Positions 1 through 64,000 of a stretch of DNA of 64,000 nt are shown one piece after another; the stretch's first letter is position 1; every line of letters starts with the position of its first letter. Both the position numbers and the translations under genes were made by a program. Source of the DNA: Massalongia carnosa (lineage: Eukaryota); contig OZ287073.1 of the NCBI GenBank assembly GCA_965645245.1, forward strand, positions 2,356,001-2,420,000, written 5' to 3'. The notes below the pieces were generated by a model, which saw only the letters and a program-made list of their open reading frames with translations, did no database searches and was not told where the DNA came from.

Positions 1-2844
1 ACCAATAAAAGAGGCAAAGCGACAGAGCGAAAAACCTCACTTCTGGCTCTGGTCTCCATCGATATTTGCGGTCCTTTGCCTGCCTCTCGAGAAGGATACA
101 CATACTTTTTGGAAATTGTGGACAACTATTCTAGAAAGATATGGTCCATTCCACTCAAAAGGCGAGACGAAGCACCAGGTGAATTGCGAAATTGGAGAAT
201 AAAAGTCGAATTACAAAGTGCACAAAGTCTATTGGCTGTACGGAGTGACAATGCCACCGAGCTGAAGGCTACTCTTGATGAATGGTGCTCCTCAATCGGT
301 ATTATTCCGCAATACACCGTTCCTCATATGTCTATTCAGAACGGAGTCGCCGAGCGAGCAATTCGTACCACCGAGAACTCGGTGCGAGCCATGATAAAGG
401 ACGCAGAACTCCCAATCGAATTCTGGAAGGAAGCCATGGAAACTGATGCATATCTTCGGAATCGCACGGGATGCGGACCGATCATCGACGGCTATGCTAG
501 CACACCGGAAGAAGCCTTCACGGGCGTCAAGCCATCCATTGATCACATTAGGGTATGGGGATGCAAATGCTATTCGTACGTCGATCCCAAATCGCTACCC
601 GCGGGGGACAGAAGAGACAAGTTCATGGACAGAGGCAGAATCGGAGTCTTTATGGGATATGTAGAAGAGACCACTAAACAGTATCGTCTCTGGGCACCCA
701 ACATGGGAAAAATCATCAGAAGCCATGTCGTAAAATTTGATGAAAATTTAAAAGGTGGCAGCGTTGATTTAAACTTGCGGAAGCAGACACCCAACGTGCT
801 AGCAGAAAGACGGCCAGTAGGAAGATCACAAAAGACAAAAGAAACGAAAATCAGCGAACCCGCCAAATTAGTAGAAAGATTTTCGCATGTGGAGGTTCCT
901 AGTCAACAGAATCAAACTCATGACCAACCAAACCCGAAAGATGATGTCACTCAAAACGTACCACCAATCCCAACTTCCGAAGAGTCGCCCATAGCGAATG
1001 ATTCAATCCCAGCCGCAGCTGTGCCTAAGGCTAGCACTAGCATATTCTCTCATGTTGCAATCCCGAAGCGAAAGCGATCTGATGAAGACTCAGTTCCCGA
1101 AGAACCGGCTTTCAAAATACCACGCGCTTTTCTAGCGCTGTTCGCCGACGATAATAACGAGGATGAAGATGGCTATCTCAAATTCGAATCTGCCCTATCG
1201 GCTGGTGCTTCTTCATTTGAAAGAAACATACCCGAGCCTAAGTCTTACAAGGAAGCAGTAAATGATCCGATGTGGGGGGAACTATGGAAAGAAGCAGTGA
1301 ACACCGAGATCAAGGCGCTCATCGGTAATAAGACTTGGAAAGAAGTTGTTCCACCTCCCAAAACGAACATCGTCACCTGCAAATGGGTGTTTAAAGTAAA
1401 AAACAACCTCGATGGCTCATTGGAGTAGTTTAAAGCAAGATTAGTCGCCCGTGGGTTTACTCAAAAATACGGCATCGACTATGAGGACACTTTCGCCCCC
1501 ACGGTAAGATCAGATATCCTACGTGCAGTGCTTGCCATAGTAGCGATGGAAAACCTGGAATGTCATCAAGTGGACGTGAATAACGCATTTACCCAATCAA
1601 CCTTGAAAGATGTCATTTACATGACCGCACCGGAAGGAGTAAACGTTGCCCCTGGTAGAGTTCTTCAGATTCTGCAAAGTCTGTACGGTTTAAAGCAGTC
1701 CGCCAGAGAATGGAATAGCCGCTGTACAAATGAGCTGACCAAACTAGGCTTCATTCAATGCTCATCTGACCCATGCCTATTCACTCATCCTAAAAAGGGA
1801 ATCATCATATTCATGCACGTAGATGACCTGGTGATCGCCTCCAAAATGATGAAAGAGATCGATTGGTTCAAGAAAGAGTTCAATGCTGCCGTTAGCATCA
1901 AGGACCTAGGAGAAGTGTCGAAGGTTCTGGGCATACGAGTAACCAGAGATCGGAAAAATCGAACTCTTCGAATGGACCAGACGCATTATCTCAAAGATGT
2001 GATGGAGAGAACACATATGAGCGCTGACAAACATAGGCCTACCGAAATTCCAATGAACGGCTATGATTCATTGCGACCGGCTGGAAAAGATGATAAGCGC
2101 ATAGATCAAAGAGAATATCAGCAAATTGTTGGAAGCCTGATGTACGCGGCAATTCATACGCGGCCAGATATAGCTTTTGCTCTTGGAAGGCTAAGCCAAT
2201 ATCTCAGTGATCCAGCTGCTCATCACGGTCATGCACTAAAGACGCTGCTTAGATACGTTCGGTCCACCATTGACATCGGTATACTGTATGGGGCTGGGGG
2301 GAATCATGGCCAAGGCCTCATTGGGTATTCCGACTCAGACTACGCAGCTGATAGGCTCGAAAGAAAATCGATCTTGGGATACGTGTACATGCTAGGGGGA
2401 GGGCCTATATCGTGGATGAGCAGAAAGCAAAAGTCGGTTGCTACGTCTACAACGGAGGCAGAATACATGGCCTTATCAACTTGTGCTAAGGAGGGTTTAT
2501 GGCTCGTTCAGCTGATGAAAGACATAGGCTTCGAGAAATATTTCAGTCATAACGTCAATATTCGTGAGAACTTGACGCATCAAGCTGACTCCCCGATGCG
2601 GTTAAAAGGAGATAATCAAACCGCTATCCAACTGGCAAAAGATGCTCACATTCATGATAGATCTAAGCATATCGACGTTGCCTATCATCACATTCGGGAC
2701 CTGCACAAGCGAAATCGAATTCAGGTCGAGTACATACCCAGCGGAGAGATGATTGCCGACGGCCTAACCAAGCCTCTAAATAAGCCCATCTTCAATCGGT
2801 TCATTAGTCAATTGGGACTGCAAAAAATGGAAAGAGTAAGGTAG
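1..2844 (+). pseudogene. Ty1/copia pol (integrase-RT-RNase H), runs off the left edge, one in-frame stop
   Basis: The frame is open from base 1 (SIDICGP...VRSDNATE...QNGVAER integrase core). WVFKVK..LE*FKARLVARG contains a TAG at 1426-1428 and the same frame continues through SLYGLKQS, HVDD (YVDD variant), SDSDYA, TEAEY, KHIDV and ADGLTK. Confidence 0.93.
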
Positions 2845-2863
2845 TATCGCACCGCAGGGGGAC

Positions 2864-3053
2864 TGTTGAATGGCGGTTGCGATTATGATTATAATGGCTT
2901 GTTGGGCTCACTGCGTGGATAGCGGGTAGTCTAATCTTCTCTAGGAAGGTTTTAGGTTTAGCGTGCTTTGTCCTTCGGTGAAAAGTTTGCTCTTTTCCTT
3001 TCAGATAGCTATATAGTCAATGCGATTACCTGCAACCAGAGTCTCCTTTTAAC
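2864..3053 (+). repeat. 3' LTR of the copia element at 1-2844 (right end approximate)
   Basis: Polypurine tract AGGGGGA just after the ORF stop, followed by TGTTGAA at 2864. No partner LTR in the window to fix the right end. Confidence 0.55.
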
Positions 3054-3171
3054 TAGTTTAAAGAATTAAAACAATTCAAGATTCATGCGACGAAAATCGA
3101 AAATTTACTGACGAAACAATTTCGAAATAAATATCTCACAAACGGCATATATTATAATAAATCAATCAAAA

Positions 3172-4038
3172 TGTGACGAAGCGAGATAGTGAATAGATTT
3201 CTACCATTGCGCCACCTGTCCTTCCCGACCAAAAGGCACAATACTTAGTCCGCAGACCAAGCTCTATTCTACTATAACTGGGTCTCCTGCTATGTTTGCT
3301 GTAGGTCCTGCCGTCCGCACCACGCTTGGTCGAACCGTTACACTACCGCCCGTCTAGCTGCGGCTAGCCCCTAGCCGCTTCCAGTTATAGTTAGCCCCGA
3401 AGAATGGGCTCTTCTTAGCGTACCGCCCTCGCCGATCCGACTTAGAGAGTTTTCATCCAACGCTTTCCCGTTTCGTCCTAGCTTCAGTCCGTCGAAGCAA
3501 GGCGAAAAAGCGAGGAACTCAGGTCAGGAATCGAACTCACGACTAGTACACCGATTGATGACTAAGTATTCTGTGACGAAGCGAGATAGTGAATAGATTT
3601 CTACCATTGCGCCACCTGTCCTTCCCGACCAAAAGGCAGAATACTTAGTCATCAATCGGTGTACTAGTCGTGAGTTCGATTCCTGACCTGAGTTCCTCGC
3701 TTTTTCGCCTTGCTTCGACGGACTGAAGCTAGGACGAAACGGGAAAGCGTTGGATGAAAACTCTCTAAGTCGGATCGGCGAGGGCGGTACGCTAAGAAGA
3801 GCCCATTCTTCGGGGCTAACTATAACTGGAAGCGGCTAGGGGCTAGCCGCAGCTAGACGGGCGGTAGTGTAACGGTTCGACCAAGCGTGGTGCGGACGGC
3901 AGGACCTACAGCAAACATAGCAGGAGACCCAGTTATAGTAGAATAGAGCTTGGTCTGCGGACTAAGTATTGTGCCTTTTGGTCGGGAAGGACAGGTGGCG
4001 CAATGGTAGAAATCTATTCACTATCTCGCTTCGTCACA
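3172..4038. mobile_element. 867-bp foldback (palindromic) insertion: X-core-X-revcomp(core)-revcomp(X)
   Basis: 3172-3571 is the exact reverse complement of 3639-4038. The 67-bp spacer 3572-3638 is a direct copy of 3172-3238. Ends are TG...CA, flanked by CAAAA at 3167-3171 and 4039-4043. Confidence 0.85.
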
Positions 4039-5045
4039 CAAAAAGGGACGAACGATTTCATAAATCTCGATAACTTAAATTGAGAAAAAGTTCTTCCTAT
4101 GCAGACAAGGACACAAAAAAATTAATTGTTCAAAAATCAACAGTTGGACGCATTCGAAATAAAATATCAGAAAAAACAAAACGATTTTAAAATAGAAAAT
4201 GAACGTTGTCACAAGAAAATCTAAAAGAAGACTTCGATCAAATATCATGTGAACAAAAATCAATACAAGTTCACCTTACATACTTAGAAAACTCATATGA
4301 GAACGACTTGTCAAACAATCTCGACGAGCTTTTGCGAAAAAAAAACATGCTGAAGTAGTGTAGTCGTGCGTGCTAATGGAAGGTAGTGGTATGTGATTAT
4401 AGATGGCGAACTGAGCAGTGAACACACACACACACAAACGTCTGAATGGACCTACGACTGCATAGACATGAAAAGAACTCGACGACTGAACGACTGAACG
4501 ACTAGTTAATGCACGAAATGAACATGTGTCGATGACTACGTGACACGACGACGATGATGACAGCGTAAGTGATAGAAGATGATGTCCGGAGATGATGAAG
4601 AAAACGCCAGCAAAAAACCCGTTTTATCTCCACATAGGCCTGCCGTGTCACCTGACTATAGATGACACGTGTCGCCCTACCACAATGCGACGTTAAACTG
4701 AACGAAATTCTACGAAGACAAATGTTTGATTCATTTCAGCGACAAACAGGAATCAAAATACAACTTCAAAAGTCGAGAAAGAGCAGAAAACGAGTTAATA
4801 CGTCGTGGCTAGACTCGCTAGAAAGAAAATAAATAGAAAAACCAAATCTCTCGTAACGAATATCTTGTCAATAATTGTAACAATGACAACGATCGAGCAT
4901 AAGAGAATATCGGCGATAATAGGAGTCGGAAAAAAAAGTAGCATTATGATTAGTCAACTCGCATACGTAGAAATTATCCGACAAATATTACCGCTTAACA
5001 GAAATCGAGAACAGGAATCCATAGCAAACCAGTCTTTCGAAATAA

Positions 5046-5655
5046 TGTAATACTGATGGCGCTAGAAGGATACGTGATCGCCTACGGCGGTTGCGGGATT
5101 AACTAGCATGAGCCAGGCCGTAGTACTTAGACGCACAGCCGTCGAGGTTGACACGACGCCACCTTGCTATACAACCCCGAATCCTACGTTCTTATAAGAG
5201 GGACAGTAGACACTAGTCCTTATGGGTTATAATGCTCAGTGTGACTGCTAATAGATTGGTAGGTGCTAAAGCTAAAAGCTGATTCCCTGAAGATGGGAAT
5301 CGAGCTTTCTATATACCCCTTGGGGTCCTATTTACTAACTACTTGTCTGGTTACCTGTCTGCCTTGTTGCCTTCAGCTGAGGTCTAGTAGATAGCCTTGC
5401 TGCCTTCAGCTGAGGTCTAGCAGATAACCTTGTTGCCTTCAGCTGAGGTCTCCTAGGCGTCCCAGGCCTCCCATGAGATCGAGGCTTATCTGAATAGCTT
5501 CAGTTGCTGCCTAACAAACTGGTAAGGCTGATTGCTGATGGCTTAGTATTGCTATCCGCCTTATCATGACTAAGCATCCGGATTATCAGTCACCCGGTCT
5601 TCTTGGGTGAGTCATCCCAGGAGCTAGCGCAGTCCTGTATTGCCGAGCTATTACA
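5046..5655. repeat. LTR-like segment with an internal 33-bp tandem repeat
   Basis: Inverted ends TGTAATA...TATTACA; about 2.7 copies of GCCTTGTTGCCTTCAGCTGAGGTCTAGTAGATA at 5361-5451; TA-rich; no matching TSD. Confidence 0.45.
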
Positions 5656-6312
5656 GTTCTAGACTGCTTACAGATCAAACACCTGTCGAGGCCGTGGTGG
5701 TAGATTGCCATGGAGTAAGGCGAACTCCTGTGGAGAAGCCGTGAACTCTATATGGGATCTGCTGGCCTACTCGGAGCTACTCGATCTCTTGATGGATCAA
5801 GAGTTGTAGCAGGAGGCACGGCTAGCTGGACGCAGCTTGAGCTCGGCCTCCCCGGTGTAAACTTCAGCTTCCACCTTTATTGCTACGTTGGTAGTGATGT
5901 CGGCTGAATCAACCTACATGACCTTGTGGTCTAGACCTTGTGTCTAGAGGCAGGTCCGCAGTGTAGATAGAGATTCAGTCGGAGGTAACCTTCCATCGCT
6001 ACGTTGGTAGTGGTGACGGCGAAATGAAGCTACATAGCCTCGGCGTCTAGCCTTTATGTTTAGAGGCAGGCTAGTAATGTATTGAGGGATCTAGCCGGAG
6101 GTAGAAGTGTTCTACCTTGCAAGGCAAGATCTAGAAGGCTGCTCGAGGCTGACTAGATGATCCAGCGAACGCTAAGTTCGTAGATGGATCCTGAGAGATG
6201 GTTGGATGTAAGGCGATAAGGTCAGATGTGGGTTGCAAGGCTCCTAAGGTTCCAAGGCTCCCAAGGCTATAGGCTTGGGATGAGTAGGATAAATACCAGA
6301 ACGAATCCTGTA

Positions 6313-8218
6313 TTCGTGCCCCACACTTTCGCTCGGTCGACTCGTATAGTGCTAGCCAGCCATACAGCCAGGACCAGCCATACAGCCAAAAATCAACTAT
6401 CCTACATACATCGAGGTTTTTTTCAGCAATTCCTTCATGATCATCATCCATCTTTTGTGACTATTCATGCTTCTAGTCATAAGCATCTTTCTATGCGCTT
6501 TTGACTGCCTAACCACTTTGGTAAGAGCCGTACAATAACGCTTTTCCCATGCGACGTTTCGCTCTTTCTCCCTTATCTCCTCCTGCTCCTCCCTACCACG
6601 AACCATTGAACGGGCCTCACCAACAGTAAGTACACCTCCGTGATGAAGAATCTTATTGGCCTCTCGTTTACGAGCTTTCCGAGCAGTTTGGGCCTTGATT
6701 TGTTGTTCCCAGCGTTGTTCCAGAAGATCGCCTTTTCGAACCTCGGCAACAGCTCCCTTTACAAATTTGCTAACAATTTGTACGAGGTCATCCGAGCAAG
6801 CTGAATGCGTCATGATTTCTGTGGCTACTGTGGCCAACTGTTGCACGGTTCGAGGGGTTTCTTGTACAGATAGGGGGGCTGTATGAGACGGAGTTGACTC
6901 ACGAGGAGGGGGAGGAAGAAGTTCTCGAACTTTGTCGAGAACAATGCCTGGATTGAACGGAATCAAGCCTGTTTTTCTCCAAGCAGACTGTATGGTGGAA
7001 GGTTTAAAAGCCAGCGATCGAAACTTGCTAAATGCATTCAGAAATTCGACTTTGGAAAAGGTTTGATCTCCATTCTGAATTGCTTCATTGACGGCCTCCG
7101 AATGCCAGTGTTTCAGAGGTTGAAAAACACACACATCCAATAGTTGTAAGAGATGTGTGGTGTGAGATGGTAATCCGAATGGAATGATGTTTTTCGTTTC
7201 ACAATATTCTAGAAATTCTCGAGTATGATGAGATCCATAACCGTCCATTATCAAAAGTCTCCAAGCCCCCTCTCTTATTTTTTCAGTGTGTTTGTCGAAA
7301 TGCTTGATCCATTGCAAACTCAACCAGTCATTTGTACAGCCTAATTCAGCTGTAGAAATGACTACATCATTGCTCAGATCGTTTTTGACCCAGGGAGCGA
7401 GGATGTTGATGCCAGACACAATTAAAAAAGGGGGAATGTCCTGACCAGCCCCGTTGATACACTCCACCGCTGTCAGCGATTCTCGATTTGATGGATCGGA
7501 ACTGTATGATTGTCGAGAAGAATCTGCTGTGATTATCCAATCACTTCGTGCCATACCAATACGAAACCCAGTTTCATCAAAATTCCACTGATCCTTCGGA
7601 TTTATTCCATACTTGTTCACTACTTCTTGATATTTTTCAAAATGCCCCATCAATAACTCCAAATCATGCGCATTTTTGCGCTCAGCAGCGAGAGGCTTAC
7701 GTTTAACCTTGTAAAGATCTGACTGACGTTTTAGCCATCTTTTGATCCAATGCGAGCCGAGAGGAGGAGGAGGCGTCGAATCGGAAGCCGTTTGACGAAG
7801 AATGGAGTATACAGCCACTTCCACCATATGCAGACGAGCCGGAATGTCCAAAGAATCCAGTTTCAAAAGATATAGACGTAGGGCCAACTCCTGATCGGGT
7901 TTTAGACGTCTATTATGCAGTCCTCGTACTTTCGTTTTAGATGACACCCCTTTGACCCGAGAACGAAGTCTTCCTCTAGGTACATTAAATTCTCGCGCAA
8001 TTGCACTGAGTTTGGCGTTTTTGCGTGAGTTTAAGGCGTCAATGGCCTTTGCAATACGATTTTCAATTATAGTATAAGATTCAGGCATGATGGTGGTGGA
8101 TAATGAATTTTTCAAAGCTGGTGGGTAGAAATTTGAAGATTTTGGCTGTATGGCTGGTCCTGGCTGTATGGCTGGCTAGCACTAAGCGAGTCGACCGAGC
8201 GAAAGTGTGGGGCACGAA
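6313..8218 (-). mobile_element. pogo/Fot1-family (Tc1/mariner superfamily) DNA transposon
   Basis: About 80-bp TIRs (TTCGTGCCCCACACTTTCGCTCGGTCGACTCG... with internal CAGCCATACAGCCA repeats), TA on both sides (6311-6312, 8219-8220), and a transposase ORF inside. Confidence 0.93.
6397..8088 (-). CDS. pogo/Fot1 DDE transposase (HTH + CENP-B HTH + DDE_1)
   Basis: Uninterrupted ORF from ATG 8088: AIAREFNVPRGRL HTH, NFDETGF, LIMDGYGSH, HLLQLLDVCVF (usual motifs are DGHGSH and QPLD). Confidence 0.9.
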   Translation of the reverse strand: MPESYTIIENRIAKAIDALNSRKNAKLSAIAREFNVPRGRLRSRVKGVSSKTKVRGLHNRRLKPDQELALRLYLLKLDSLDIPARLHMVEVAVYSILRQTASDSTPPPPLGSHWIKRWLKRQSDLYKVKRKPLAAERKNAHDLELLMGHFEKYQEVVNKYGINPKDQWNFDETGFRIGMARSDWIITADSSRQSYSSDPSNRESLTAVECINGAGQDIPPFLIVSGINILAPWVKNDLSNDVVISTAELGCTNDWLSLQWIKHFDKHTEKIREGAWRLLIMDGYGSHHTREFLEYCETKNIIPFGLPSHTTHLLQLLDVCVFQPLKHWHSEAVNEAIQNGDQTFSKVEFLNAFSKFRSLAFKPSTIQSAWRKTGLIPFNPGIVLDKVRELLPPPPRESTPSHTAPLSVQETPRTVQQLATVATEIMTHSACSDDLVQIVSKFVKGAVAEVRKGDLLEQRWEQQIKAQTARKARKREANKILHHGGVLTVGEARSMVRGREEQEEIREKERNVAWEKRYCTALTKVVRQSKAHRKMLMTRSMNSHKRWMMIMKELLKKTSMYVG

Positions 8219-9116
8219 TAGTATTCGTTAGCAATTAGTCTTTATTCTATGAACAACCTACATTTGGGTCTCGGACGAGATATCTTAGTCTAAGCACTTC
8301 CACATCCATTAGTTCTTTGGATCACGTATAGTCTCGGAGACCAGCACGTAGTAGCTATCTTCCACCTCTCACGCTGAGCATTTCCCCTTTCGAGATCAGT
8401 GTCGCTCGTGATTAGCTTACTGGTCTCGTAGCCCATTACAACTGAAGGCAGCGGAAGAATGTCTGAACACATGTGGTGAGGTTTCAGGATAGTTTGGAAT
8501 AATAGGCCACGGTTCTATTCAACATGCAGGGCAGTTTCACTGCAAGAGAGCCTGTTAAATACTAACCCGATCAGGAAGCGTGGGAGGATGCGAGGTAATT
8601 CCATGACAAATAGTGTCATGGCGATAGTATAATGCCAGGGACTTGGGGGAAATTGGATCAACGGCTGGATTGGGACTAGTTCCGTTCGCCAGAGTCTTAT
8701 ACTTGCCCACGTTGGATTATTTGTTTCTTTTCTCCTTGTCGAACGTCTTGTCCACCTAGCTAGACAATTAAGTAATACGTTTGCACAATCTGAATTTCTA
8801 CCTGACCTCGCACCGTGACATAAGTAACGCGATTGTTTCAATCGATGAAACAATTAAAAACTTTCTTCAATTTCTGCAGCATTTCGAATACTGTTTGATC
8901 GTCGTGTATTATTCATTTCTTCAATTGTCGAAGGTTTTCAATCATCAAAGAATTCGTTATCTTCATTTCATCATTTGTTTCTTGAATTGTTGAGATAATC
9001 GATTTTCGTCGAAGTGAGAATTCAGTCTCGATATCTGTAAATCGTGTCATCGCTGTAGAAAAAGCGTTCTTCGATGTCTGATTTTAGTTTTTAATGACTG
9101 ATGTCAATATTGTGAC

Positions 9117-9544
9117 TACGACGCGCAATAGGTCGGGTTGGGTCGGGTTTTGACTTGTCGAACCCGACCCGCTACCGTATTGGGGAACCTGTAGGGCTCA
9201 ACCCGGTGAGTCGGGGAACCGTTCTTGGGTTAACCCGTTTGACCCGTTCGACCCGGTAGATTTTTTATATCAATTTTAAACGTGTTTTTAAGACGTTTTA
9301 AACACATTTGAAAATTTTGAAAATTCTGAAAATTAATCATCAAGAAATGATGATTAGTAAGCAAAATTTTTATCACTTTAAACGTCATATTTTCGTCAAA
9401 TTTTCATATTTAATTTGCAGAAAAAACAGACCGGGTTAAGCGGTTTAACCCGGAAACCCGCATAAAAAACCCTAACTCGTCGGGTCGGATTCGAGGGAGT
9501 CAATCCCGACCCGAATACCCGACCCAAACCCGTTGCGCGGCGTA
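9117..9544. mobile_element. Non-autonomous TIR element (hAT-like MITE)
   Basis: Termini TACGACGCGCAA / TTGCGCGGCGTA, clustered CGGG/ACCCG subterminal motifs, AT-rich core, 8-bp TSD ATTGTGAC (9109-9116) / ATTGTGAT (9545-9552). Confidence 0.8.
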
Positions 9545-9861
9545 ATTGTGATGTTCTTTAATTCTGATTTTGATTCTTCTGATTCTTCTGATTCTTACGA
9601 TGAATTCTTTTTTATTTTTCCCGTAGAATAACAGAATAAAATGAATAACCTTGTTTGTAATATTATGATTTATCTAAAACTAATCTATAGAAACAATAGA
9701 AACGAATACAAACAAAATGAATAGAAAAAACACAATCGATCCCCGATGTCGTTTCTATATATCTTGTACTGCACTAGCCCTCATGTGACATAGTCGGTGG
9801 ATTCTTCTCGTGACTGCAGAAACAAAATCGAAGGTGCGGGAATGGACGGGCGGCGCCGAAT

Positions 9862-12800
9862 TTATCCGAGTGCCGAGGTCTTACCGAGTAGAATCGTGAC
9901 AGCCTCGGCCTCCTCGTACTTCTCCTGCCTGTCAAGCACCGACGCCAGGTTGCTCAAGCTCGTCAGCGTGCTAGGGTGCTCCGTCCCCAGCGCCTTCTGC
10001 CTCAGCTCCAGCGTCCGCCGGTTCATCGCCTCGGCCTCCTCGTACTTCCCCTGCCCGAAAAGCACCAAAGCCAGGTTGCTCATGCTCGTCAGCGTGTCGG
10101 GGTGCTCCGTCCCTAGCGCCTTCTGCCTCAGCTCCAGCGTCCGCCGGCTCATCGCCTCGGCCTCCTCGTACTTCCCCTGCCTGTCAAGCACCCACGCCAG
10201 GTTGCTCAAGCTCGTCAGCCTGTCGGGGTGCTCCGTCCCCAGCGCCTTCTGCCTCAGCTCCAGCGTCCGCCAGCTCATCGCCTCGGCCTCCTCGTACTTC
10301 CCCTGCCCGAAAAGCACCAAAGCCAGGTTGCTCATGCTCGTCAACGTGTCGGGGTGCTCCGTCCCTAGCGCCTTCTGCCTCAGCTCCAGCGTCCGCCGGT
10401 TCATCGCCTCGGCCTCCTCGTACTTCTCCTGCCTTTCAAGCACCGACGCCAGGATGCCCATGCTCGTCAGCCTGTAGGAATGCTCCGTCCCCAGCGCCTT
10501 CTGCATCAGCTCCAGCGTCCGCCGGCTCATCGCCTCGGCCTCCTCGTACTTCCCCTGCCTGTCAAGCATCAACGCCAGGGTGCCCATGCTCGTCAGCGTG
10601 TCGGGATGCTCCGTCCTCAGCACCTTCTGCCTCAGCTCCAGCGTCCGCCGGCTCATCGCCTCGGCCTCCTCGTACTTCCCCTGCCTGTCAAGCACCGACG
10701 CCAGGTTGTCCATGCTCGTCAGCATGCGGGGGTGCTCCGTCCCCAGCGCCTTCTGCCTCAGCTCCAGCGTCCGCCGGTTCATCGCCTCGGCCTCCTCGAA
10801 CTTCCCCTGCCTGTCAAGCACCGACGCCAGGTTGCCCATGCTCGTCAGCGTGTCGGGGTGCTCCGTCCCTAGCGCCTTCTGCCTCAGCTCCAGCGTCCGC
10901 CAGCTCATCGCCTCGGCCTCCTCGTACTTCCCCTGCCTGTCAAGCACCGACGCCAGGTTGCCCATGCTCGTCAGCGTGTCGGGGTGCTCCGTCCCCAGCG
11001 CCCTCTGCATCAGCTCCAGCGTCCGCCGGTTCATCGCCTCGGCCTCCTCGTACTTCCCCTGGCTGGCAAGCACCGACGCCAGGTTGTCCATGCTCGTCAG
11101 CGTGCCGGGGTGCTCCGTCCCCAGCGCCTTCTGCATCAGCTCCAGCGTCCGCTGATTCATCGCCTCGGCCTCCTCGTACTTCCCCTGCTTGTCAAGCACC
11201 GACGCCAGGTTGCCCATGCTCGTCAGCGTGTCGGGGTGCTCCGTCCCCAGCGCCTTCTGCCTCAGCTCCAGCGTCCGTCGATTCATCGCCTCGGCCTCCT
11301 CGTACTTCCCCTGGCTGGCAAGCACCGACGCCAGGTTGCCCATGCTCGTCAGCGTGCCGGGGTGCTCCGTCCCCAGCGCCTTCTGCCTCAGCTCCAGCGT
11401 CCGCTGATTCATCGCCTCGGCCTCCTCGTACTTCCCCTGCTTGTCAAGCACCGACGCCAGGTTGCCCATGCTCGTCAGCGTGTCGGGGTGCTCCGTCCCC
11501 AGCGCCTTCTGCATCAGCTCCAGCGTCCGCCGGTTCATCTCCTCGGCCTCCTCGTACTTCCCCTGCCTGTCAAGCACCGATGCCAGGTTGCTCATGCTCG
11601 CCAGCGTGCTGGGGTGCTCCGTCCCTAGCGCCTTCTGCCTCAGCTCCAGCGTCCGCCGCTTCATCGCCTCGGCCTCCTCGTACTTCCCCTGCCTGTCAAG
11701 CACCGACGCCAGGTTGCTCATGCTCGCCAGCGTACTGGGGTGCTCCGTCCCTAGCGCCTTCTGCCTCAGCTCCAGCGTCCGCCGGTTCATCGCCTCGGCC
11801 TCCTCGTACTTCCCCTGCATGTCAAGCACCCACGCCAGGTTGCCCATGCTCGTCAACGTGTCGGGGTGCTCCGTCCCCAGCGCCTTCTGCCTCAGCTCTA
11901 GCGTCCGCCGGTTCATCGCCTCGGCCTCCTCGTACTTCCCCTGCCCGTCAAGCACCAACGCCAGGTTGCCCATGCTCGTCAGCGTGCCGGGGTGATCCGT
12001 CCCCAGCGCCTTCTGCGCCAGCTCCAGCGTCCGCCGGCTCATCGCCTCGGCCTCCTCGTACTTCCCCTGGCCGGCAAGTATCGCCGACGTGAGTGCAAGG
12101 CTGCCTATAACTGTTGAGTCTTCCTCGTTCAAAATCCGACGTTGAGTACCTAGGGCTTCTAGGCTTCGGCCTAGAGCCAAATTATACATTCCTTGAGTAT
12201 ATAGATACCATGCTGTGTTATAAAGAATTTTAGCTTGCTGAAGAGAACAATGCTGCTTCGAATACTGATACCCTAGGACTATCTCTGCGTGCGGCAACAG
12301 CTCTCTACAAATCTTCCAGTTCTGGTGTTTACCGTTTGGAAAGGACTCAGATAACAACGTTACGGCCTCCTCTTCCCATTTCAATATCTCACCGTGTATA
12401 CGCAACCACGTTCTTGTCGCCAGCTGCACAAGCCGATGCATTTCAAAGCATTCGCCATCGGCTTCGGAAGCAATTAAAGCGAAATCATTCAAAGGGGCTA
12501 ACGCGTCTTCTAAAGCCAAACGGTTGTCATCCTTGCAAAGAAGGAACTCCGGAATTCCTTGTCGATCGAGAACGCTCATAAGCGATAAAAGCTCGGCGGC
12601 CGGAGGAAAGCTTTTTTTGATCTGGTCAAAGGAGATTTGCCACGTTACGAGGACCGAATTCGGCACACTAGGATCCCTCCGAAGATCCCCTGTATCCGCT
12701 AATAATATATTCTCGTTCTGTCGAGCGTATGTCAAATACTTCGCGATTGTCATCCTCGTTTTTCGTACGCTAATATAAGCTGCAGCCTGTGTAATTGCAA

Positions 12801-14677
12801 GTGGGAGACGCTCCAAAGCCTCTACGAGAGCAGTGATATCATCTTCACTTGATTTGTCATCGGGTAATCGCTTGCGCAGTAGAGTTTTGGCATCTCCTTC
12901 TTCCATCGGTAATACATCGATGACACGCTCGATTCTGTTGGTTAACCTAAACGCTGCCTGCCTGTTTCGGGAAGTGACAAGTATTGATCCTTTGGAGGTT
13001 TGGGGAAGATACATACACAATGGTAAAGCATATTGATTAATAGCAGTCCCTTCAGAGGCCTCTTTTCGATGGTTTAAAAACATGTCTGCGTCATCAGCAT
13101 TATCCAGCACTAGCAGCCACTTAGGATGATCTTCATCGGTAAGCCAGTCGGAGACAACCTGAAGCGTGTTGATTTTAGGATCGTCCCAGCCAGGTAGATT
13201 AAGTCTTCTTGCGATATCTCCGTATGCTTGATTGAATCTTTCGAAGGTTCTGGCATGCACCCAGAATATGCTGCGATTTGGATGTTTGCTTCGATACCGA
13301 TAGCAATATTCAATGGCTATCTGCGATTTACTGTGTTTGCACATATTATTAGACAAATTCTGTTTTTATGAGCGTCAAAGGGTGTACCCGACGCCTCCTA
13401 TCCCGGTAAGGGCAACACGCTGCTCCGTCTCCAACTTTTCATCGATTTCGCTGATGATGTCCTCTCGCCCAACAAACTGGTTGTCTTGGCCGAATGGCAC
13501 CAGGAAGAGCGTCTTATCTTTGCATAAGCCTGCTACTCGAAAAGTATTAGCTTAATTCATGACCGCCTCAATCCATTTTACGATATCCACAGCTAGTAAG
13601 CATATGTTCCAATGCAATTCTCATACCCAAAGCACTGCACCTCACTTATTACCGGCGACTACGTACAAGCAACTCCAGATAGTGGCTGCAAAGACGGTAT
13701 GCTTAGCGCAGCAATACGTGCTCTCTCCACTGCAGCCTTTACCGCAGACTTCACAAGCCGCCCGAGGTTGAACGAAACTTGCTGGTAATCATCCCCCTCC
13801 GCACTTTCGAACTTGCAGACTTCGGTGTGATCTGCATCCATAGGTATCTGCCTTTCACGGAGTCCAGTGAGACCAAGGGTGGCCGATTTCTGGTCCACGA
13901 TCTGCAGCTGTTAGTTGAAGTTTTCTGGTATACAATTTTCAGTGCGTACGAGACCTAACTTCCCCACCGGAAGCGTTTCGAAGAAGCTTAAAACATGGTA
14001 ATCCTCAAGTTGATGCCGGAAGTCTCCCACAAGTGTGTCAGAGAACAATGAATCCTTCTTCAGCGTCTCCATAAACGTGTTTGACGGATTTCGAAGTACA
14101 CCTCTTACTATAGAGGCAGCGATGTCCCCTAACTTCGCGAAGTTGCCTCCCTGATGAGGTGTAGCGAAAAATGCGATTCCATATGTAGCTTCGCGGATAG
14201 ATTTGTAGGAATCGTCGAGTTTAGCTTCTACCAATGCTCGCTTGACAATGATGCCTCCCAAGCTGTGAGCGACAAACACAATGGGTCTGTTCTCTTCGTC
14301 GTCCCGCTTGGATGCAATTCGGTTAAGAAGGTTTGTAGCTTGCTCTCGAACTCCTGCGATCGAGGTCTCGAAAGCGACATTAGCATTGTAGCCAAACAAC
14401 AAAACTCGTGCAGATGGCAGTTGTGAAGGCAAAAAGTCTCTTAGCCATAGCTTATCTTGAACCGTCCATGTTGCTTCCGCGTGAAATTCGGTGTTAGTCG
14501 GGTTGAGGCCATGCACCGCAATAATGCTAGTTTACATGATAGAGTCAGCGTGAGGGGTTCCGAAAAGGATCAATCAAGCACAACCTACTCAACATCAGGA
14601 TTCTCTGGACTTACTAGCACCCTAAGGAAGTTCTTAGAAATGCGAGGAGTGTTCTGTAAATCATTAGTTATGAACAT
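9862..14677 (-). CDS. Fungal NLR: alpha/beta-hydrolase (SesB-like lipase fold)-NB-ARC-TPR, about 1504 aa, 5 exons
   Basis: Exons 14677-14589, 14526-13950, 13901-13667, 13532-13388 and 13330-9862 join through GT-AG introns with CTAAC/CTAAT/CTGAC branch sites into one 4515-nt frame. Motifs: IIAVHGL, AHSLGG nucleophile elbow, FVGRE, GIGGVGKS P-loop (split by an intron), LLVLDNAD, LPLAI, MHRLVQ, then 42-aa TPR repeats. The start codon is uncertain. Confidence 0.9.
9901..12075 (-). repeat. Coding tandem array of 17 complete plus 1 partial 126-bp TPR repeats
   Basis: Unit xxQGKYEEAEAMxxRTLELxQKALGTEHPxTLTSMxNLAxVL, counted from the translation. Confidence 0.95.
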
Positions 14678-14745
14678 GTAAAACGGAGAGATTGATTTTC
14701 CATATTGAAAAGATGGTACGGTGTATCGTCCTGGTAATATATATG

Positions 14746-17700
14746 TGTCAACCTTTCACATGAATTCAGGAAGGATGGAAAAAGGCTGTATTCTGTATGT
14801 GGGAAATGCCCACATCTAGCTACCTATATAGAAGGGAAAAGGGGTCATGGCAGCAACGATATCAACCCCGGCAAATTGAGGGGTAAAGGTGTGGAAGAAA
14901 TGGCGTAGCTTAGCGGCATCTGCCGCGACAGGGGGTCGAGGATCGGCGATGAGAATCGACCACATTCAGGTTTGACACACCCCCCCAGGATGCGAAGCAT
15001 CCTGACCAAAAGAAGAAAACATGAAGCAATTCCCATTCGAGAAAAAGGTGCAATTCTTGCAAAATCAAAATGAGATGCCAGTGAAAAGAAATTTCTGCCC
15101 GCCGAGAGGAATTCCGCCCGGTTCACTCCCGCCTGCCCCATTCCTAAATCAGATACTTGATATCAATAAGGCCTAGCATTTCCAGAAAGGAACGATGCTT
15201 TTGCGGAGGCAAGGGCTTGGTGAGACCATCTGCCGTCATCCGGTTGGTCTGTAGATAACCCACATTGAGATGACCAAATTGAACGCTCTGTCTCAACCAC
15301 AACTGAGCGATGTCCACATGCAGAAGTTTGGTCGTAACTTTGGGCTGCTCCGACGTCAGAATGCGGATGGTCTGCATGTTATCATTGTAGATTTTGACCG
15401 AATGGTCGTTGTCGAATCCTAGCTTGCCAAAGAAATTAATCCACCAGATGCATGCCTTGCCGGCATGGAGAAGGGCAAGCAATTCTGCCTCTGTCGTCGA
15501 AGTTGAGACGGTCGCCTGCTTCCTGGCAGCCCAGTCGATCATGCCGCCATACAGCTTGAATGTGAAACCCTCGTAGCTGCGTCGCTCGGGACTATTTGCA
15601 AAGCTGGCATCGGCAGTGTTTTCGAAGACATGCTTTGCCGAGAGCTGATCATCATCCGGAGACTGCACGGTAAGCTCGCCACCTCCCGAGGGTGAGTATT
15701 TTATCGCCAGATACTTAGTCGCGTCTAGATATTGCAGGCAGTGATTTGCCGCGTCTAGATGCTCCAGACCGGGACAGGTGAGATGCTCTGCCAATTTGGA
15801 GGCAGCTTTGGCAACGTCCGGCCGAGTGATATTCGCGGGATAGCAGATCGATCCTACCTTTTTACGATATTCCTGCCTCAGGGATTGGTCGACTGACCGA
15901 GGCGAGTCCGAGTCTGGGCTAGCTGCCGAGGCAGAGGTGAATGCGATGAAGTCTGACGGTAGCGGGGATGACGGAGATTTAGACGTGTCTATCTCGTATT
16001 CAATTGCCAACTTGTCCATGTAGGAGTCTTGACAAAGATAAATGTCGCCAGCATTTCGAACAATCCGTACACCGAGAAAGAAGCTCAATTGGCCCATGTC
16101 GCGTAATTCAAATCGAGCATTCAACTTCTGAATCAGCAGATCTACGTCTGCAGCTCTACTTTCCGGAAAGATGATGACTATGTCATCCACATAGAAAAAG
16201 AGGATGATGCCAGAGTAGTCGGTAAAAAGGCAGGGCTCGCCAGGGATCTGCTGCATGTCCAATGAGGTGAGTGCTTTGGAAAATTCTCGTAGCCATAGTA
16301 GAGGCGATTTTCGAAGCCCGTACAAAGCCCGGACCAGGAGCAAGCATTTCCCCTCGATGACGAAACCATCTGGCATATACACGTGGATGACCCTATCGGC
16401 TTTGGCATTTAGGAAGGCATTGATCGCGTCAAACTGCCTTGTCCTGAGTCCGAAAGCAGACGTCAGGGCCATGAGGCACCTGAAGATCTTAATTGCCAGC
16501 GTAGAGGCGTATACATCTTCTGCCGAGACTTCTTCCAAATCCCCTCGGACTACCAGGCGTGCCTTGTATTTTACTAGAAAGCCATCCGGGTCGAACTTGT
16601 ATGTAAATACCCACATTAGTGGAAGCGGCTTCTGATTGGAAGTTTTGGGAATGACGACGAAGGTGTCCATTCTGAGAAGAGTCTGATATTCAAATTCGGC
16701 TGCTTTGCGAAATCCTTCTGCATGGGGATGTCGAAGCATACCTCGCCACTGCTTCGGCGGCGGCGGCAGGCTGTCCCTATGCAATCTGGTCGACCTAGTG
16801 GTCACTGCAAATGCCAAATAAACTTCCTTCATCCCGTCATCCAATCCCGAGTTTGTATTCCCTAGTGGTTCCGAAGCGATGCCGAGTGGTCTGATGCCGA
16901 GAGGTGCTGCGAGATTTGCGAATTTCTGCTTCGGTTTTCTGACTCGTTTTCCTTCGACGATATTGCTGACATCCAATTTGGCAGATCCGATATTCCTACT
17001 GGGACCGGTGCCAAAAGATTCGGCAATGCCGAGAGGCGTCCGGCCGGTTTCTGGCAGATCAGTCGGTAGATCTATGCTACTCGGAAGACTGTCTTTTACC
17101 ACCCGTTTGTCGCGAGATGTTGACGAAGAAGATGTAGGTGCCGGTGCTGAAGTCGATGGAGGCGGAGTGCTCTCGGGAGTCGGAAGATGCTGCTGACTCG
17201 GTGAATGTCTCGGCATGATAGGGACGTCTTTCGCAGTCAACGACGCGGGCACATCCAGTGCAGACGAATTTTCAACCGACGAAGAAGGATCAGCAAATGA
17301 CCGATTGCGCACAGATGTCGCCAGCCATTGCTCCTCATTTTCTGCCAAATCAACAATGTAGGGAGCAGCATCGAAAACTTCCAGCTCTACAAACTCGGCC
17401 ACCTTCTCTTTGGGAATCAGATCCTTTTTGACGTATGTGGAGAAGGTTTGATCCTCATCAAAGATAACATCTCTATATCCGCTGACCGACCAGGTCTCGG
17501 GATTCCAGACTCGATAAATGTTTGTAGAATCGTATCCGACCAGATAGCCAACAAATGCTCGAAGGGCTAGTTTCTCACTTTTTGGCGGGGCATCTTTACC
17601 TTTCAGAAGGGGATATGCCTTGCACCCAAAGACCTTGAGATGACCAATTTCGGAATTGTATGGCTTCTTCAGGGCTCGGTGCAGGGAGATGTGAGGCGAT

Positions 17701-20576
17701 TTCCAATCTAGTCCTTTTGTCGGCGTCCTATTTAGCAAGTCTCCAGCAGCGAGATAGCACTCGGGATACAGATCTTCTGGCAAATCGGCGCCGATGCGAA
17801 TGCATCTAGCCTTCTGAGTCAAAAGGCTTCCTGCCCTCTCAGCCGACCCATTCTGCTCCTTAGTATGCTTTGCGGACCATTCAAACGCGATTCCCTGTTC
17901 CTTGACGAAGTCCTGAATGACGTCTCCAACCGACGTTTCCTGATCCATTCGAAAGGTCTGAACGAAAAGACCGAATTCGGCTCCGAGTCGATCGCACCGA
18001 TTTATGACATGCTTGACAATCCTAAGTAGTGTCTCCTGCTTATGATCTTGCAGGGGGAAGACCCAATGAAACGAGGTGAAATCATCCTGAAAATGAGCGA
18101 CGCAGGTGGTCCCATCGAAAGCAGTCCTTTTCAAAATAATGAGGTCAAAATGAAGACGCTGGAATGGTTTAGTGGCTTTAGTAGCCGAGACCCTTGATAC
18201 TAGTGTATGCATTTTTGACAATGCGCACGTCTCACATTTCACTGTCTTTGGAGCATCTTGACCACTGTTACCTCTTGAAATCTCAATCATCTTCTGATTC
18301 GACAACTGGTTAATGACTTCCGGTTGGCAATGTCCTAGGCGGAGATGAAATTTCCATGGCGTGCCTTTTGGGATTGCATCTGCCGAGACTCGGGAACCGA
18401 CGAAATTTGCGAAAGCACCAGCGTGGCCAACGGGACGATACTCGGCAGTGTAGAGACCGAAATGCTCTTCCAATTCGAAGATTGAAATACCCTTCTTCTC
18501 GACCGTGTCCGTATGCATGTTCCACAGAAATCCATCCTTTTTCAGCTTGCTGACCGAAATCAAAGTCACCGATGAGTCGGGAACGTATGCTGTGTGTCGA
18601 AAATGCAGAGGCTGATTCTTCCCTTTTAGTGTCCCATTCACCAACATTGTCCCAAAACCTTCAATAAGGAGATCTCCGTCGGGAGTCGAGACCCACTCGT
18701 ATGCCGGGATGATTTCGTCAATAAAACGGGATTTGTCCCAGGTCAGATGATTGGAGCATCCCGAGTCGTAGGAGACGCTGAGATGAAGCAGATTGTCGCG
18801 ATCCGAGATAGTATTTCCAAAAGAGACTGGAGCATTCTCGACAACAGGGAGCTCGGCGGGAGCATTGCCATTGCCTCGGCCACGACCTCCATCTCCGCGA
18901 CCCCCTCGACCTCCACCTCTTCCTCTTCCTCGAGGTTTCAAAGGTTCATCAGGCTCGGAGATGCCGTTGAGAATGTCGGATGTAGCGGCGCGTTTGACAT
19001 ACCAATAAAGCTTGGAATTGGACCCGATTTTCTGTCGGATGTGGTCGCGTATCTCCTTATTGAATTTCCATCCCGAGATTCTAGACTCGACTGTCAAATA
19101 AGGGCATCTTTTCCAGGAGTGAGTTTCGCCGCAAAGGCATTCGTTATTGCTGTACTTGCTATCGTCAGAAGTGGAATTTCCCTGATCGGAAGACTGTCCT
19201 TGTAGAGAAGCGGAATTCGCCGAGAGCTGCTGACGACGACCAGTGCTGATTGCATTTTCTTCTATCTCGGTCCGATACTCATTGGCGGCCTCGAAGAATT
19301 TAAGGGGACGACCTGATACATTTCGTATCTTGATCCAGGTGTCGCAAAAGAATGGTGCCCATATCCGAGCGGCTTTCAGAAAGTGCTGAGTGTAGATATA
19401 CTCACTATAGATGGGTTCAACTTTCAAAGCAACGATTTCTTCCCTCAGCGTTTCCCATTGGCAGATCCAAGATTCGATCTTCCCTTTCACCGGGTGAGAA
19501 TTTCTCAACTCGTCGTATTGGCGATCGATCTGCCTTTGAACTTCGTCCGGACTCTTTTTGAACTTATGGGCCAGGGACTGAAGAATTTCTCGAACCGAGG
19601 ATGATCTGACATTCCTGGCGACATAATCTTTAGCCGACTCTAGGATGACCGTATGAACCTTCTCAATTCCCATGGCTGCGGCCCTGGCATCTGCCTGAAG
19701 CCCTCGATGTGACCGTTCATCTGCATTGTACGACTCCTTCTGTGATTCCGAGAGATCGGCATACCGAGAACATGGTTCGGGAATCAGGACCGGCGGGCCA
19801 TTTAAATCGCCGAGAACTGTCCCTTGAGAAGAACCTTGAGAAGCGACAATAGCAGGCGTAGGGATATTGGTAGAGTCAGTGCCAGGCGTATTAACCGGGA
19901 CGACTTTGACGTAATCACTGAATTTGGGAAATTTGGGAATGGTAGGTTCCGATTCTGATCCTTCCGGATCGACGTACTCCCATACCTGAGATCGTACTGC
20001 GATACCCTTGATTTCCGACAACCAGGAATTGTAGGTCCTAGGCGTCAGAGCCGAGACGATGAGTTTCCGAGACGATCCCGACGAGTAGTCTTCCATTTGG
20101 GATAACCGACCAAAGATGGAGACAGATGGGAAAAACAGGGAAACGACCAAAAAGGCAAAGGAAAACAGAAGCACGAGGAATAAATCAACTCTGCGATGCT
20201 CCATGAGAGATACGATAATTCCGGCGGCGATACTCAGCCTGCCTAGGATATTTCGGGGTCGATGAAGGCAGCGATAAATCAGCTTACCAATAACTAAAGT
20301 TAAGACGGAGGCAGCGAAAAATTCAGCTAACCCGGGCTCATAACTGTCAACCTTTCACATGAATTCAGGAAGGATGGAAAAAGGCTGTATTCTGTATGTG
20401 GGAAATGCCCACATCTAGCTACCTATATAGAAGGGAAAAGGGGTCATGGCAGCAACGATATCAACCCCGGCAAATTGAGGGGTAAAGGTGTGGAAGAAAT
20501 GGCGTAGCTTAGCGGCATCTGCCGCGACAGGGGGTCGAGGATCGGCGATGAGAATCGACCACATTCAGGTTTGACA
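14746..20576 (-). mobile_element. Complete Ty1/copia LTR retrotransposon, apparently intact and young
   Basis: 232-bp LTRs at 14746-14977 and 20345-20576 with no differences seen; 5-bp TSD ATATG; PBS GTTATGAGCCC next to the 5' LTR; G-rich PPT next to the 3' LTR; single long ORF. Confidence 0.97.
15144..20204 (-). CDS. copia gag-pol polyprotein (1686 aa)
   Basis: CLCGETHSWKRC knuckle, YDSGCS protease, H-H-C-C integrase zinc finger and DDE core (QNGSAER), YKARLV, LYGLRKS, YVDD, ADASF...TEAE...ADGLTK RNase H. Confidence 0.95.
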   Translation of the reverse strand: MEHRRVDLFLVLLFSFAFLVVSLFFPSVSIFGRLSQMEDYSSGSSRKLIVSALTPRTYNSWLSEIKGIAVRSQVWEYVDPEGSESEPTIPKFPKFSDYVKVVPVNTPGTDSTNIPTPAIVASQGSSQGTVLGDLNGPPVLIPEPCSRYADLSESQKESYNADERSHRGLQADARAAAMGIEKVHTVILESAKDYVARNVRSSSVREILQSLAHKFKKSPDEVQRQIDRQYDELRNSHPVKGKIESWICQWETLREEIVALKVEPIYSEYIYTQHFLKAARIWAPFFCDTWIKIRNVSGRPLKFFEAANEYRTEIEENAISTGRRQQLSANSASLQGQSSDQGNSTSDDSKYSNNECLCGETHSWKRCPYLTVESRISGWKFNKEIRDHIRQKIGSNSKLYWYVKRAATSDILNGISEPDEPLKPRGRGRGGGRGGRGDGGRGRGNGNAPAELPVVENAPVSFGNTISDRDNLLHLSVSYDSGCSNHLTWDKSRFIDEIIPAYEWVSTPDGDLLIEGFGTMLVNGTLKGKNQPLHFRHTAYVPDSSVTLISVSKLKKDGFLWNMHTDTVEKKGISIFELEEHFGLYTAEYRPVGHAGAFANFVGSRVSADAIPKGTPWKFHLRLGHCQPEVINQLSNQKMIEISRGNSGQDAPKTVKCETCALSKMHTLVSRVSATKATKPFQRLHFDLIILKRTAFDGTTCVAHFQDDFTSFHWVFPLQDHKQETLLRIVKHVINRCDRLGAEFGLFVQTFRMDQETSVGDVIQDFVKEQGIAFEWSAKHTKEQNGSAERAGSLLTQKARCIRIGADLPEDLYPECYLAAGDLLNRTPTKGLDWKSPHISLHRALKKPYNSEIGHLKVFGCKAYPLLKGKDAPPKSEKLALRAFVGYLVGYDSTNIYRVWNPETWSVSGYRDVIFDEDQTFSTYVKKDLIPKEKVAEFVELEVFDAAPYIVDLAENEEQWLATSVRNRSFADPSSSVENSSALDVPASLTAKDVPIMPRHSPSQQHLPTPESTPPPSTSAPAPTSSSSTSRDKRVVKDSLPSSIDLPTDLPETGRTPLGIAESFGTGPSRNIGSAKLDVSNIVEGKRVRKPKQKFANLAAPLGIRPLGIASEPLGNTNSGLDDGMKEVYLAFAVTTRSTRLHRDSLPPPPKQWRGMLRHPHAEGFRKAAEFEYQTLLRMDTFVVIPKTSNQKPLPLMWVFTYKFDPDGFLVKYKARLVVRGDLEEVSAEDVYASTLAIKIFRCLMALTSAFGLRTRQFDAINAFLNAKADRVIHVYMPDGFVIEGKCLLLVRALYGLRKSPLLWLREFSKALTSLDMQQIPGEPCLFTDYSGIILFFYVDDIVIIFPESRAADVDLLIQKLNARFELRDMGQLSFFLGVRIVRNAGDIYLCQDSYMDKLAIEYEIDTSKSPSSPLPSDFIAFTSASAASPDSDSPRSVDQSLRQEYRKKVGSICYPANITRPDVAKAASKLAEHLTCPGLEHLDAANHCLQYLDATKYLAIKYSPSGGGELTVQSPDDDQLSAKHVFENTADASFANSPERRSYEGFTFKLYGGMIDWAARKQATVSTSTTEAELLALLHAGKACIWWINFFGKLGFDNDHSVKIYNDNMQTIRILTSEQPKVTTKLLHVDIAQLWLRQSVQFGHLNVGYLQTNRMTADGLTKPLPPQKHRSFLEMLGLIDIKYLI

Positions 20577-21537
20577 ATATGTGCAACACATAAAACACAG
20601 TCCAAACTGAAAAGAACAAGAAGATATATTTATTTGCACAACTTGAGGGATTTAAACAATGCGCGTGACTCTCTAGTTCCTATTCATAGATTAACCGGGC
20701 TCATCTGCAACCCCTAGGTCGTGGGGCTCCATACAATGACTTTCCTCAACATTTTTTGAATCAAACCTTTTACATGTCTATGTCAATCAACATCTTCGAT
20801 GCTTTCTTTTTGCTCCCCCAATAAGCCTTTTAAAGCAGCCATGCTCCTTTTCAGAAATAGATACGGTAATCAGACGTCCTAAGTTCGAGGTGTATATTGT
20901 TGTTAGTATTGGAATTTGCTGAATATTTGCGACCGATTGCCTCAGTACCTCAGACCTGCCTTGCCCTCGCCACAGCTAAGCCTTTTCGGATTAGTATATA
21001 ATTAGTCAGAAGCTAAGTCAATTTAGTTAAATGTTTAACTGTTTTAGGATAAGATTCTATTTAGCTTACTACTCATGCTTCGGGCGGCAGGTCTGAGTTT
21101 AAAACTCTGTACTCTGTAATTTTGTCAGGTTCTCGTTATTTTGGTGACAACACACGTAAGTTTAGCGCTTAAGATTTAAAATCATCGTTTTTCACGATTA
21201 AGACAAGATCAACGACAACGCATGAAAGTTGTAATAATACGTTATTTTCGTCGCTACTTAAAGATATGCTTTATTAAATGATCTAAAATTTAAACATCCT
21301 GTGCGTGTTGCGCAGTTATCTTCATCATCGAGCAACATTGACTCAAATTTACTCTCAAATCTCGACGACAGCACAACAACTTCGAATTGAGTCTTGCCCT
21401 TCAATTCAACGATCGGCGCTCATATTCATCATATTGCCTTTGCGGATCATGTTATCGTAGTTCTTCAGGAATTCAAACTCAAATATAGTCGTTGTCCTTG
21501 CTAGCGTGCTTTCTTGTTGTAGCGATATTACATCAAT

Positions 21538-21876
21538 ATGAGTGACGCGATACAGATGTTGGCTCGTGAGAAGATCGAGAGCGTTGTTGATCAGTATTTC
21601 GGATTTCGTCTAAAGAGGGAGAGCGTTGTTGATCAGTATTTCGGATTTCGTCCAAAGAGGGAGCAGGTGGATGCGCTTCATCATCTGTTGTGTGATAGGA
21701 TGGATTTGATATTGATAGCAAAAACAGGTTTCGGAAAGAGCATACTGTTTCAAGCTGCTTCTTTGATGTTTTCGCGTTGCAAGTCAGTGTTGATAATCAT
21801 GCCTTTGATTGCAATGGAAGAGGAGCAATGTGAAAAAACCCTCTTCAAACGCCTCGTCGACCTTCACCGGAGTTAA
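21538..21876 (+). pseudogene. N-terminal fragment of a RecQ-like SF2 helicase
   Basis: FGFRPKREQVDAL (Q motif), AKTGFGKS (motif I), IIMPLIAMEEEQ (motif Ia), then truncated; contains a 33-bp internal duplication. Confidence 0.8.
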
Positions 21877-22016
21877 CGTCTATCGCCTCAAAGGAGCTGC
21901 CCGATTCTCGCTCGGGGCGAAAAAGAAGGCGACCAGCTTACCTGGATGAGTGATGGCGGACAGCAAAGCCGCGCGGCGCGGATTTGCTCCTCCGGTGAGC
22001 GATGAATCGAACGGGT

Positions 22017-23467
22017 TTAATCAACAAACATACCGCCTGAGGGTTCCAGCGTACTTGCTGGAAGGGTGGGGCTTTCAGGTGCTTCACTGGTTTCGTTTGT
22101 AGGCGCGAGTCCAAGTTCAACATCGTTTTCATGATCGTCAAGGGGTACCGTTTCACTTATGTAATGTCGATTGTACTTCATCGAGCTCTCACCCAAGCGA
22201 GCGAGGCCTTCCATATAAAGGTTAACTGTCGGATTCATCGAATATCGATCCCCATTGACCTCAACGAGCGACTTAGAGGCCAGTTGCAAAGCCATACTCC
22301 ATATATCCTCGGCGGCGGATTTTGAAGAATTAGCCCTTCCGAACGTAAATTCGACCGCGGCTTTAACTTCCAGTAAATAAGGCCCGTTCATTGCCCAGTC
22401 TTCCAGTAACTTATCGCTATTCTTCGAAAAATAAGATCGTTCTCGCTGAAATGTCTTAAGGTTATTGTTTAATAATTCCAAAAGCCGATCGGTTTCAAAA
22501 TTTGAATCCTCGTTGCCTCGTAGATTGACTAAACTGTTAGCCAAAATAGCATCTTGCAGCTCCAGGGTCGCAGCCGGTGAATCGGTCATGTGAAGAACCC
22601 GTAGCAACGCCTGCGCGTAATTGGGAGTTCCAGCCGACTCTGCTTGAAACATCATCGTCACCTGACGCAGGGCCCGTCGAAGCAGTCCAATATCCGCATG
22701 TTTGATGGCATATCGAAGAGTCAAATACAGTTCCACATGGGCGCAAAAATTCTGATGATTACGAAATTCTTGATCGAGCGCTGGCGCTGAGAATAAGTGG
22801 ACTCGTCTCGGTGAACATCGCAACAGGTGCGCTGAATGAGATCTAGCCATCGTGGCGCCTTACTCGTGATAACCGCCGCGGCGCCCTTGAAGCTATTTAA
22901 GGTGCCCAGCTCGTCGGTCTCCGAAGGCGGGTGAAAAACCCCAAAGGCGGCCGTAGCAATCAGTGCGTTGAGCTCCGCTCGAAGGGCCTGCACGACCCAA
23001 GTCCAACCCTGTTCATGAAGAATGACTGCTGCTCGATCCTTCCCAATAAGCTCATCTAGTCCTTCGTCTTTCATCATTTCAACATAGGCGAAATCCATAA
23101 ATTGAGCCTGTCCAGCCCGCATGCGGTGACGCCCTCGATATTTTAGCAATGTAGAGAGAAAATCCTTGATTGTCCATTTCAGGTTCCGAATATGCTCCAT
23201 CAACTCAAGAAGTTTACCCCAATCATCCAAACGACGTCGTGATCGTCCTCGTCGTTTTCGGCGTTCCTTAGATCGCCTTGAGGACGACGAACGGAGGAAG
23301 GAATCAGAATAATCATGACCGCTGGAAGTTGATTGAGGGCGCCTTAAAGGAGTTTGGCTTTCTGGCAGTGAAGGGGTTGAAACTCTCGAGGTCAGGGAAC
23401 TTGTCAACAGGTCAGTGGGCGAGGAGGCGCTGGCTTCGGGTGAGGCCAATTTTGGCTTGCTTCTCAT
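22017..23467 (-). pseudogene. DUF6589-like putative transposase, frameshifted or deleted near 22790
   Basis: YAIKHADIGLL...NYAQALL...NSLVNLRG...ETDRLLELLNNNLK resembles DUF6589-type proteins. The upstream part lies in a different frame (22721-23467). Confidence 0.6.
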
Positions 23468-24479
23468 GAGCCCTCTTATCAGAGATGATCTCGTTGCTCG
23501 TTTGTAATAGACGCCAAGAGCATCATCATCACCCCTCGGTCTAGCACATAAACGAAACCAGAAGCTTGTCTCCCCGTCCTGTTTTCAGATCATCGAGGTT
23601 GGAACGATGATGATGACAAGACTTGAGCCTCTGCCTTAACTCTTCTGCATTTAAATTATTGACTTGAAGACCGAAATGACCGCCTATAGCTAGAAGATGA
23701 CGATAGCAGACGTGAGTTAACTCCTCTCCGTGGATAACTGCAGACATTATTTTTCTAATAGTGCCTAGATACTCTGCGTCACCTTTCATTCCTGCCACTG
23801 AGGCAGTCTTTTACAATCCGGCCTTCCTTTGAAGAATTAAGTGTGAAGGATTTAGCTTCAAGATAGACTACAAAGCCGAGGTCCAGCTCCCGGCTGGCGA
23901 TCCAGAAGACCCGACAGATTTTTCAGGTTCTAGCAAACGCGGCAAAGCTGCAAAAACCTCCAAGGACATCAAGACCCCGAAGGCCGCCAAAATCAAAAGC
24001 GCCAAATCCAACCTTGGACCGGTAGAGGCGGCCAATAAATCAGCGAAAAAGGCAGCCAAGGGAAGAAAAAGGTAGAGACCACATGTCATGTGGCAAATCC
24101 GCGCAGCACGGCTTTACCGTGGATAATCTAGCTATAGAGATGCACTAGCTAATTATGAATCAATGACCGACTGCAATCGACTTTCTCTTACTGTTTTCGT
24201 GACCCAAATCGATGTCCATTGTAGACTGGGACCCGGGCTTTTTGTCCAGCTTGCATCGAGTTTAAAAAGCATGATCGCCATCCCTTGATGTCGTTCTTTA
24301 GTGCACATATTCGACCGCGCGGTTCCAAAACATAAAAATAACACATATAAAAAACGGCGGTATGGTATAACATGATTGAGCTGATATTTTACGCTCAATC
24401 GGGGAAGGCCGCTCGATAATTAAGTATTATTTCATTTAGTAAGCAAACCTGCCCGTATTATTGAGTTTTGTCCTCAGAC

Positions 24480-25161
24480 TTGCCTCAGTACCTTAGACGT
24501 GCCCGGCTAAGCCCCTTCGGGTTAGTCTTACAGAACGTTAAGCCCCTTCGGGTTAACAGGCTGACTACGCAGCACATCTGTAGCAAGTCTGAGCCCAAAA
24601 CTCAAGATTACGGTCAGATATGGCTTAACGATCATGACAAGAACGATTTCGACCTTATAGTAAAACGTCACAACTTCATTGTTTTCATGTTTGTAACGTC
24701 GTCGTCGCTTGATATGATCATGATCAATGTATTTTTGAATTTTTCGTTATAAATTTCAATATTTATTTATGTTTATAACGTGCAGAGCAATTTTACATAC
24801 ATCTTGTTATTTTCGTTAAGTCGATTCTCGATTTCTATGCGAAGTGCAATCAGATTGCCCCACATGAACTTTACAACGAACAGGAATTTCAGAAAACTTT
24901 CTATACAAATTCTACTTGAATTCTTTCGAAGAAATAGCCCGTGTCAAACGAAAAAGCAAGACGTCAAAATGTCGAAAATTTGCAATAATACACGATTTAT
25001 TACGAATATCTGACCGTAATATTTAGTTTTGCGCTCAGACGTGCTATCGCAGCCACGTTAGTCAGCTGGGACGCTAATCCGAAGGAGCTTAGCGAAATAG
25101 GCTAACCCGAAGGGGCTTAGACGGCTCCTAGAGCCCACGCACGTCTGAGGTACTGAGGCAA
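24480..25161. mobile_element. Non-autonomous relative of the 20937-25303 element, nested in its right subterminal region
   Basis: Same TTGCCTCAGTAC termini, about 150-bp imperfect TIRs, 8-bp TSD CCTCAGAC (24472-24479 and 25162-25169). Confidence 0.85.
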
Positions 25162-25706
25162 CCTCAGACGTGTAAGAACAGCGAACTTAGTAAGCAATGC
25201 CTAACTTTAAAGGGTTAGGCACATATGCTAAATAAGTTAGCGCCGAGCTAACCGAAAGAGGTTAGTGCATGTGAAGGCTGTGCCACAACACGTACTGAGG
25301 CAAGCGACCGAGGTTCTTTTGCCTCCTGCTTACTAATTTCCAGATTAGGCATTATAACTATGCAAAAAGCTTCAGATATCGGCACGACTTCGGCAACTAC
25401 GAGGAGGCAAGGTATGCAGCAAAAATGCTACATTTCGGAGGCAATTCAGCTGTTCATGATCACTGAGTGTCTCGGTGTCTCCGGTCAGCAATACGCACCA
25501 GCTTGCTGGGGGCTAGTGAAGTTGTCACCGTGACGGACGGCACCAGGCGGGTAAGCGGGATAGGGCCGGACGCTAGCAGGGAGGTGAAAACTCTTCACCT
25601 CCTCCATCCCCATCTCTTCTCTCAACACTCATCAAAATCGTGTTTCGATGTTTCTACACACACACTCACACACACGCAAACATATTATTCATATTCTATT
25701 CACATC

Positions 25707-26822
25707 ATGAATACACGCAGTCAAAGCGGGCGAGAGAATCGCCAGACGATTCCTCCCCGTGGTACGACCAGCAGTCGGGGTCGAGGCAGAGGCACACGCG
25801 GCCGGGGAGGCCGAGTCACACCTCAATCAGACTCTAGAGAGGCCACAATAGAAAATGAGTCACGCCACTCCTCCCCCGAGGCAATCCCGCCTCCAGACCG
25901 TCGCGCGGCCCTCAGGGCGGAAGCCGAAAGGCTACGAGCCGAAGCAAAAGCCAGAGAAATCGAGCAAGAGGAGGCAGAGCTCGAACGCGAGATACAACGT
26001 CTCAGAGACGAAGCGGTGCCGTCACGCACAGAATCCGCACCACCCACAAATTCTTTAATACTACCAGCGAGACCGAGCGCGTTCGCGACATTTCATGCTG
26101 AGGGTGCGTCTCCTGTGTTTCATTCTCTGATAGCTCGATTTCCAATGGTAGACTCGGAGCACTTCAAAAACATCCGTGACAACAAGTTCAAAGTGGAGAA
26201 TATTATGAAGCTGTCGACCGAATACAAGTCGGTTCAGCCCAAAAACAAATATCTAAGAATCGGGTCGACCGAGGTGGAATATCGGGAAGAGGACGCCCTG
26301 GCCTCGGACGCACGAGGAATCACACATATTCTTCGCGCATTTCTCATATACTGTCAAATCGTCATTCACATCGCTCACGCGGGCACACAAATGGAACTAC
26401 AAGCGGCAATGCACGTCTACATCGATCAATTGCTAGGATGGTCTCTTCTATACACATTCGAATCAATTCGTCAATTCCACTTCGGCTTTCATAAAGCCCG
26501 CCTCGTGGAGGGCTTGGACGACCCGCGCGGTTGGCGGACCCCGAACAGAGGTTTAGAAGAACGAAATCTCTGTCGAAAAATCGATTACAACGCTGGCCCC
26601 AGTCTTCGTCGAACACAGAGCACGAATTCGCTCGTTCAACGCACGTCAAGTCAAGACGATCAACGCGGCATAGCAGCGTGCAGACGATACAACAACGGCG
26701 GCGATTGTCCAAGCGACTGCACATTTCGTCACGTTTGCGCGTCATGCGGACGCCAGCATACGCAACGCGATTGTCGCATACGCGTCAATCCATATCCTCC
26801 ACAGCAAAGCAAGCCCAGTTGA
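25707..26822 (+). CDS. gag-like protein of the YR retroelement
   Basis: Open frame from ATG 25707; RG-rich and coiled-coil N-terminus; C-terminal CRRYN..GDC...CTFRHVCASCGRQH...C zinc-finger cluster. Confidence 0.7.
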   Translation: MNTRSQSGRENRQTIPPRGTTSSRGRGRGTRGRGGRVTPQSDSREATIENESRHSSPEAIPPPDRRAALRAEAERLRAEAKAREIEQEEAELEREIQRLRDEAVPSRTESAPPTNSLILPARPSAFATFHAEGASPVFHSLIARFPMVDSEHFKNIRDNKFKVENIMKLSTEYKSVQPKNKYLRIGSTEVEYREEDALASDARGITHILRAFLIYCQIVIHIAHAGTQMELQAAMHVYIDQLLGWSLLYTFESIRQFHFGFHKARLVEGLDDPRGWRTPNRGLEERNLCRKIDYNAGPSLRRTQSTNSLVQRTSSQDDQRGIAACRRYNNGGDCPSDCTFRHVCASCGRQHTQRDCRIRVNPYPPQQSKPS

Positions 26823-28991
26823 CTATCCGTCTCAAGCGCTCTCTCGTTCATTTCCGAGGGTTTTCCATATCGGATAGACACCGACGCGGATGCGGACGAG
26901 GTACGATGCCCACTTAAGTCAGCAGGATGGAAACGACGATTGGAGAAACATCCAGACAGTGTCTATAGAAGGACAATTCTTAACATCATTCGATGTGGGG
27001 CAAGGATTGGCTACACAGGGCCAAAACAGCGTATCATAAGCCCGAACCTAACTTCTGCCAAAGATGCACCCGAGGTGTTGTCCAAAGATCTAGACGAACA
27101 GATTCAACATCGCCGTGTAGTACCCGTACGGGAACCACCGCCTCACTTTATGTCCTCCCCAATGGCAAATGGCAAAGAATTAATCATCTGTCTCATCCAC
27201 GCAAGGGCTCAGTCAATTATCACATTCCCGCTGAATGGGGCGTCCCTAGAGTACAGGTCATTTGACGAAGCACTAGAAGATCTGCTTGACGTCGGACGAG
27301 GAGCATACCTCGTAAAACGCGACCTCGCGGATGCCTTCCGGCACATACCCGTCGCAAGAGCGGACTGGTGGCTACTGGGTTTTCAGTGGAACAATTCTTA
27401 TTGGATGGACATCTTCCTCCCATTTGGTCTTCGTACCTCCCCATTTATCTTCGATCTCTTCGCGAAGGGAATAAACTGGATATTAGTCGTACAGAACTGG
27501 CTAGTCCTACATTATTTAGATGACTTCCTCGCGATTGTCAAGACGAGCGAGGAGGCATCCTGTTACGAGTCCGCGTTCGACACGTTGTGCGACGAGTAGG
27601 GCATGCGTATAAACGCATCAAAGGGAGAGACGGGGCAAATCTGCGATTTTCTCTGGTTAACACTAGACACCCAACGCATGGAAGCCCGCCTACCTCCCGA
27701 CAAATTAAAAAAGGCCATCGAAGGGGTCAACAGCGCATTGACAAAAGACTATATGTCCAAAGATGAACTACGTTCCCTTCTGGGGTTTCTATCATTTGCG
27801 GCCAAAGTGGTCAAACCAGGCAGAGCCTTTTTACGCCGCCTATTTACCGCCCTCGGCGAAGACACGGGTCGGATCCGCATAGCCGGCGACATGCGACTAG
27901 ATCTATTATGGTGGCAATACTTCTTGCCCCGATGGAACGGCGTTCAAATCTTACGATCGCTGAACACTAGAGAGGAAATTCGTCTATGGACAGACGCTTC
28001 GGGAACATGGGGAATGGGCGGGTACTATTCGGTGCACCGAACCCCACACTCCACCGAAGCGGGCACGCTTTCTCCTCATTCAAATACACAAACACTAGAG
28101 ACAACCGAAACACAGCGTGCGTTTGCCGAGGTATCTCTCCCAAGACGAGGTGTTCTCACGAGACCCTCACATTGGATGCCTTCAAAGAAGAAGAACTCAA
28201 TCTCTTTCGAGACGTCTTCAGACAACGAGTTGAGGATACAAGATTTCCGGGTCTCGCAGTCTCAGGGGATAGTCGGGGTGATAGACGACGCGAATTTCAA
28301 CGACTTCCTAGTCACACCTGCCGAGACGTCAGCCATACGGACCTCGTCCGGGGACATCGCAATGCGCACCTTTAAGTCCGGGACAACCGAGATAACCGAA
28401 GAAGGAAATTACAGCGTATTTCTGGAGGTGTCTGCCGAGGTGTCTTCGATGCGGATGGCCGGGATGACAGACGAAGAAAATTCCAAAGAATTTCTCGCTG
28501 CATCTGCTCGAGGTATCAAAGTTTCACCGGACCTCGTCCGGGAACATGCCGCGTCACGCATGGCGCACAGCGAATAGTCAGAACGATCGATGAAGGACAT
28601 TCAAAGGAATCTCTAGTCTCGTCGCCGAAGTATTCTCGATAAGGACCTCGTCCAGAGACATGAAGAAACATATCAATGTCAAAGAAATGATGGCTGTATT
28701 ACACGCACTGCGCAAATGGTTACCTATTTTAAAGGATCCAAACTCGTCATATATGGCGACAATCAAGCGGTCGTAAATGGACTCCGCAACGGCTCCATAC
28801 GCGGCCCGGCCATGAAACCCCTACGGGATATTGCCATGCTACTAGCAATACATGACATCGTCATTGAATCACATTGGATCTCATCAAGAGAGCATACTCT
28901 GGCAGATATGCTTTCCCGCGGTCAATGGAACAAAATTGCTGACAACTATCCTTTACTACAAGACTTGACATTAGCCCACGGGGCACAATAG
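26822..28991 (+). pseudogene. RT-RNase H of the YR retroelement (frameshifts, a stop and a 557-bp insertion)
   Basis: KRDLADAFRHIP, LPFGLRTSP, HYLDDF, LLGFLSFA, WTDASG, HINVKE, YGDNQA, LADMLSR; TAG at 27597-27599. Confidence 0.88.
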
Positions 28992-29008
28992 GTGAACCAC
29001 CGGAACAC

Positions 29009-29971
29009 TTGTTCCAAAACCAAGAACTGTCAAACTCAGCAGCGAGATATCTATGGTGGGGCCTAGCTGTAGGGACTAGAACATCGTACGAGCAGGCACG
29101 ACGAAGCTACACCGAATACTGCGTGATATGGAATCACGTCCCCTTTCCTCCGTCCATTCGCTCATTATGCGACTGGGCAGCTCATTTAGGCGACAAGGGA
29201 ATTAACCCAAAACCCATAAAACAATACTTAAGCGGCATCAGATCTTATCAAGTCGACCGAGGCGCGTCGAAGGCCAAATTAGACATTTTCCATCATCCCC
29301 AACTAGAGAGAATCGTGGCAGGCATACGCCGGCTCCGTCCCGCCACCCAGCCGCGAGAACGTCGTCCTATAACCCGATCCATCCTAAAAGAGATCGTTAG
29401 TACTTTTGATCAAAATTCCTTAAGGGGAGCCACACTGCACGCGGCCTTCTGTTTAGCCTTCGCGGCCTTCTTACGTATCGGAGAATTCACATGGGAAGAA
29501 AACATGTGGGGAGACGACTTTGCCCAATAGCACATAACCAGAGGTTCACTATTACTGAGCGAGGACAGATTACAGCTGACCCTTCCCGCCTCCAAGACGG
29601 ATCCCTTCCGACAAGGGGTCACAGTTACAGTAGCGGCCGTCAACGACGAAGCCTGCCCAGTCCGATCATTGAGAAATCTGATCGAACGTTTTCCAACAGA
29701 TCTCACCCAACCTCTGTTCTATCCAAAAAAGGCTTTCACACGAAACTTTGTCACTAAAGCATTACGAGACGTTCTAAAAGACAAGGGATATCAGGGAACT
29801 TATTCAGGTAACTCCTTTCGGAGAGGAGCCGCCACCTCCGCGAAAAACGCCGGCCTAAACGAGGATGAAACCAAGCTGCTAGGACGCTGGAAATCAGACG
29901 CCTACCGGTTATACATACACACAAACCCCTCAATCATATGGAATGCCTCGAGACGACATCAAAGAGGCTGA
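29009..29971 (+). pseudogene. Tyrosine recombinase of the YR retroelement, one in-frame stop
   Basis: FLRIGEF (R), SKTD (K), SGNSFRRG (HxxR with H>N), LGRWKS...Y; TAG at 29528-29530. Confidence 0.88.
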
Positions 29972-30396
29972 ATACCACATGTCCCGCACCCCCCGTAGCC
30001 TACCCGTTACGGCTCCGTACCCGGCGCGGACGGCGCACGAACGGTGTCATGCCACACCCTAGGGTCAGGACTTTGCCTAAACACTAGAATAGCAATAAAC
30101 ACAAGGTGGCTGCGTTTCACTAGAAGGTGTATTTTGCCCAGCTGATAAGGTTCAAAGGAAGCAGGTTCATGCATTTGATATAGGCCGAGATGGAGGCCCT
30201 CAAGCAGTATAAAGAGACGATGATTCCTCATGTAATTTAGCTATTCAGTCGTTCAGAATTCAGTTCAGCAGATAGCTAAATTTGGAGTATCTTCACTGGA
30301 AATACGGAGTACCTGCATCACGTTTGCCAAGCACTTCTCTTTGCCTATCCTTGATAGCCCTAGACCCTCTTCTCCTGCATCCCGCTGCCGTATGCC

Positions 30397-30860
30397 TTGT
30401 TGATTTTTTGTTCAACAACGAGCATGGCTGGTGAATCCGAGGAGAACCGTGCCCAGCGTGGACAACTGACCAAGCAGCTTGACGTCCTCACTAAAGGCTC
30501 TGATACCTGTAAGCGCTTCATCGGCGTTAGACTCCTTGGTAAGGCAGGCCCCTGCCTATTCCATTTCAATAGTTGCTTATATCCTGAGTAGGTGTAGATG
30601 ATGACGCAACTCAATCCGATTCCGAGTTCAACAATGACTCTGCAAGCGATGAGTCAAATGACTCTGATGAGGCGTCTAGACTTTCATTCGAATCCGTAAG
30701 GCGCCTAACTATTGAAAGACCCGAGTGCGAGATCGTGTTCGAGGAGGAAACTCTTGCTCCTGCCGCACCTCCAGAAGCTCCGGACAATGGGTATAAAAGG
30801 ACCAAAAAGGACAAGAAGAAGTCGAAAATTTCTGTCGCACGGGCTGTCTTTGAAGAGTAA
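30397..30860 (+). pseudogene. C-terminal (GED-like) fragment of a dynamin-family GTPase gene
   Basis: AGESEENRAQRGQLTKQLDVLTKGSDTC resembles the GED helix of fungal dynamin/Mx-like proteins, followed by a likely intron and an acidic tail; no GTPase domain upstream. Confidence 0.5.
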
Positions 30861-30989
30861 GTTCGGCAGCCAACAAGCTTTAGGATTATAAAACGCCTCT
30901 CCCTTCCGTTAGTACTTGTCTCAGGGTCAGGTTCAAATGTATTTGATTTATTCTAGAAACTACATAAAATGGTATGGAACAGATCTAAG

Positions 30990-31505
30990 CTACTCACAGC
31001 CATGATGCCCGGTAAAACCATTGCCGCTGACTTACACATCGGATGAGGACACTAGACCTTGTCGTTGGGTGCAAACTTCCTTAAATGCTTGTCCACCTCG
31101 TCTATCATCTTACTCCGTCGGCTATACTCAAACATCTGCTCCAGATAAGGCTTACGCTCATCACCAAGACAAAAGATGCACTGAGATTTCTTGCATACCA
31201 ATGAAAAAATATCTTTCACAGTGTCCTCGGGGCTGTCTATCATGTCGTCTTCGGGATTCTCTGAAGGTGTGTCTGACTCTTCCTGAGATTTTGGCTTGCG
31301 GCGACGTCGAGTCTCCTGTCGACGACACATAGCTGCCATGGCTTCAACTCTCTTGATCCTTTGTTTAAGCAGTTCTCGATCTGTGAGGCCAGTCACTGGT
31401 TAGCATATACAACCTCGGCCCGCTTAGGAATGTTGTATTCACGAGGCTTCACAGGTTTGTCGCCCACGGGCGATTTCTGGACCGAGTGATTAGAGAACTC
31501 ATCGC
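30990..31505 (-). pseudogene. C-terminal fragment resembling DUF3435-family (Starship captain) tyrosine recombinases
   Basis: YNIPKRAEVV...LLKQRIKRVEAMAAMCRRQE...FSLVCKKSQCIFCLGDERKPY...YSR.SKM..EVDKHL...*CPHPMC; one frameshift and one TAG. Confidence 0.6.
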
Positions 31506-31870
31506 TCATAATAGTATCATGCCTACCCCGTTAAGATCCCTATTAGTAGAGTCTAGTGGGATACTCTCCGATGGACAAGTACGCTTGCTGGGTGAAAGGT
31601 CTTGATTTCCTGTAAAATAATGCTGATCTGCCAAAGCTGGAAGGGCCATGCAAACCTGTTCGAGATGCAACAATGAAAGTAGCAATTGAATATGCGTCGC
31701 AGAGTCCGTTCGCACATTCTGTCAGTCCATGAGGCCAAATCCGAAGCTCGAATTTAGGCTTAAAGGCAGGGTAATTACTCGCTTGCGACAAGTGAACGAT
31801 TCTTATATTCTCTTTTCTACAAGAAAGCATTCTTCATCCTCCACTTTTCCATTCTTCACTTCTCGCTCCC

Positions 31871-32190
31871 ATGAATAATCCTGTTGGATCGACATCTTCC
31901 ATACTAGAGTCATTGTTCGATCACATCGCGTTACCTCCGCGGCTTCCAGGCAAACAAGAAGGCAGGATCGACCGAATTGAGTCCAACCTGACAGAATGCC
32001 TACTGGATGCTAGTCGAACCTTACGAGACCTGACGAACAATGAGTTTGGTGCTCACTGGGAAGGCATTCAGCGTGTATTGCAGACCTGCAAGACCATAAA
32101 CGTCAGTGGCAAACTCAACAAGACTTCTCTTTTGACTGAATTTCGAAATTTTGAGCGCAGAGATCCTCTCATCCTGCATATTGCAAAAAA
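31871..32190 (+). pseudogene. N-terminal fragment of a large DUF6606/DUF3638-type protein
   Basis: LESLFDHIALPPRLPG...LILHI pattern, cut off by transposon sequence at about 32190. Confidence 0.55.
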
Positions 32191-32199
32191 ACGACATTG

Positions 32200-32900
32200 A
32201 GCCCAATGCGTCATTGAGATGGTAAGCACTAAGGGATGCCCTTCCATTCCGAAAGTGGTTTAGCACGATTAGTTCATTGTCTGTCCATCCGTTTTTGCTG
32301 ATAGCTATTTCAGTGTCAATGTCTTCCGGTACTGTGGTATCCGGCAAGTTTTTTGTTAGCGCGGTACATACAAGGTGTGGAAACGCCACGTTTTTAGTCA
32401 ATTTTACATGCATCCACCAATCAAACTCATTCAATATTTAGTATGTTTTCCATCTGCATCTATCACTGCTTGACAACGATCAGACATAGAAGAAACCCAG
32501 CACGTCTAATTGCTCTGCTGTAAGGGCATCCCAAGCTTCTCTTACTGCTTTTCTCAGATTATCGTACGATAGTTTGTCCTGATCACCATATTGCATTTGA
32601 ATCCAGTCTTTCATAATGTTCCAAACGTGCTCGATCGGATTCAAATCGGGTGAAAAGGATGGCCATTCAATGAATGAAATTCGTCGATATTCAAACTCCT
32701 CTCGAGTTAATCGAGCTGCATGACCAGGAGCATTGTCTTGCATAAAATGAAGTCCGGGATTGAGCTTTATCCAGCCTTCAACGATGGGCACAATGTGCTC
32801 ACAATATGACTGTTGATTAATGCTACCCCAGTCCTTTTCTCAAAACAAACAACGTCCCTTTTTGTTGGCCGAAAAACACCCCCAAAACATCCATCCTCCC
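32200..32900 (-). mobile_element. Adjacent fragments of a pogo DDE_1 transposase and a Tc1/mariner DDE_3 transposase
   Basis: ISKNGWTDNEL (pogo); FMQDNAPGH and WPSFSPDLNPIEHVW (Tc1). Confidence 0.8.
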
Positions 32901-32928
32901 TTGCTCGGAAGACGAGGAATCACACAGG

Positions 32929-34240
32929 TTGGCCATGCGACCTTACCCAAATATCAATCTAATTTCCCATACCGGACATAGAAAGGAATTCCTCGGGGTG
33001 TGCGAAAACGTGGAGGTTGATATTGGCGGAGTAGCGTCGCTTAACCACATATTTGTCATTGATGCTGCGGACCATCAACTAGTGCTAGGACAACCTTATC
33101 TTCACCAGATGCGTGTAGGCTTGGACTACCGTAACAACGAGGCAGAATGTACCATACATGCTGAAGATGGGAAACGAACTGCTAAGTTCACAGCGACTTC
33201 CGATCCTGGTAGCAAACTCCATACAGCAGAGGACCTGTTTCCGGAGGACCGAGACGAGACTTTAAACTAGCTAGCCACCATGTGCAGAACAGGTCCATGG
33301 CTGGTAGCAGTAATAAAAACCTGGAGAGAGCGAAAGTGTCGAGTTTTAGGGTTGGACTATCGGAGAATAAATCTTCCATTCCATTTAACAGGCCCGGCCT
33401 GTTAAATCAAATAGCCCTAACTCCTACAGCGACTATTGCGGAAGAGGCAGCGATGGACCACTATATGCGCGCCTTCACACCGTCGCGTTCAACTGGCTCG
33501 GTCGGACTTTCGGCTCTGAGGTTTTCTCGGAAATTCGACGTGTACACGATCAATCAGAACAGGGTGTGAGGGCGACGCAGTAGTGTGAGGGTTGATACGG
33601 CATACAAACAGAAGGCAGTCAAGGTTCGACCAGTGAATTCTGACCAGTCGGATGGCACCATACCTGGTGGAATGGCAGATTGGAAAGCGAAGGCGCTAGA
33701 GAAAGAGAGAGGTCTACCAAAGTCAGAAAAGTTTCCTGATTGGCTAATTCCAAAGTTCTCGACAATATTCAAAGGTTCACGATTGACACCGGAACGGCTG
33801 CAGCGAATGAAAGTGGGCGACAGTATGACGTCTGCCTAGAAAGAAGTGTTGACCCAGATGTTATACAACCGAGAAGCAGCGCTGTCATGGGAGTTTTCCG
33901 AGATGGGCAGAGTCAAACCTGAGGTGTCTCCACCATGTAAAATCAACACCATTCCACACGAGGCATGGTAGACCCCATCATTCCCATTGCCAAGGGCCCT
34001 GGTACCGATGGTGATAGAGATGCTGAAGGACCGACTGCAGCGAGGAACGTTGGAACCTTGTCATGGTCCCTATCGAAACCCATGGTTCATAGTGAAGAAG
34101 AAAGAGAAAAATAAGTACCGATTAATTAATGCGGCCCTAGACATGAACAAAGTGACCATCCGAGACGCAAATCTGCCACCTTCGGTAGACGAATTCTCAG
34201 AGGACTTTGCTGGCTGCCACATCGCTTCCTTGATCGACTT
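32929..34240 (+). mobile_element. Ty3/gypsy protease-to-RT fragment with stops
   Basis: LVLGQPYL protease C-terminus, YKQKAVKVRPV, PYRNPWFIVKKK...YRLI, EDFAGCHIASLIDLF; TAG stops near 33837 and 33968. Confidence 0.82.
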
Positions 34241-36160
34241 GTTCGTGGATCTGGAAGCCAAGACGTGTACTTGTCATGATTTTCAGGATTATGAGATGCC
34301 ATGTGATCATGCCGTTGCGTTGTGTATGAAGCAAGAAAGAGAACCAGAGGATTTTGTCAGTCCCATCTTTACAGTCGCTGAGTACAAGGCAACATACCAG
34401 TGATTTTTACAACCTATTGATCTCAATGTTCTCGCAGCGGCCGATGTGAAACCACCAGAATTTGTAGTCCAGGCTGGTCGCCCAAAGATCACTCGGGACC
34501 TTCCGCGAGTGAGGTTTCTGCTAGTACTGCAAGTAGTAGATCCAAAACTGCTTCTGTCTCTCAATCTAGTCACAACGAAGATGAAGTTGATAAAGAGAAT
34601 GACAATAATAGCGACAGCAATCATGACGGCGAGAGCGACAATATGAGTGTTAATACAGACATAAGTGACTGGAAAGGATTCAGTGATCGTTCTTTTGTTT
34701 TTAGGTCTCGCAGATTCTCGGCTCAAAACGATGAAGATATTGCGACCGAGAGTGACAAGAGTTTTACATCTCATCGCGACAAAAATATTACCCTCGAGAG
34801 TGAAATGAATTCCTCATCTCGGTCTCAATCGTCGTCAATTGTAACAGACTCATCGGAAGAGACTAAGGAAGAGCAGAAGAACTATACTCGTTGGGCTATT
34901 GGATGGTTAGACATGGACGAGGCACAGTTACAACAATTTCAAAGGTTTGATATGAATCAGACATTTGCTGGAACACTACAGGGACATAGAAATTACAAAC
35001 GTCGCTTTCCAGAGGCGGCCGATGAAGATGGTCGCAAAAAACGAATACTTTATGCTAAACAGGTAGGTACCCACCTTAAGATTAATTCATGGCTAATCAT
35101 TGAGAGCAGGGTCGAAGATATCTGACAGAGCGACAGTATCAAATTATCGTTCCTCATTTCGAGCATATAGCTCCAGCTCCATCGTCGCATACTTCAGTTC
35201 TTAGAAAGTTGTTCACCCGCCCATTATGGACGTATCCTCAAAGACGATGTCCTCTTCCTCTACGCATTCCATTAGGAGAGCCAACACCACTTTCGGAAGG
35301 GGAGAGAACACCAGTGGGCTATAATTCTGATGACTTTCTGTACGAAAAAGACGATGCATTATCGGAAGAGAGAGAGGAAGTCGAGAATACATTAGCAGAA
35401 GAGCGACAAGAAGTCGAGAATATATCAGTGGATGAGCGATGGATGAGCGACAGGAAGCTGAGAATATACTAGCGGAGGAGCAAATTTGGAGCATGCTAGA
35501 GAAAGGTAAAGAACGTGACCGGGCACTGATCTTACCTCGTAAATCTAGATCTGGACGGATATTGAAACCTACTGTGAGAGCGCAAGAAGCTTTACAAAGC
35601 ATGCCAACTTAGTGAAGGCAGCTTTAGAAAGCTCTAGAGAAGTGTCATTGACTGACTTAATAAACAAGTCACCTCCTCGAAAACGACAAAGGCGAGGGAC
35701 AAAGTCGAGTCAATAGATGGGTCTAGAGATTATCCTTACAGAGAGAAAGGATAAGCAATCGTGTTTTCTGTCATGAAGTGACAGCATCTGCCGGCTAGCT
35801 ATGTTTCATGTGCCATTTCTTCGGAGGCGATTTTTTTGGTGAAGGAATGACATATCGAAACATGACAGTCTGGGATGGAAAATTAGATCAAGATATTGTA
35901 TTGTGATGTTTTCCGTATATTTTTGTATAGGTATCTAGTCGCTTTTCCTCGTGCTTGTCATTTAATCGTGCGGTCGCAATATTCCAAATGACCTCAAATG
36001 ACCTCTTTAAATTAATTACAGTTCTTGGGGGTCATCGTGACGGCGCCAGAAGCAAAATTACGTGTATATTACGGTACTTGACCCCCAAATAACCCCCAGG
36101 CAAGATGGGGGGGTTATTTGGGGGTCATCTCAGTAATTTGCCGATCTTAGTAATTTGCCG
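34241..36160 (+). mobile_element. 3' part of a Mutator-like (MULE) element: SWIM finger, acidic tail and probable right terminus
   Basis: VDLEAKTCTCHDFQDYEMPCDHA SWIM motif; hairpin at 36079-36127 and an AGTAATTTGCCGA repeat near 36160. The extent is inferred. Confidence 0.55.
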
Positions 36161-36430
36161 AATAGAATAACATCCACGAAGCAGTAGAAGTCCGCCAGCG
36201 ACGAAGTAACAGATGACAGAAGATGGAGAGCGAATGGACAGCAAATTAAGTGGACAACAGATTAAGTAGTAGTTGGACAGCAAATAAAGTAAGAAGTTAA
36301 TTAATCAAGCAACAGGTATATAATACATGAATTGACAAATGCACTACTTCACTTACTGTTCATCTGCTGCTTCGTTTAGTACTTCACCTGTGCCTACCTT
36401 AGGATAATCGTTTCAACGATAGACGTATTA

Positions 36431-38541
36431 CAGTCGAACCCCGCCATAACGATGGTGGCGTTTTACCAAAATAATATCGTTATAGCGGGTTTTTCGTTAT
36501 ATCGGGGGAGATGTGGAAAATCATGGTAAATTTACTACTTTGCCCCCCTATAAACTCCCAATTCCCCCCCCTCGTCCCCAGCAACTACCCAAGTGCTTAA
36601 AGTAGATTGTTTTTGACTGTTTTGCCGTCTTTCAAACAGCCCCCGTTCATGCCTTCGTAATTGACGAAGCATGCCCATATCGCCCTTCAACTGCTGTTCT
36701 TCATGCAGTCTCAGGATCCTACAAGCCTCCTGTGCTTGACAGACCGTTATAACAGGTGTAACTTCCACCTCTTCATCCGTCTCAGCGAGCCTTTCCTGCT
36801 CCGCATATCGTGAAACGATATCATTCATAATATCTTCATTTGTGTCCCCTATAGCCTCCTCGGGCGGGTTTATAAATTGATGAATGTTCATCGCCTCTTC
36901 TATTCTACCCATGACCTGCATCTGACGTATGTCCTGTGTAATCTCTTGCAAAACAGTCTCTGACTCGACCCATCTCGAGGTTCTTGGTTGATTGAAGGGT
37001 GCTGAACCCCAATCAATGACTCCTGATCGCCCCCAGCAGTTCTGTATGGTGGAAGGTTTGACGTCGTTTTCCCATGCTGAAATGCCCCATCGAATGACAC
37101 GAAGAACATTTATGGAGGCAGTCGGATCTTATCCAGCATCGAAAGAACTTACCATGAACTTGACGAGTTGTTTTCGTACATAGACCTTCCAGTTTTGTAT
37201 GATGCCTTGATCCAAAGGTTGATGTAACGAGGTGGCATTTGCAGGTAGCCACGCAATGCGAATATTCTGCAAAACACCTGGATAGACGAATTTTAGAAAT
37301 GATGTCATGATTAATTATAACGTTAACACATCGATTTATTTACCTTCATCCATCAAAATTTTCACAGCCAATTCGTGAGCACTGAAATTATCCATCAACA
37401 ACAAAATCGATCGTCCATTTATATGACCATTTAACCAATGCAAATATTCTCTCATGATGATGTTATTATTCCAGGCCTTGGGATTATACCTCCAAACAGC
37501 AGAATTTTGGCATCCCGAAAACAATTTGGCCTTTTGGCCTTACCAATAAACCAGATATCAGGTTTATCCGACCCATCAGCATTACATGTGAAAGCAGTGA
37601 TTCCAGCCTGTTAAAATTAGAACTCTGCCAAATCGAAGCAGCTTACTGTGAAAAACACACCTTATCCTGCTTCTGACCGGCGTGCCTCTCAGTACCAAGA
37701 GATCGATGGGGTGCCATTTTCCAAAAAAGCCCAGTTTCATCCATGTTATAAACGTCTTGGGCAGCATATTCAGATACTAATTTACGAAGATCAGTCATTA
37801 TCTGCTGTACATTTTCGCTTTGATCAGCTGAACCAGCCTCGCCATGATGAATGCGTTGTTTGAGTCCTCGTCGTCTTTTAAACCGATCCAGCCAGCCATT
37901 GCTCCATTTCGGAGTGGGAATACCTTCATACTGAGGCAGTTTGTTCCACAACTCGGTAGCCTTGGTCCGTAGCACGTCAGCATTAACAGTGAGACTGGCC
38001 TGTTCATATCGCTGCTCCCATTCAAACAAGGCATCTTCTAACACAGGCCATTTGGGAATAACCTCCGTTTGATTGAACTCGCCTCCTCTTTATCATCCAA
38101 GTAAGCATATTTGGAACCAAGAATCTCGCTGATAGATGCACTCCCAGGCACATATTTATACTCTCTTTTCCACCACATGCGACAGTCGTTCTGAGTCACT
38201 TTATCCTTTGAATCATCATTGTACCGGTCCCGAAGAGCTTTTCGCTGAATATTCGTGATTCCATGACGGGTTTTTTTTCGAGGGGGGAAGTTGACAAAGA
38301 CATGGAGGCAGGCCGTTCTCGAGACATATTTACAGCAGAATCGTAGCAAAAATATGATAGTTTTACCACCTCGCTATAACGAACGTCACCAAAAATATGA
38401 AAATAAATTTCGTTATATCGTAATGGAGGGGTTTTTCGTTATAACGAGGTTTTTACCATATAACTACAAAAAATACGAAAAATAATTTCATTATGCCGAG
38501 GTTTTCGTTATACGGAACTTCCCTATAGCGGGGTTCGACCG
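36431..38541 (-). mobile_element. pogo/Tigger-like DNA transposon with a frameshifted, intron-containing transposase
   Basis: TIRs CAGTCGAACCCCGC / GCGGGGTTCGACCG, TA on both sides; SNGWLDRFK (CENP-B HTH), NMDETGLFW, LMDNFSAH, HQPLDQGII. Confidence 0.88.
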
Positions 38542-39409
38542 TAATAGTGTTCCTAGATACCACTGAGCGAGGTTTCCCTCGCCGCCAGCTCGCCTTTGCT
38601 GGCTGTTGCTTAGATATGCTGAAGGGGATTTGCTCTTTGTGCTCTGCTCTCTAGCCTGTGGGGCTGGTCTAGCACCTCCTTGAGTAGAGCGAGGATCGTG
38701 AGGCCGGAGTTACGGGGACGATTTTTAGACATGTTTCGCGAGTTCGACGATGAAGGAATCCGCCATACCAGCAGCTTGTCCACCCCAACCACCCTAGGCC
38801 ACCTGTTATGCCAGCATGGAGGCCATACCCCCAAAAACGAACGACTAAAATCGGCAGGCAACAATCAACGGATCTAGGATCTTCAACTAAATAAATTGGG
38901 CTTAGCCTACTATCTAGCGTAAGCGAATTCCAATACCAGCTCTCCAGCATCAACATCAAACGCTCTAGCTCCAGTATCAGCTGCCCCAGCACTAGAGCAC
39001 GTGGGCGCGATCCTCTCCACCATGTGGCGGAATAAAATAGAAAGGATTTAAACGGTAGCTTGCAGAGTAGTGTCACTCTGGGAGGTAGAAAGATACCTAC
39101 ATGCATTGGAAGGAGGGAGTAGGACTTGATCAAGTGATGATCACGAATTGTGCTCTGCTAAATAGCTGCTGTGGGGACACAGGTTGCCAAGTCTCTCTCG
39201 CTTCGGCCACCCAAAAAAACCCCTTCCAATTTCCCCGTTAAATTCATCACAAACATCATTATTTACACACAAAATGAATAGCACCACGTGTAGAAGGCAT
39301 GATGTAGTAGAAATAGAAAAGATGTGATTTTGTTGGTGGCACGTGGGGGGATCAGGGGTTAACCTCGGCCCAACGTTGCATCTTTTTTTTTCACCCGCGT
39401 GGGGCAATA

Positions 39410-39960
39410 CTAAGGTCCTGCAAGATTTATTCAAGCTGATCGTATCCAAAGGTCTAGAACGTCTGAAAGTTCTAGGTGCCCAAGGTGGCCGGTCTGCTGC
39501 CCTCATCTTTTTAGATAAGGGGTAACGAATAACGGTGCTGGCTTTCTGCTTCTCGTTATCACTCGAACGGCAGTACTGGATCAGGTCTTTAATGGGTTTG
39601 GTGGACCGACCAATGCAAATCAGCCGAATCTTGTCCTCTCTTGCAGACCCTTCAATCAATGAGAGCTGCTCCTTGCATCGGCCAATCCAGAACGGTCTTC
39701 CATCATGTCAGCAAAAATATGTTCCATAGTCTGGTTGATATGTCGGAGGCACTTTGAGTTCCCAATCGCTAAGTTCAAAGCTGTTACTCGGGTCGATGTT
39801 GCTCTTCATATTATCCCAGTAATCCCATGGAAGCACCACATTAGCCCTGGCCTGCAGGGAGCGTGCGGTTTTGACCATGCGCTGCTCAGTAACCCAATCC
39901 ATGAAACCAGAATAGATCGTCATAGGATTCAATAATGACCGTGGAGATTAAGTACCGCGA
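39410..39960 (-). pseudogene. N-terminal fragment of a BCS1-like AAA ATPase gene
   Basis: YQPDYGTYF...IRLICIGRSTKPIKDLI...SRPLDTISL is the BCS1_N pattern; contains a stop and lacks the ATPase domain. Confidence 0.6.
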
Positions 39961-40669
39961 GGTCAGTGTTCAAATGCTCTCACTTGCGATATTGACTGTT
40001 ATCCTTGCGATGTAAAATGAGAGGCCGATTGAGAGGAAAATATCAGGTTTGGTGCCGAGAATATCCATCGACAGTTGGGAGATAACATGACATACTTCTT
40101 GAATATGCGAGTAGATGGCTTTTCCTGTGATTGATTGACGATTCCGTCAACGTGTTGACGGAAGGCGAAAGAAAGAGCGAAGAAAACAGAGCAGAGCAGG
40201 ATAGCTCTTAAAACCAAGCTGCCAGTATACATTATGAACTCCTTCATTGCTCTTCATTCTCGCTGGGGAAGTCTCTCCTATCTATATACATGCACACTAT
40301 CGATGCTTTGGACTCAGCGATCAGCGATATGAGTGGATTACGCTATCTCAAATTTAATCGGGTTTAAACAATCACCGCCCACAATGCTGCTTGATCCGGC
40401 CTGTCGTCGGGACTGACAACCATTGCAGGTGTGCGTTCAGCGATCCCAATTCGCTCTATAATGCAGAAAACTGCGTGCCGTAGAACGTCAGAGGGGTGGT
40501 CCTCTAGCAAGATGCTCCGCGCTCAAATAATAAATCATCCTCGCACCAAGGCGTTCAGTTAGGCAATCAACCACTTCAGTGTCGAAGCGCCTACTATGTA
40601 CGGAAGGTCCCCAGCCTATCAGAAAGTTGAAGAAAAACATAAGCTAGTTGAGGTCTCGGACGATGTACC

Positions 40670-40841
40670 TTGCGTCGACGCTTTGTCAGATTCTAAGATG
40701 AAGATCATTGCGTCAGAGCCTGCGTCGGCCAAGAGGCAGAGAGAGTTTTTTGGAGATAGAATTAGGAAGCTAAAGGAGGGACATAGGATCCTTCAAGATG
40801 TTATCAGGAGCGCTACGTTGCAGAAGACAGAAGACTTATGA
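40670..40841 (+). pseudogene. Second dynamin-family GED-like fragment
   Basis: LSDSKMKIIASEPASAKRQREFFGDRIRKLKEGHRIL. Confidence 0.55.
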
Positions 40842-43800
40842 TGTTTCTAGCGCTAGCGCTGGCGGAGTGCGTGGGGTTGGAGTAGGAATGGCTTGGTTTC
40901 TTCAGGTAAGTATCATCTATCGATATCTTCTAACAGTCCTCATACCTCTTATAAGGATTCCAAGCCCCAGGCACCTTAACAACTACCGCATGCGATTCCG
41001 AGACGTCTACCCTCATTTCCATTCTACAACCAAGCCAGGCAAGACCCGTAGAGGCTGTGACCCGGCCGGCACCAGACCAATTGCATGTTTTGACACGCCA
41101 TCAAGTAGCGCCGAAATTCCTGCAAAAGTGGGCTAATAGGTGGACTAGTATTGGCAAAGCTAGTAGGTCTTGTTTCCTGGTGCGGTGTTTTGACACTTCA
41201 TGTAGAAGTAGTGCGCAGATCTCCAATTATGTTAACGGCACTTCAGTCAACCTGTCAGAATATAATATATTCGAATTCTCCACTTATCTCAATGGAGTAG
41301 GATACAACTTGTCAACGTTCTCCACTTCTCCCAACGGCACGCTAGCAACCTTGACAGGATATAATGTATCAATATTCTCAGCATTTCCCCACAATACCTT
41401 TAGTATCTCCCTCGCCATCAATCTCTTGCCATCAATGAGCTCCCTTGTCACTTATGATCGGCCTATTCACGGAATCAATGTTCACAAACGTGTATAACGC
41501 TTTCATCATCTTTTCAACCTCTTCGCGTTGGCCTCTGACACGCTCAACGCTATTTCCCAGCATTAGAATTAATTCTCCCATCTGGGCTCCCCATCTTATC
41601 ATAGTCTTCATTCCTATTTCTTCCATGTTTTGATTGAAGTACTCAATACTTGCTTGTCAGCTTCAGATGCTGTTCCTGCACAGCTTCGTAATTGGATGAA
41701 GCGGAGCCATGTGCAGTCAGCTTCGCAATATCCATCTTCATCTGAGAGTGGACTTGGTGCAAGGATGCTAGCTGAGCTTTCGTTTTCACTAGAGTGGTGC
41801 ATGGGCAGGACGATTCAGAGGCGATTCTGAGAGGTTCGCGAGGAGCGGCTTCGGAAATAGTCAATGCTGCGTATTCGGATTTAAGAGACTGGATTTCGTG
41901 GAAGAGTTTTTGCAGAGCTATGGCATGGGTCTCCCTCTCGACCTGGCGATTGTGGTGTGCATCGTTCAAGTCAGTCTCAAATCTGCTTTCTTAGCGACAT
42001 ATGACCTTGACACATGAAGGAAGTTTTCGCCGGCTTTGACTAGGTCATCTGGATAAAAAATTATATCACTCAGCTTGAGATATTCTTCGCTCAAGGCTTT
42101 CAAACTGTTAGAGGATTATGGCTGGACGAATCGGTGACCTGCTGGAATATTTGCGGCGTTTACAGAGGTAAGAAGAGGACTGCGGTTCAAATTCGGAACC
42201 TTCTCGTATCAGGGATCCATAAATGTTATTTGATGTGCCTGCACGCTCAAAAAGTGCAATAGCGCTTTGAGTGGGCAAAGGTGGCTGAACGGTGAGTATT
42301 AATCTTAATAGCAGGATGAAGCTGTTACCACAAATTCATGTCTACACGTCGGATTTTCATGATCAGCTACTGAAGCAGCCAAGCTCTCATTTACGTTAAC
42401 GTTGTTTTTATTGACTGACGTCCAACCGGCTATCCAGATATGGAGCTTTATTCGTTTCGATATTTTTTACCAATACAACAACGTTAGTTGGCGCAATCTT
42501 AACTTTCAAAAAGAACCGTTATAAACTTACCAGACAAATTTCCTCCCCTTTCTTTTCACGTTGTAGGGGTGGAACGATGATTAAAATTCAAATTGCTAGT
42601 GGTTCGGGAGTTGGTTTGTCCGACTGAGGCCTGGCAAGGTCGTGGGGAAGTCAGGTGACATTTAGATATAGATAGTTCTTTTCCTTTAGACACAGAGCAA
42701 GCATGCTCGCAGAATAGCATCAACACATACAGTTCACAGGCACGAGGCACGAGGCACGAGGCGCGAGGCGTGAGGCATACAGTGACCAGTCTAGCTATTG
42801 TTCTCATTCTATTGTCTTGTTCTTCTCTTATTTGTTTGTTCTATTGCACTCCTAGCAGTAGTGGACCACGCACACCACCCAATTCATCCTTCCACAACGT
42901 CTCGCAGGAGAGGGTAGCATCGCGCGGGACTTATCATGTGCAATTACAACACCCAGGACACCGGATACTGTTGAGGCAAGCAATAGCAAGAAGAAGGCCA
43001 AAACAATAGAAATGGGTGAGTAAATCCTTTAGATAGCAAGTCTACTAAGATGCTAGAACTCTAGAGTAGCCAGCACCTAGGGGATCACGATGGCGGTGAC
43101 AAATCTACTCGAGAGGCTTGATAGATCAACGCCATCAGCAGCTTATTCTATAACACAGCAAGGACTGATCGATCCGAAGGCGTAGTAAGTATTCAGCAAT
43201 AGCTGGCTAGAATTGTTTGTTTGTTCATAATCGTAACCGTTCGCGCCGTCAAGCTTGCGGTTAACAGGATGAACCAGGCGTTTTATTTGCTTGCACGTTA
43301 AAGATGTAACTTCAGGGGGCTGCATCAAAGAATGTGATCCGCCATTCGGTTGGGTGTAATCCATGTGAGGACTAAAATATGATAGTTAGCACTCGAGCTG
43401 CTTCCATGGAATGGTCGAGGCAAACTCCGGAGAACGAGAATATGAAGATCGCTCAAGTGTTGTCGCGTGGCTTTCGCTCGAGGAGGAAGCTATACGGGCA
43501 GCAGTCAACTGTGCTCCCTGAAGCGGTCATTAATAATTTCTCCCGCTTCAATCTTTTACAGAATATCACTCGAACTCAACCCCCATGAAGACACAGCTGG
43601 CTTGCATGAGGAATTGCATTGTCTTCAAGGATCAATGCTACCAATGCAAATACAAAAGCTAGGGTATAACAAACAATCGCTGCTCTTTCTTTCCTAAATT
43701 CGATCTTTCAAAGTAACGTAACCATCGTTCTCCCCTTCCGCGCCCTTTCTCACACTCCGATAACAGTTTTCACTCTGAATCTCCATCTCAAGCCTTGCCT

Positions 43801-44461
43801 CCAGCCCACTCGACTTCTTTGCCGCATTTCGATAGCACCAACTTAGGCCCTTCACCCCAGCCATTGCTGACAGCATCAACCGCATGGATGAGAAACCTAC
43901 GATGCGCCATCTTTTTCGCCGTTTGCAGACCGAACACTTTCACCTCTCCAGAGTCCGGTAGCGTCAAATCGTCAGGGCGTTCGATATTGTAACGGTGTCC
44001 AAGAGCCTCCTGTAGTTAAGTCTAATTTGGTCCATCTACGATGCTTTGTTGGTAGAAGTTGAACATTCAACATTTTTTGAAGTGTTTATTAGTTATTTTT
44101 TCAAAATAATTTAATCAACTCAAATGCGATTTGTAATATTCTTAAAGATAGAAATTCTTGTAAAAATTCGCATATTTAACATTTATGTGATTGCATAATT
44201 TTATATATAAAGGAGAGAAGAGACTTTCACCTGACCCCCGCCAAGGCCTCTCCGAAAAATGTGACTCCCGAACCCGCTATCAGTATAGGTTTTAGAGCCC
44301 CATAACGAAACATCTAGAAGATGCTAGAAGCACGCCTCTTTCAATATAAATATCTAAGGTCCCCCAAACCTCTCTCTACAATAGAGATTATAAAGAGAAC
44401 ACTAAGATATATTAACAGATGTATTATTGAATGATATACTTAATAATCGCTTAGACTAGTT

Positions 44462-47400
44462 CTAACATAGGAGTTCGCCTTCAAAATTAAACTCGAGAAA
44501 GGTAAGATGACCGGATGCATGTCCCAAACAGATAACGTTCCCGTAAATAGCTGAACATATCGATCGATAGTCGGATGGAAGCCAAAGAAAACGTTGTTCT
44601 TTAAAAGCTATCCATTGATCTTCAACAAAGATAGAACATAGCTCTTTTTTCTGACGGAAAGGAGCACTATGGAGATATAAAGGAATGGAGATTTGCCCAC
44701 TATCCGTCTTTAGTTGTGAACCATCTGGAGAAAAGGATAGAGTGCTAATTATTTTTTCAGTCAAAAGCGTGCTGCGGCAAGACCCTGTACCTGCGTCCCA
44801 GAGCCGGATCGTGTTGTCGCCCGAGGCAGACGCTATCAGCTGGCCGTCCGGCGAGAAGGCTACAGCGTTGACCGATTTCGAGTGACCCTCGAGCGTGCTG
44901 CGGCAAGACCCTGTACCTGCGTCCCAGAGCCGGATCGTGTTGTCGTACGAGGCAGACGCTATCAGCTGGCCGTCCGGCGAGAAGGCTACATCGCTGACCC
45001 AGCCCGAGTGACCCTCGAGCGTGCTGCGGCAAGACCCTGTACCTGCGTCCCAGAGCCGGATCGTGTTGTCGCGCGAGGCAGACGCTATCAGCTGGCCGTC
45101 CGGCGAGAAGGCTACAGCGCTGATCTCGTTCGAGTGACCCTCGAGCGTGCTGCGGCAAGACCCTGTACCTGCGTCCCAGAGCCGGATCGTGTTGTCGCCC
45201 GAGGCAGACGCTATCAGCTGGCCGTCCGGCGAGAAGGCTACAGCGCTGACCCAGTCCGAGTGACCCTCGAGCGTGCTGCGGCAAGACCCTGTACCTGCGT
45301 CCCAGAGCCGGATCGTCTTGTCGCGCGAGGCAGACGCTATCAGCTGGCCGTCCGGCGAGAAGGCTACAGCGCTGATCCATCTTGAGTGACCTTCGAGCGT
45401 GCTGCGGCAAGACCCTGTACCTGCGTCCCAGAGCCGGATCGTGTTGTCGAACGAGGCAGACGCTATCAGCTGGCCGTCCGGCGAGAAGGCTACAGCGTTG
45501 ACCGATTTCGAGTGACCCTCGAGCGTGCTGCGGCAAGACCCTGTACCTGCGTCCCAGAGCCGGATCGTGTTGTCGCGCGAGGCAGACGCTATCAGCTGGC
45601 CGTCCGGCGAGAAGGCTACAGCGCTGATCTCGTTCGAGTGACCCTCGAGCGTGCTGCGGCAAGACCCTGTACCTGCGTCCCAGAGCCGGATCGTGTTGTC
45701 GCCCGAGGCAGACGCTATCAGCTGGCCGTCCGGCGAGAAGGCTACAGCGCTGACCCAGTCCGAGTGACCCTCGAGCGTGCTGCGGCAAGACCCTGTACCT
45801 GCGTCCCAGAGCCGGATCGTGTTGTCGAACGAGGCAGACGCTATCAGCTGGCCGTCCGGCGAGAAGGCTACAGCGCTGATCTCGTTCGAGTGACCCTCGA
45901 GCGTGCTGCGGCAAGACCCTGTACCTGCGTCCCAGAGCCGGATCGTCTTGTCGCGCGAGGCAGACGCTATCAGCTGGCCGTCCGGCGAGAAGGCTACAGC
46001 GCTGATCCATCTTGAGTGACCTTCGAGCGTGCTGCGGCAAGACCCTGTACCTGCGTCCCAGAGCCGGATCGTGTTGTCGTACGAGGCAGACGCTATCAGC
46101 TGGCCGTCCGGCGAGAAGGCTACAGCGCTGACCCAGTGCGAGTGACCCTCGAGCGTGCTGCGGCAAGACCCTGTACCTGCGTCCCAGAGCCGGATCGTGT
46201 TGTCGCGCGAGGCAGACGCTATCAGCTGGCCGTCCGGCGAGAAGGCTACAGCGCTGATCTCGTCCGAGTGACCCTCGAGCGTGCTGCGGCAAGACCCTGT
46301 ACCTGCGTCCCAGAGCCGGATCGTGTTGTCGCCCGAGGCAGACGCTATCAGCTGGCCGTCCGGCGAGAAGGCTACAGCGTTGATCTCCGCCGAGTGACCC
46401 TCGAGCGTGCTGCGGCAAGACCCTGTACCTGCGTCCCAGAGCCGGATCGTGTTGTCGCCCGAGGCAGACGCTATCAGCTGGCCGTCCGGCGAGAAGGCTA
46501 CAGCGTTGATCTCCGCCGAGTGACCCTCGAGCGTGCTGCGGCAAGACCCTGTACCTGCGTCCCAGAGCCGGATCGTGTTGTCGAACGAGGCAGACGCTAT
46601 CAGCTGGCCGTCCGGCGAGAAGGCTACAGCGATGATCGAGCTCGAGTGACCCTCGAGCGTCTGCAGTAAGGCATTCCAATCTTTTTGCACCTTTGGTATT
46701 CTAGTAATCCATTTAGGAATATGATCGTCGAATGTTTTCCGTGTTATACTCATCTCTGGAGCGAATATTAAGGCTGAAGAATATAGTTGTAGAGGTGCCT
46801 CTTCTAGTATTGATCTGTTCCGCAGGGCAAAGCGCTTTCCATCGTGAAGAAAAGCCGATATCGCGGCACTTTTATCGGCCTAGATTGACAAGTAAGAATA
46901 GGAACCAATACAAAGGGCCTAATAATAATTTACATCTGTAAGCGGTTGCAGGCTGTTAATTATACGAATGCTATCGGATGTCTCTCCCATAAGACTCATA
47001 GCTTCTAGCCAGTAAAGGAAGTACTTTTGTAGAAATACATGAACTGGGTCTCCGTCACGGATACAGCCTTCACTCTGCTTTAAGTGGTGCGCCCAATAGC
47101 GGCAGGCGTATCGGACTTCTAGTGACAAAGCATTGTCTATTATCTGATTATTGAGCTCGCTTCTTAGAGTTCCAGGCCTCGTTAAGTTGCACATGTTTTG
47201 CCTTAGACCCTTTGGACTGGACATTAGTTGAAGGCATTTGCTAGCTAACCTCTTATGCGTTTCCCGCTCGTCTACCCAGAACAGGCTCTTCCCACGCTTT
47301 TGAGTATCAAGGAGAAAGTCACGAAAAGATAAATGTAGAAGCCTTATGGGCATATCCTCGTCAACAGGGATGCTGAGCACAGAGTGTAGTAAGTCTAGCC

Positions 47401-49037
47401 TGCAGCTAATATCCTCTTTAGGAATATTAAGGAGGTGTGCAAGTGAGACAATCGAGAGGGGACTCTCCAGAACAACAATACTCCCGACTAATTCTCGGAA
47501 TTCGCTAGTTCTCCTCTCTTTGTCTACCTCGTCTTTATCATCAAATAACTGATTTAGAATGGGAAGATACGTTCTATCCAGCTTGGAGACCTGATTTGTC
47601 GTTTGATACTGAAGAATGATCTCCAAGCGCTTTTTAGGATTGTCTCGTTTGTCTTCAATAAATCGACAGGCCGTGGCAGCGAAGATAAACAGGGGAATGG
47701 CCATCTCAACTAGGGCCTGGATTTGATTCTTGCTAGGCCAGCCTGGGGGCAATGAGCGCTGCTCGCCTATCACTCTGAGTTCATGCTCTAAGAAGAGCGT
47801 TATGTCATGTTCAATTGTCTCTTTTGGTATGTCGTGAAGAATTAGGTCCTGATACGTTCCGTCTAACATTTGCTTGAAGCCGAGACGAATGGGGAGCTCC
47901 GGTCTGCTCGTTACAAAAGCCCGTAACGAGATCGGCCTAAGACACTTAGTTCGTGCGAGAAGTTGAAGGATTACTTTTATATCTTCATCTCGCTCGCACT
48001 CGTCTAACGCGTCTATTACGATAACTAGTCCCAATGCATTTGGAGGAGCCTGCCTCAGTTCTGAGAGTGGCTGGAGGATCAACTTATCGAACTGTTCTTT
48101 TAGAGCTTTATCGGAAATCCCTGGGTCAGCATCGATTGCTTTCGCTATGCCTGATTTTAACCCTGGTTCATGAGCCATCAGATCTTTGGCGATAGTGGTG
48201 AAGAATCTGCCTGCAGTTCCCCGGTCACCCTCCCCTTTCTTGAAGAAAAAGCTTGCGCCAAGCTGACCTTCATCGGCAAATAGCCGGGCAACAGTCCGTG
48301 CAATCGTAGACTTTCCAGTGCCAGCCATACCGTTTAACCAGAATATGGGTTTGCCATGCCCGTCCTTCGCCCATCCCTTAATTTGACGCTGCAGCTCCAC
48401 TCTAGTATTTGCAAGGCATCTTGCACTGTGCTCCTCCATGTGCGAGTCGAATGACGCTCCATTAGCGACCGGCAGTTTGGCGAAGTCGATCTTCTGATGA
48501 AGGTTGTCGGTCTTCTTGTCAACAAGGTTCATCTTCTGATCAACGTCTAGCATGATGCCCCTACATAGCTTATCAGCCACCCTCGTCCGCAACAAGACTC
48601 AGGAGCTCAGGGATTCACGTTTGGTCCGTTTGGAGTGCTAGATTGTAGGTCTGCTCGTATCTTTCAAGACTAGCGACAAGCTTTTCCACGTTCTCGCTCG
48701 TAAAAGGCCATTGCAAAGATCGAACCCCAAACCTGCTCATGGCCTTGCGAGTCTTCCCGAACTTCAGCTGCGAATTCAGCTCTTCTAGCTGCTCAAAGCA
48801 GTCTTTGAGCGAGCCCGTTAACTTGTGGGTAGTCAAAAGCCGCGTTTTGTCCCGTCCATCCAATAGCTTCTTGACTTCTTCGAGGACGTGTTTGATGTCG
48901 CTAACCTTCCTTTGAAGGCGTTCGATGTCCTTCTTCGTATTCTTGACGGCGGCTGAATACTGCAAACAGAGCGAGGTGATTTTAGCGGATATGTCGATGA
49001 TAGCGATGACACTTGCTGCTCCCGAAAGGCCATCCAT
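44462..49037 (-). CDS. Fungal NLR: HeLo-like N-terminus-NACHT-WD40 (HET-E/NWD-like), about 1487 aa, 3 exons
   Basis: Exons 49037-48619, 48560-46934 and 46879-44462 join through GT-AG introns into one 4464-nt frame. Motifs: MDGLSGAASVIAII, CLANTR, GMAGTGKST P-loop, IVIDALDEC, VTSRPE, HLSFRDFL, APLQLYSSAL, then WD40 repeats. Confidence 0.93.
44768..46657 (-). repeat. Coding tandem array of 15 x 126-bp WD40 repeats
   Basis: Unit LEGHSxxxxAVAFSPDGQLIASASxDxTIRLWDAGTGSCRST, counted from the translation. Confidence 0.96.
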
Positions 49038-51599
49038 AATGCGAGGCTTAGCGGAGGTGCTGGGTTTGACGATAAACGTGCAGTAGCACACTCGTGTACA
49101 CACACAACTGCAAGAGAGTATCAACTCGACTGAGGCTGAGAAGGTAAGCCAGCGCGGCTGACACCTGGAGTTGCTGGCAGCATTTCATTGGGGGGTTCGA
49201 CTTTACATTCATTCGCTCGTTTCTTCTCGGCGCTGATCACGCGCAGACTTCGCCTAATAACAGTCCGGCGGTTGGCAAATTTTACATCATGTTTCAGGCT
49301 TAGCACCAGGGTTCGTTTCATCATCATTCTGTACCATCGCCGTCCGCTATTCGGTTCATTCCTGTATTGGTTTAACAATACAGTTTCTAGATCTGCCAGA
49401 TCGCTTCGGAGTAAAGGATATATCCTCTTACCAGGTCGAATTTATCGGTGAGCCCTTGACCCAGTGCGAACAGGCCGATCAAGTCCCTGCGGTTGGTTGA
49501 CTTCACCGCTCGGATTCTACTTAGTCGCTTCGTGATAGGCCTCTGGGAAAGCATTCCATATGCTCTGGGCGATTGCGCAGTCGATCCAAGTGTGTTCAGT
49601 GATTTATGGTTCATCATTCAGAAGACATCGCTACTCTTCTTCGATTAGTCAAGTTAAAGCTTCATTAGTTTGGACTACATTTGGTAGTCATTTAGTAGAA
49701 GTCGATAGAGCAAGTCATTGGCCTTGAATACTCTTTAGGCGCGCCCAATGGCCTTCCATAGCTCCAAAGCTCATGCTACTCGATTTAATACTTCCTGACA
49801 CAACTTTCGCGATGCCGTCTTTCAGCGATAAGTCCCGAACCTTCTCCGTTATGACCTTATAAGCACACCGATAGAAGACCTGCTGCAGGCCTTTCCACTC
49901 TTTCACGCCAGCTCCTAGTTATTCTCTCGTTATTCGCTTCATACTTCGGTGCTGAAATTGTATCTTGCCGGGCGCTCACGCTGAGACTACGTCGCCGGGA
50001 GCGATGTTCAAGAAATCGATTCAATCCGCCGGTAGCCCCTTCATTTAAGGTGAGCACCGTCTTTTCCCCCGGATCCTCTCTGTGCCGTTGTTGTCATAAG
50101 TCCTTGAAATTTTGGTGATGAGGTCGTAGTTATCACCTATTATTCTGATTTCTTCGTACTCTTCAGAGGCTAATCGCCCTCATATATCTGAGGATGAGAC
50201 GCCAATGCCTCGACTTCTCAGACGGCGGGGCCTCTCTCAGACAGTCGCGGGAAGTACCAAAGATTAATATCCAACATCTCTCTCGCCATTGTCAGCTCGA
50301 CAAATGTTGAAAGGTCTATTAAGGTGAATTGATCACTTGAATGCATGATACGAATATTTAGAAGGAATAGTTCTTCTGTTTATCATCGGCAGAAATTTTA
50401 CCTAAACTCCTAGGAATGCAAGCTAGCCTAATCGAGATAATCGCAGTCATCAACTGCCTGACCACAATCTAGTTAGGCTAACATAGACTAACATCAACAG
50501 GTTCATGATTGAAGCTTCCGGGTTGTTCGCCTAGTTGCTGTCATCACAATGCTCAAATATGCGTCAGGCTAGGAGTATTCATAACGTTTTGCCCGGCGTG
50601 ATTAAACTATTGCTTTCACGATATCAGCGTCATTTCCGCCCGCAAGTGCCGTGTTTGTGTATTTCTCATGAAAATGATAGTGAACTTCACTTACGAAAGA
50701 TATGAGCGTTTTTCCATCTTCATCATTCAAGGAATGACTGAGACTGCCTCAACAGAGTCTAAATCTTGAGTTGTCAGCTCCCTCTCGGTCGTTTGATAGA
50801 CGAAGGTTCCTGATCAAATGGGCGTAGTTTTCTTCACATGTCAGTTTTTACTATAACTCTTCAATGATATCCAAGTTCTTCTTTAATATCAATAGGTGAG
50901 ACACAGCGTATCACGAAATGAACATTAAAATCGTTGCCGTCACTCATGTTCGCGCTCTTTGAGACAATCGAGTCTTGATCCACCCGTTGACCTTTCCTCG
51001 CAGTTCTTCAATCATCAGTCCTCAAAACCCAGCTATTGACCCTGTGATGTTCACTCCTATCCCATATGCTTAATTCCACTTTAGGTACGGTAGAATATAA
51101 CTGTTAGGGACTAAATTTACTTAAGCGGCATACATACATGTCATCTGGGGGGGTACGGTGGAATAATATTCAAGGGTAGGGTGCCATTTCGCCCTGGGCC
51201 GATTTACTTAATTCGAGCGGCCAGTAATAGCCCGGATTCGAAATATTAACATATGTCGGAATGAAAAAAAACTCGATCATATTGTGATTTTATAAAAATC
51301 GCGGCGCAAAGGGTGTTTGAAGAGGTTTTGCCTATTCAAAGCACAGGAACATCAAGACTCGAGGCCGAAGAACATCAGCAGATGATGAGTACCGTGAGAA
51401 ATATTGTATATATAAACTGTACAGTTTCGTGCGGCGATTCCGACTCTGTAAGAATTAACCTGGTCGCATGAATATCAAGCTGTAAAGCCAATAAAACAAT
51501 TCAGCTTCATTGAACATAAGCGGATAAGCGGGAACCCACATATTGATCCACGCAATGAAAAATTTTCCTCCCGAGTTAGCAGTTGTCATCATCATCATC

Positions 51600-52718
51600 A
51601 TGAGCGCATTACCCATTGAGTATTTGAGCGAGTGGCAAATGATCGTGTGTCGCAAATATCAACATACTATTTGGCCCGCTCAGGTGCAGTCCCATTTTCA
51701 AGGCCCACAGCATCGCATGAAAATCAAAGAAGCCCCACCCATCGCGGGACGGCGCAATCATGGCCCAATTCAATTCAATATCCCGTTGAATTACAGATCC
51801 CCATTCGAATCGATAGTCCCGTCCGTATTTTGCCTGTGTATTCCGATGGTTTATTATGTCAAATGGAACCGGAACGATGTCAATACATTTGTCGCAATGA
51901 ACACGGCATGAGAATGCATAGCAAGCAAAATCATGGATGGACGGCGCAAGCGCGAAAGGGAAGACCCAGTAAGATTTCCACCATAAACCCGACTCCCAAG
52001 CCATGGCGAACCGTCACATGTCAGCGGTTTTTTGTTTATGGTCAAGGATCACATTTTATAGAGATAGTTAATGTAGAATCGTCATGAAGAACGACTGCGA
52101 GAGCTAGAGTTAGTTTGCAAAGTCAAGCGCGACAGACCATTAGTCAGGCTATGACGGCAGTCAAAGAGAAAGAACGCAGGATGATCCAGGAGGGAGAGTA
52201 GACGGAGGTGAACCAATGGTTGGAGAGAACTGGGTTTTTGTGCGCATGGAAGCAGTGCGCAAAGACAACAGCAGCCAGGAATACACGCCGTTGCAACCAT
52301 AGATGGACAACCAAGCAATCCAAGATCACAGTCAGCCATGGAAGCAGGTGTTGATGTTTTTTGCCTGTGCGCGGCCTCAAGGCAGCAAGAGTAACCCGCC
52401 ATATCGATTTACCCCAGCCCAGAAACGAGCATGGAGACGATTTTGTACCGCCATGAAAGGGCCTAGGAAAAAATGAGTCAGTCGAGGAAGTCAAATCAAA
52501 ATCGTCAGCGGTGCAAATCCCAGATGTTGAAGAGACAGACCGCCCCATACATAAAGACGCCGGACTGAGTCGGGTCGATGAATTTTGTTTGGATTTTTGC
52601 GTTGCGTTGTTGGATCAACGAATCAAACGCACCGAATGCGACAGCCATTGGTGAACGCTTTGGCGGTGTTGGGAGTGGACGAGGATCGATTGTTAGGACC
52701 CGATCGATACCCACCCAT
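51600..52718 (+). pseudogene. DUF3505-like N-terminal region of a telomere-linked-helicase-type gene, frameshifted
   Basis: IVCRKYQHTIWPAQVQSHF, GLLC...CQYIC...MRMH..NHGW, PWRTVTCQRFF, VNQWLERTG; cut by an LTR at 52719. Confidence 0.6.
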
Positions 52719-54062
52719 TGTCACGTTCGGTAGGCAGAGGTCCTATCCATGTGGTGAACAGTGCTTTATTACGAAGTATGCTACATGATAGCTAGACAAG
52801 ACGAACACGAAGAGAAAAGCATTGCTTGCTTGCAGAGATTTCCTATATGCCTCCTAAATGACACCTTAAGCTCAATGTGATTAGACTGCAGGAGCGCGGA
52901 AGAGGCAACAATCGAGCTAGTCCGTGAAACCGAGCTATACCTTAATGGTGCACCTATGGAAACCGTAGATGGAAGTTCAATGAACCTTCAGGTGTTCAGT
53001 TCATACCATGACAGTAGCTCCCTCATCAAGGCCTAATTCTACGTAGGCTAATAATAACAGTAGGTGTAAATCACTGGGGCTTACCTGAAAAACGTTTGTG
53101 AAATTCCTTCACTCTAGCAGTTGCGTTGGTAACGTACTCAGCTTACTCCCAGGTAGGATCGCTCCATCTTATCCACTGCACAAGATACTTCAGACGTTTT
53201 CGCACAAGCTTGGAGTCGAGAATTTCCTCCACTTCATACTCTTCCTCGCCGTCGACGAGGACTGCTGGAGGAGCCAGAGGGATATGGCCAGGATGAGGAT
53301 CGCGAGGGACAGGGGTCAGGAGCGAGACATGGAACACTGGATGGATTTTCATACCGGGAGGGAGGTCGAGGCGATAGGCGTATTTGCTGACGACTTGGGA
53401 TACCCTGAAGGGACCGAGCTTCTTCCAGTCTAGTTTGCGAGTAGGTCTCTGAGTACGTATGTTTTTAGCATTCAGCCATACGCCGTCTCCTACTTCATAA
53501 ACCGCAGCTGGGACTCGATGTTCATTGGCGTTTTACTCATATTTGGCTTGCGAGAACTGCGTTTCTTCTTGAAGCCTTCTGCTTATTTCCTGCATTCTGA
53601 TGATAAAGCTCTCAGCGTTGAGATTGGCGGGTGACGATACTTGATCCACAGGCTCAAATCCCATGCGTGGGTGGAATCCCATTTCTGCAAAGAAGGGGCT
53701 GTAGCCAGTGGTTTCCGAAGTCGTGTTATTGCCCGTGAACTCTGCCAGCGGCAACCAGTCAACCCAATCGTCCTATAAGTAGTCGGAGTACATCCGCAGA
53801 TAATTTTCAATGGACGAATGAGAAGTGGCGTCTCTTGGAAAGACGGTCAACTACTACCATGATCGCATCGAAGCCCTAACTCTCGGGTAGACCGGTGACG
53901 AAGTCAACTGAAATATCCTGCCAGCGTTGTTCTGGTACATTGCAGGGGCCTGAGTACTCCCATCTTTCCTTGACGAGAGGCCTTGCTTCGGGCGCAAACA
54001 TGACAGTGCTTCACATAATTAGCTATGAACTGATCTAACCGAGGCTAATAGCACTGGCGTTG
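52719..54062 (-). mobile_element. 3' end of a Ty3/gypsy chromovirus: integrase, chromodomain and 3' LTR (52719-53013)
   Basis: WQDISVDFV, WVDWLPLAEF, IHPVFHVSLL, EYEVEEILDS...YLVQW...TWE; purine tract next to a TGTCA...TGACA segment. Confidence 0.85.
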
Positions 54063-57000
54063 TGTTGAAACACCAGGCTATTGATCATGAAACGGAAGTA
54101 GGGCAAATAAGAAGCATACATGTTATTGAGGGTTATTATCTATGTGGGCTATCTACCTGCTTTTATAGCAGTCACACAGCAGTAATGCTGTAGGCTTCCC
54201 ATAGCTGCCTGTTAGGCACCTCCATAGGTGCCTGGTAGACACCCGTGTGACTCACGATGGATGCCTATATTGATGGTAGCCTGCCCATCTAACCAATGGT
54301 AGCCTCACCATCTAACAATATATTCCGTTTTGCCTCCCTTAGCTGGCAGATGGATGACATCTCGAATGATTAGTGATGTGTTGCCACGGCCGAAATAACC
54401 CTTAGTGCTTGATCCGCATTCGGTTAGTGCTCTTATTAATAAGCAGACATCTCGGCTCAATTCTCAACACTCTCACTCCGAGAATGTCTGGATGGCCTCA
54501 TGCCCTCGCTGTACCAACCATCGCGTGTCGCCCTCGGGGCCTGTCCCCTGGGCCATGGGCCAAACGGCCGATGTACGTCCAAACCCCTTAGCTAACTATC
54601 CTCACCCCTAGGCTTGCCCGGAGCCGTTCGAATGATGCCTGTGGCAAAGGCTTGGTGAATATGTCAGCTAACATTTCGGCCGTGGGGACGTAGGAAATTC
54701 GAATTAACCCATCGTCGACGATTTCCCGAATGTAGTGATATTGAACGTCAATGTGTTTTGTACGAGAGTGATGTTCAGGATTTTTAATAAGTGCTAAACA
54801 TCCCTGATTGTCACCCTTCAAGTCAATGGCCTTGTTGGGATGCAGATGCAATTGACTCATTAATCTGCTGGCCAAACGAGCTGTTTTCCGGCTTCGCACA
54901 TGGAGACGTATTCGGCTTCGGTACTCGATGATGACGTCGATCGCTGTTTGGCACTTCGCCAGATGCACGCTCCCCCGAAAATTTTCATTACCATTCCGTG
55001 AGTTGACTTTCGGTCAGCTTTTTCATTAGCATAATCGGAGTCGGCAAATGCAATTACTTCGGAGCTACCGTCAAAGATCAATCCCAATTTTGACGTGGCT
55101 TTTAGGTAGCGAAAGACTCGATCCAGAGCGCTGCGATGTGATTCGGTTGGATCATGACTGTGCTGACTTAATTTTCCCACGCAGTAGGCTAAGTCAGGAC
55201 GGGTTGCAGTCATGGCATACATCAAGCTTCCTATTCGTCGTTGATATTCCAGCTGATTGGTACGAACGTCTTTTTCGTTTGCAGACGACAAGTGTCCCTC
55301 AATAGGGGTGGAAACGGGCCGACACTGGTCCATCTGATAATCGCGAAGGAACCTCTCAATGTAGGCTGTTTGATCCATGGTGATTGTTCTTTTTGCTCTA
55401 TCTCTGGTGATGCGTATACCAAGAATTGAGCGTGGTTCCCCCATGTTTCGTACCTTAAACTCTTCGCTGATAAGTATCTTTACAGCTTTGATATCCGAGT
55501 TTTGTTGTCCGAAATACAAAATGTCGTCCACATAGATAGCTATAATAACTTTGCTGATAAAAGACACAATTGTCGGCCGGAATAACGTTGAATCCGATGC
55601 TTATGACGAATTTTTTGAAACGCTGATTCCAAATTCGCCCTGATTGCTTCAAGCCGTACAATCCCTTTTTTAGAAGAATTGCTTTCTCATGTCCTTTGAC
55701 CTCAAGTCCTTCAGGTATCTCCATGTATATTTCCTCTGTTAATTCACCTATAAGGTACGCGTTTGATACATCGGCCTGTTGAATTTCCAGATCCAGTTCG
55801 GCGGCTATCCCAAAGAGAATTCTGAGTGTCTCACATCTCAGGGTTGGGGCAAACGTTTCATTATAGTCAATTCCGTATTTCTGACTAAATCCTCTGGCTA
55901 CCAGACGTGCTTTGTAGGGATCAATCATTCCATTCGCATGACGTTTTACCTTGAATACCCATTTGGACGTGATCAGGTCTCGATTCGAGGGCTGATTTAT
56001 CACCAAAAATGTTCCGTTTGACAGTAGGGCATCGAGTTCTTCTTTGATGGCTATTTTCCATTTTCGCCAGTCTTTTCCGTTGACGGCCTCACTGTACGAA
56101 GTGGGATCATGATCGTCATTTGTTTGAAGAGCTTGATTATTGTCGAATGCGTATTTGTCGTACGGCTTTCTCTCTCTCTTTGATCGGGTGAATGCAGTCG
56201 TTGTAGGAGTCCTTTTTCTGGGCGATTTGCCTTCGATAGTTGCAGGGATACCTGTGTTTGACTGAGCATTCAGTTCAATCGTGGGTATTCCTTCATTTGA
56301 AGAGGCGGGATCAGCTCCCACTGGCGATGTAATCTCTTCAGGATTTTCAATTTGAGATGTGGGGTCAGCCCCTACTGATAAATTCTTGTTTTGGCCGTTA
56401 TCACCAATGACCTCATCTCCCCCCTCGTTGGTGATGAGTTGATTGTCGAGATACTTGTCGGGCTCGTAATCGCTGTCAATTGTGTCAATTTCCCATGTCC
56501 CTGACTCGGTAGGAACGTTTAACAATGGTCCCCCAGGCCAGTCCTCGAAAAAATCAAGGCTCGAATGCCATCCGATTTTTTTCGTTTTGGGGTTATAAAT
56601 TCGATATTGTTTTGATGACTGGTACCCGACGAATACTCCCTGAAATGAGACGACATCCATTTTGTCTCTTCTTTCGCTGGGGATACGGGCATGAACCAAA
56701 CATCCATAGGTTCGTAAGTGGCCCAGATCCGGTCTTCGGCCGTACCAGGCCTCGTATGGAGTCATTTTCCCTCCGTGTGTATTGGTTGGGAGCCGATTCC
56801 GAAGATAATTCGCGACCATCAAGGCCTCCCCCCAAAATTCCCTGGGCAATCCAGCCCATAGTTGCATAGCCCTAACCATCTGCATTAGGGTTCGATTCAG
56901 ACGCTCAGCAACCCCGTTTTGCTCAGGGGTGTACGGGTCTGTAAACTCCATTTGAATGCCTTCTTTCAGAAGGTCTTTTTCCAAAGCGTGATATTCCTTT

Positions 57001-59447
57001 GCGTTGTCCGTACGAATTAGACCTAGCTTCTCTCCAGTCTCGACTTCGAACTTCGCTTTATATTGTTGAAAGTTTTCTTTCAGGGTCAACCTCGATCCAA
57101 AATACACCTCAGATCGACGAGAAAAATCATCGACAAATGACAGGAAATATTGCGATCCTTGAAGATTCGCTACCTTGTACGGGCCCCAATAGTCCGAAAA
57201 CGTACGTTCTCCTCGTCGCGTTGATTTCAATGGCGGCATTCGACTGATTACCTTCGTCATTTTGGTATATTTGCAGGTGACGCACTTATCAGAATGAGCG
57301 GTTGCATCCACTCCTTTGATCGCACCCGTTCCGGTGGTCAATGATGGAAGTTTCTCTAGTCTTTTGAGACTGACATGCCCCATTCGCGCATGCCATAACA
57401 AATAATCATCCCGAGCCGGGTTCGGTGAGTGTTTCTCCTTCTTTACCTCAGTAATCAGGGCCACATCCTCTCTGGCTGGCCTCAATAGGTACGACGATCC
57501 AGACAACATTCCGGTGGCCAATAAGGCCTCACCGCGGGTGATTTCGACTCCATTCAGGCCGAAGCGGACGGAAATTCCCTTCGCCTGAAGAGCTCGTATC
57601 GACAGTAGGTTGGTATCGAGTTCGGGGACAAATAACACTTCAGTCAGTCGTATCTTCTCCCCGTTTCTCATCCGTACAAGGACGTCTCCTCTACCAATTG
57701 ACAAAATGACCGTACCATCGGCCACCCTCACTGTCGTCCTAATCAGCATCATGCTGACGAATAACTCCCTATCAGGAGTCATGTGCCGACTCGCTCCGGA
57801 GTCAATAATCCATTCCTTCGATGGAGTGCTAGCCCCCGTTTGCGCAATCGCGCCAAATCGAGCGGCCTGGGCTTCAGATCCAGCCCCCATTCGTGCAGTC
57901 GCGGCCAGAGCATATTCCTCCTGGGCTTCGAATTGGGCGGCCTGAATATATTCTTCAGCGTCTTCAGCAGCCATCCTGGCGTACTCTGAAGCATCGCTGG
58001 CTTCGGATCGAGCGTCATCTTCATCCTCTCGGGTCAGTCGTGCCTCTTCCGACTTCTTCGGCTTTCGGCCCCGTCCCCCGTTCGATGATTTACCTCGGGT
58101 TTTATTCGACATATGATCAGTATTCTCACTCCCCTTTTGATGCTTCTGGCCCTCATCCGTTTTCAACCATAAGAAACAGCTGGTCTTTATATGCCCCACT
58201 TTGTCGCAATGGTAGCATTTTCCACTGAACTTTCGATCGGATGACGCCCTATTAGCAACTTCGTGAATGTTTACCTCATTGTCCTTGTTCTTCTGTTCAA
58301 CTTCTTTGAACTTTTCGATGACCATCAACATGGTCAAATCGTCTTTCTCTCCCAACAGGGCTTGGGCCATTGCATACGCGCTGCCGTCCACCGAGTCTAG
58401 AAGGGTACGAGCTAGAAAGAAATCCGAAGGCTTTTCCTCAAGTCTGATTTCTCCTATGATTGCAGCTATCTTTCTAAGCTCCGACGCGATCTGTTCCACC
58501 GTCTGTGAAGGTCCAGCTCGATACGCTGACAGTCTTCGCAGTAGGGGAACCAGCCGTGTTTTTCCTATGTCCTGATGAATTCGATACAACGTGTCCCACT
58601 GCTCCTTGGCGGTGTCCAAGAGTACGATGTGCTGCAACTGCTCGTCGTCTACAGACGTCATGATGTAGGTCATAACCGTTGCATTATCAAACTCCCAAGA
58701 CGTCTGATCATTCGGTCTAGAATCGCTGGGGCGTGCTGTCTTACCGTCGACGATACCCCACAACTTCTTACCGATTAGATTAAGTCGCATGATCTTCATC
58801 CAGGTACGAAAGTTATCCTGTGTCAGTTTTGTCACCTTAATCTCACCTTTTAATCCCACACCAGCCTTATACTGGCCATCAACATTCTCACTCGTCGACT
58901 CTTCTTCCGGCCCTTTTCCGGACCCCAGCGGGGTGGTCGACGTTGACGCAGCTGATGAAGACATTGGGACGAAACGAATTAGGGTGGAGTCGAATATCAA
59001 TGGCTTCTTATTTCTCTAATAGCTGACCGGGCTCATAACCTGTTGAAACACCAGGCTATTGATCATGAAACGGAAGTAGGGCAAATAAGAAGCATACATG
59101 TTATTGAGGGTTATTATCTATGTGGGCTATCTACCTGCTTTTATAGCAGTCACACAGCAGTAATGCTGTAGGCTCCCCATAGCTGCCTGTTAGGCACCTC
59201 CATAGGTGCCTGGTAGACACCCGTGTGACTCACGATGGATGCCTATATTGATGGTAGCCTGCCCATCTAACCAATGGTAGCCTCACCATCTAACAATATA
59301 TTCCGTTTTGCCTCCCTTAGCTGGCAGATGGATGACATCTCGAATGATTAGTGATGTGTTGCCACGGCCGAAATAACCCTTAGTGCTTGATCCGCATTCG
59401 GTTAGTGCTCTTATTAATAAGCAGACATCTCGGCTCAATTCTCAACA
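54063..59447 (-). mobile_element. Full-length Ty1/copia element, gag-pol split by two frameshifts
   Basis: 407-bp LTRs at 54063-54469 and 59041-59447 with one difference seen; PBS GGTTATGAGCCC; CYHCDKVGH knuckle, IDSGAS, QNGVAER, YVDD, ADIFTK across ORFs 59000-55455, 55567-54860 and 54968-54588. Confidence 0.94.
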
Positions 59448-59667
59448 AGCATATCTATATATTCGTTCTGCAAGATAGAGTCTTGTATTTCTCCAGCCCT
59501 CCCCTGACATTAAGTGATTCTTCAACGTAAAAGATATCAAGATTCAATGTTTCATTTCGATGTTTTACTTTGCTGAGACGTTTGATTGATGATTAAAGTT
59601 TTGCGATTTTACGAATAATAATCTGTCACGTTGTACAAGTAGAAAGTCTTGTATTAGACAAATGATC

Positions 59668-62600
59668 TGTTGAAATAGGTATATGACTATGACTCTATGG
59701 CTATGTAATAAATGACAATGCGTATGACCCTAATGTATAAGGTGAAGAGTTGCTATGAAGCAGTCTTCTCCTTTTAAGTAGTCACCCTCTACTAAGCGAA
59801 GTGATAATAGTTTTATCCGAGCCTAGGTTGCTTAAGACACCGCTAAAGGTTTTAAGTAACCGATACGGTTAGACTGGAACTGATCTAATCTAATCTGTTG
59901 TGCTGGTAGAATTTGAACATTCAACACCCTCCCTCAAGTTCTATCAGTACTTGTCCGTCAGATGAGGTCTGTAGGTGGTCGAGTCTGTTGCGTGATGACT
60001 ATCGAGCTCAGTAGCCGAGTCCATATGTAGTTGTCTGATAAAAGAGAAGAACTTGACGTGGGTAAGCGGCTTTGTCAGCCCGTCCGCTACCATGTGTTCA
60101 GTTGGGACATATTTAAGGTCTATCCGGCCCTCTGTGACTTCATTTCGAATGAAGTGGTGCTGAATATCAATGTGCTTTGTCCTTGAATGTAAGACGGGAT
60201 TGTTGGCCAGTGCTATAGCGCCTTCCCTTTCAAGTACATTCACTGTCGGAGAAGCATCATCCTGCATCAGGCCGAGCTCAGTCATCAATAAGCGTATCCA
60301 TATGGTCTCCTTAGCAGCCAAGGTGAGTGCCATATATTCTGCTTCTGTGGATGAGAGTGCGACGGTTTGTTGTCTTCTGGAACACCAACTGATTAGTCCG
60401 TTGTTTAACATAAAGACATATCTGGAGGTGGACTTGCGGTCTTCCCTGTCTCCGGCCCAGTCAGAGTCGGAATAGCCCTGTACAGACATATCTCCCCCAA
60501 CAAAGGTAATACCTCTGTCTTTGGTGGCACTGAGCTATTGGAGTATGTGTTTGGCTGCTTCCATATGTATTTTGCCTGGGTGTTTGGCATGTCGGCTAAC
60601 CACTGAGGTTGAAAAGGCTATATCTGGCCGTATCTCTATCATGGCAAACATGATGGACCCTACTATGGCTTAATATTGCTTAATGTCTGATTCTTGAGGC
60701 CTGAGATTCATTTCTGAATAGACTGCCTTCTTTCATAGGGTTTCTGGCTAATAGAACAAGTGGGTCCTCTGCATGTCTGTCTTCAGATATATGGACATGG
60801 TCTTGTTCACATAAAGCTTTGTCGGAGAGCAGAGACAATATGTGCTCACATGAATATTTTTTCTGGGTCTACCGCGTCCACGTTTAGGAGTTGAAGTGGG
60901 AGGTGAAATGACAACTGGTTCTGATAGGATGTTTGTATCGGGTGCCATGATGGCATCATACGTAGGAACGTTGGTCTGGTATTTGGAGATGGCGACCTCA
61001 TGAATGCGCGGATCTTTGACCCTGATGACCCTGCAGTCCTTTTCCAAGAAAACCCGATAAGTATTGCATCCGTCATATCCACATAGAATGCCACGCTGGG
61101 CCCGAGGTGAGAATTTGACCGATTTGCTATTTGCTCCTACTCGTTCTTCTCTATGAACGAGAACATATACAGTAGATCCCAAAACTCTCAGATGATTTAA
61201 AGAAAGTGGCTTAGACTCATAAATTTCAAAGGGGCTCTTTCCAGATAAAGCGTTTGTAGGTCTGACGTTCTTGGTATGAACCATAGCAAGAACTACCTCT
61301 GTCCATAAATAGTCCGGAATGCCTCCTTCGATGATGGTACACCTGGTCATGTCCATGATGGTCCTGCCTGTTCTTTCGGACACTCCGTTCTGTTCCTGTG
61401 AATGTGGTGTGAAGGGTTCAAACATTATCCCTTCCTTCAAAAACCAGTCGTCCGATTTCAGACTTCGGAGTTCGGTGCTATAGTCGGTGCGAAAGACGCC
61501 CATTGGTTTGCTCTTTCCTGTCTTGTTCTGAGCCAGGCTGTAATATGTTGACAGATGATCGAACCACTCGCTCTTCTTGATGCCGGTATACACATGTGTG
61601 TATCTGCTGGCGTCACAGGTGAAGTCGAAGAAGTAGATTTCTTCGAGAAGTCCCGCCGGTTTGATGGGTCCGACCAGGTCTAAATGAACCTTTTGAAAGT
61701 GTAGCTCTCTCCTGAGGTGTTCTGTTGTATATCTTTGTAGCCTTTCCGAGTTCACAGGATGGACAGTACCAATCCTTGCTGACATTGTCCTAGTAAGGTA
61801 CATCGAGTCGCTTTAGATAAGTGCGACAAGCAGTTATGTTCAGATGACCAAGACATGCATGTCATGTTGTCAAGTCCGCTCTGTTAGATGTATGATAAAC
61901 AGCGGTCTTGAGCCATTGAAAAGTTTGATCGTCTATCTGTGTGAGACGTACAGCCACTTCTGGGGTATCCAAGATCTTTACTATGAAGTTGGTGTTGACT
62001 CTTGGGACATACCCTATGACCCTTCCACTGGATTGGAGGAATAGGGTCCAGTTCAGATTGTCATAGTAGATGTCATGACGATTGAGTAGTGCCAGGCTGA
62101 TAAGGTTCACTGGACACTGTGGAATGAGCAGTACGTTGTGTAAGATGAACACTGACGAGGGTGAGTCGTCCTGTAGTGCCAACGTTCTCTCGATAACTCC
62201 CCTCCCTGGAGACATTCCTTCCGAAGTAGAGCCCGCCAGACCTGTTGGACGTACTACGTAATCAATAAAAGATAATCTGTGATTACATACGTGCATGTCT
62301 GCGGCGCTGTCAAGGAGCCAGGTGTCTCGGTCTGAGTTTGTCATGGCCATGACCTTCTGTAGTACTGTGGTCGTGACCAGTGTGAGTCAACTGTTCAGTG
62401 TAGGGGGTTCTGTGGCCGAGGATTCTGAAACAGCCGTTGTTTCTGGCTTGGAGGACTTGGCACTTTTGGCCCTCCCTGAATCAGCTACGTCTCTCGCTCT
62501 CTTCAGATGAGGAAACTTCTGAAAGCACTCATTTGGCCAGTGGCGAGTCCTATTCCTTGCTACACACTCTGGAACAGTACAACTTCCTATAGGTGCTCTG

Positions 62601-63300
62601 CCTCTGTTGGATGAATTGCTAGTGCTAGTGTGAAAGGCCTTGACGTCTGTGTTATTGCCTGCATATGCAATGAGGGTCTTTGTGGTTTCTGAGAGACTTG
62701 TGGTGTCATGTGTCCAGTCCCTGCGGAGTTGTGCAATGAGTGGATCATACTTGTCTGTAGTGTTACCAAGTAGCATGCCCTGTAGCACAAACTCTATGGA
62801 GGCTATGTTCACCTTGGCTCCGTCGACCAACATGCCCTTGATCTGATTGAAAGCACCGTCATACTCTGCACAGTATTGACCTACGGTTTCAAAATCTCTC
62901 ATCCTTTTTGCACTGACCCTCAAGATGACATCCGTGATGCTCATTGGTGCTATGTCCTGGAATCTAGTCTTCAGGGTTGCCCACATCTCGGCAGCAATTT
63001 TGTTGTTGATGAGGTTGAAATGGCATGGCGCAATCAGTCCGTGTATGATTCCAATAGCCTTGGTCATCGCAGTCTTCTGTCTGTTCATGTCATCCCGAAG
63101 TTCTTTGACAAGGATGCTGGTAGTAAGACTGGCTTGAGTGAAGCATTAGTCGATGAGGCTCTGTCGGATGGAATCAAGTGTAATATCTGGTTGGGTCTCC
63201 AATATGGCTGTATCGCAGTTGTTCTTCAGCAGAACTCCTCTGGTGTAGCTAGCCCCATGCCGAATAGTGCTCTACCTTCTCTAGAAGATAGGACTTCTCT
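59668..63300 (-). mobile_element. Degenerate Ty1/copia element with 3' LTR 59668-59926; most of RT deleted; 5' extent approximate
   Basis: PPT GAGGGAGGG next to TGTTGAA...TTCAACA; LLDSAA protease, QNGVSER integrase, SDSDWAGD...TEAEY...KHIDI RNase H; integrase joined almost directly to the end of RT. Confidence 0.85.
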
Positions 63301-63794
63301 GTGGAACTGATGCTATCTAGGAGAGACATGATGAAAAGAGGTGTCTAAGTAAACTTCTGTGATTTTTTGATAATATCTAGGTTTCTGAGGTAAACACGGA
63401 AGTAGGATGTACACTGGAATGAATGGAGAAGATGGGGATACGTGGTCATTATATAGACAAACGATCCCTCTCTGCGACATCAAACTGTGTTGTTCCTTAT
63501 TTGCCACAACGCTTTTACCCTCATGAAAGACTTTCACTCAGTGGTGGAATTTTCACTTGGTGGTGTGAAGATAGGGGCGTTCTGAACCATGGCTATACCG
63601 ATCTATTTAACAGGCCGGGCCTTTTAAATGGAATAAGGTTTTTTCGAGGTCTGTAACTACCAATACCGAGACTTTTGAGGCGTTCTGCTTATTGAAAGTC
63701 TGATTACTTCTTGGAACTGAAATTTCCGAGGCCTGTCTCTAGGTCAAGATAGGTGATACAGCAGAAATCAGACCTTAAAAGATAGTTCAGATGG

Positions 63795-64000
63795 TCTGCC
63801 TCTGGGTCAAAGTTAGTTGAGTGGTGATGCAACAAAAGTCAGCCTGAGATCTGCCTCTGGGTCAATGTCAGTCAAATGACGATGCAGCAAGAATCAGAGT
63901 TTTGAAGTGATCTGTTCTTGGGTCAAGTAAGTTGAGTGGTGATGCAACAAAAGTCAGACTGAGATCTGCCTCTGGGTCAACGTCAGTCAAATGATGATGC
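63795..64000. repeat. Tandem repeat with about 55/61-bp alternating subunits (about 115-bp period), runs off the right edge
   Basis: TCTGCCTCTGGGTCAA-like motif at 63795, 63850, 63911 and 63965. Confidence 0.75.

Follow-up and report, generated by a model that had tools for sequence, protein, structure and literature searches.

TRIMs that make 5-bp duplications and leave many solo LTRs have been described in fungi (PMC10886601). The repeat family reported here resembles them in being small and non-coding, in putatively having short direct LTRs with TG...CA ends around a short internal region, and in the 5-bp duplication seen at our locus, its many solo-LTR-like copies and presumed mobilization in trans. 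In contrast to those elements, however, the copy at our locus is a palindrome and not an LTR-internal-LTR unit, and its putative primer-binding site complements its own LTR and is of neither the tRNA 3'-end nor the anticodon-loop type. This arrangement recalls the Tf1/sushi type (Tf1, Tf2, Tj1, and Tcn1), where 11 nt of complementarity likewise link an LTR-internal site to the adjoining primer-binding site. Those elements are autonomous, of the Gypsy type and several kilobases long, while the element at our locus has no genes and both its transcript start and its primer-generating cut are putative.

Three further systems invite comparison. In retroviruses, minus-strand strong-stop DNA folds back at its 3' end and reverse transcriptase extends this end on its own strand, giving an in vitro dead-end product that is suppressed by nucleocapsid protein (PMC6088434). 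Fold-back of a minus-strand 3' end followed by self-copying is also what we propose for our locus, but here the product would span the whole internal region plus an LTR, with subsequent integration into a chromosome. Ginger2/TDD elements combine TGTNR termini, TIRs of approximately 50-180 bp, a 4-5-bp duplication and an integrase-like transposase, which autonomous copies encode as a Gypsy-integrase-like protein with no reverse transcriptase (PMC2836005). If only 3572-4038 is taken as the element, our locus would share the TGTNR termini, TIRs of tens of base pairs and the 5-bp duplication; on the other hand, the family's abundant unit and direct junctions indicate LTRs rather than TIRs, and no such transposase was seen in the window (the whole 64-kb stretch of DNA that was analyzed). 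The Foldback (FB) elements of Drosophila have long inverted arms that form most of the element and are built of tandem subrepeats. Long inverted arms make up most of the element at our locus as well, but they consist of a complete LTR and a retroelement internal region and contain no tandem arrays.

A limited literature search found no description of integrated snap-back or inverted-dimer LTR elements, a result that does not prove their absence, and the consulted sections of PMC7084138 deal with palindromic repeats at large and not with LTR elements of this form. Helenus, which has a tRNA-derived LTR, was considered and rejected: ARAGORN identified no genes in the window, and there was no Rfam tRNA match in 2000-6000 at E values up to 1. 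Loose A-box-like and B-box-like strings can be seen by eye, the B-like string lying outside the LTR.

Structure of the palindromic insertion

The locus contains a hairpin-shaped, palindromic insertion of 867 bp at 3172-4038 (Table 1). Its inverted arms (3172-3573 and 3637-4038) are 402 nt each and 100% complementary, and they enclose a 63-nt loop. The original prediction had described an exact, mismatch-free alternation of a 67-nt unit X and a 333-nt core with their reverse complements, and this layout was borne out. The three copies of X (3172-3238, 3572-3638, and, as reverse complement, 3972-4038) are identical, and the core at 3239-3571 is the reverse complement of 3639-3971. Also present as predicted are the TG at the start and the CA at the finish of X, the 11-bp inverted repeat that bounds the core (AATACTTAGTC at 3240-3250 and its complement at 3560-3570), the flanking CAAAA, and an alternative reading of 3572-4038 with terminal inverted repeats, which had been put at about 79 bp and measure 79-82 bp (pair I2, 98%).

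The predicted building blocks themselves did not hold up as natural units. X makes up only the opening 67 nt of an LTR of 171 bp, which we call U, and the 11-bp inverted repeat, previously assigned to the core, is better taken as the pairing of a putative primer-binding site with the R start. In terms of this unit, the locus holds one full direct U (3172-3342), then the beginning of another U in direct orientation (67/79 nt, 3572-3650), and a single U that is inverted. The stretch 3572-3650 equals U positions 1-79 save at one position, 3639, which is G and not C.

The predicted single-stranded DNA fold of the region had an energy of -569 kcal/mol as compared to a mean of -123 in 20 shuffles, none of which folded as well (z -69). 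An Rfam match to MIR9481 at 3529-3683 reached 48.6 bits, where the gathering score is 130, and we rejected it as a generic hairpin match. Only one ATG-initiated ORF of at least 40 amino acids, 42 amino acids in length, was found in 3172-4038. There were no further copies of X or of the core within the 64-kb window, and Tandem Repeats Finder returned 0 rows for 3000-4300.

A 5-bp flank match at the same spacing occurs by chance at 63 of 63,123 window positions (0.1%), and among pairs of local A-rich flank 5-mers it occurs in 120 of 28,122 (0.43%). The putative target-site duplication is seen at this one locus only, the other copies of the family being known from consensus loose ends.

Table 1. 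Coordinates of features at the palindromic locus.
Feature	Position	Strand	Details
CAAAA, left copy, putative target-site duplication	3167-3171	.	
U, 171-bp LTR-like unit, left arm	3172-3342	- (putative sense)	TGTGACG...CGTTACA; holds complement of putative R start at 3240-3250; contig depth, loose ends
V, 229-bp internal region, left arm	3343-3571	-	repeated contig depth, bridged junctions
V: complement of purine-rich tract	3343-3354		
V: complement of putative primer-binding site	3560-3570		
V: 1-nt spacer	3571		
Second X, first 67 nt of second U (copy of U5 + R to R nucleotide 13)	3572-3638	-	palindrome loop
Turn-back point	3638/3639		
Right-arm internal region, sense	3639-3867	+	spacer G 3639; putative self-priming primer-binding site 3640-3650; tract GACGGGCGGTAG 3856-3867
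Right-arm LTR, sense	3868-4038	+	TGTAACGG...CGTCACA
Right-arm LTR: TATA-like TTATAG	3933-3938	+	
Right-arm LTR: putative R start GACTAAGTATT	3960-3970	+	
CAAAA, right copy, putative target-site duplication	4039-4043	.	

An abundant LTR-like repeat family

Contigs from four public sequencing runs were aligned to positions 2950-3660 (X1, 4212 contigs; X2, 450; X3, 345; X5, 109), and this evidence covers the left flank, the left arm, and the loop to 3660. Identity of the X1 contigs was at least 99% for 1792, 95-99% for 1800, and 90-95% for 620. Depth in X1 was 695 in the unique flank at 3070-3141 as compared to 1.4-1.9 million summed across 3190-3333. The element family is very abundant in a lichen-associated fungus and its relatives.

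Contig depth dropped past 3342 in all four runs; the depth of V lay below that of U, yet V was still repeated. Loose contig ends occurred before 3171/3172 and behind 3342/3343, again in four of four runs. Agreement among these ends was low (0.41-0.57), which means that the flanks differ, with X1 counts of 6+13 before and 26+8 behind. The bounds of U at 3172-3342 are thus set independently by the loose ends in four runs. Its termini, TGTGACG...CGTTACA, are TG...CA ends with a 7-bp terminal inverted match. U is a 171-bp repeat with TGT...ACA ends that occurs mostly alone, resembling solo LTRs.

Junctions between U and V were also found in other copies of the family, using a rule that a contig must extend 31 letters past the junction to bridge it. 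The U-to-V junction was bridged by X1 record 4 (8 differences), X2 record 14 (9 differences), and X5 record 29 (6 differences and 1 gap), and the V-to-X junction by X1 record 8 (3511-3624, 6 differences). Two further contigs, X1 record 7 and X5 record 31 (0 differences), extend 30 and 29 letters beyond 3571, just short of the rule. From these sequences we infer that the usual element is a miniature, TRIM-like LTR retrotransposon of approximately 571 bp with the form U(171)-V(229)-U(171). However, this form is assembled from short contigs, none of which in the four runs contains a full U-V-U in one sequence, and tandem (U-V)n arrays would yield the same junctions. The involvement of an LTR-retroelement integrase, suggested in the original prediction, is strengthened by the 171-bp TG...CA unit, its many flanks, and the LTR-internal-LTR junctions elsewhere.

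Two positions in U, T3283 and T3297, carry minority alleles at our locus. Other letters account for 866,611 of 1,051,623 and 965,850 of 1,080,574 depth units, respectively, in X1, and for all or nearly all of the depth in X3 and X5. Both minority alleles are present in both arms, and the arms agree at 402 of 402 positions; the two arms therefore derive from a single template.

Searches beyond these runs gave no copies: blastn found no match in plasmid sequences, neither a 27-mer nor a 20-mer from X had an exact match in metagenome contigs, and the 27-mer likewise had none among prokaryote genome contigs or viral contigs. We rejected the three Copia elements of the window as partners, as they have unlike LTR ends (TGTCAAACC...) and ATGAGCCCGG-type primer-binding sites. 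The RVT_1-bearing remnant at 25467-29971 was likewise rejected as an evident partner, having neither an LTR pair nor a detectable integrase.

Putative self-priming layout and a proposed snap-back origin

An 11-mer lies one base past the LTR end, and its complement occupies LTR positions 69-79 (3640-3650 and 3960-3970, respectively, in the right arm). Only 1 of 20,000 shuffles of U contained the complement of this 11-mer. The two 11-mers are paired with each other, with probabilities of 0.76-0.95, in the minimum-energy fold predicted for the 111-nt leader. Putatively, then, the layout of the element is that of Tf1-type self-primed reverse transcription. Because a TATA-like TTATAG lies approximately 26 nt upstream, the 11-mer at 3960-3970 is suggested as the transcript start. 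The tract GACGGGCGGTAG sits at the polypurine-tract position with 9 purines in 12 and is only moderately purine-rich, and a tRNA primer-binding site of the TGG type is absent beside the LTR.

A TRIM in the plus orientation was considered and rejected. The sequence after U (CTACCGCCCGTC...) has neither a TGG nor a complement in U, and the sequence preceding X is not purine-rich. The minus orientation is preferred because the opposite one lacks these primer-binding and purine-rich signals.

The turn-back (R nucleotide 12/13) coincides exactly with the place at which a self-primed minus strand would exhaust its template. At this point G3639 agrees with a copy of C3571 and disagrees with the C that the family has at that LTR position. 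The best explanation that we can offer, tentatively and with slightly less than an even chance of being correct, is that the locus is a reverse-transcriptase snap-back product that was integrated via two U5-type LTR ends with a 5-bp duplication. The sense strand of the normal element would correspond to the minus strand of the left arm. Minus-strand DNA would have copied the LTR and the internal region and then continued through the primer-binding site into U5-R. Synthesis would have halted where the RNA template ended after the RNase H cut that generates the primer (R nucleotide 12/13), so that the minus strand had the 3' end ...GGCA. This end could then have snapped back onto the TG that starts the same 67-nt stretch, allowing reverse transcriptase to copy its own strand and to yield G3639 and the primer-binding site together with the internal region and an entire LTR. 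Conversion to a duplex would give an 867-bp molecule with a U5-type LTR end (TGTGACG.../...CGTCACA) at each terminus, and an LTR-type integrase acting in trans may have inserted this molecule as a unit, creating the CAAAA duplication.

Several points count against this explanation. A cut as in Tf1 (bases 11/12) would leave one extra base (C) on the minus-strand end, and the model assumes either that the cut is one base further or that synthesis stopped one base before the template end. Priming would rest on just 2 bp (CA on TG). The passage from a hairpin strand to an integrable duplex takes further steps that are argued only, and no autonomous partner was found within the window.

The locus looks like a rare fossil of a copying error and not like a new kind of element. 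More specifically, it could be the natural, integrated fossil of a reverse-transcription dead-end, snapped back at the primer-cut site and inserted via two U5 ends, although we regard this proposal as rather doubtful. If it is correct, fold-back cDNAs, which are dead ends in vitro, can be completed and integrated in vivo, and self-priming retroelements have an intrinsic pathway that leads to perfect hairpins. In vivo, these hairpin copies might indicate the cut site and also act as a source of long dsRNA directed at the family they belong to. The point at which the minus strand exhausted its template would be preserved in the palindrome with single-nucleotide precision, which makes a testable prediction for the primer-generating cut. 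It would also follow that Tf1-like self-priming TRIMs exist and thrive in lichen-linked fungi. The perfect 402-bp inverted repeat is likely to be a fragile site and is a possible source of hairpin RNA against the many-copy family.

Alternative origins of the palindrome

One alternative, which we consider unlikely but deserving of attention, is rearrangement in situ. An integrated U-V-U with its CAAAA repeats would have suffered a later replication or repair error with two template switches. The first would have led onto the complementary strand once the opening 67 nt of the 3' LTR had been copied, and the second, at the LTR terminus, back to the original template, so that an inverted copy of V and U took the place of the remaining 3' LTR. 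Because the LTR termini are near-inverted (TGTGACG vs TGTAACG, 6/7), the nascent ...CGTCACA could re-anneal at ...CGTTACA and continue into the flank with the duplication kept. Inverted duplications that arise through replication at short inverted repeats have been described (PMC4689423), and the 100% arm identity and shared minority alleles fit any self-copy mechanism. On the other hand, the evident 11-bp inverted repeat was not used as a switch point: a switch there would leave C3639, whereas G was found. The stop exactly at R nucleotide 12/13 has no DNA-level explanation, and two precise switches are required. If the palindrome did arise in this way, the locus is an ordinary local rearrangement within a repeat. 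Movement as a palindromic unit, as originally predicted, is the preferred reading but is unproven, since a two-switch rearrangement in place could also keep the duplication.

Two other routes were rejected, simple fold-back at the 11-bp inverted repeat and a fork switching to the other template. Either would leave C...C or G...G on the two sides of the loop; the C...G that was found contradicts them, and for this reason we prefer a turn at 3638/3639.

It is improbable that 3572-4038 is a non-autonomous, Ginger2/TDD-like TIR DNA transposon of which the inner 400 bp were later duplicated in inverted orientation. Its 82-nt TIRs match at 98%, its TGTGA termini fit TGTNR, and the duplication is 5 bp long; however, Ginger2 is recorded in fungi as one vestige only (PMC2836005), and the only integrase-like transposases in the window are those of the Copia elements. 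Moreover, direct U-to-V and V-to-U junctions exist in other copies. The rearranged TIR element that had been offered as an option in the original prediction is less likely for a further reason: the abundant family unit ends at 3342, with merely a 7-bp terminal inverted match, and not at the 79-bp TIR.

A perfect palindrome is what amplification and library artefacts typically yield, and a highly repetitive family invites misassembly. Even so, it is very unlikely that the locus is an ordinary family copy turned into a chimera during assembly or amplification by a palindromic read artefact. The palindrome lies inside the contig, its unique flanks bear the matching 5-bp repeat, and the loop is made of element sequence and contains no adapter. 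Furthermore, X1 record 1 (3027-3197, depth 695, 0 differences) connects left flank and element, and the bin at 3646-3660, past the turn-back, has a depth of 4827 in X1, although X1 is possibly the source sample of the assembly, in which case its support is not independent. This bin was uncovered in X2, X3, and X5, and the unique flank at 3070-3141 was covered in X1 alone, with no cover in sample S2, which bears the same organism label; missing contig cover proves nothing in either case. Two independent head-to-head insertions were rejected in view of the shared minority alleles and the 402/402 identity of the arms.

A separate feature was observed further upstream. In the other runs, the loose ends behind 3058 give a 22-nt consensus that is absent from the window and resembles a Copia primer-binding region. 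Because of this resemblance, 2950-3058 is probably the end of a Copia LTR.

Structure of the palindromic locus

The structure of the 867-base locus at 3172-4038 is real and unusual. The predicted layout, X(67)-core(333)-X(67)-revcomp core(333)-revcomp X(67), was reproduced there with no mismatches between equivalent parts, as were the TG and CA at the start and end of module X, AATACTTAGTC at 3240-3250 and its complement at 3560-3570, which delimit the core, and the 5-bp CAAAA on both sides of the unit (3167-3171 and 4039-4043). The inverted-repeat arms (3172-3573 and 3637-4038, 402 nt each) are 100% complementary, with 63 nt between them. Folded as single-stranded DNA, the region gave -569 kcal/mol, while 20 shuffles gave a mean of -123 (z = -69). 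Matching 5-bp flanks at the same spacing occur at 63 of 63,123 window positions, and 5-mer pairs drawn from the local A-rich flanks matched in 120 of 28,122 cases. No second copy of X or core was found within the 64-kb window. The element is non-coding, as first proposed: its sole ATG ORF of at least 40 aa is 42 aa long.

An abundant family with a 171-bp repeated unit

We placed Logan contigs of four public sequencing runs on 2950-3660, the left half and loop of the palindrome. Runs X1 (4212 contigs placed) and X2 (450) are two samples with one organism label, X3 (345) is a lichen metagenome, and X5 (109) carries a different organism label. Likeness was at least 99% in 1792 of the X1 contigs, 95-99% in 1800 and 90-95% in 620. 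Depth in X1 was 695 in the unique flank (3070-3141), compared with sums of 1.4-1.9 million across 3190-3333 and 0.35-0.54 million across 3358-3573; the drop past 3342 was bigger in the other three runs. The element at this locus is a member of a very abundant family.

In all four runs, loose ends of low agreement, that is, with many different flanks, occurred before 3171/3172 and behind 3342/3343. Among those listed there were at least 6 + 13 before and at least 26 + 8 behind in X1, at least 14 behind in X2, at least 5 before and at least 11 behind in X3, and at least 4 before and at least 5 behind in X5. Because these loose ends and the depth drop bound 3172-3342, the natural repeated unit is not X, as the original prediction had it, but this 171-bp unit, U, with the ends TGTGACG...CGTTACA. 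It usually stands alone, like a solo LTR. One X1 contig (depth 874, 48 letters on its shorter side) links the end of U directly to its start (3342 to 3172), which would be an LTR-LTR junction like that of two adjacent solo LTRs or of a two-LTR circle.

The junction of U with the 229-bp internal region V (3343-3571) was spanned in slightly different copies by record 4 of X1 (8 differences), record 14 of X2 (9 differences) and record 29 of X5 (6 differences and a gap). From V into the start of U, X1 record 8 (3511-3624, 6 differences) spanned the junction, and X1 record 7 and X5 record 31 (0 differences) extended 30 and 29 letters past 3571, the bridging criterion being 31 letters. Since contigs of other copies span it, 3571/3572 is an ordinary family junction. 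We infer a normal element of about 571 bp with the order U-V-U, pieced together from short contigs such as tandem (U-V)n arrays would equally yield; no single-piece U-V-U copy was seen among the contigs of the four runs.

Records from other organism labels, X5 record 31 (3429-3600) and X3 records 23-24, agreed with V over 100-172 nt, differing at 0-1 positions. Differently labelled organisms thus carry a nearly identical internal region, perhaps because the family spread very recently, because they share mycobionts or because the samples are mislabelled mixtures.

The left and right arms are copies of one template. By contig depth, the window letters at 3283 and 3297 are minority alleles of the family: other letters account for 866,611 of 1,051,623 X1 depth units at 3283 and 965,850 of 1,080,574 at 3297, and in X3 and X5 for the entire depth or nearly so. 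Both arms have these alleles and agree at 402/402 positions, against a typical difference of 1-10% between family members. It is therefore very unlikely that two independent insertions lie head to head here.

Putative self-priming layout and proposed origin of the palindrome

The Table lists the element's features in the orientation of the left arm's minus strand, which corresponds to the right arm's plus strand. An 11-mer complementary to the putative primer-binding site was present in 1 of 20,000 shuffles of U, and the two 11-mers are predicted to pair in the minimum-energy fold of a 111-nt model leader (pair probabilities 0.76-0.95). The arrangement is the one described for Tf1, and self-priming of this type has been suggested for further elements in organisms ranging from fungi to vertebrates, Tj1 and Tcn1 among them (PMC4600332). 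Judging from sequence, the family appears to use Tf1-like self-priming. The LTR boundaries showed no primer-binding site and no purine tract in the opposite orientation.

In its behaviour the family resembles TRIMs. Among fungal TRIMs, ones with 5-bp duplications and numerous solo LTRs have been described, Helenus (PMC10886601) being an example; this family is not Helenus, because the tRNA-like sequence expected there was not detected by ARAGORN or Rfam. Nor is it a Drosophila-type foldback element, because it is without subrepeats. We know of no autonomous partner.

By eye, the U5-R part of the LTR contains an A-box-like TGGCGCAATGG (3995-4005, plus strand); on the same strand, about 20 nt past the putative primer-binding site, is a B-box-like GAGTTCGATTCC (3672-3683). 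No tRNA was called at the locus by ARAGORN or Rfam.

The reading that we tentatively favor is a TRIM-like miniature LTR retrotransposon whose snap-back cDNA integrated as a palindrome. The plus-strand order is U-V-[U 1-67], followed by the sense strand: G, primer-binding site, the remaining internal region and the LTR. Minus-strand DNA would have copied the LTR and internal region and continued through the primer-binding site into U5-R (the LTR end part and the putative transcript start region), stopping at R nucleotide 13, 1 base from the RNA template end set by a Tf1-type cut. Its 3' CA could pair with the TG starting the same 67-nt segment, and self-templated extension would give G3639, the 11-mer and inverted V and U, with 402-nt arms and a 63-nt loop, as observed. 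The G at 3639 would then be a copy of C3571; at this position the family LTR carries C.

Two simpler ways of turning back were rejected: around the loop, C...C would be expected after fold-back at the 11-bp inverted repeat itself and G...G after a change of template to the other parental strand, whereas C...G was observed.

Integration would require that the snap-back hairpin strand be made double-stranded. Purely as a suggestion modelled on first-strand transfer, a second strong-stop DNA that had annealed to the 3' LTR could have primed this step. Each terminus of the resulting duplex would be a U5-type LTR end, and insertion by an LTR-type integrase would account for the 5-bp duplication. 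This mechanism is attractive and testable; we infer it from one locus and short contigs, and its weak points are a starting pairing of only 2 bp and a stop 1 base off the Tf1 cut position. A limited search, which is no proof of absence, returned among the 12 of 153 literature matches listed no description of an integrated palindromic LTR-element copy turning at the self-primer site.

Alternatively, an integrated U-V-U could have been altered in situ by two template switches. Because the two LTR termini are near-inverted (6/7), such a rearrangement could retain the 5-bp duplication, but it gives no reason for the first switch to bypass the 11-bp repeat and land precisely at R nucleotide 12/13, and we consider it rather unlikely. 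A Ginger2/TDD-like TIR element would fit the TGTNR termini and the 82-bp TIRs, as well as the 5-bp duplication, which is known from TDD-4 and TDD-5 (PMC2836005); the abundant 171-bp unit and the direct U/V junctions, however, make it improbable. An artefact is more doubtful still: X1 spans the left flank junction with 0 differences (record 1) and has a depth of 4827 in the bin past the turn-back point (3638/3639), although X1 may itself be the source sample.

Genomic setting

Judging by what fungal NLR genes look like, the window is presumably a transposon-rich region from a filamentous fungus. Around the palindrome the sequence is a unique AT-rich spacer. A repeated Copia-related stretch ends about 115 bp before the palindrome, with a fall in depth near 3058-3069, where loose ends in other runs resemble the Copia primer-binding region.

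Table. Features of the element and of the surrounding window
Feature	Position	Strand	Details
LTR, TGTAACGG...CGTCACA	3868-4038	+ (right arm)	
Putative primer-binding site, AATACTTAGTC			after 1-base spacer (G, 3639-type) behind LTR end
GACTAAGTATT, complement of AATACTTAGTC 11-mer	3960-3970		inside LTR, LTR position 93-103
TATA-like TTATAG			~26 nt upstream of putative R start; weaker supporting feature
GACGGGCGGTAG at polypurine-tract position			adjoins other LTR boundary; 9/12 purines; weaker supporting feature
Copia-type element	76-2844		cut by window start
pogo/Tc5-type DNA transposon	6311-8220		81-bp TIRs, 98% complementary
18 tandem 126-bp units	9776-12217		90-96% identical; inside ORF 9862-13356, minus strand
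ORF with DUF676 serine-esterase match	13911-14516		
Copia-type element	14741-20576		LTR pair 237 nt at 99%
In-frame ORFs split by single stops	25467-29971	plus	weak RVT_1 and RVT_3 (RNase H-like) matches
15 tandem 126-bp units	44640-46703	minus	95-97% identical; within WD40 ORF
NACHT / NPHP3_N ORF	46919-48595	minus	adjoins WD40 ORF (region 44462-48595)
N-terminal SesA/PigL_N-like ORF	48615-49124		
ORF with OrsD (orsellinic acid cluster protein D) match	51632-52087		
Copia-type element	54063-59340		LTR pair >=300 nt at 100%
85-nt unit, 2 copies	63801-64000		115 bp apart, 91% identical; window end

The two uncut Copia elements look like recent insertions. An open gag-pol of 1686 aa, a CATAT 5-bp duplication, a G-rich polypurine tract and an ATGAGCCCGG-type primer-binding region are present in the first. 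The pogo/Tc5 transposon looks intact, with a minus-strand ORF (6397-8115, 572 aa, DDE_1 and HTH_Tnp_Tc5) between its TIRs. The split ORFs, with neither an LTR pair nor an integrase detected and several 26-45-nt inverted repeats just upstream (24444-25124), are possibly the decayed remains of a retroelement of non-LTR or DIRS-like type.

The window also codes for NACHT-WD40 and TPR proteins with 126-bp tandem repeats. The 18-unit array raises GC to 66% and encodes the TPR_10/TPR_12 repeats in a protein of 1164 aa; it has the look of a fungal NLR-type array whose internal repeats are highly conserved. The 85-nt array may extend past the window end, and the OrsD match hints at secondary metabolism of the kind that lichen-forming or related fungi typically have.
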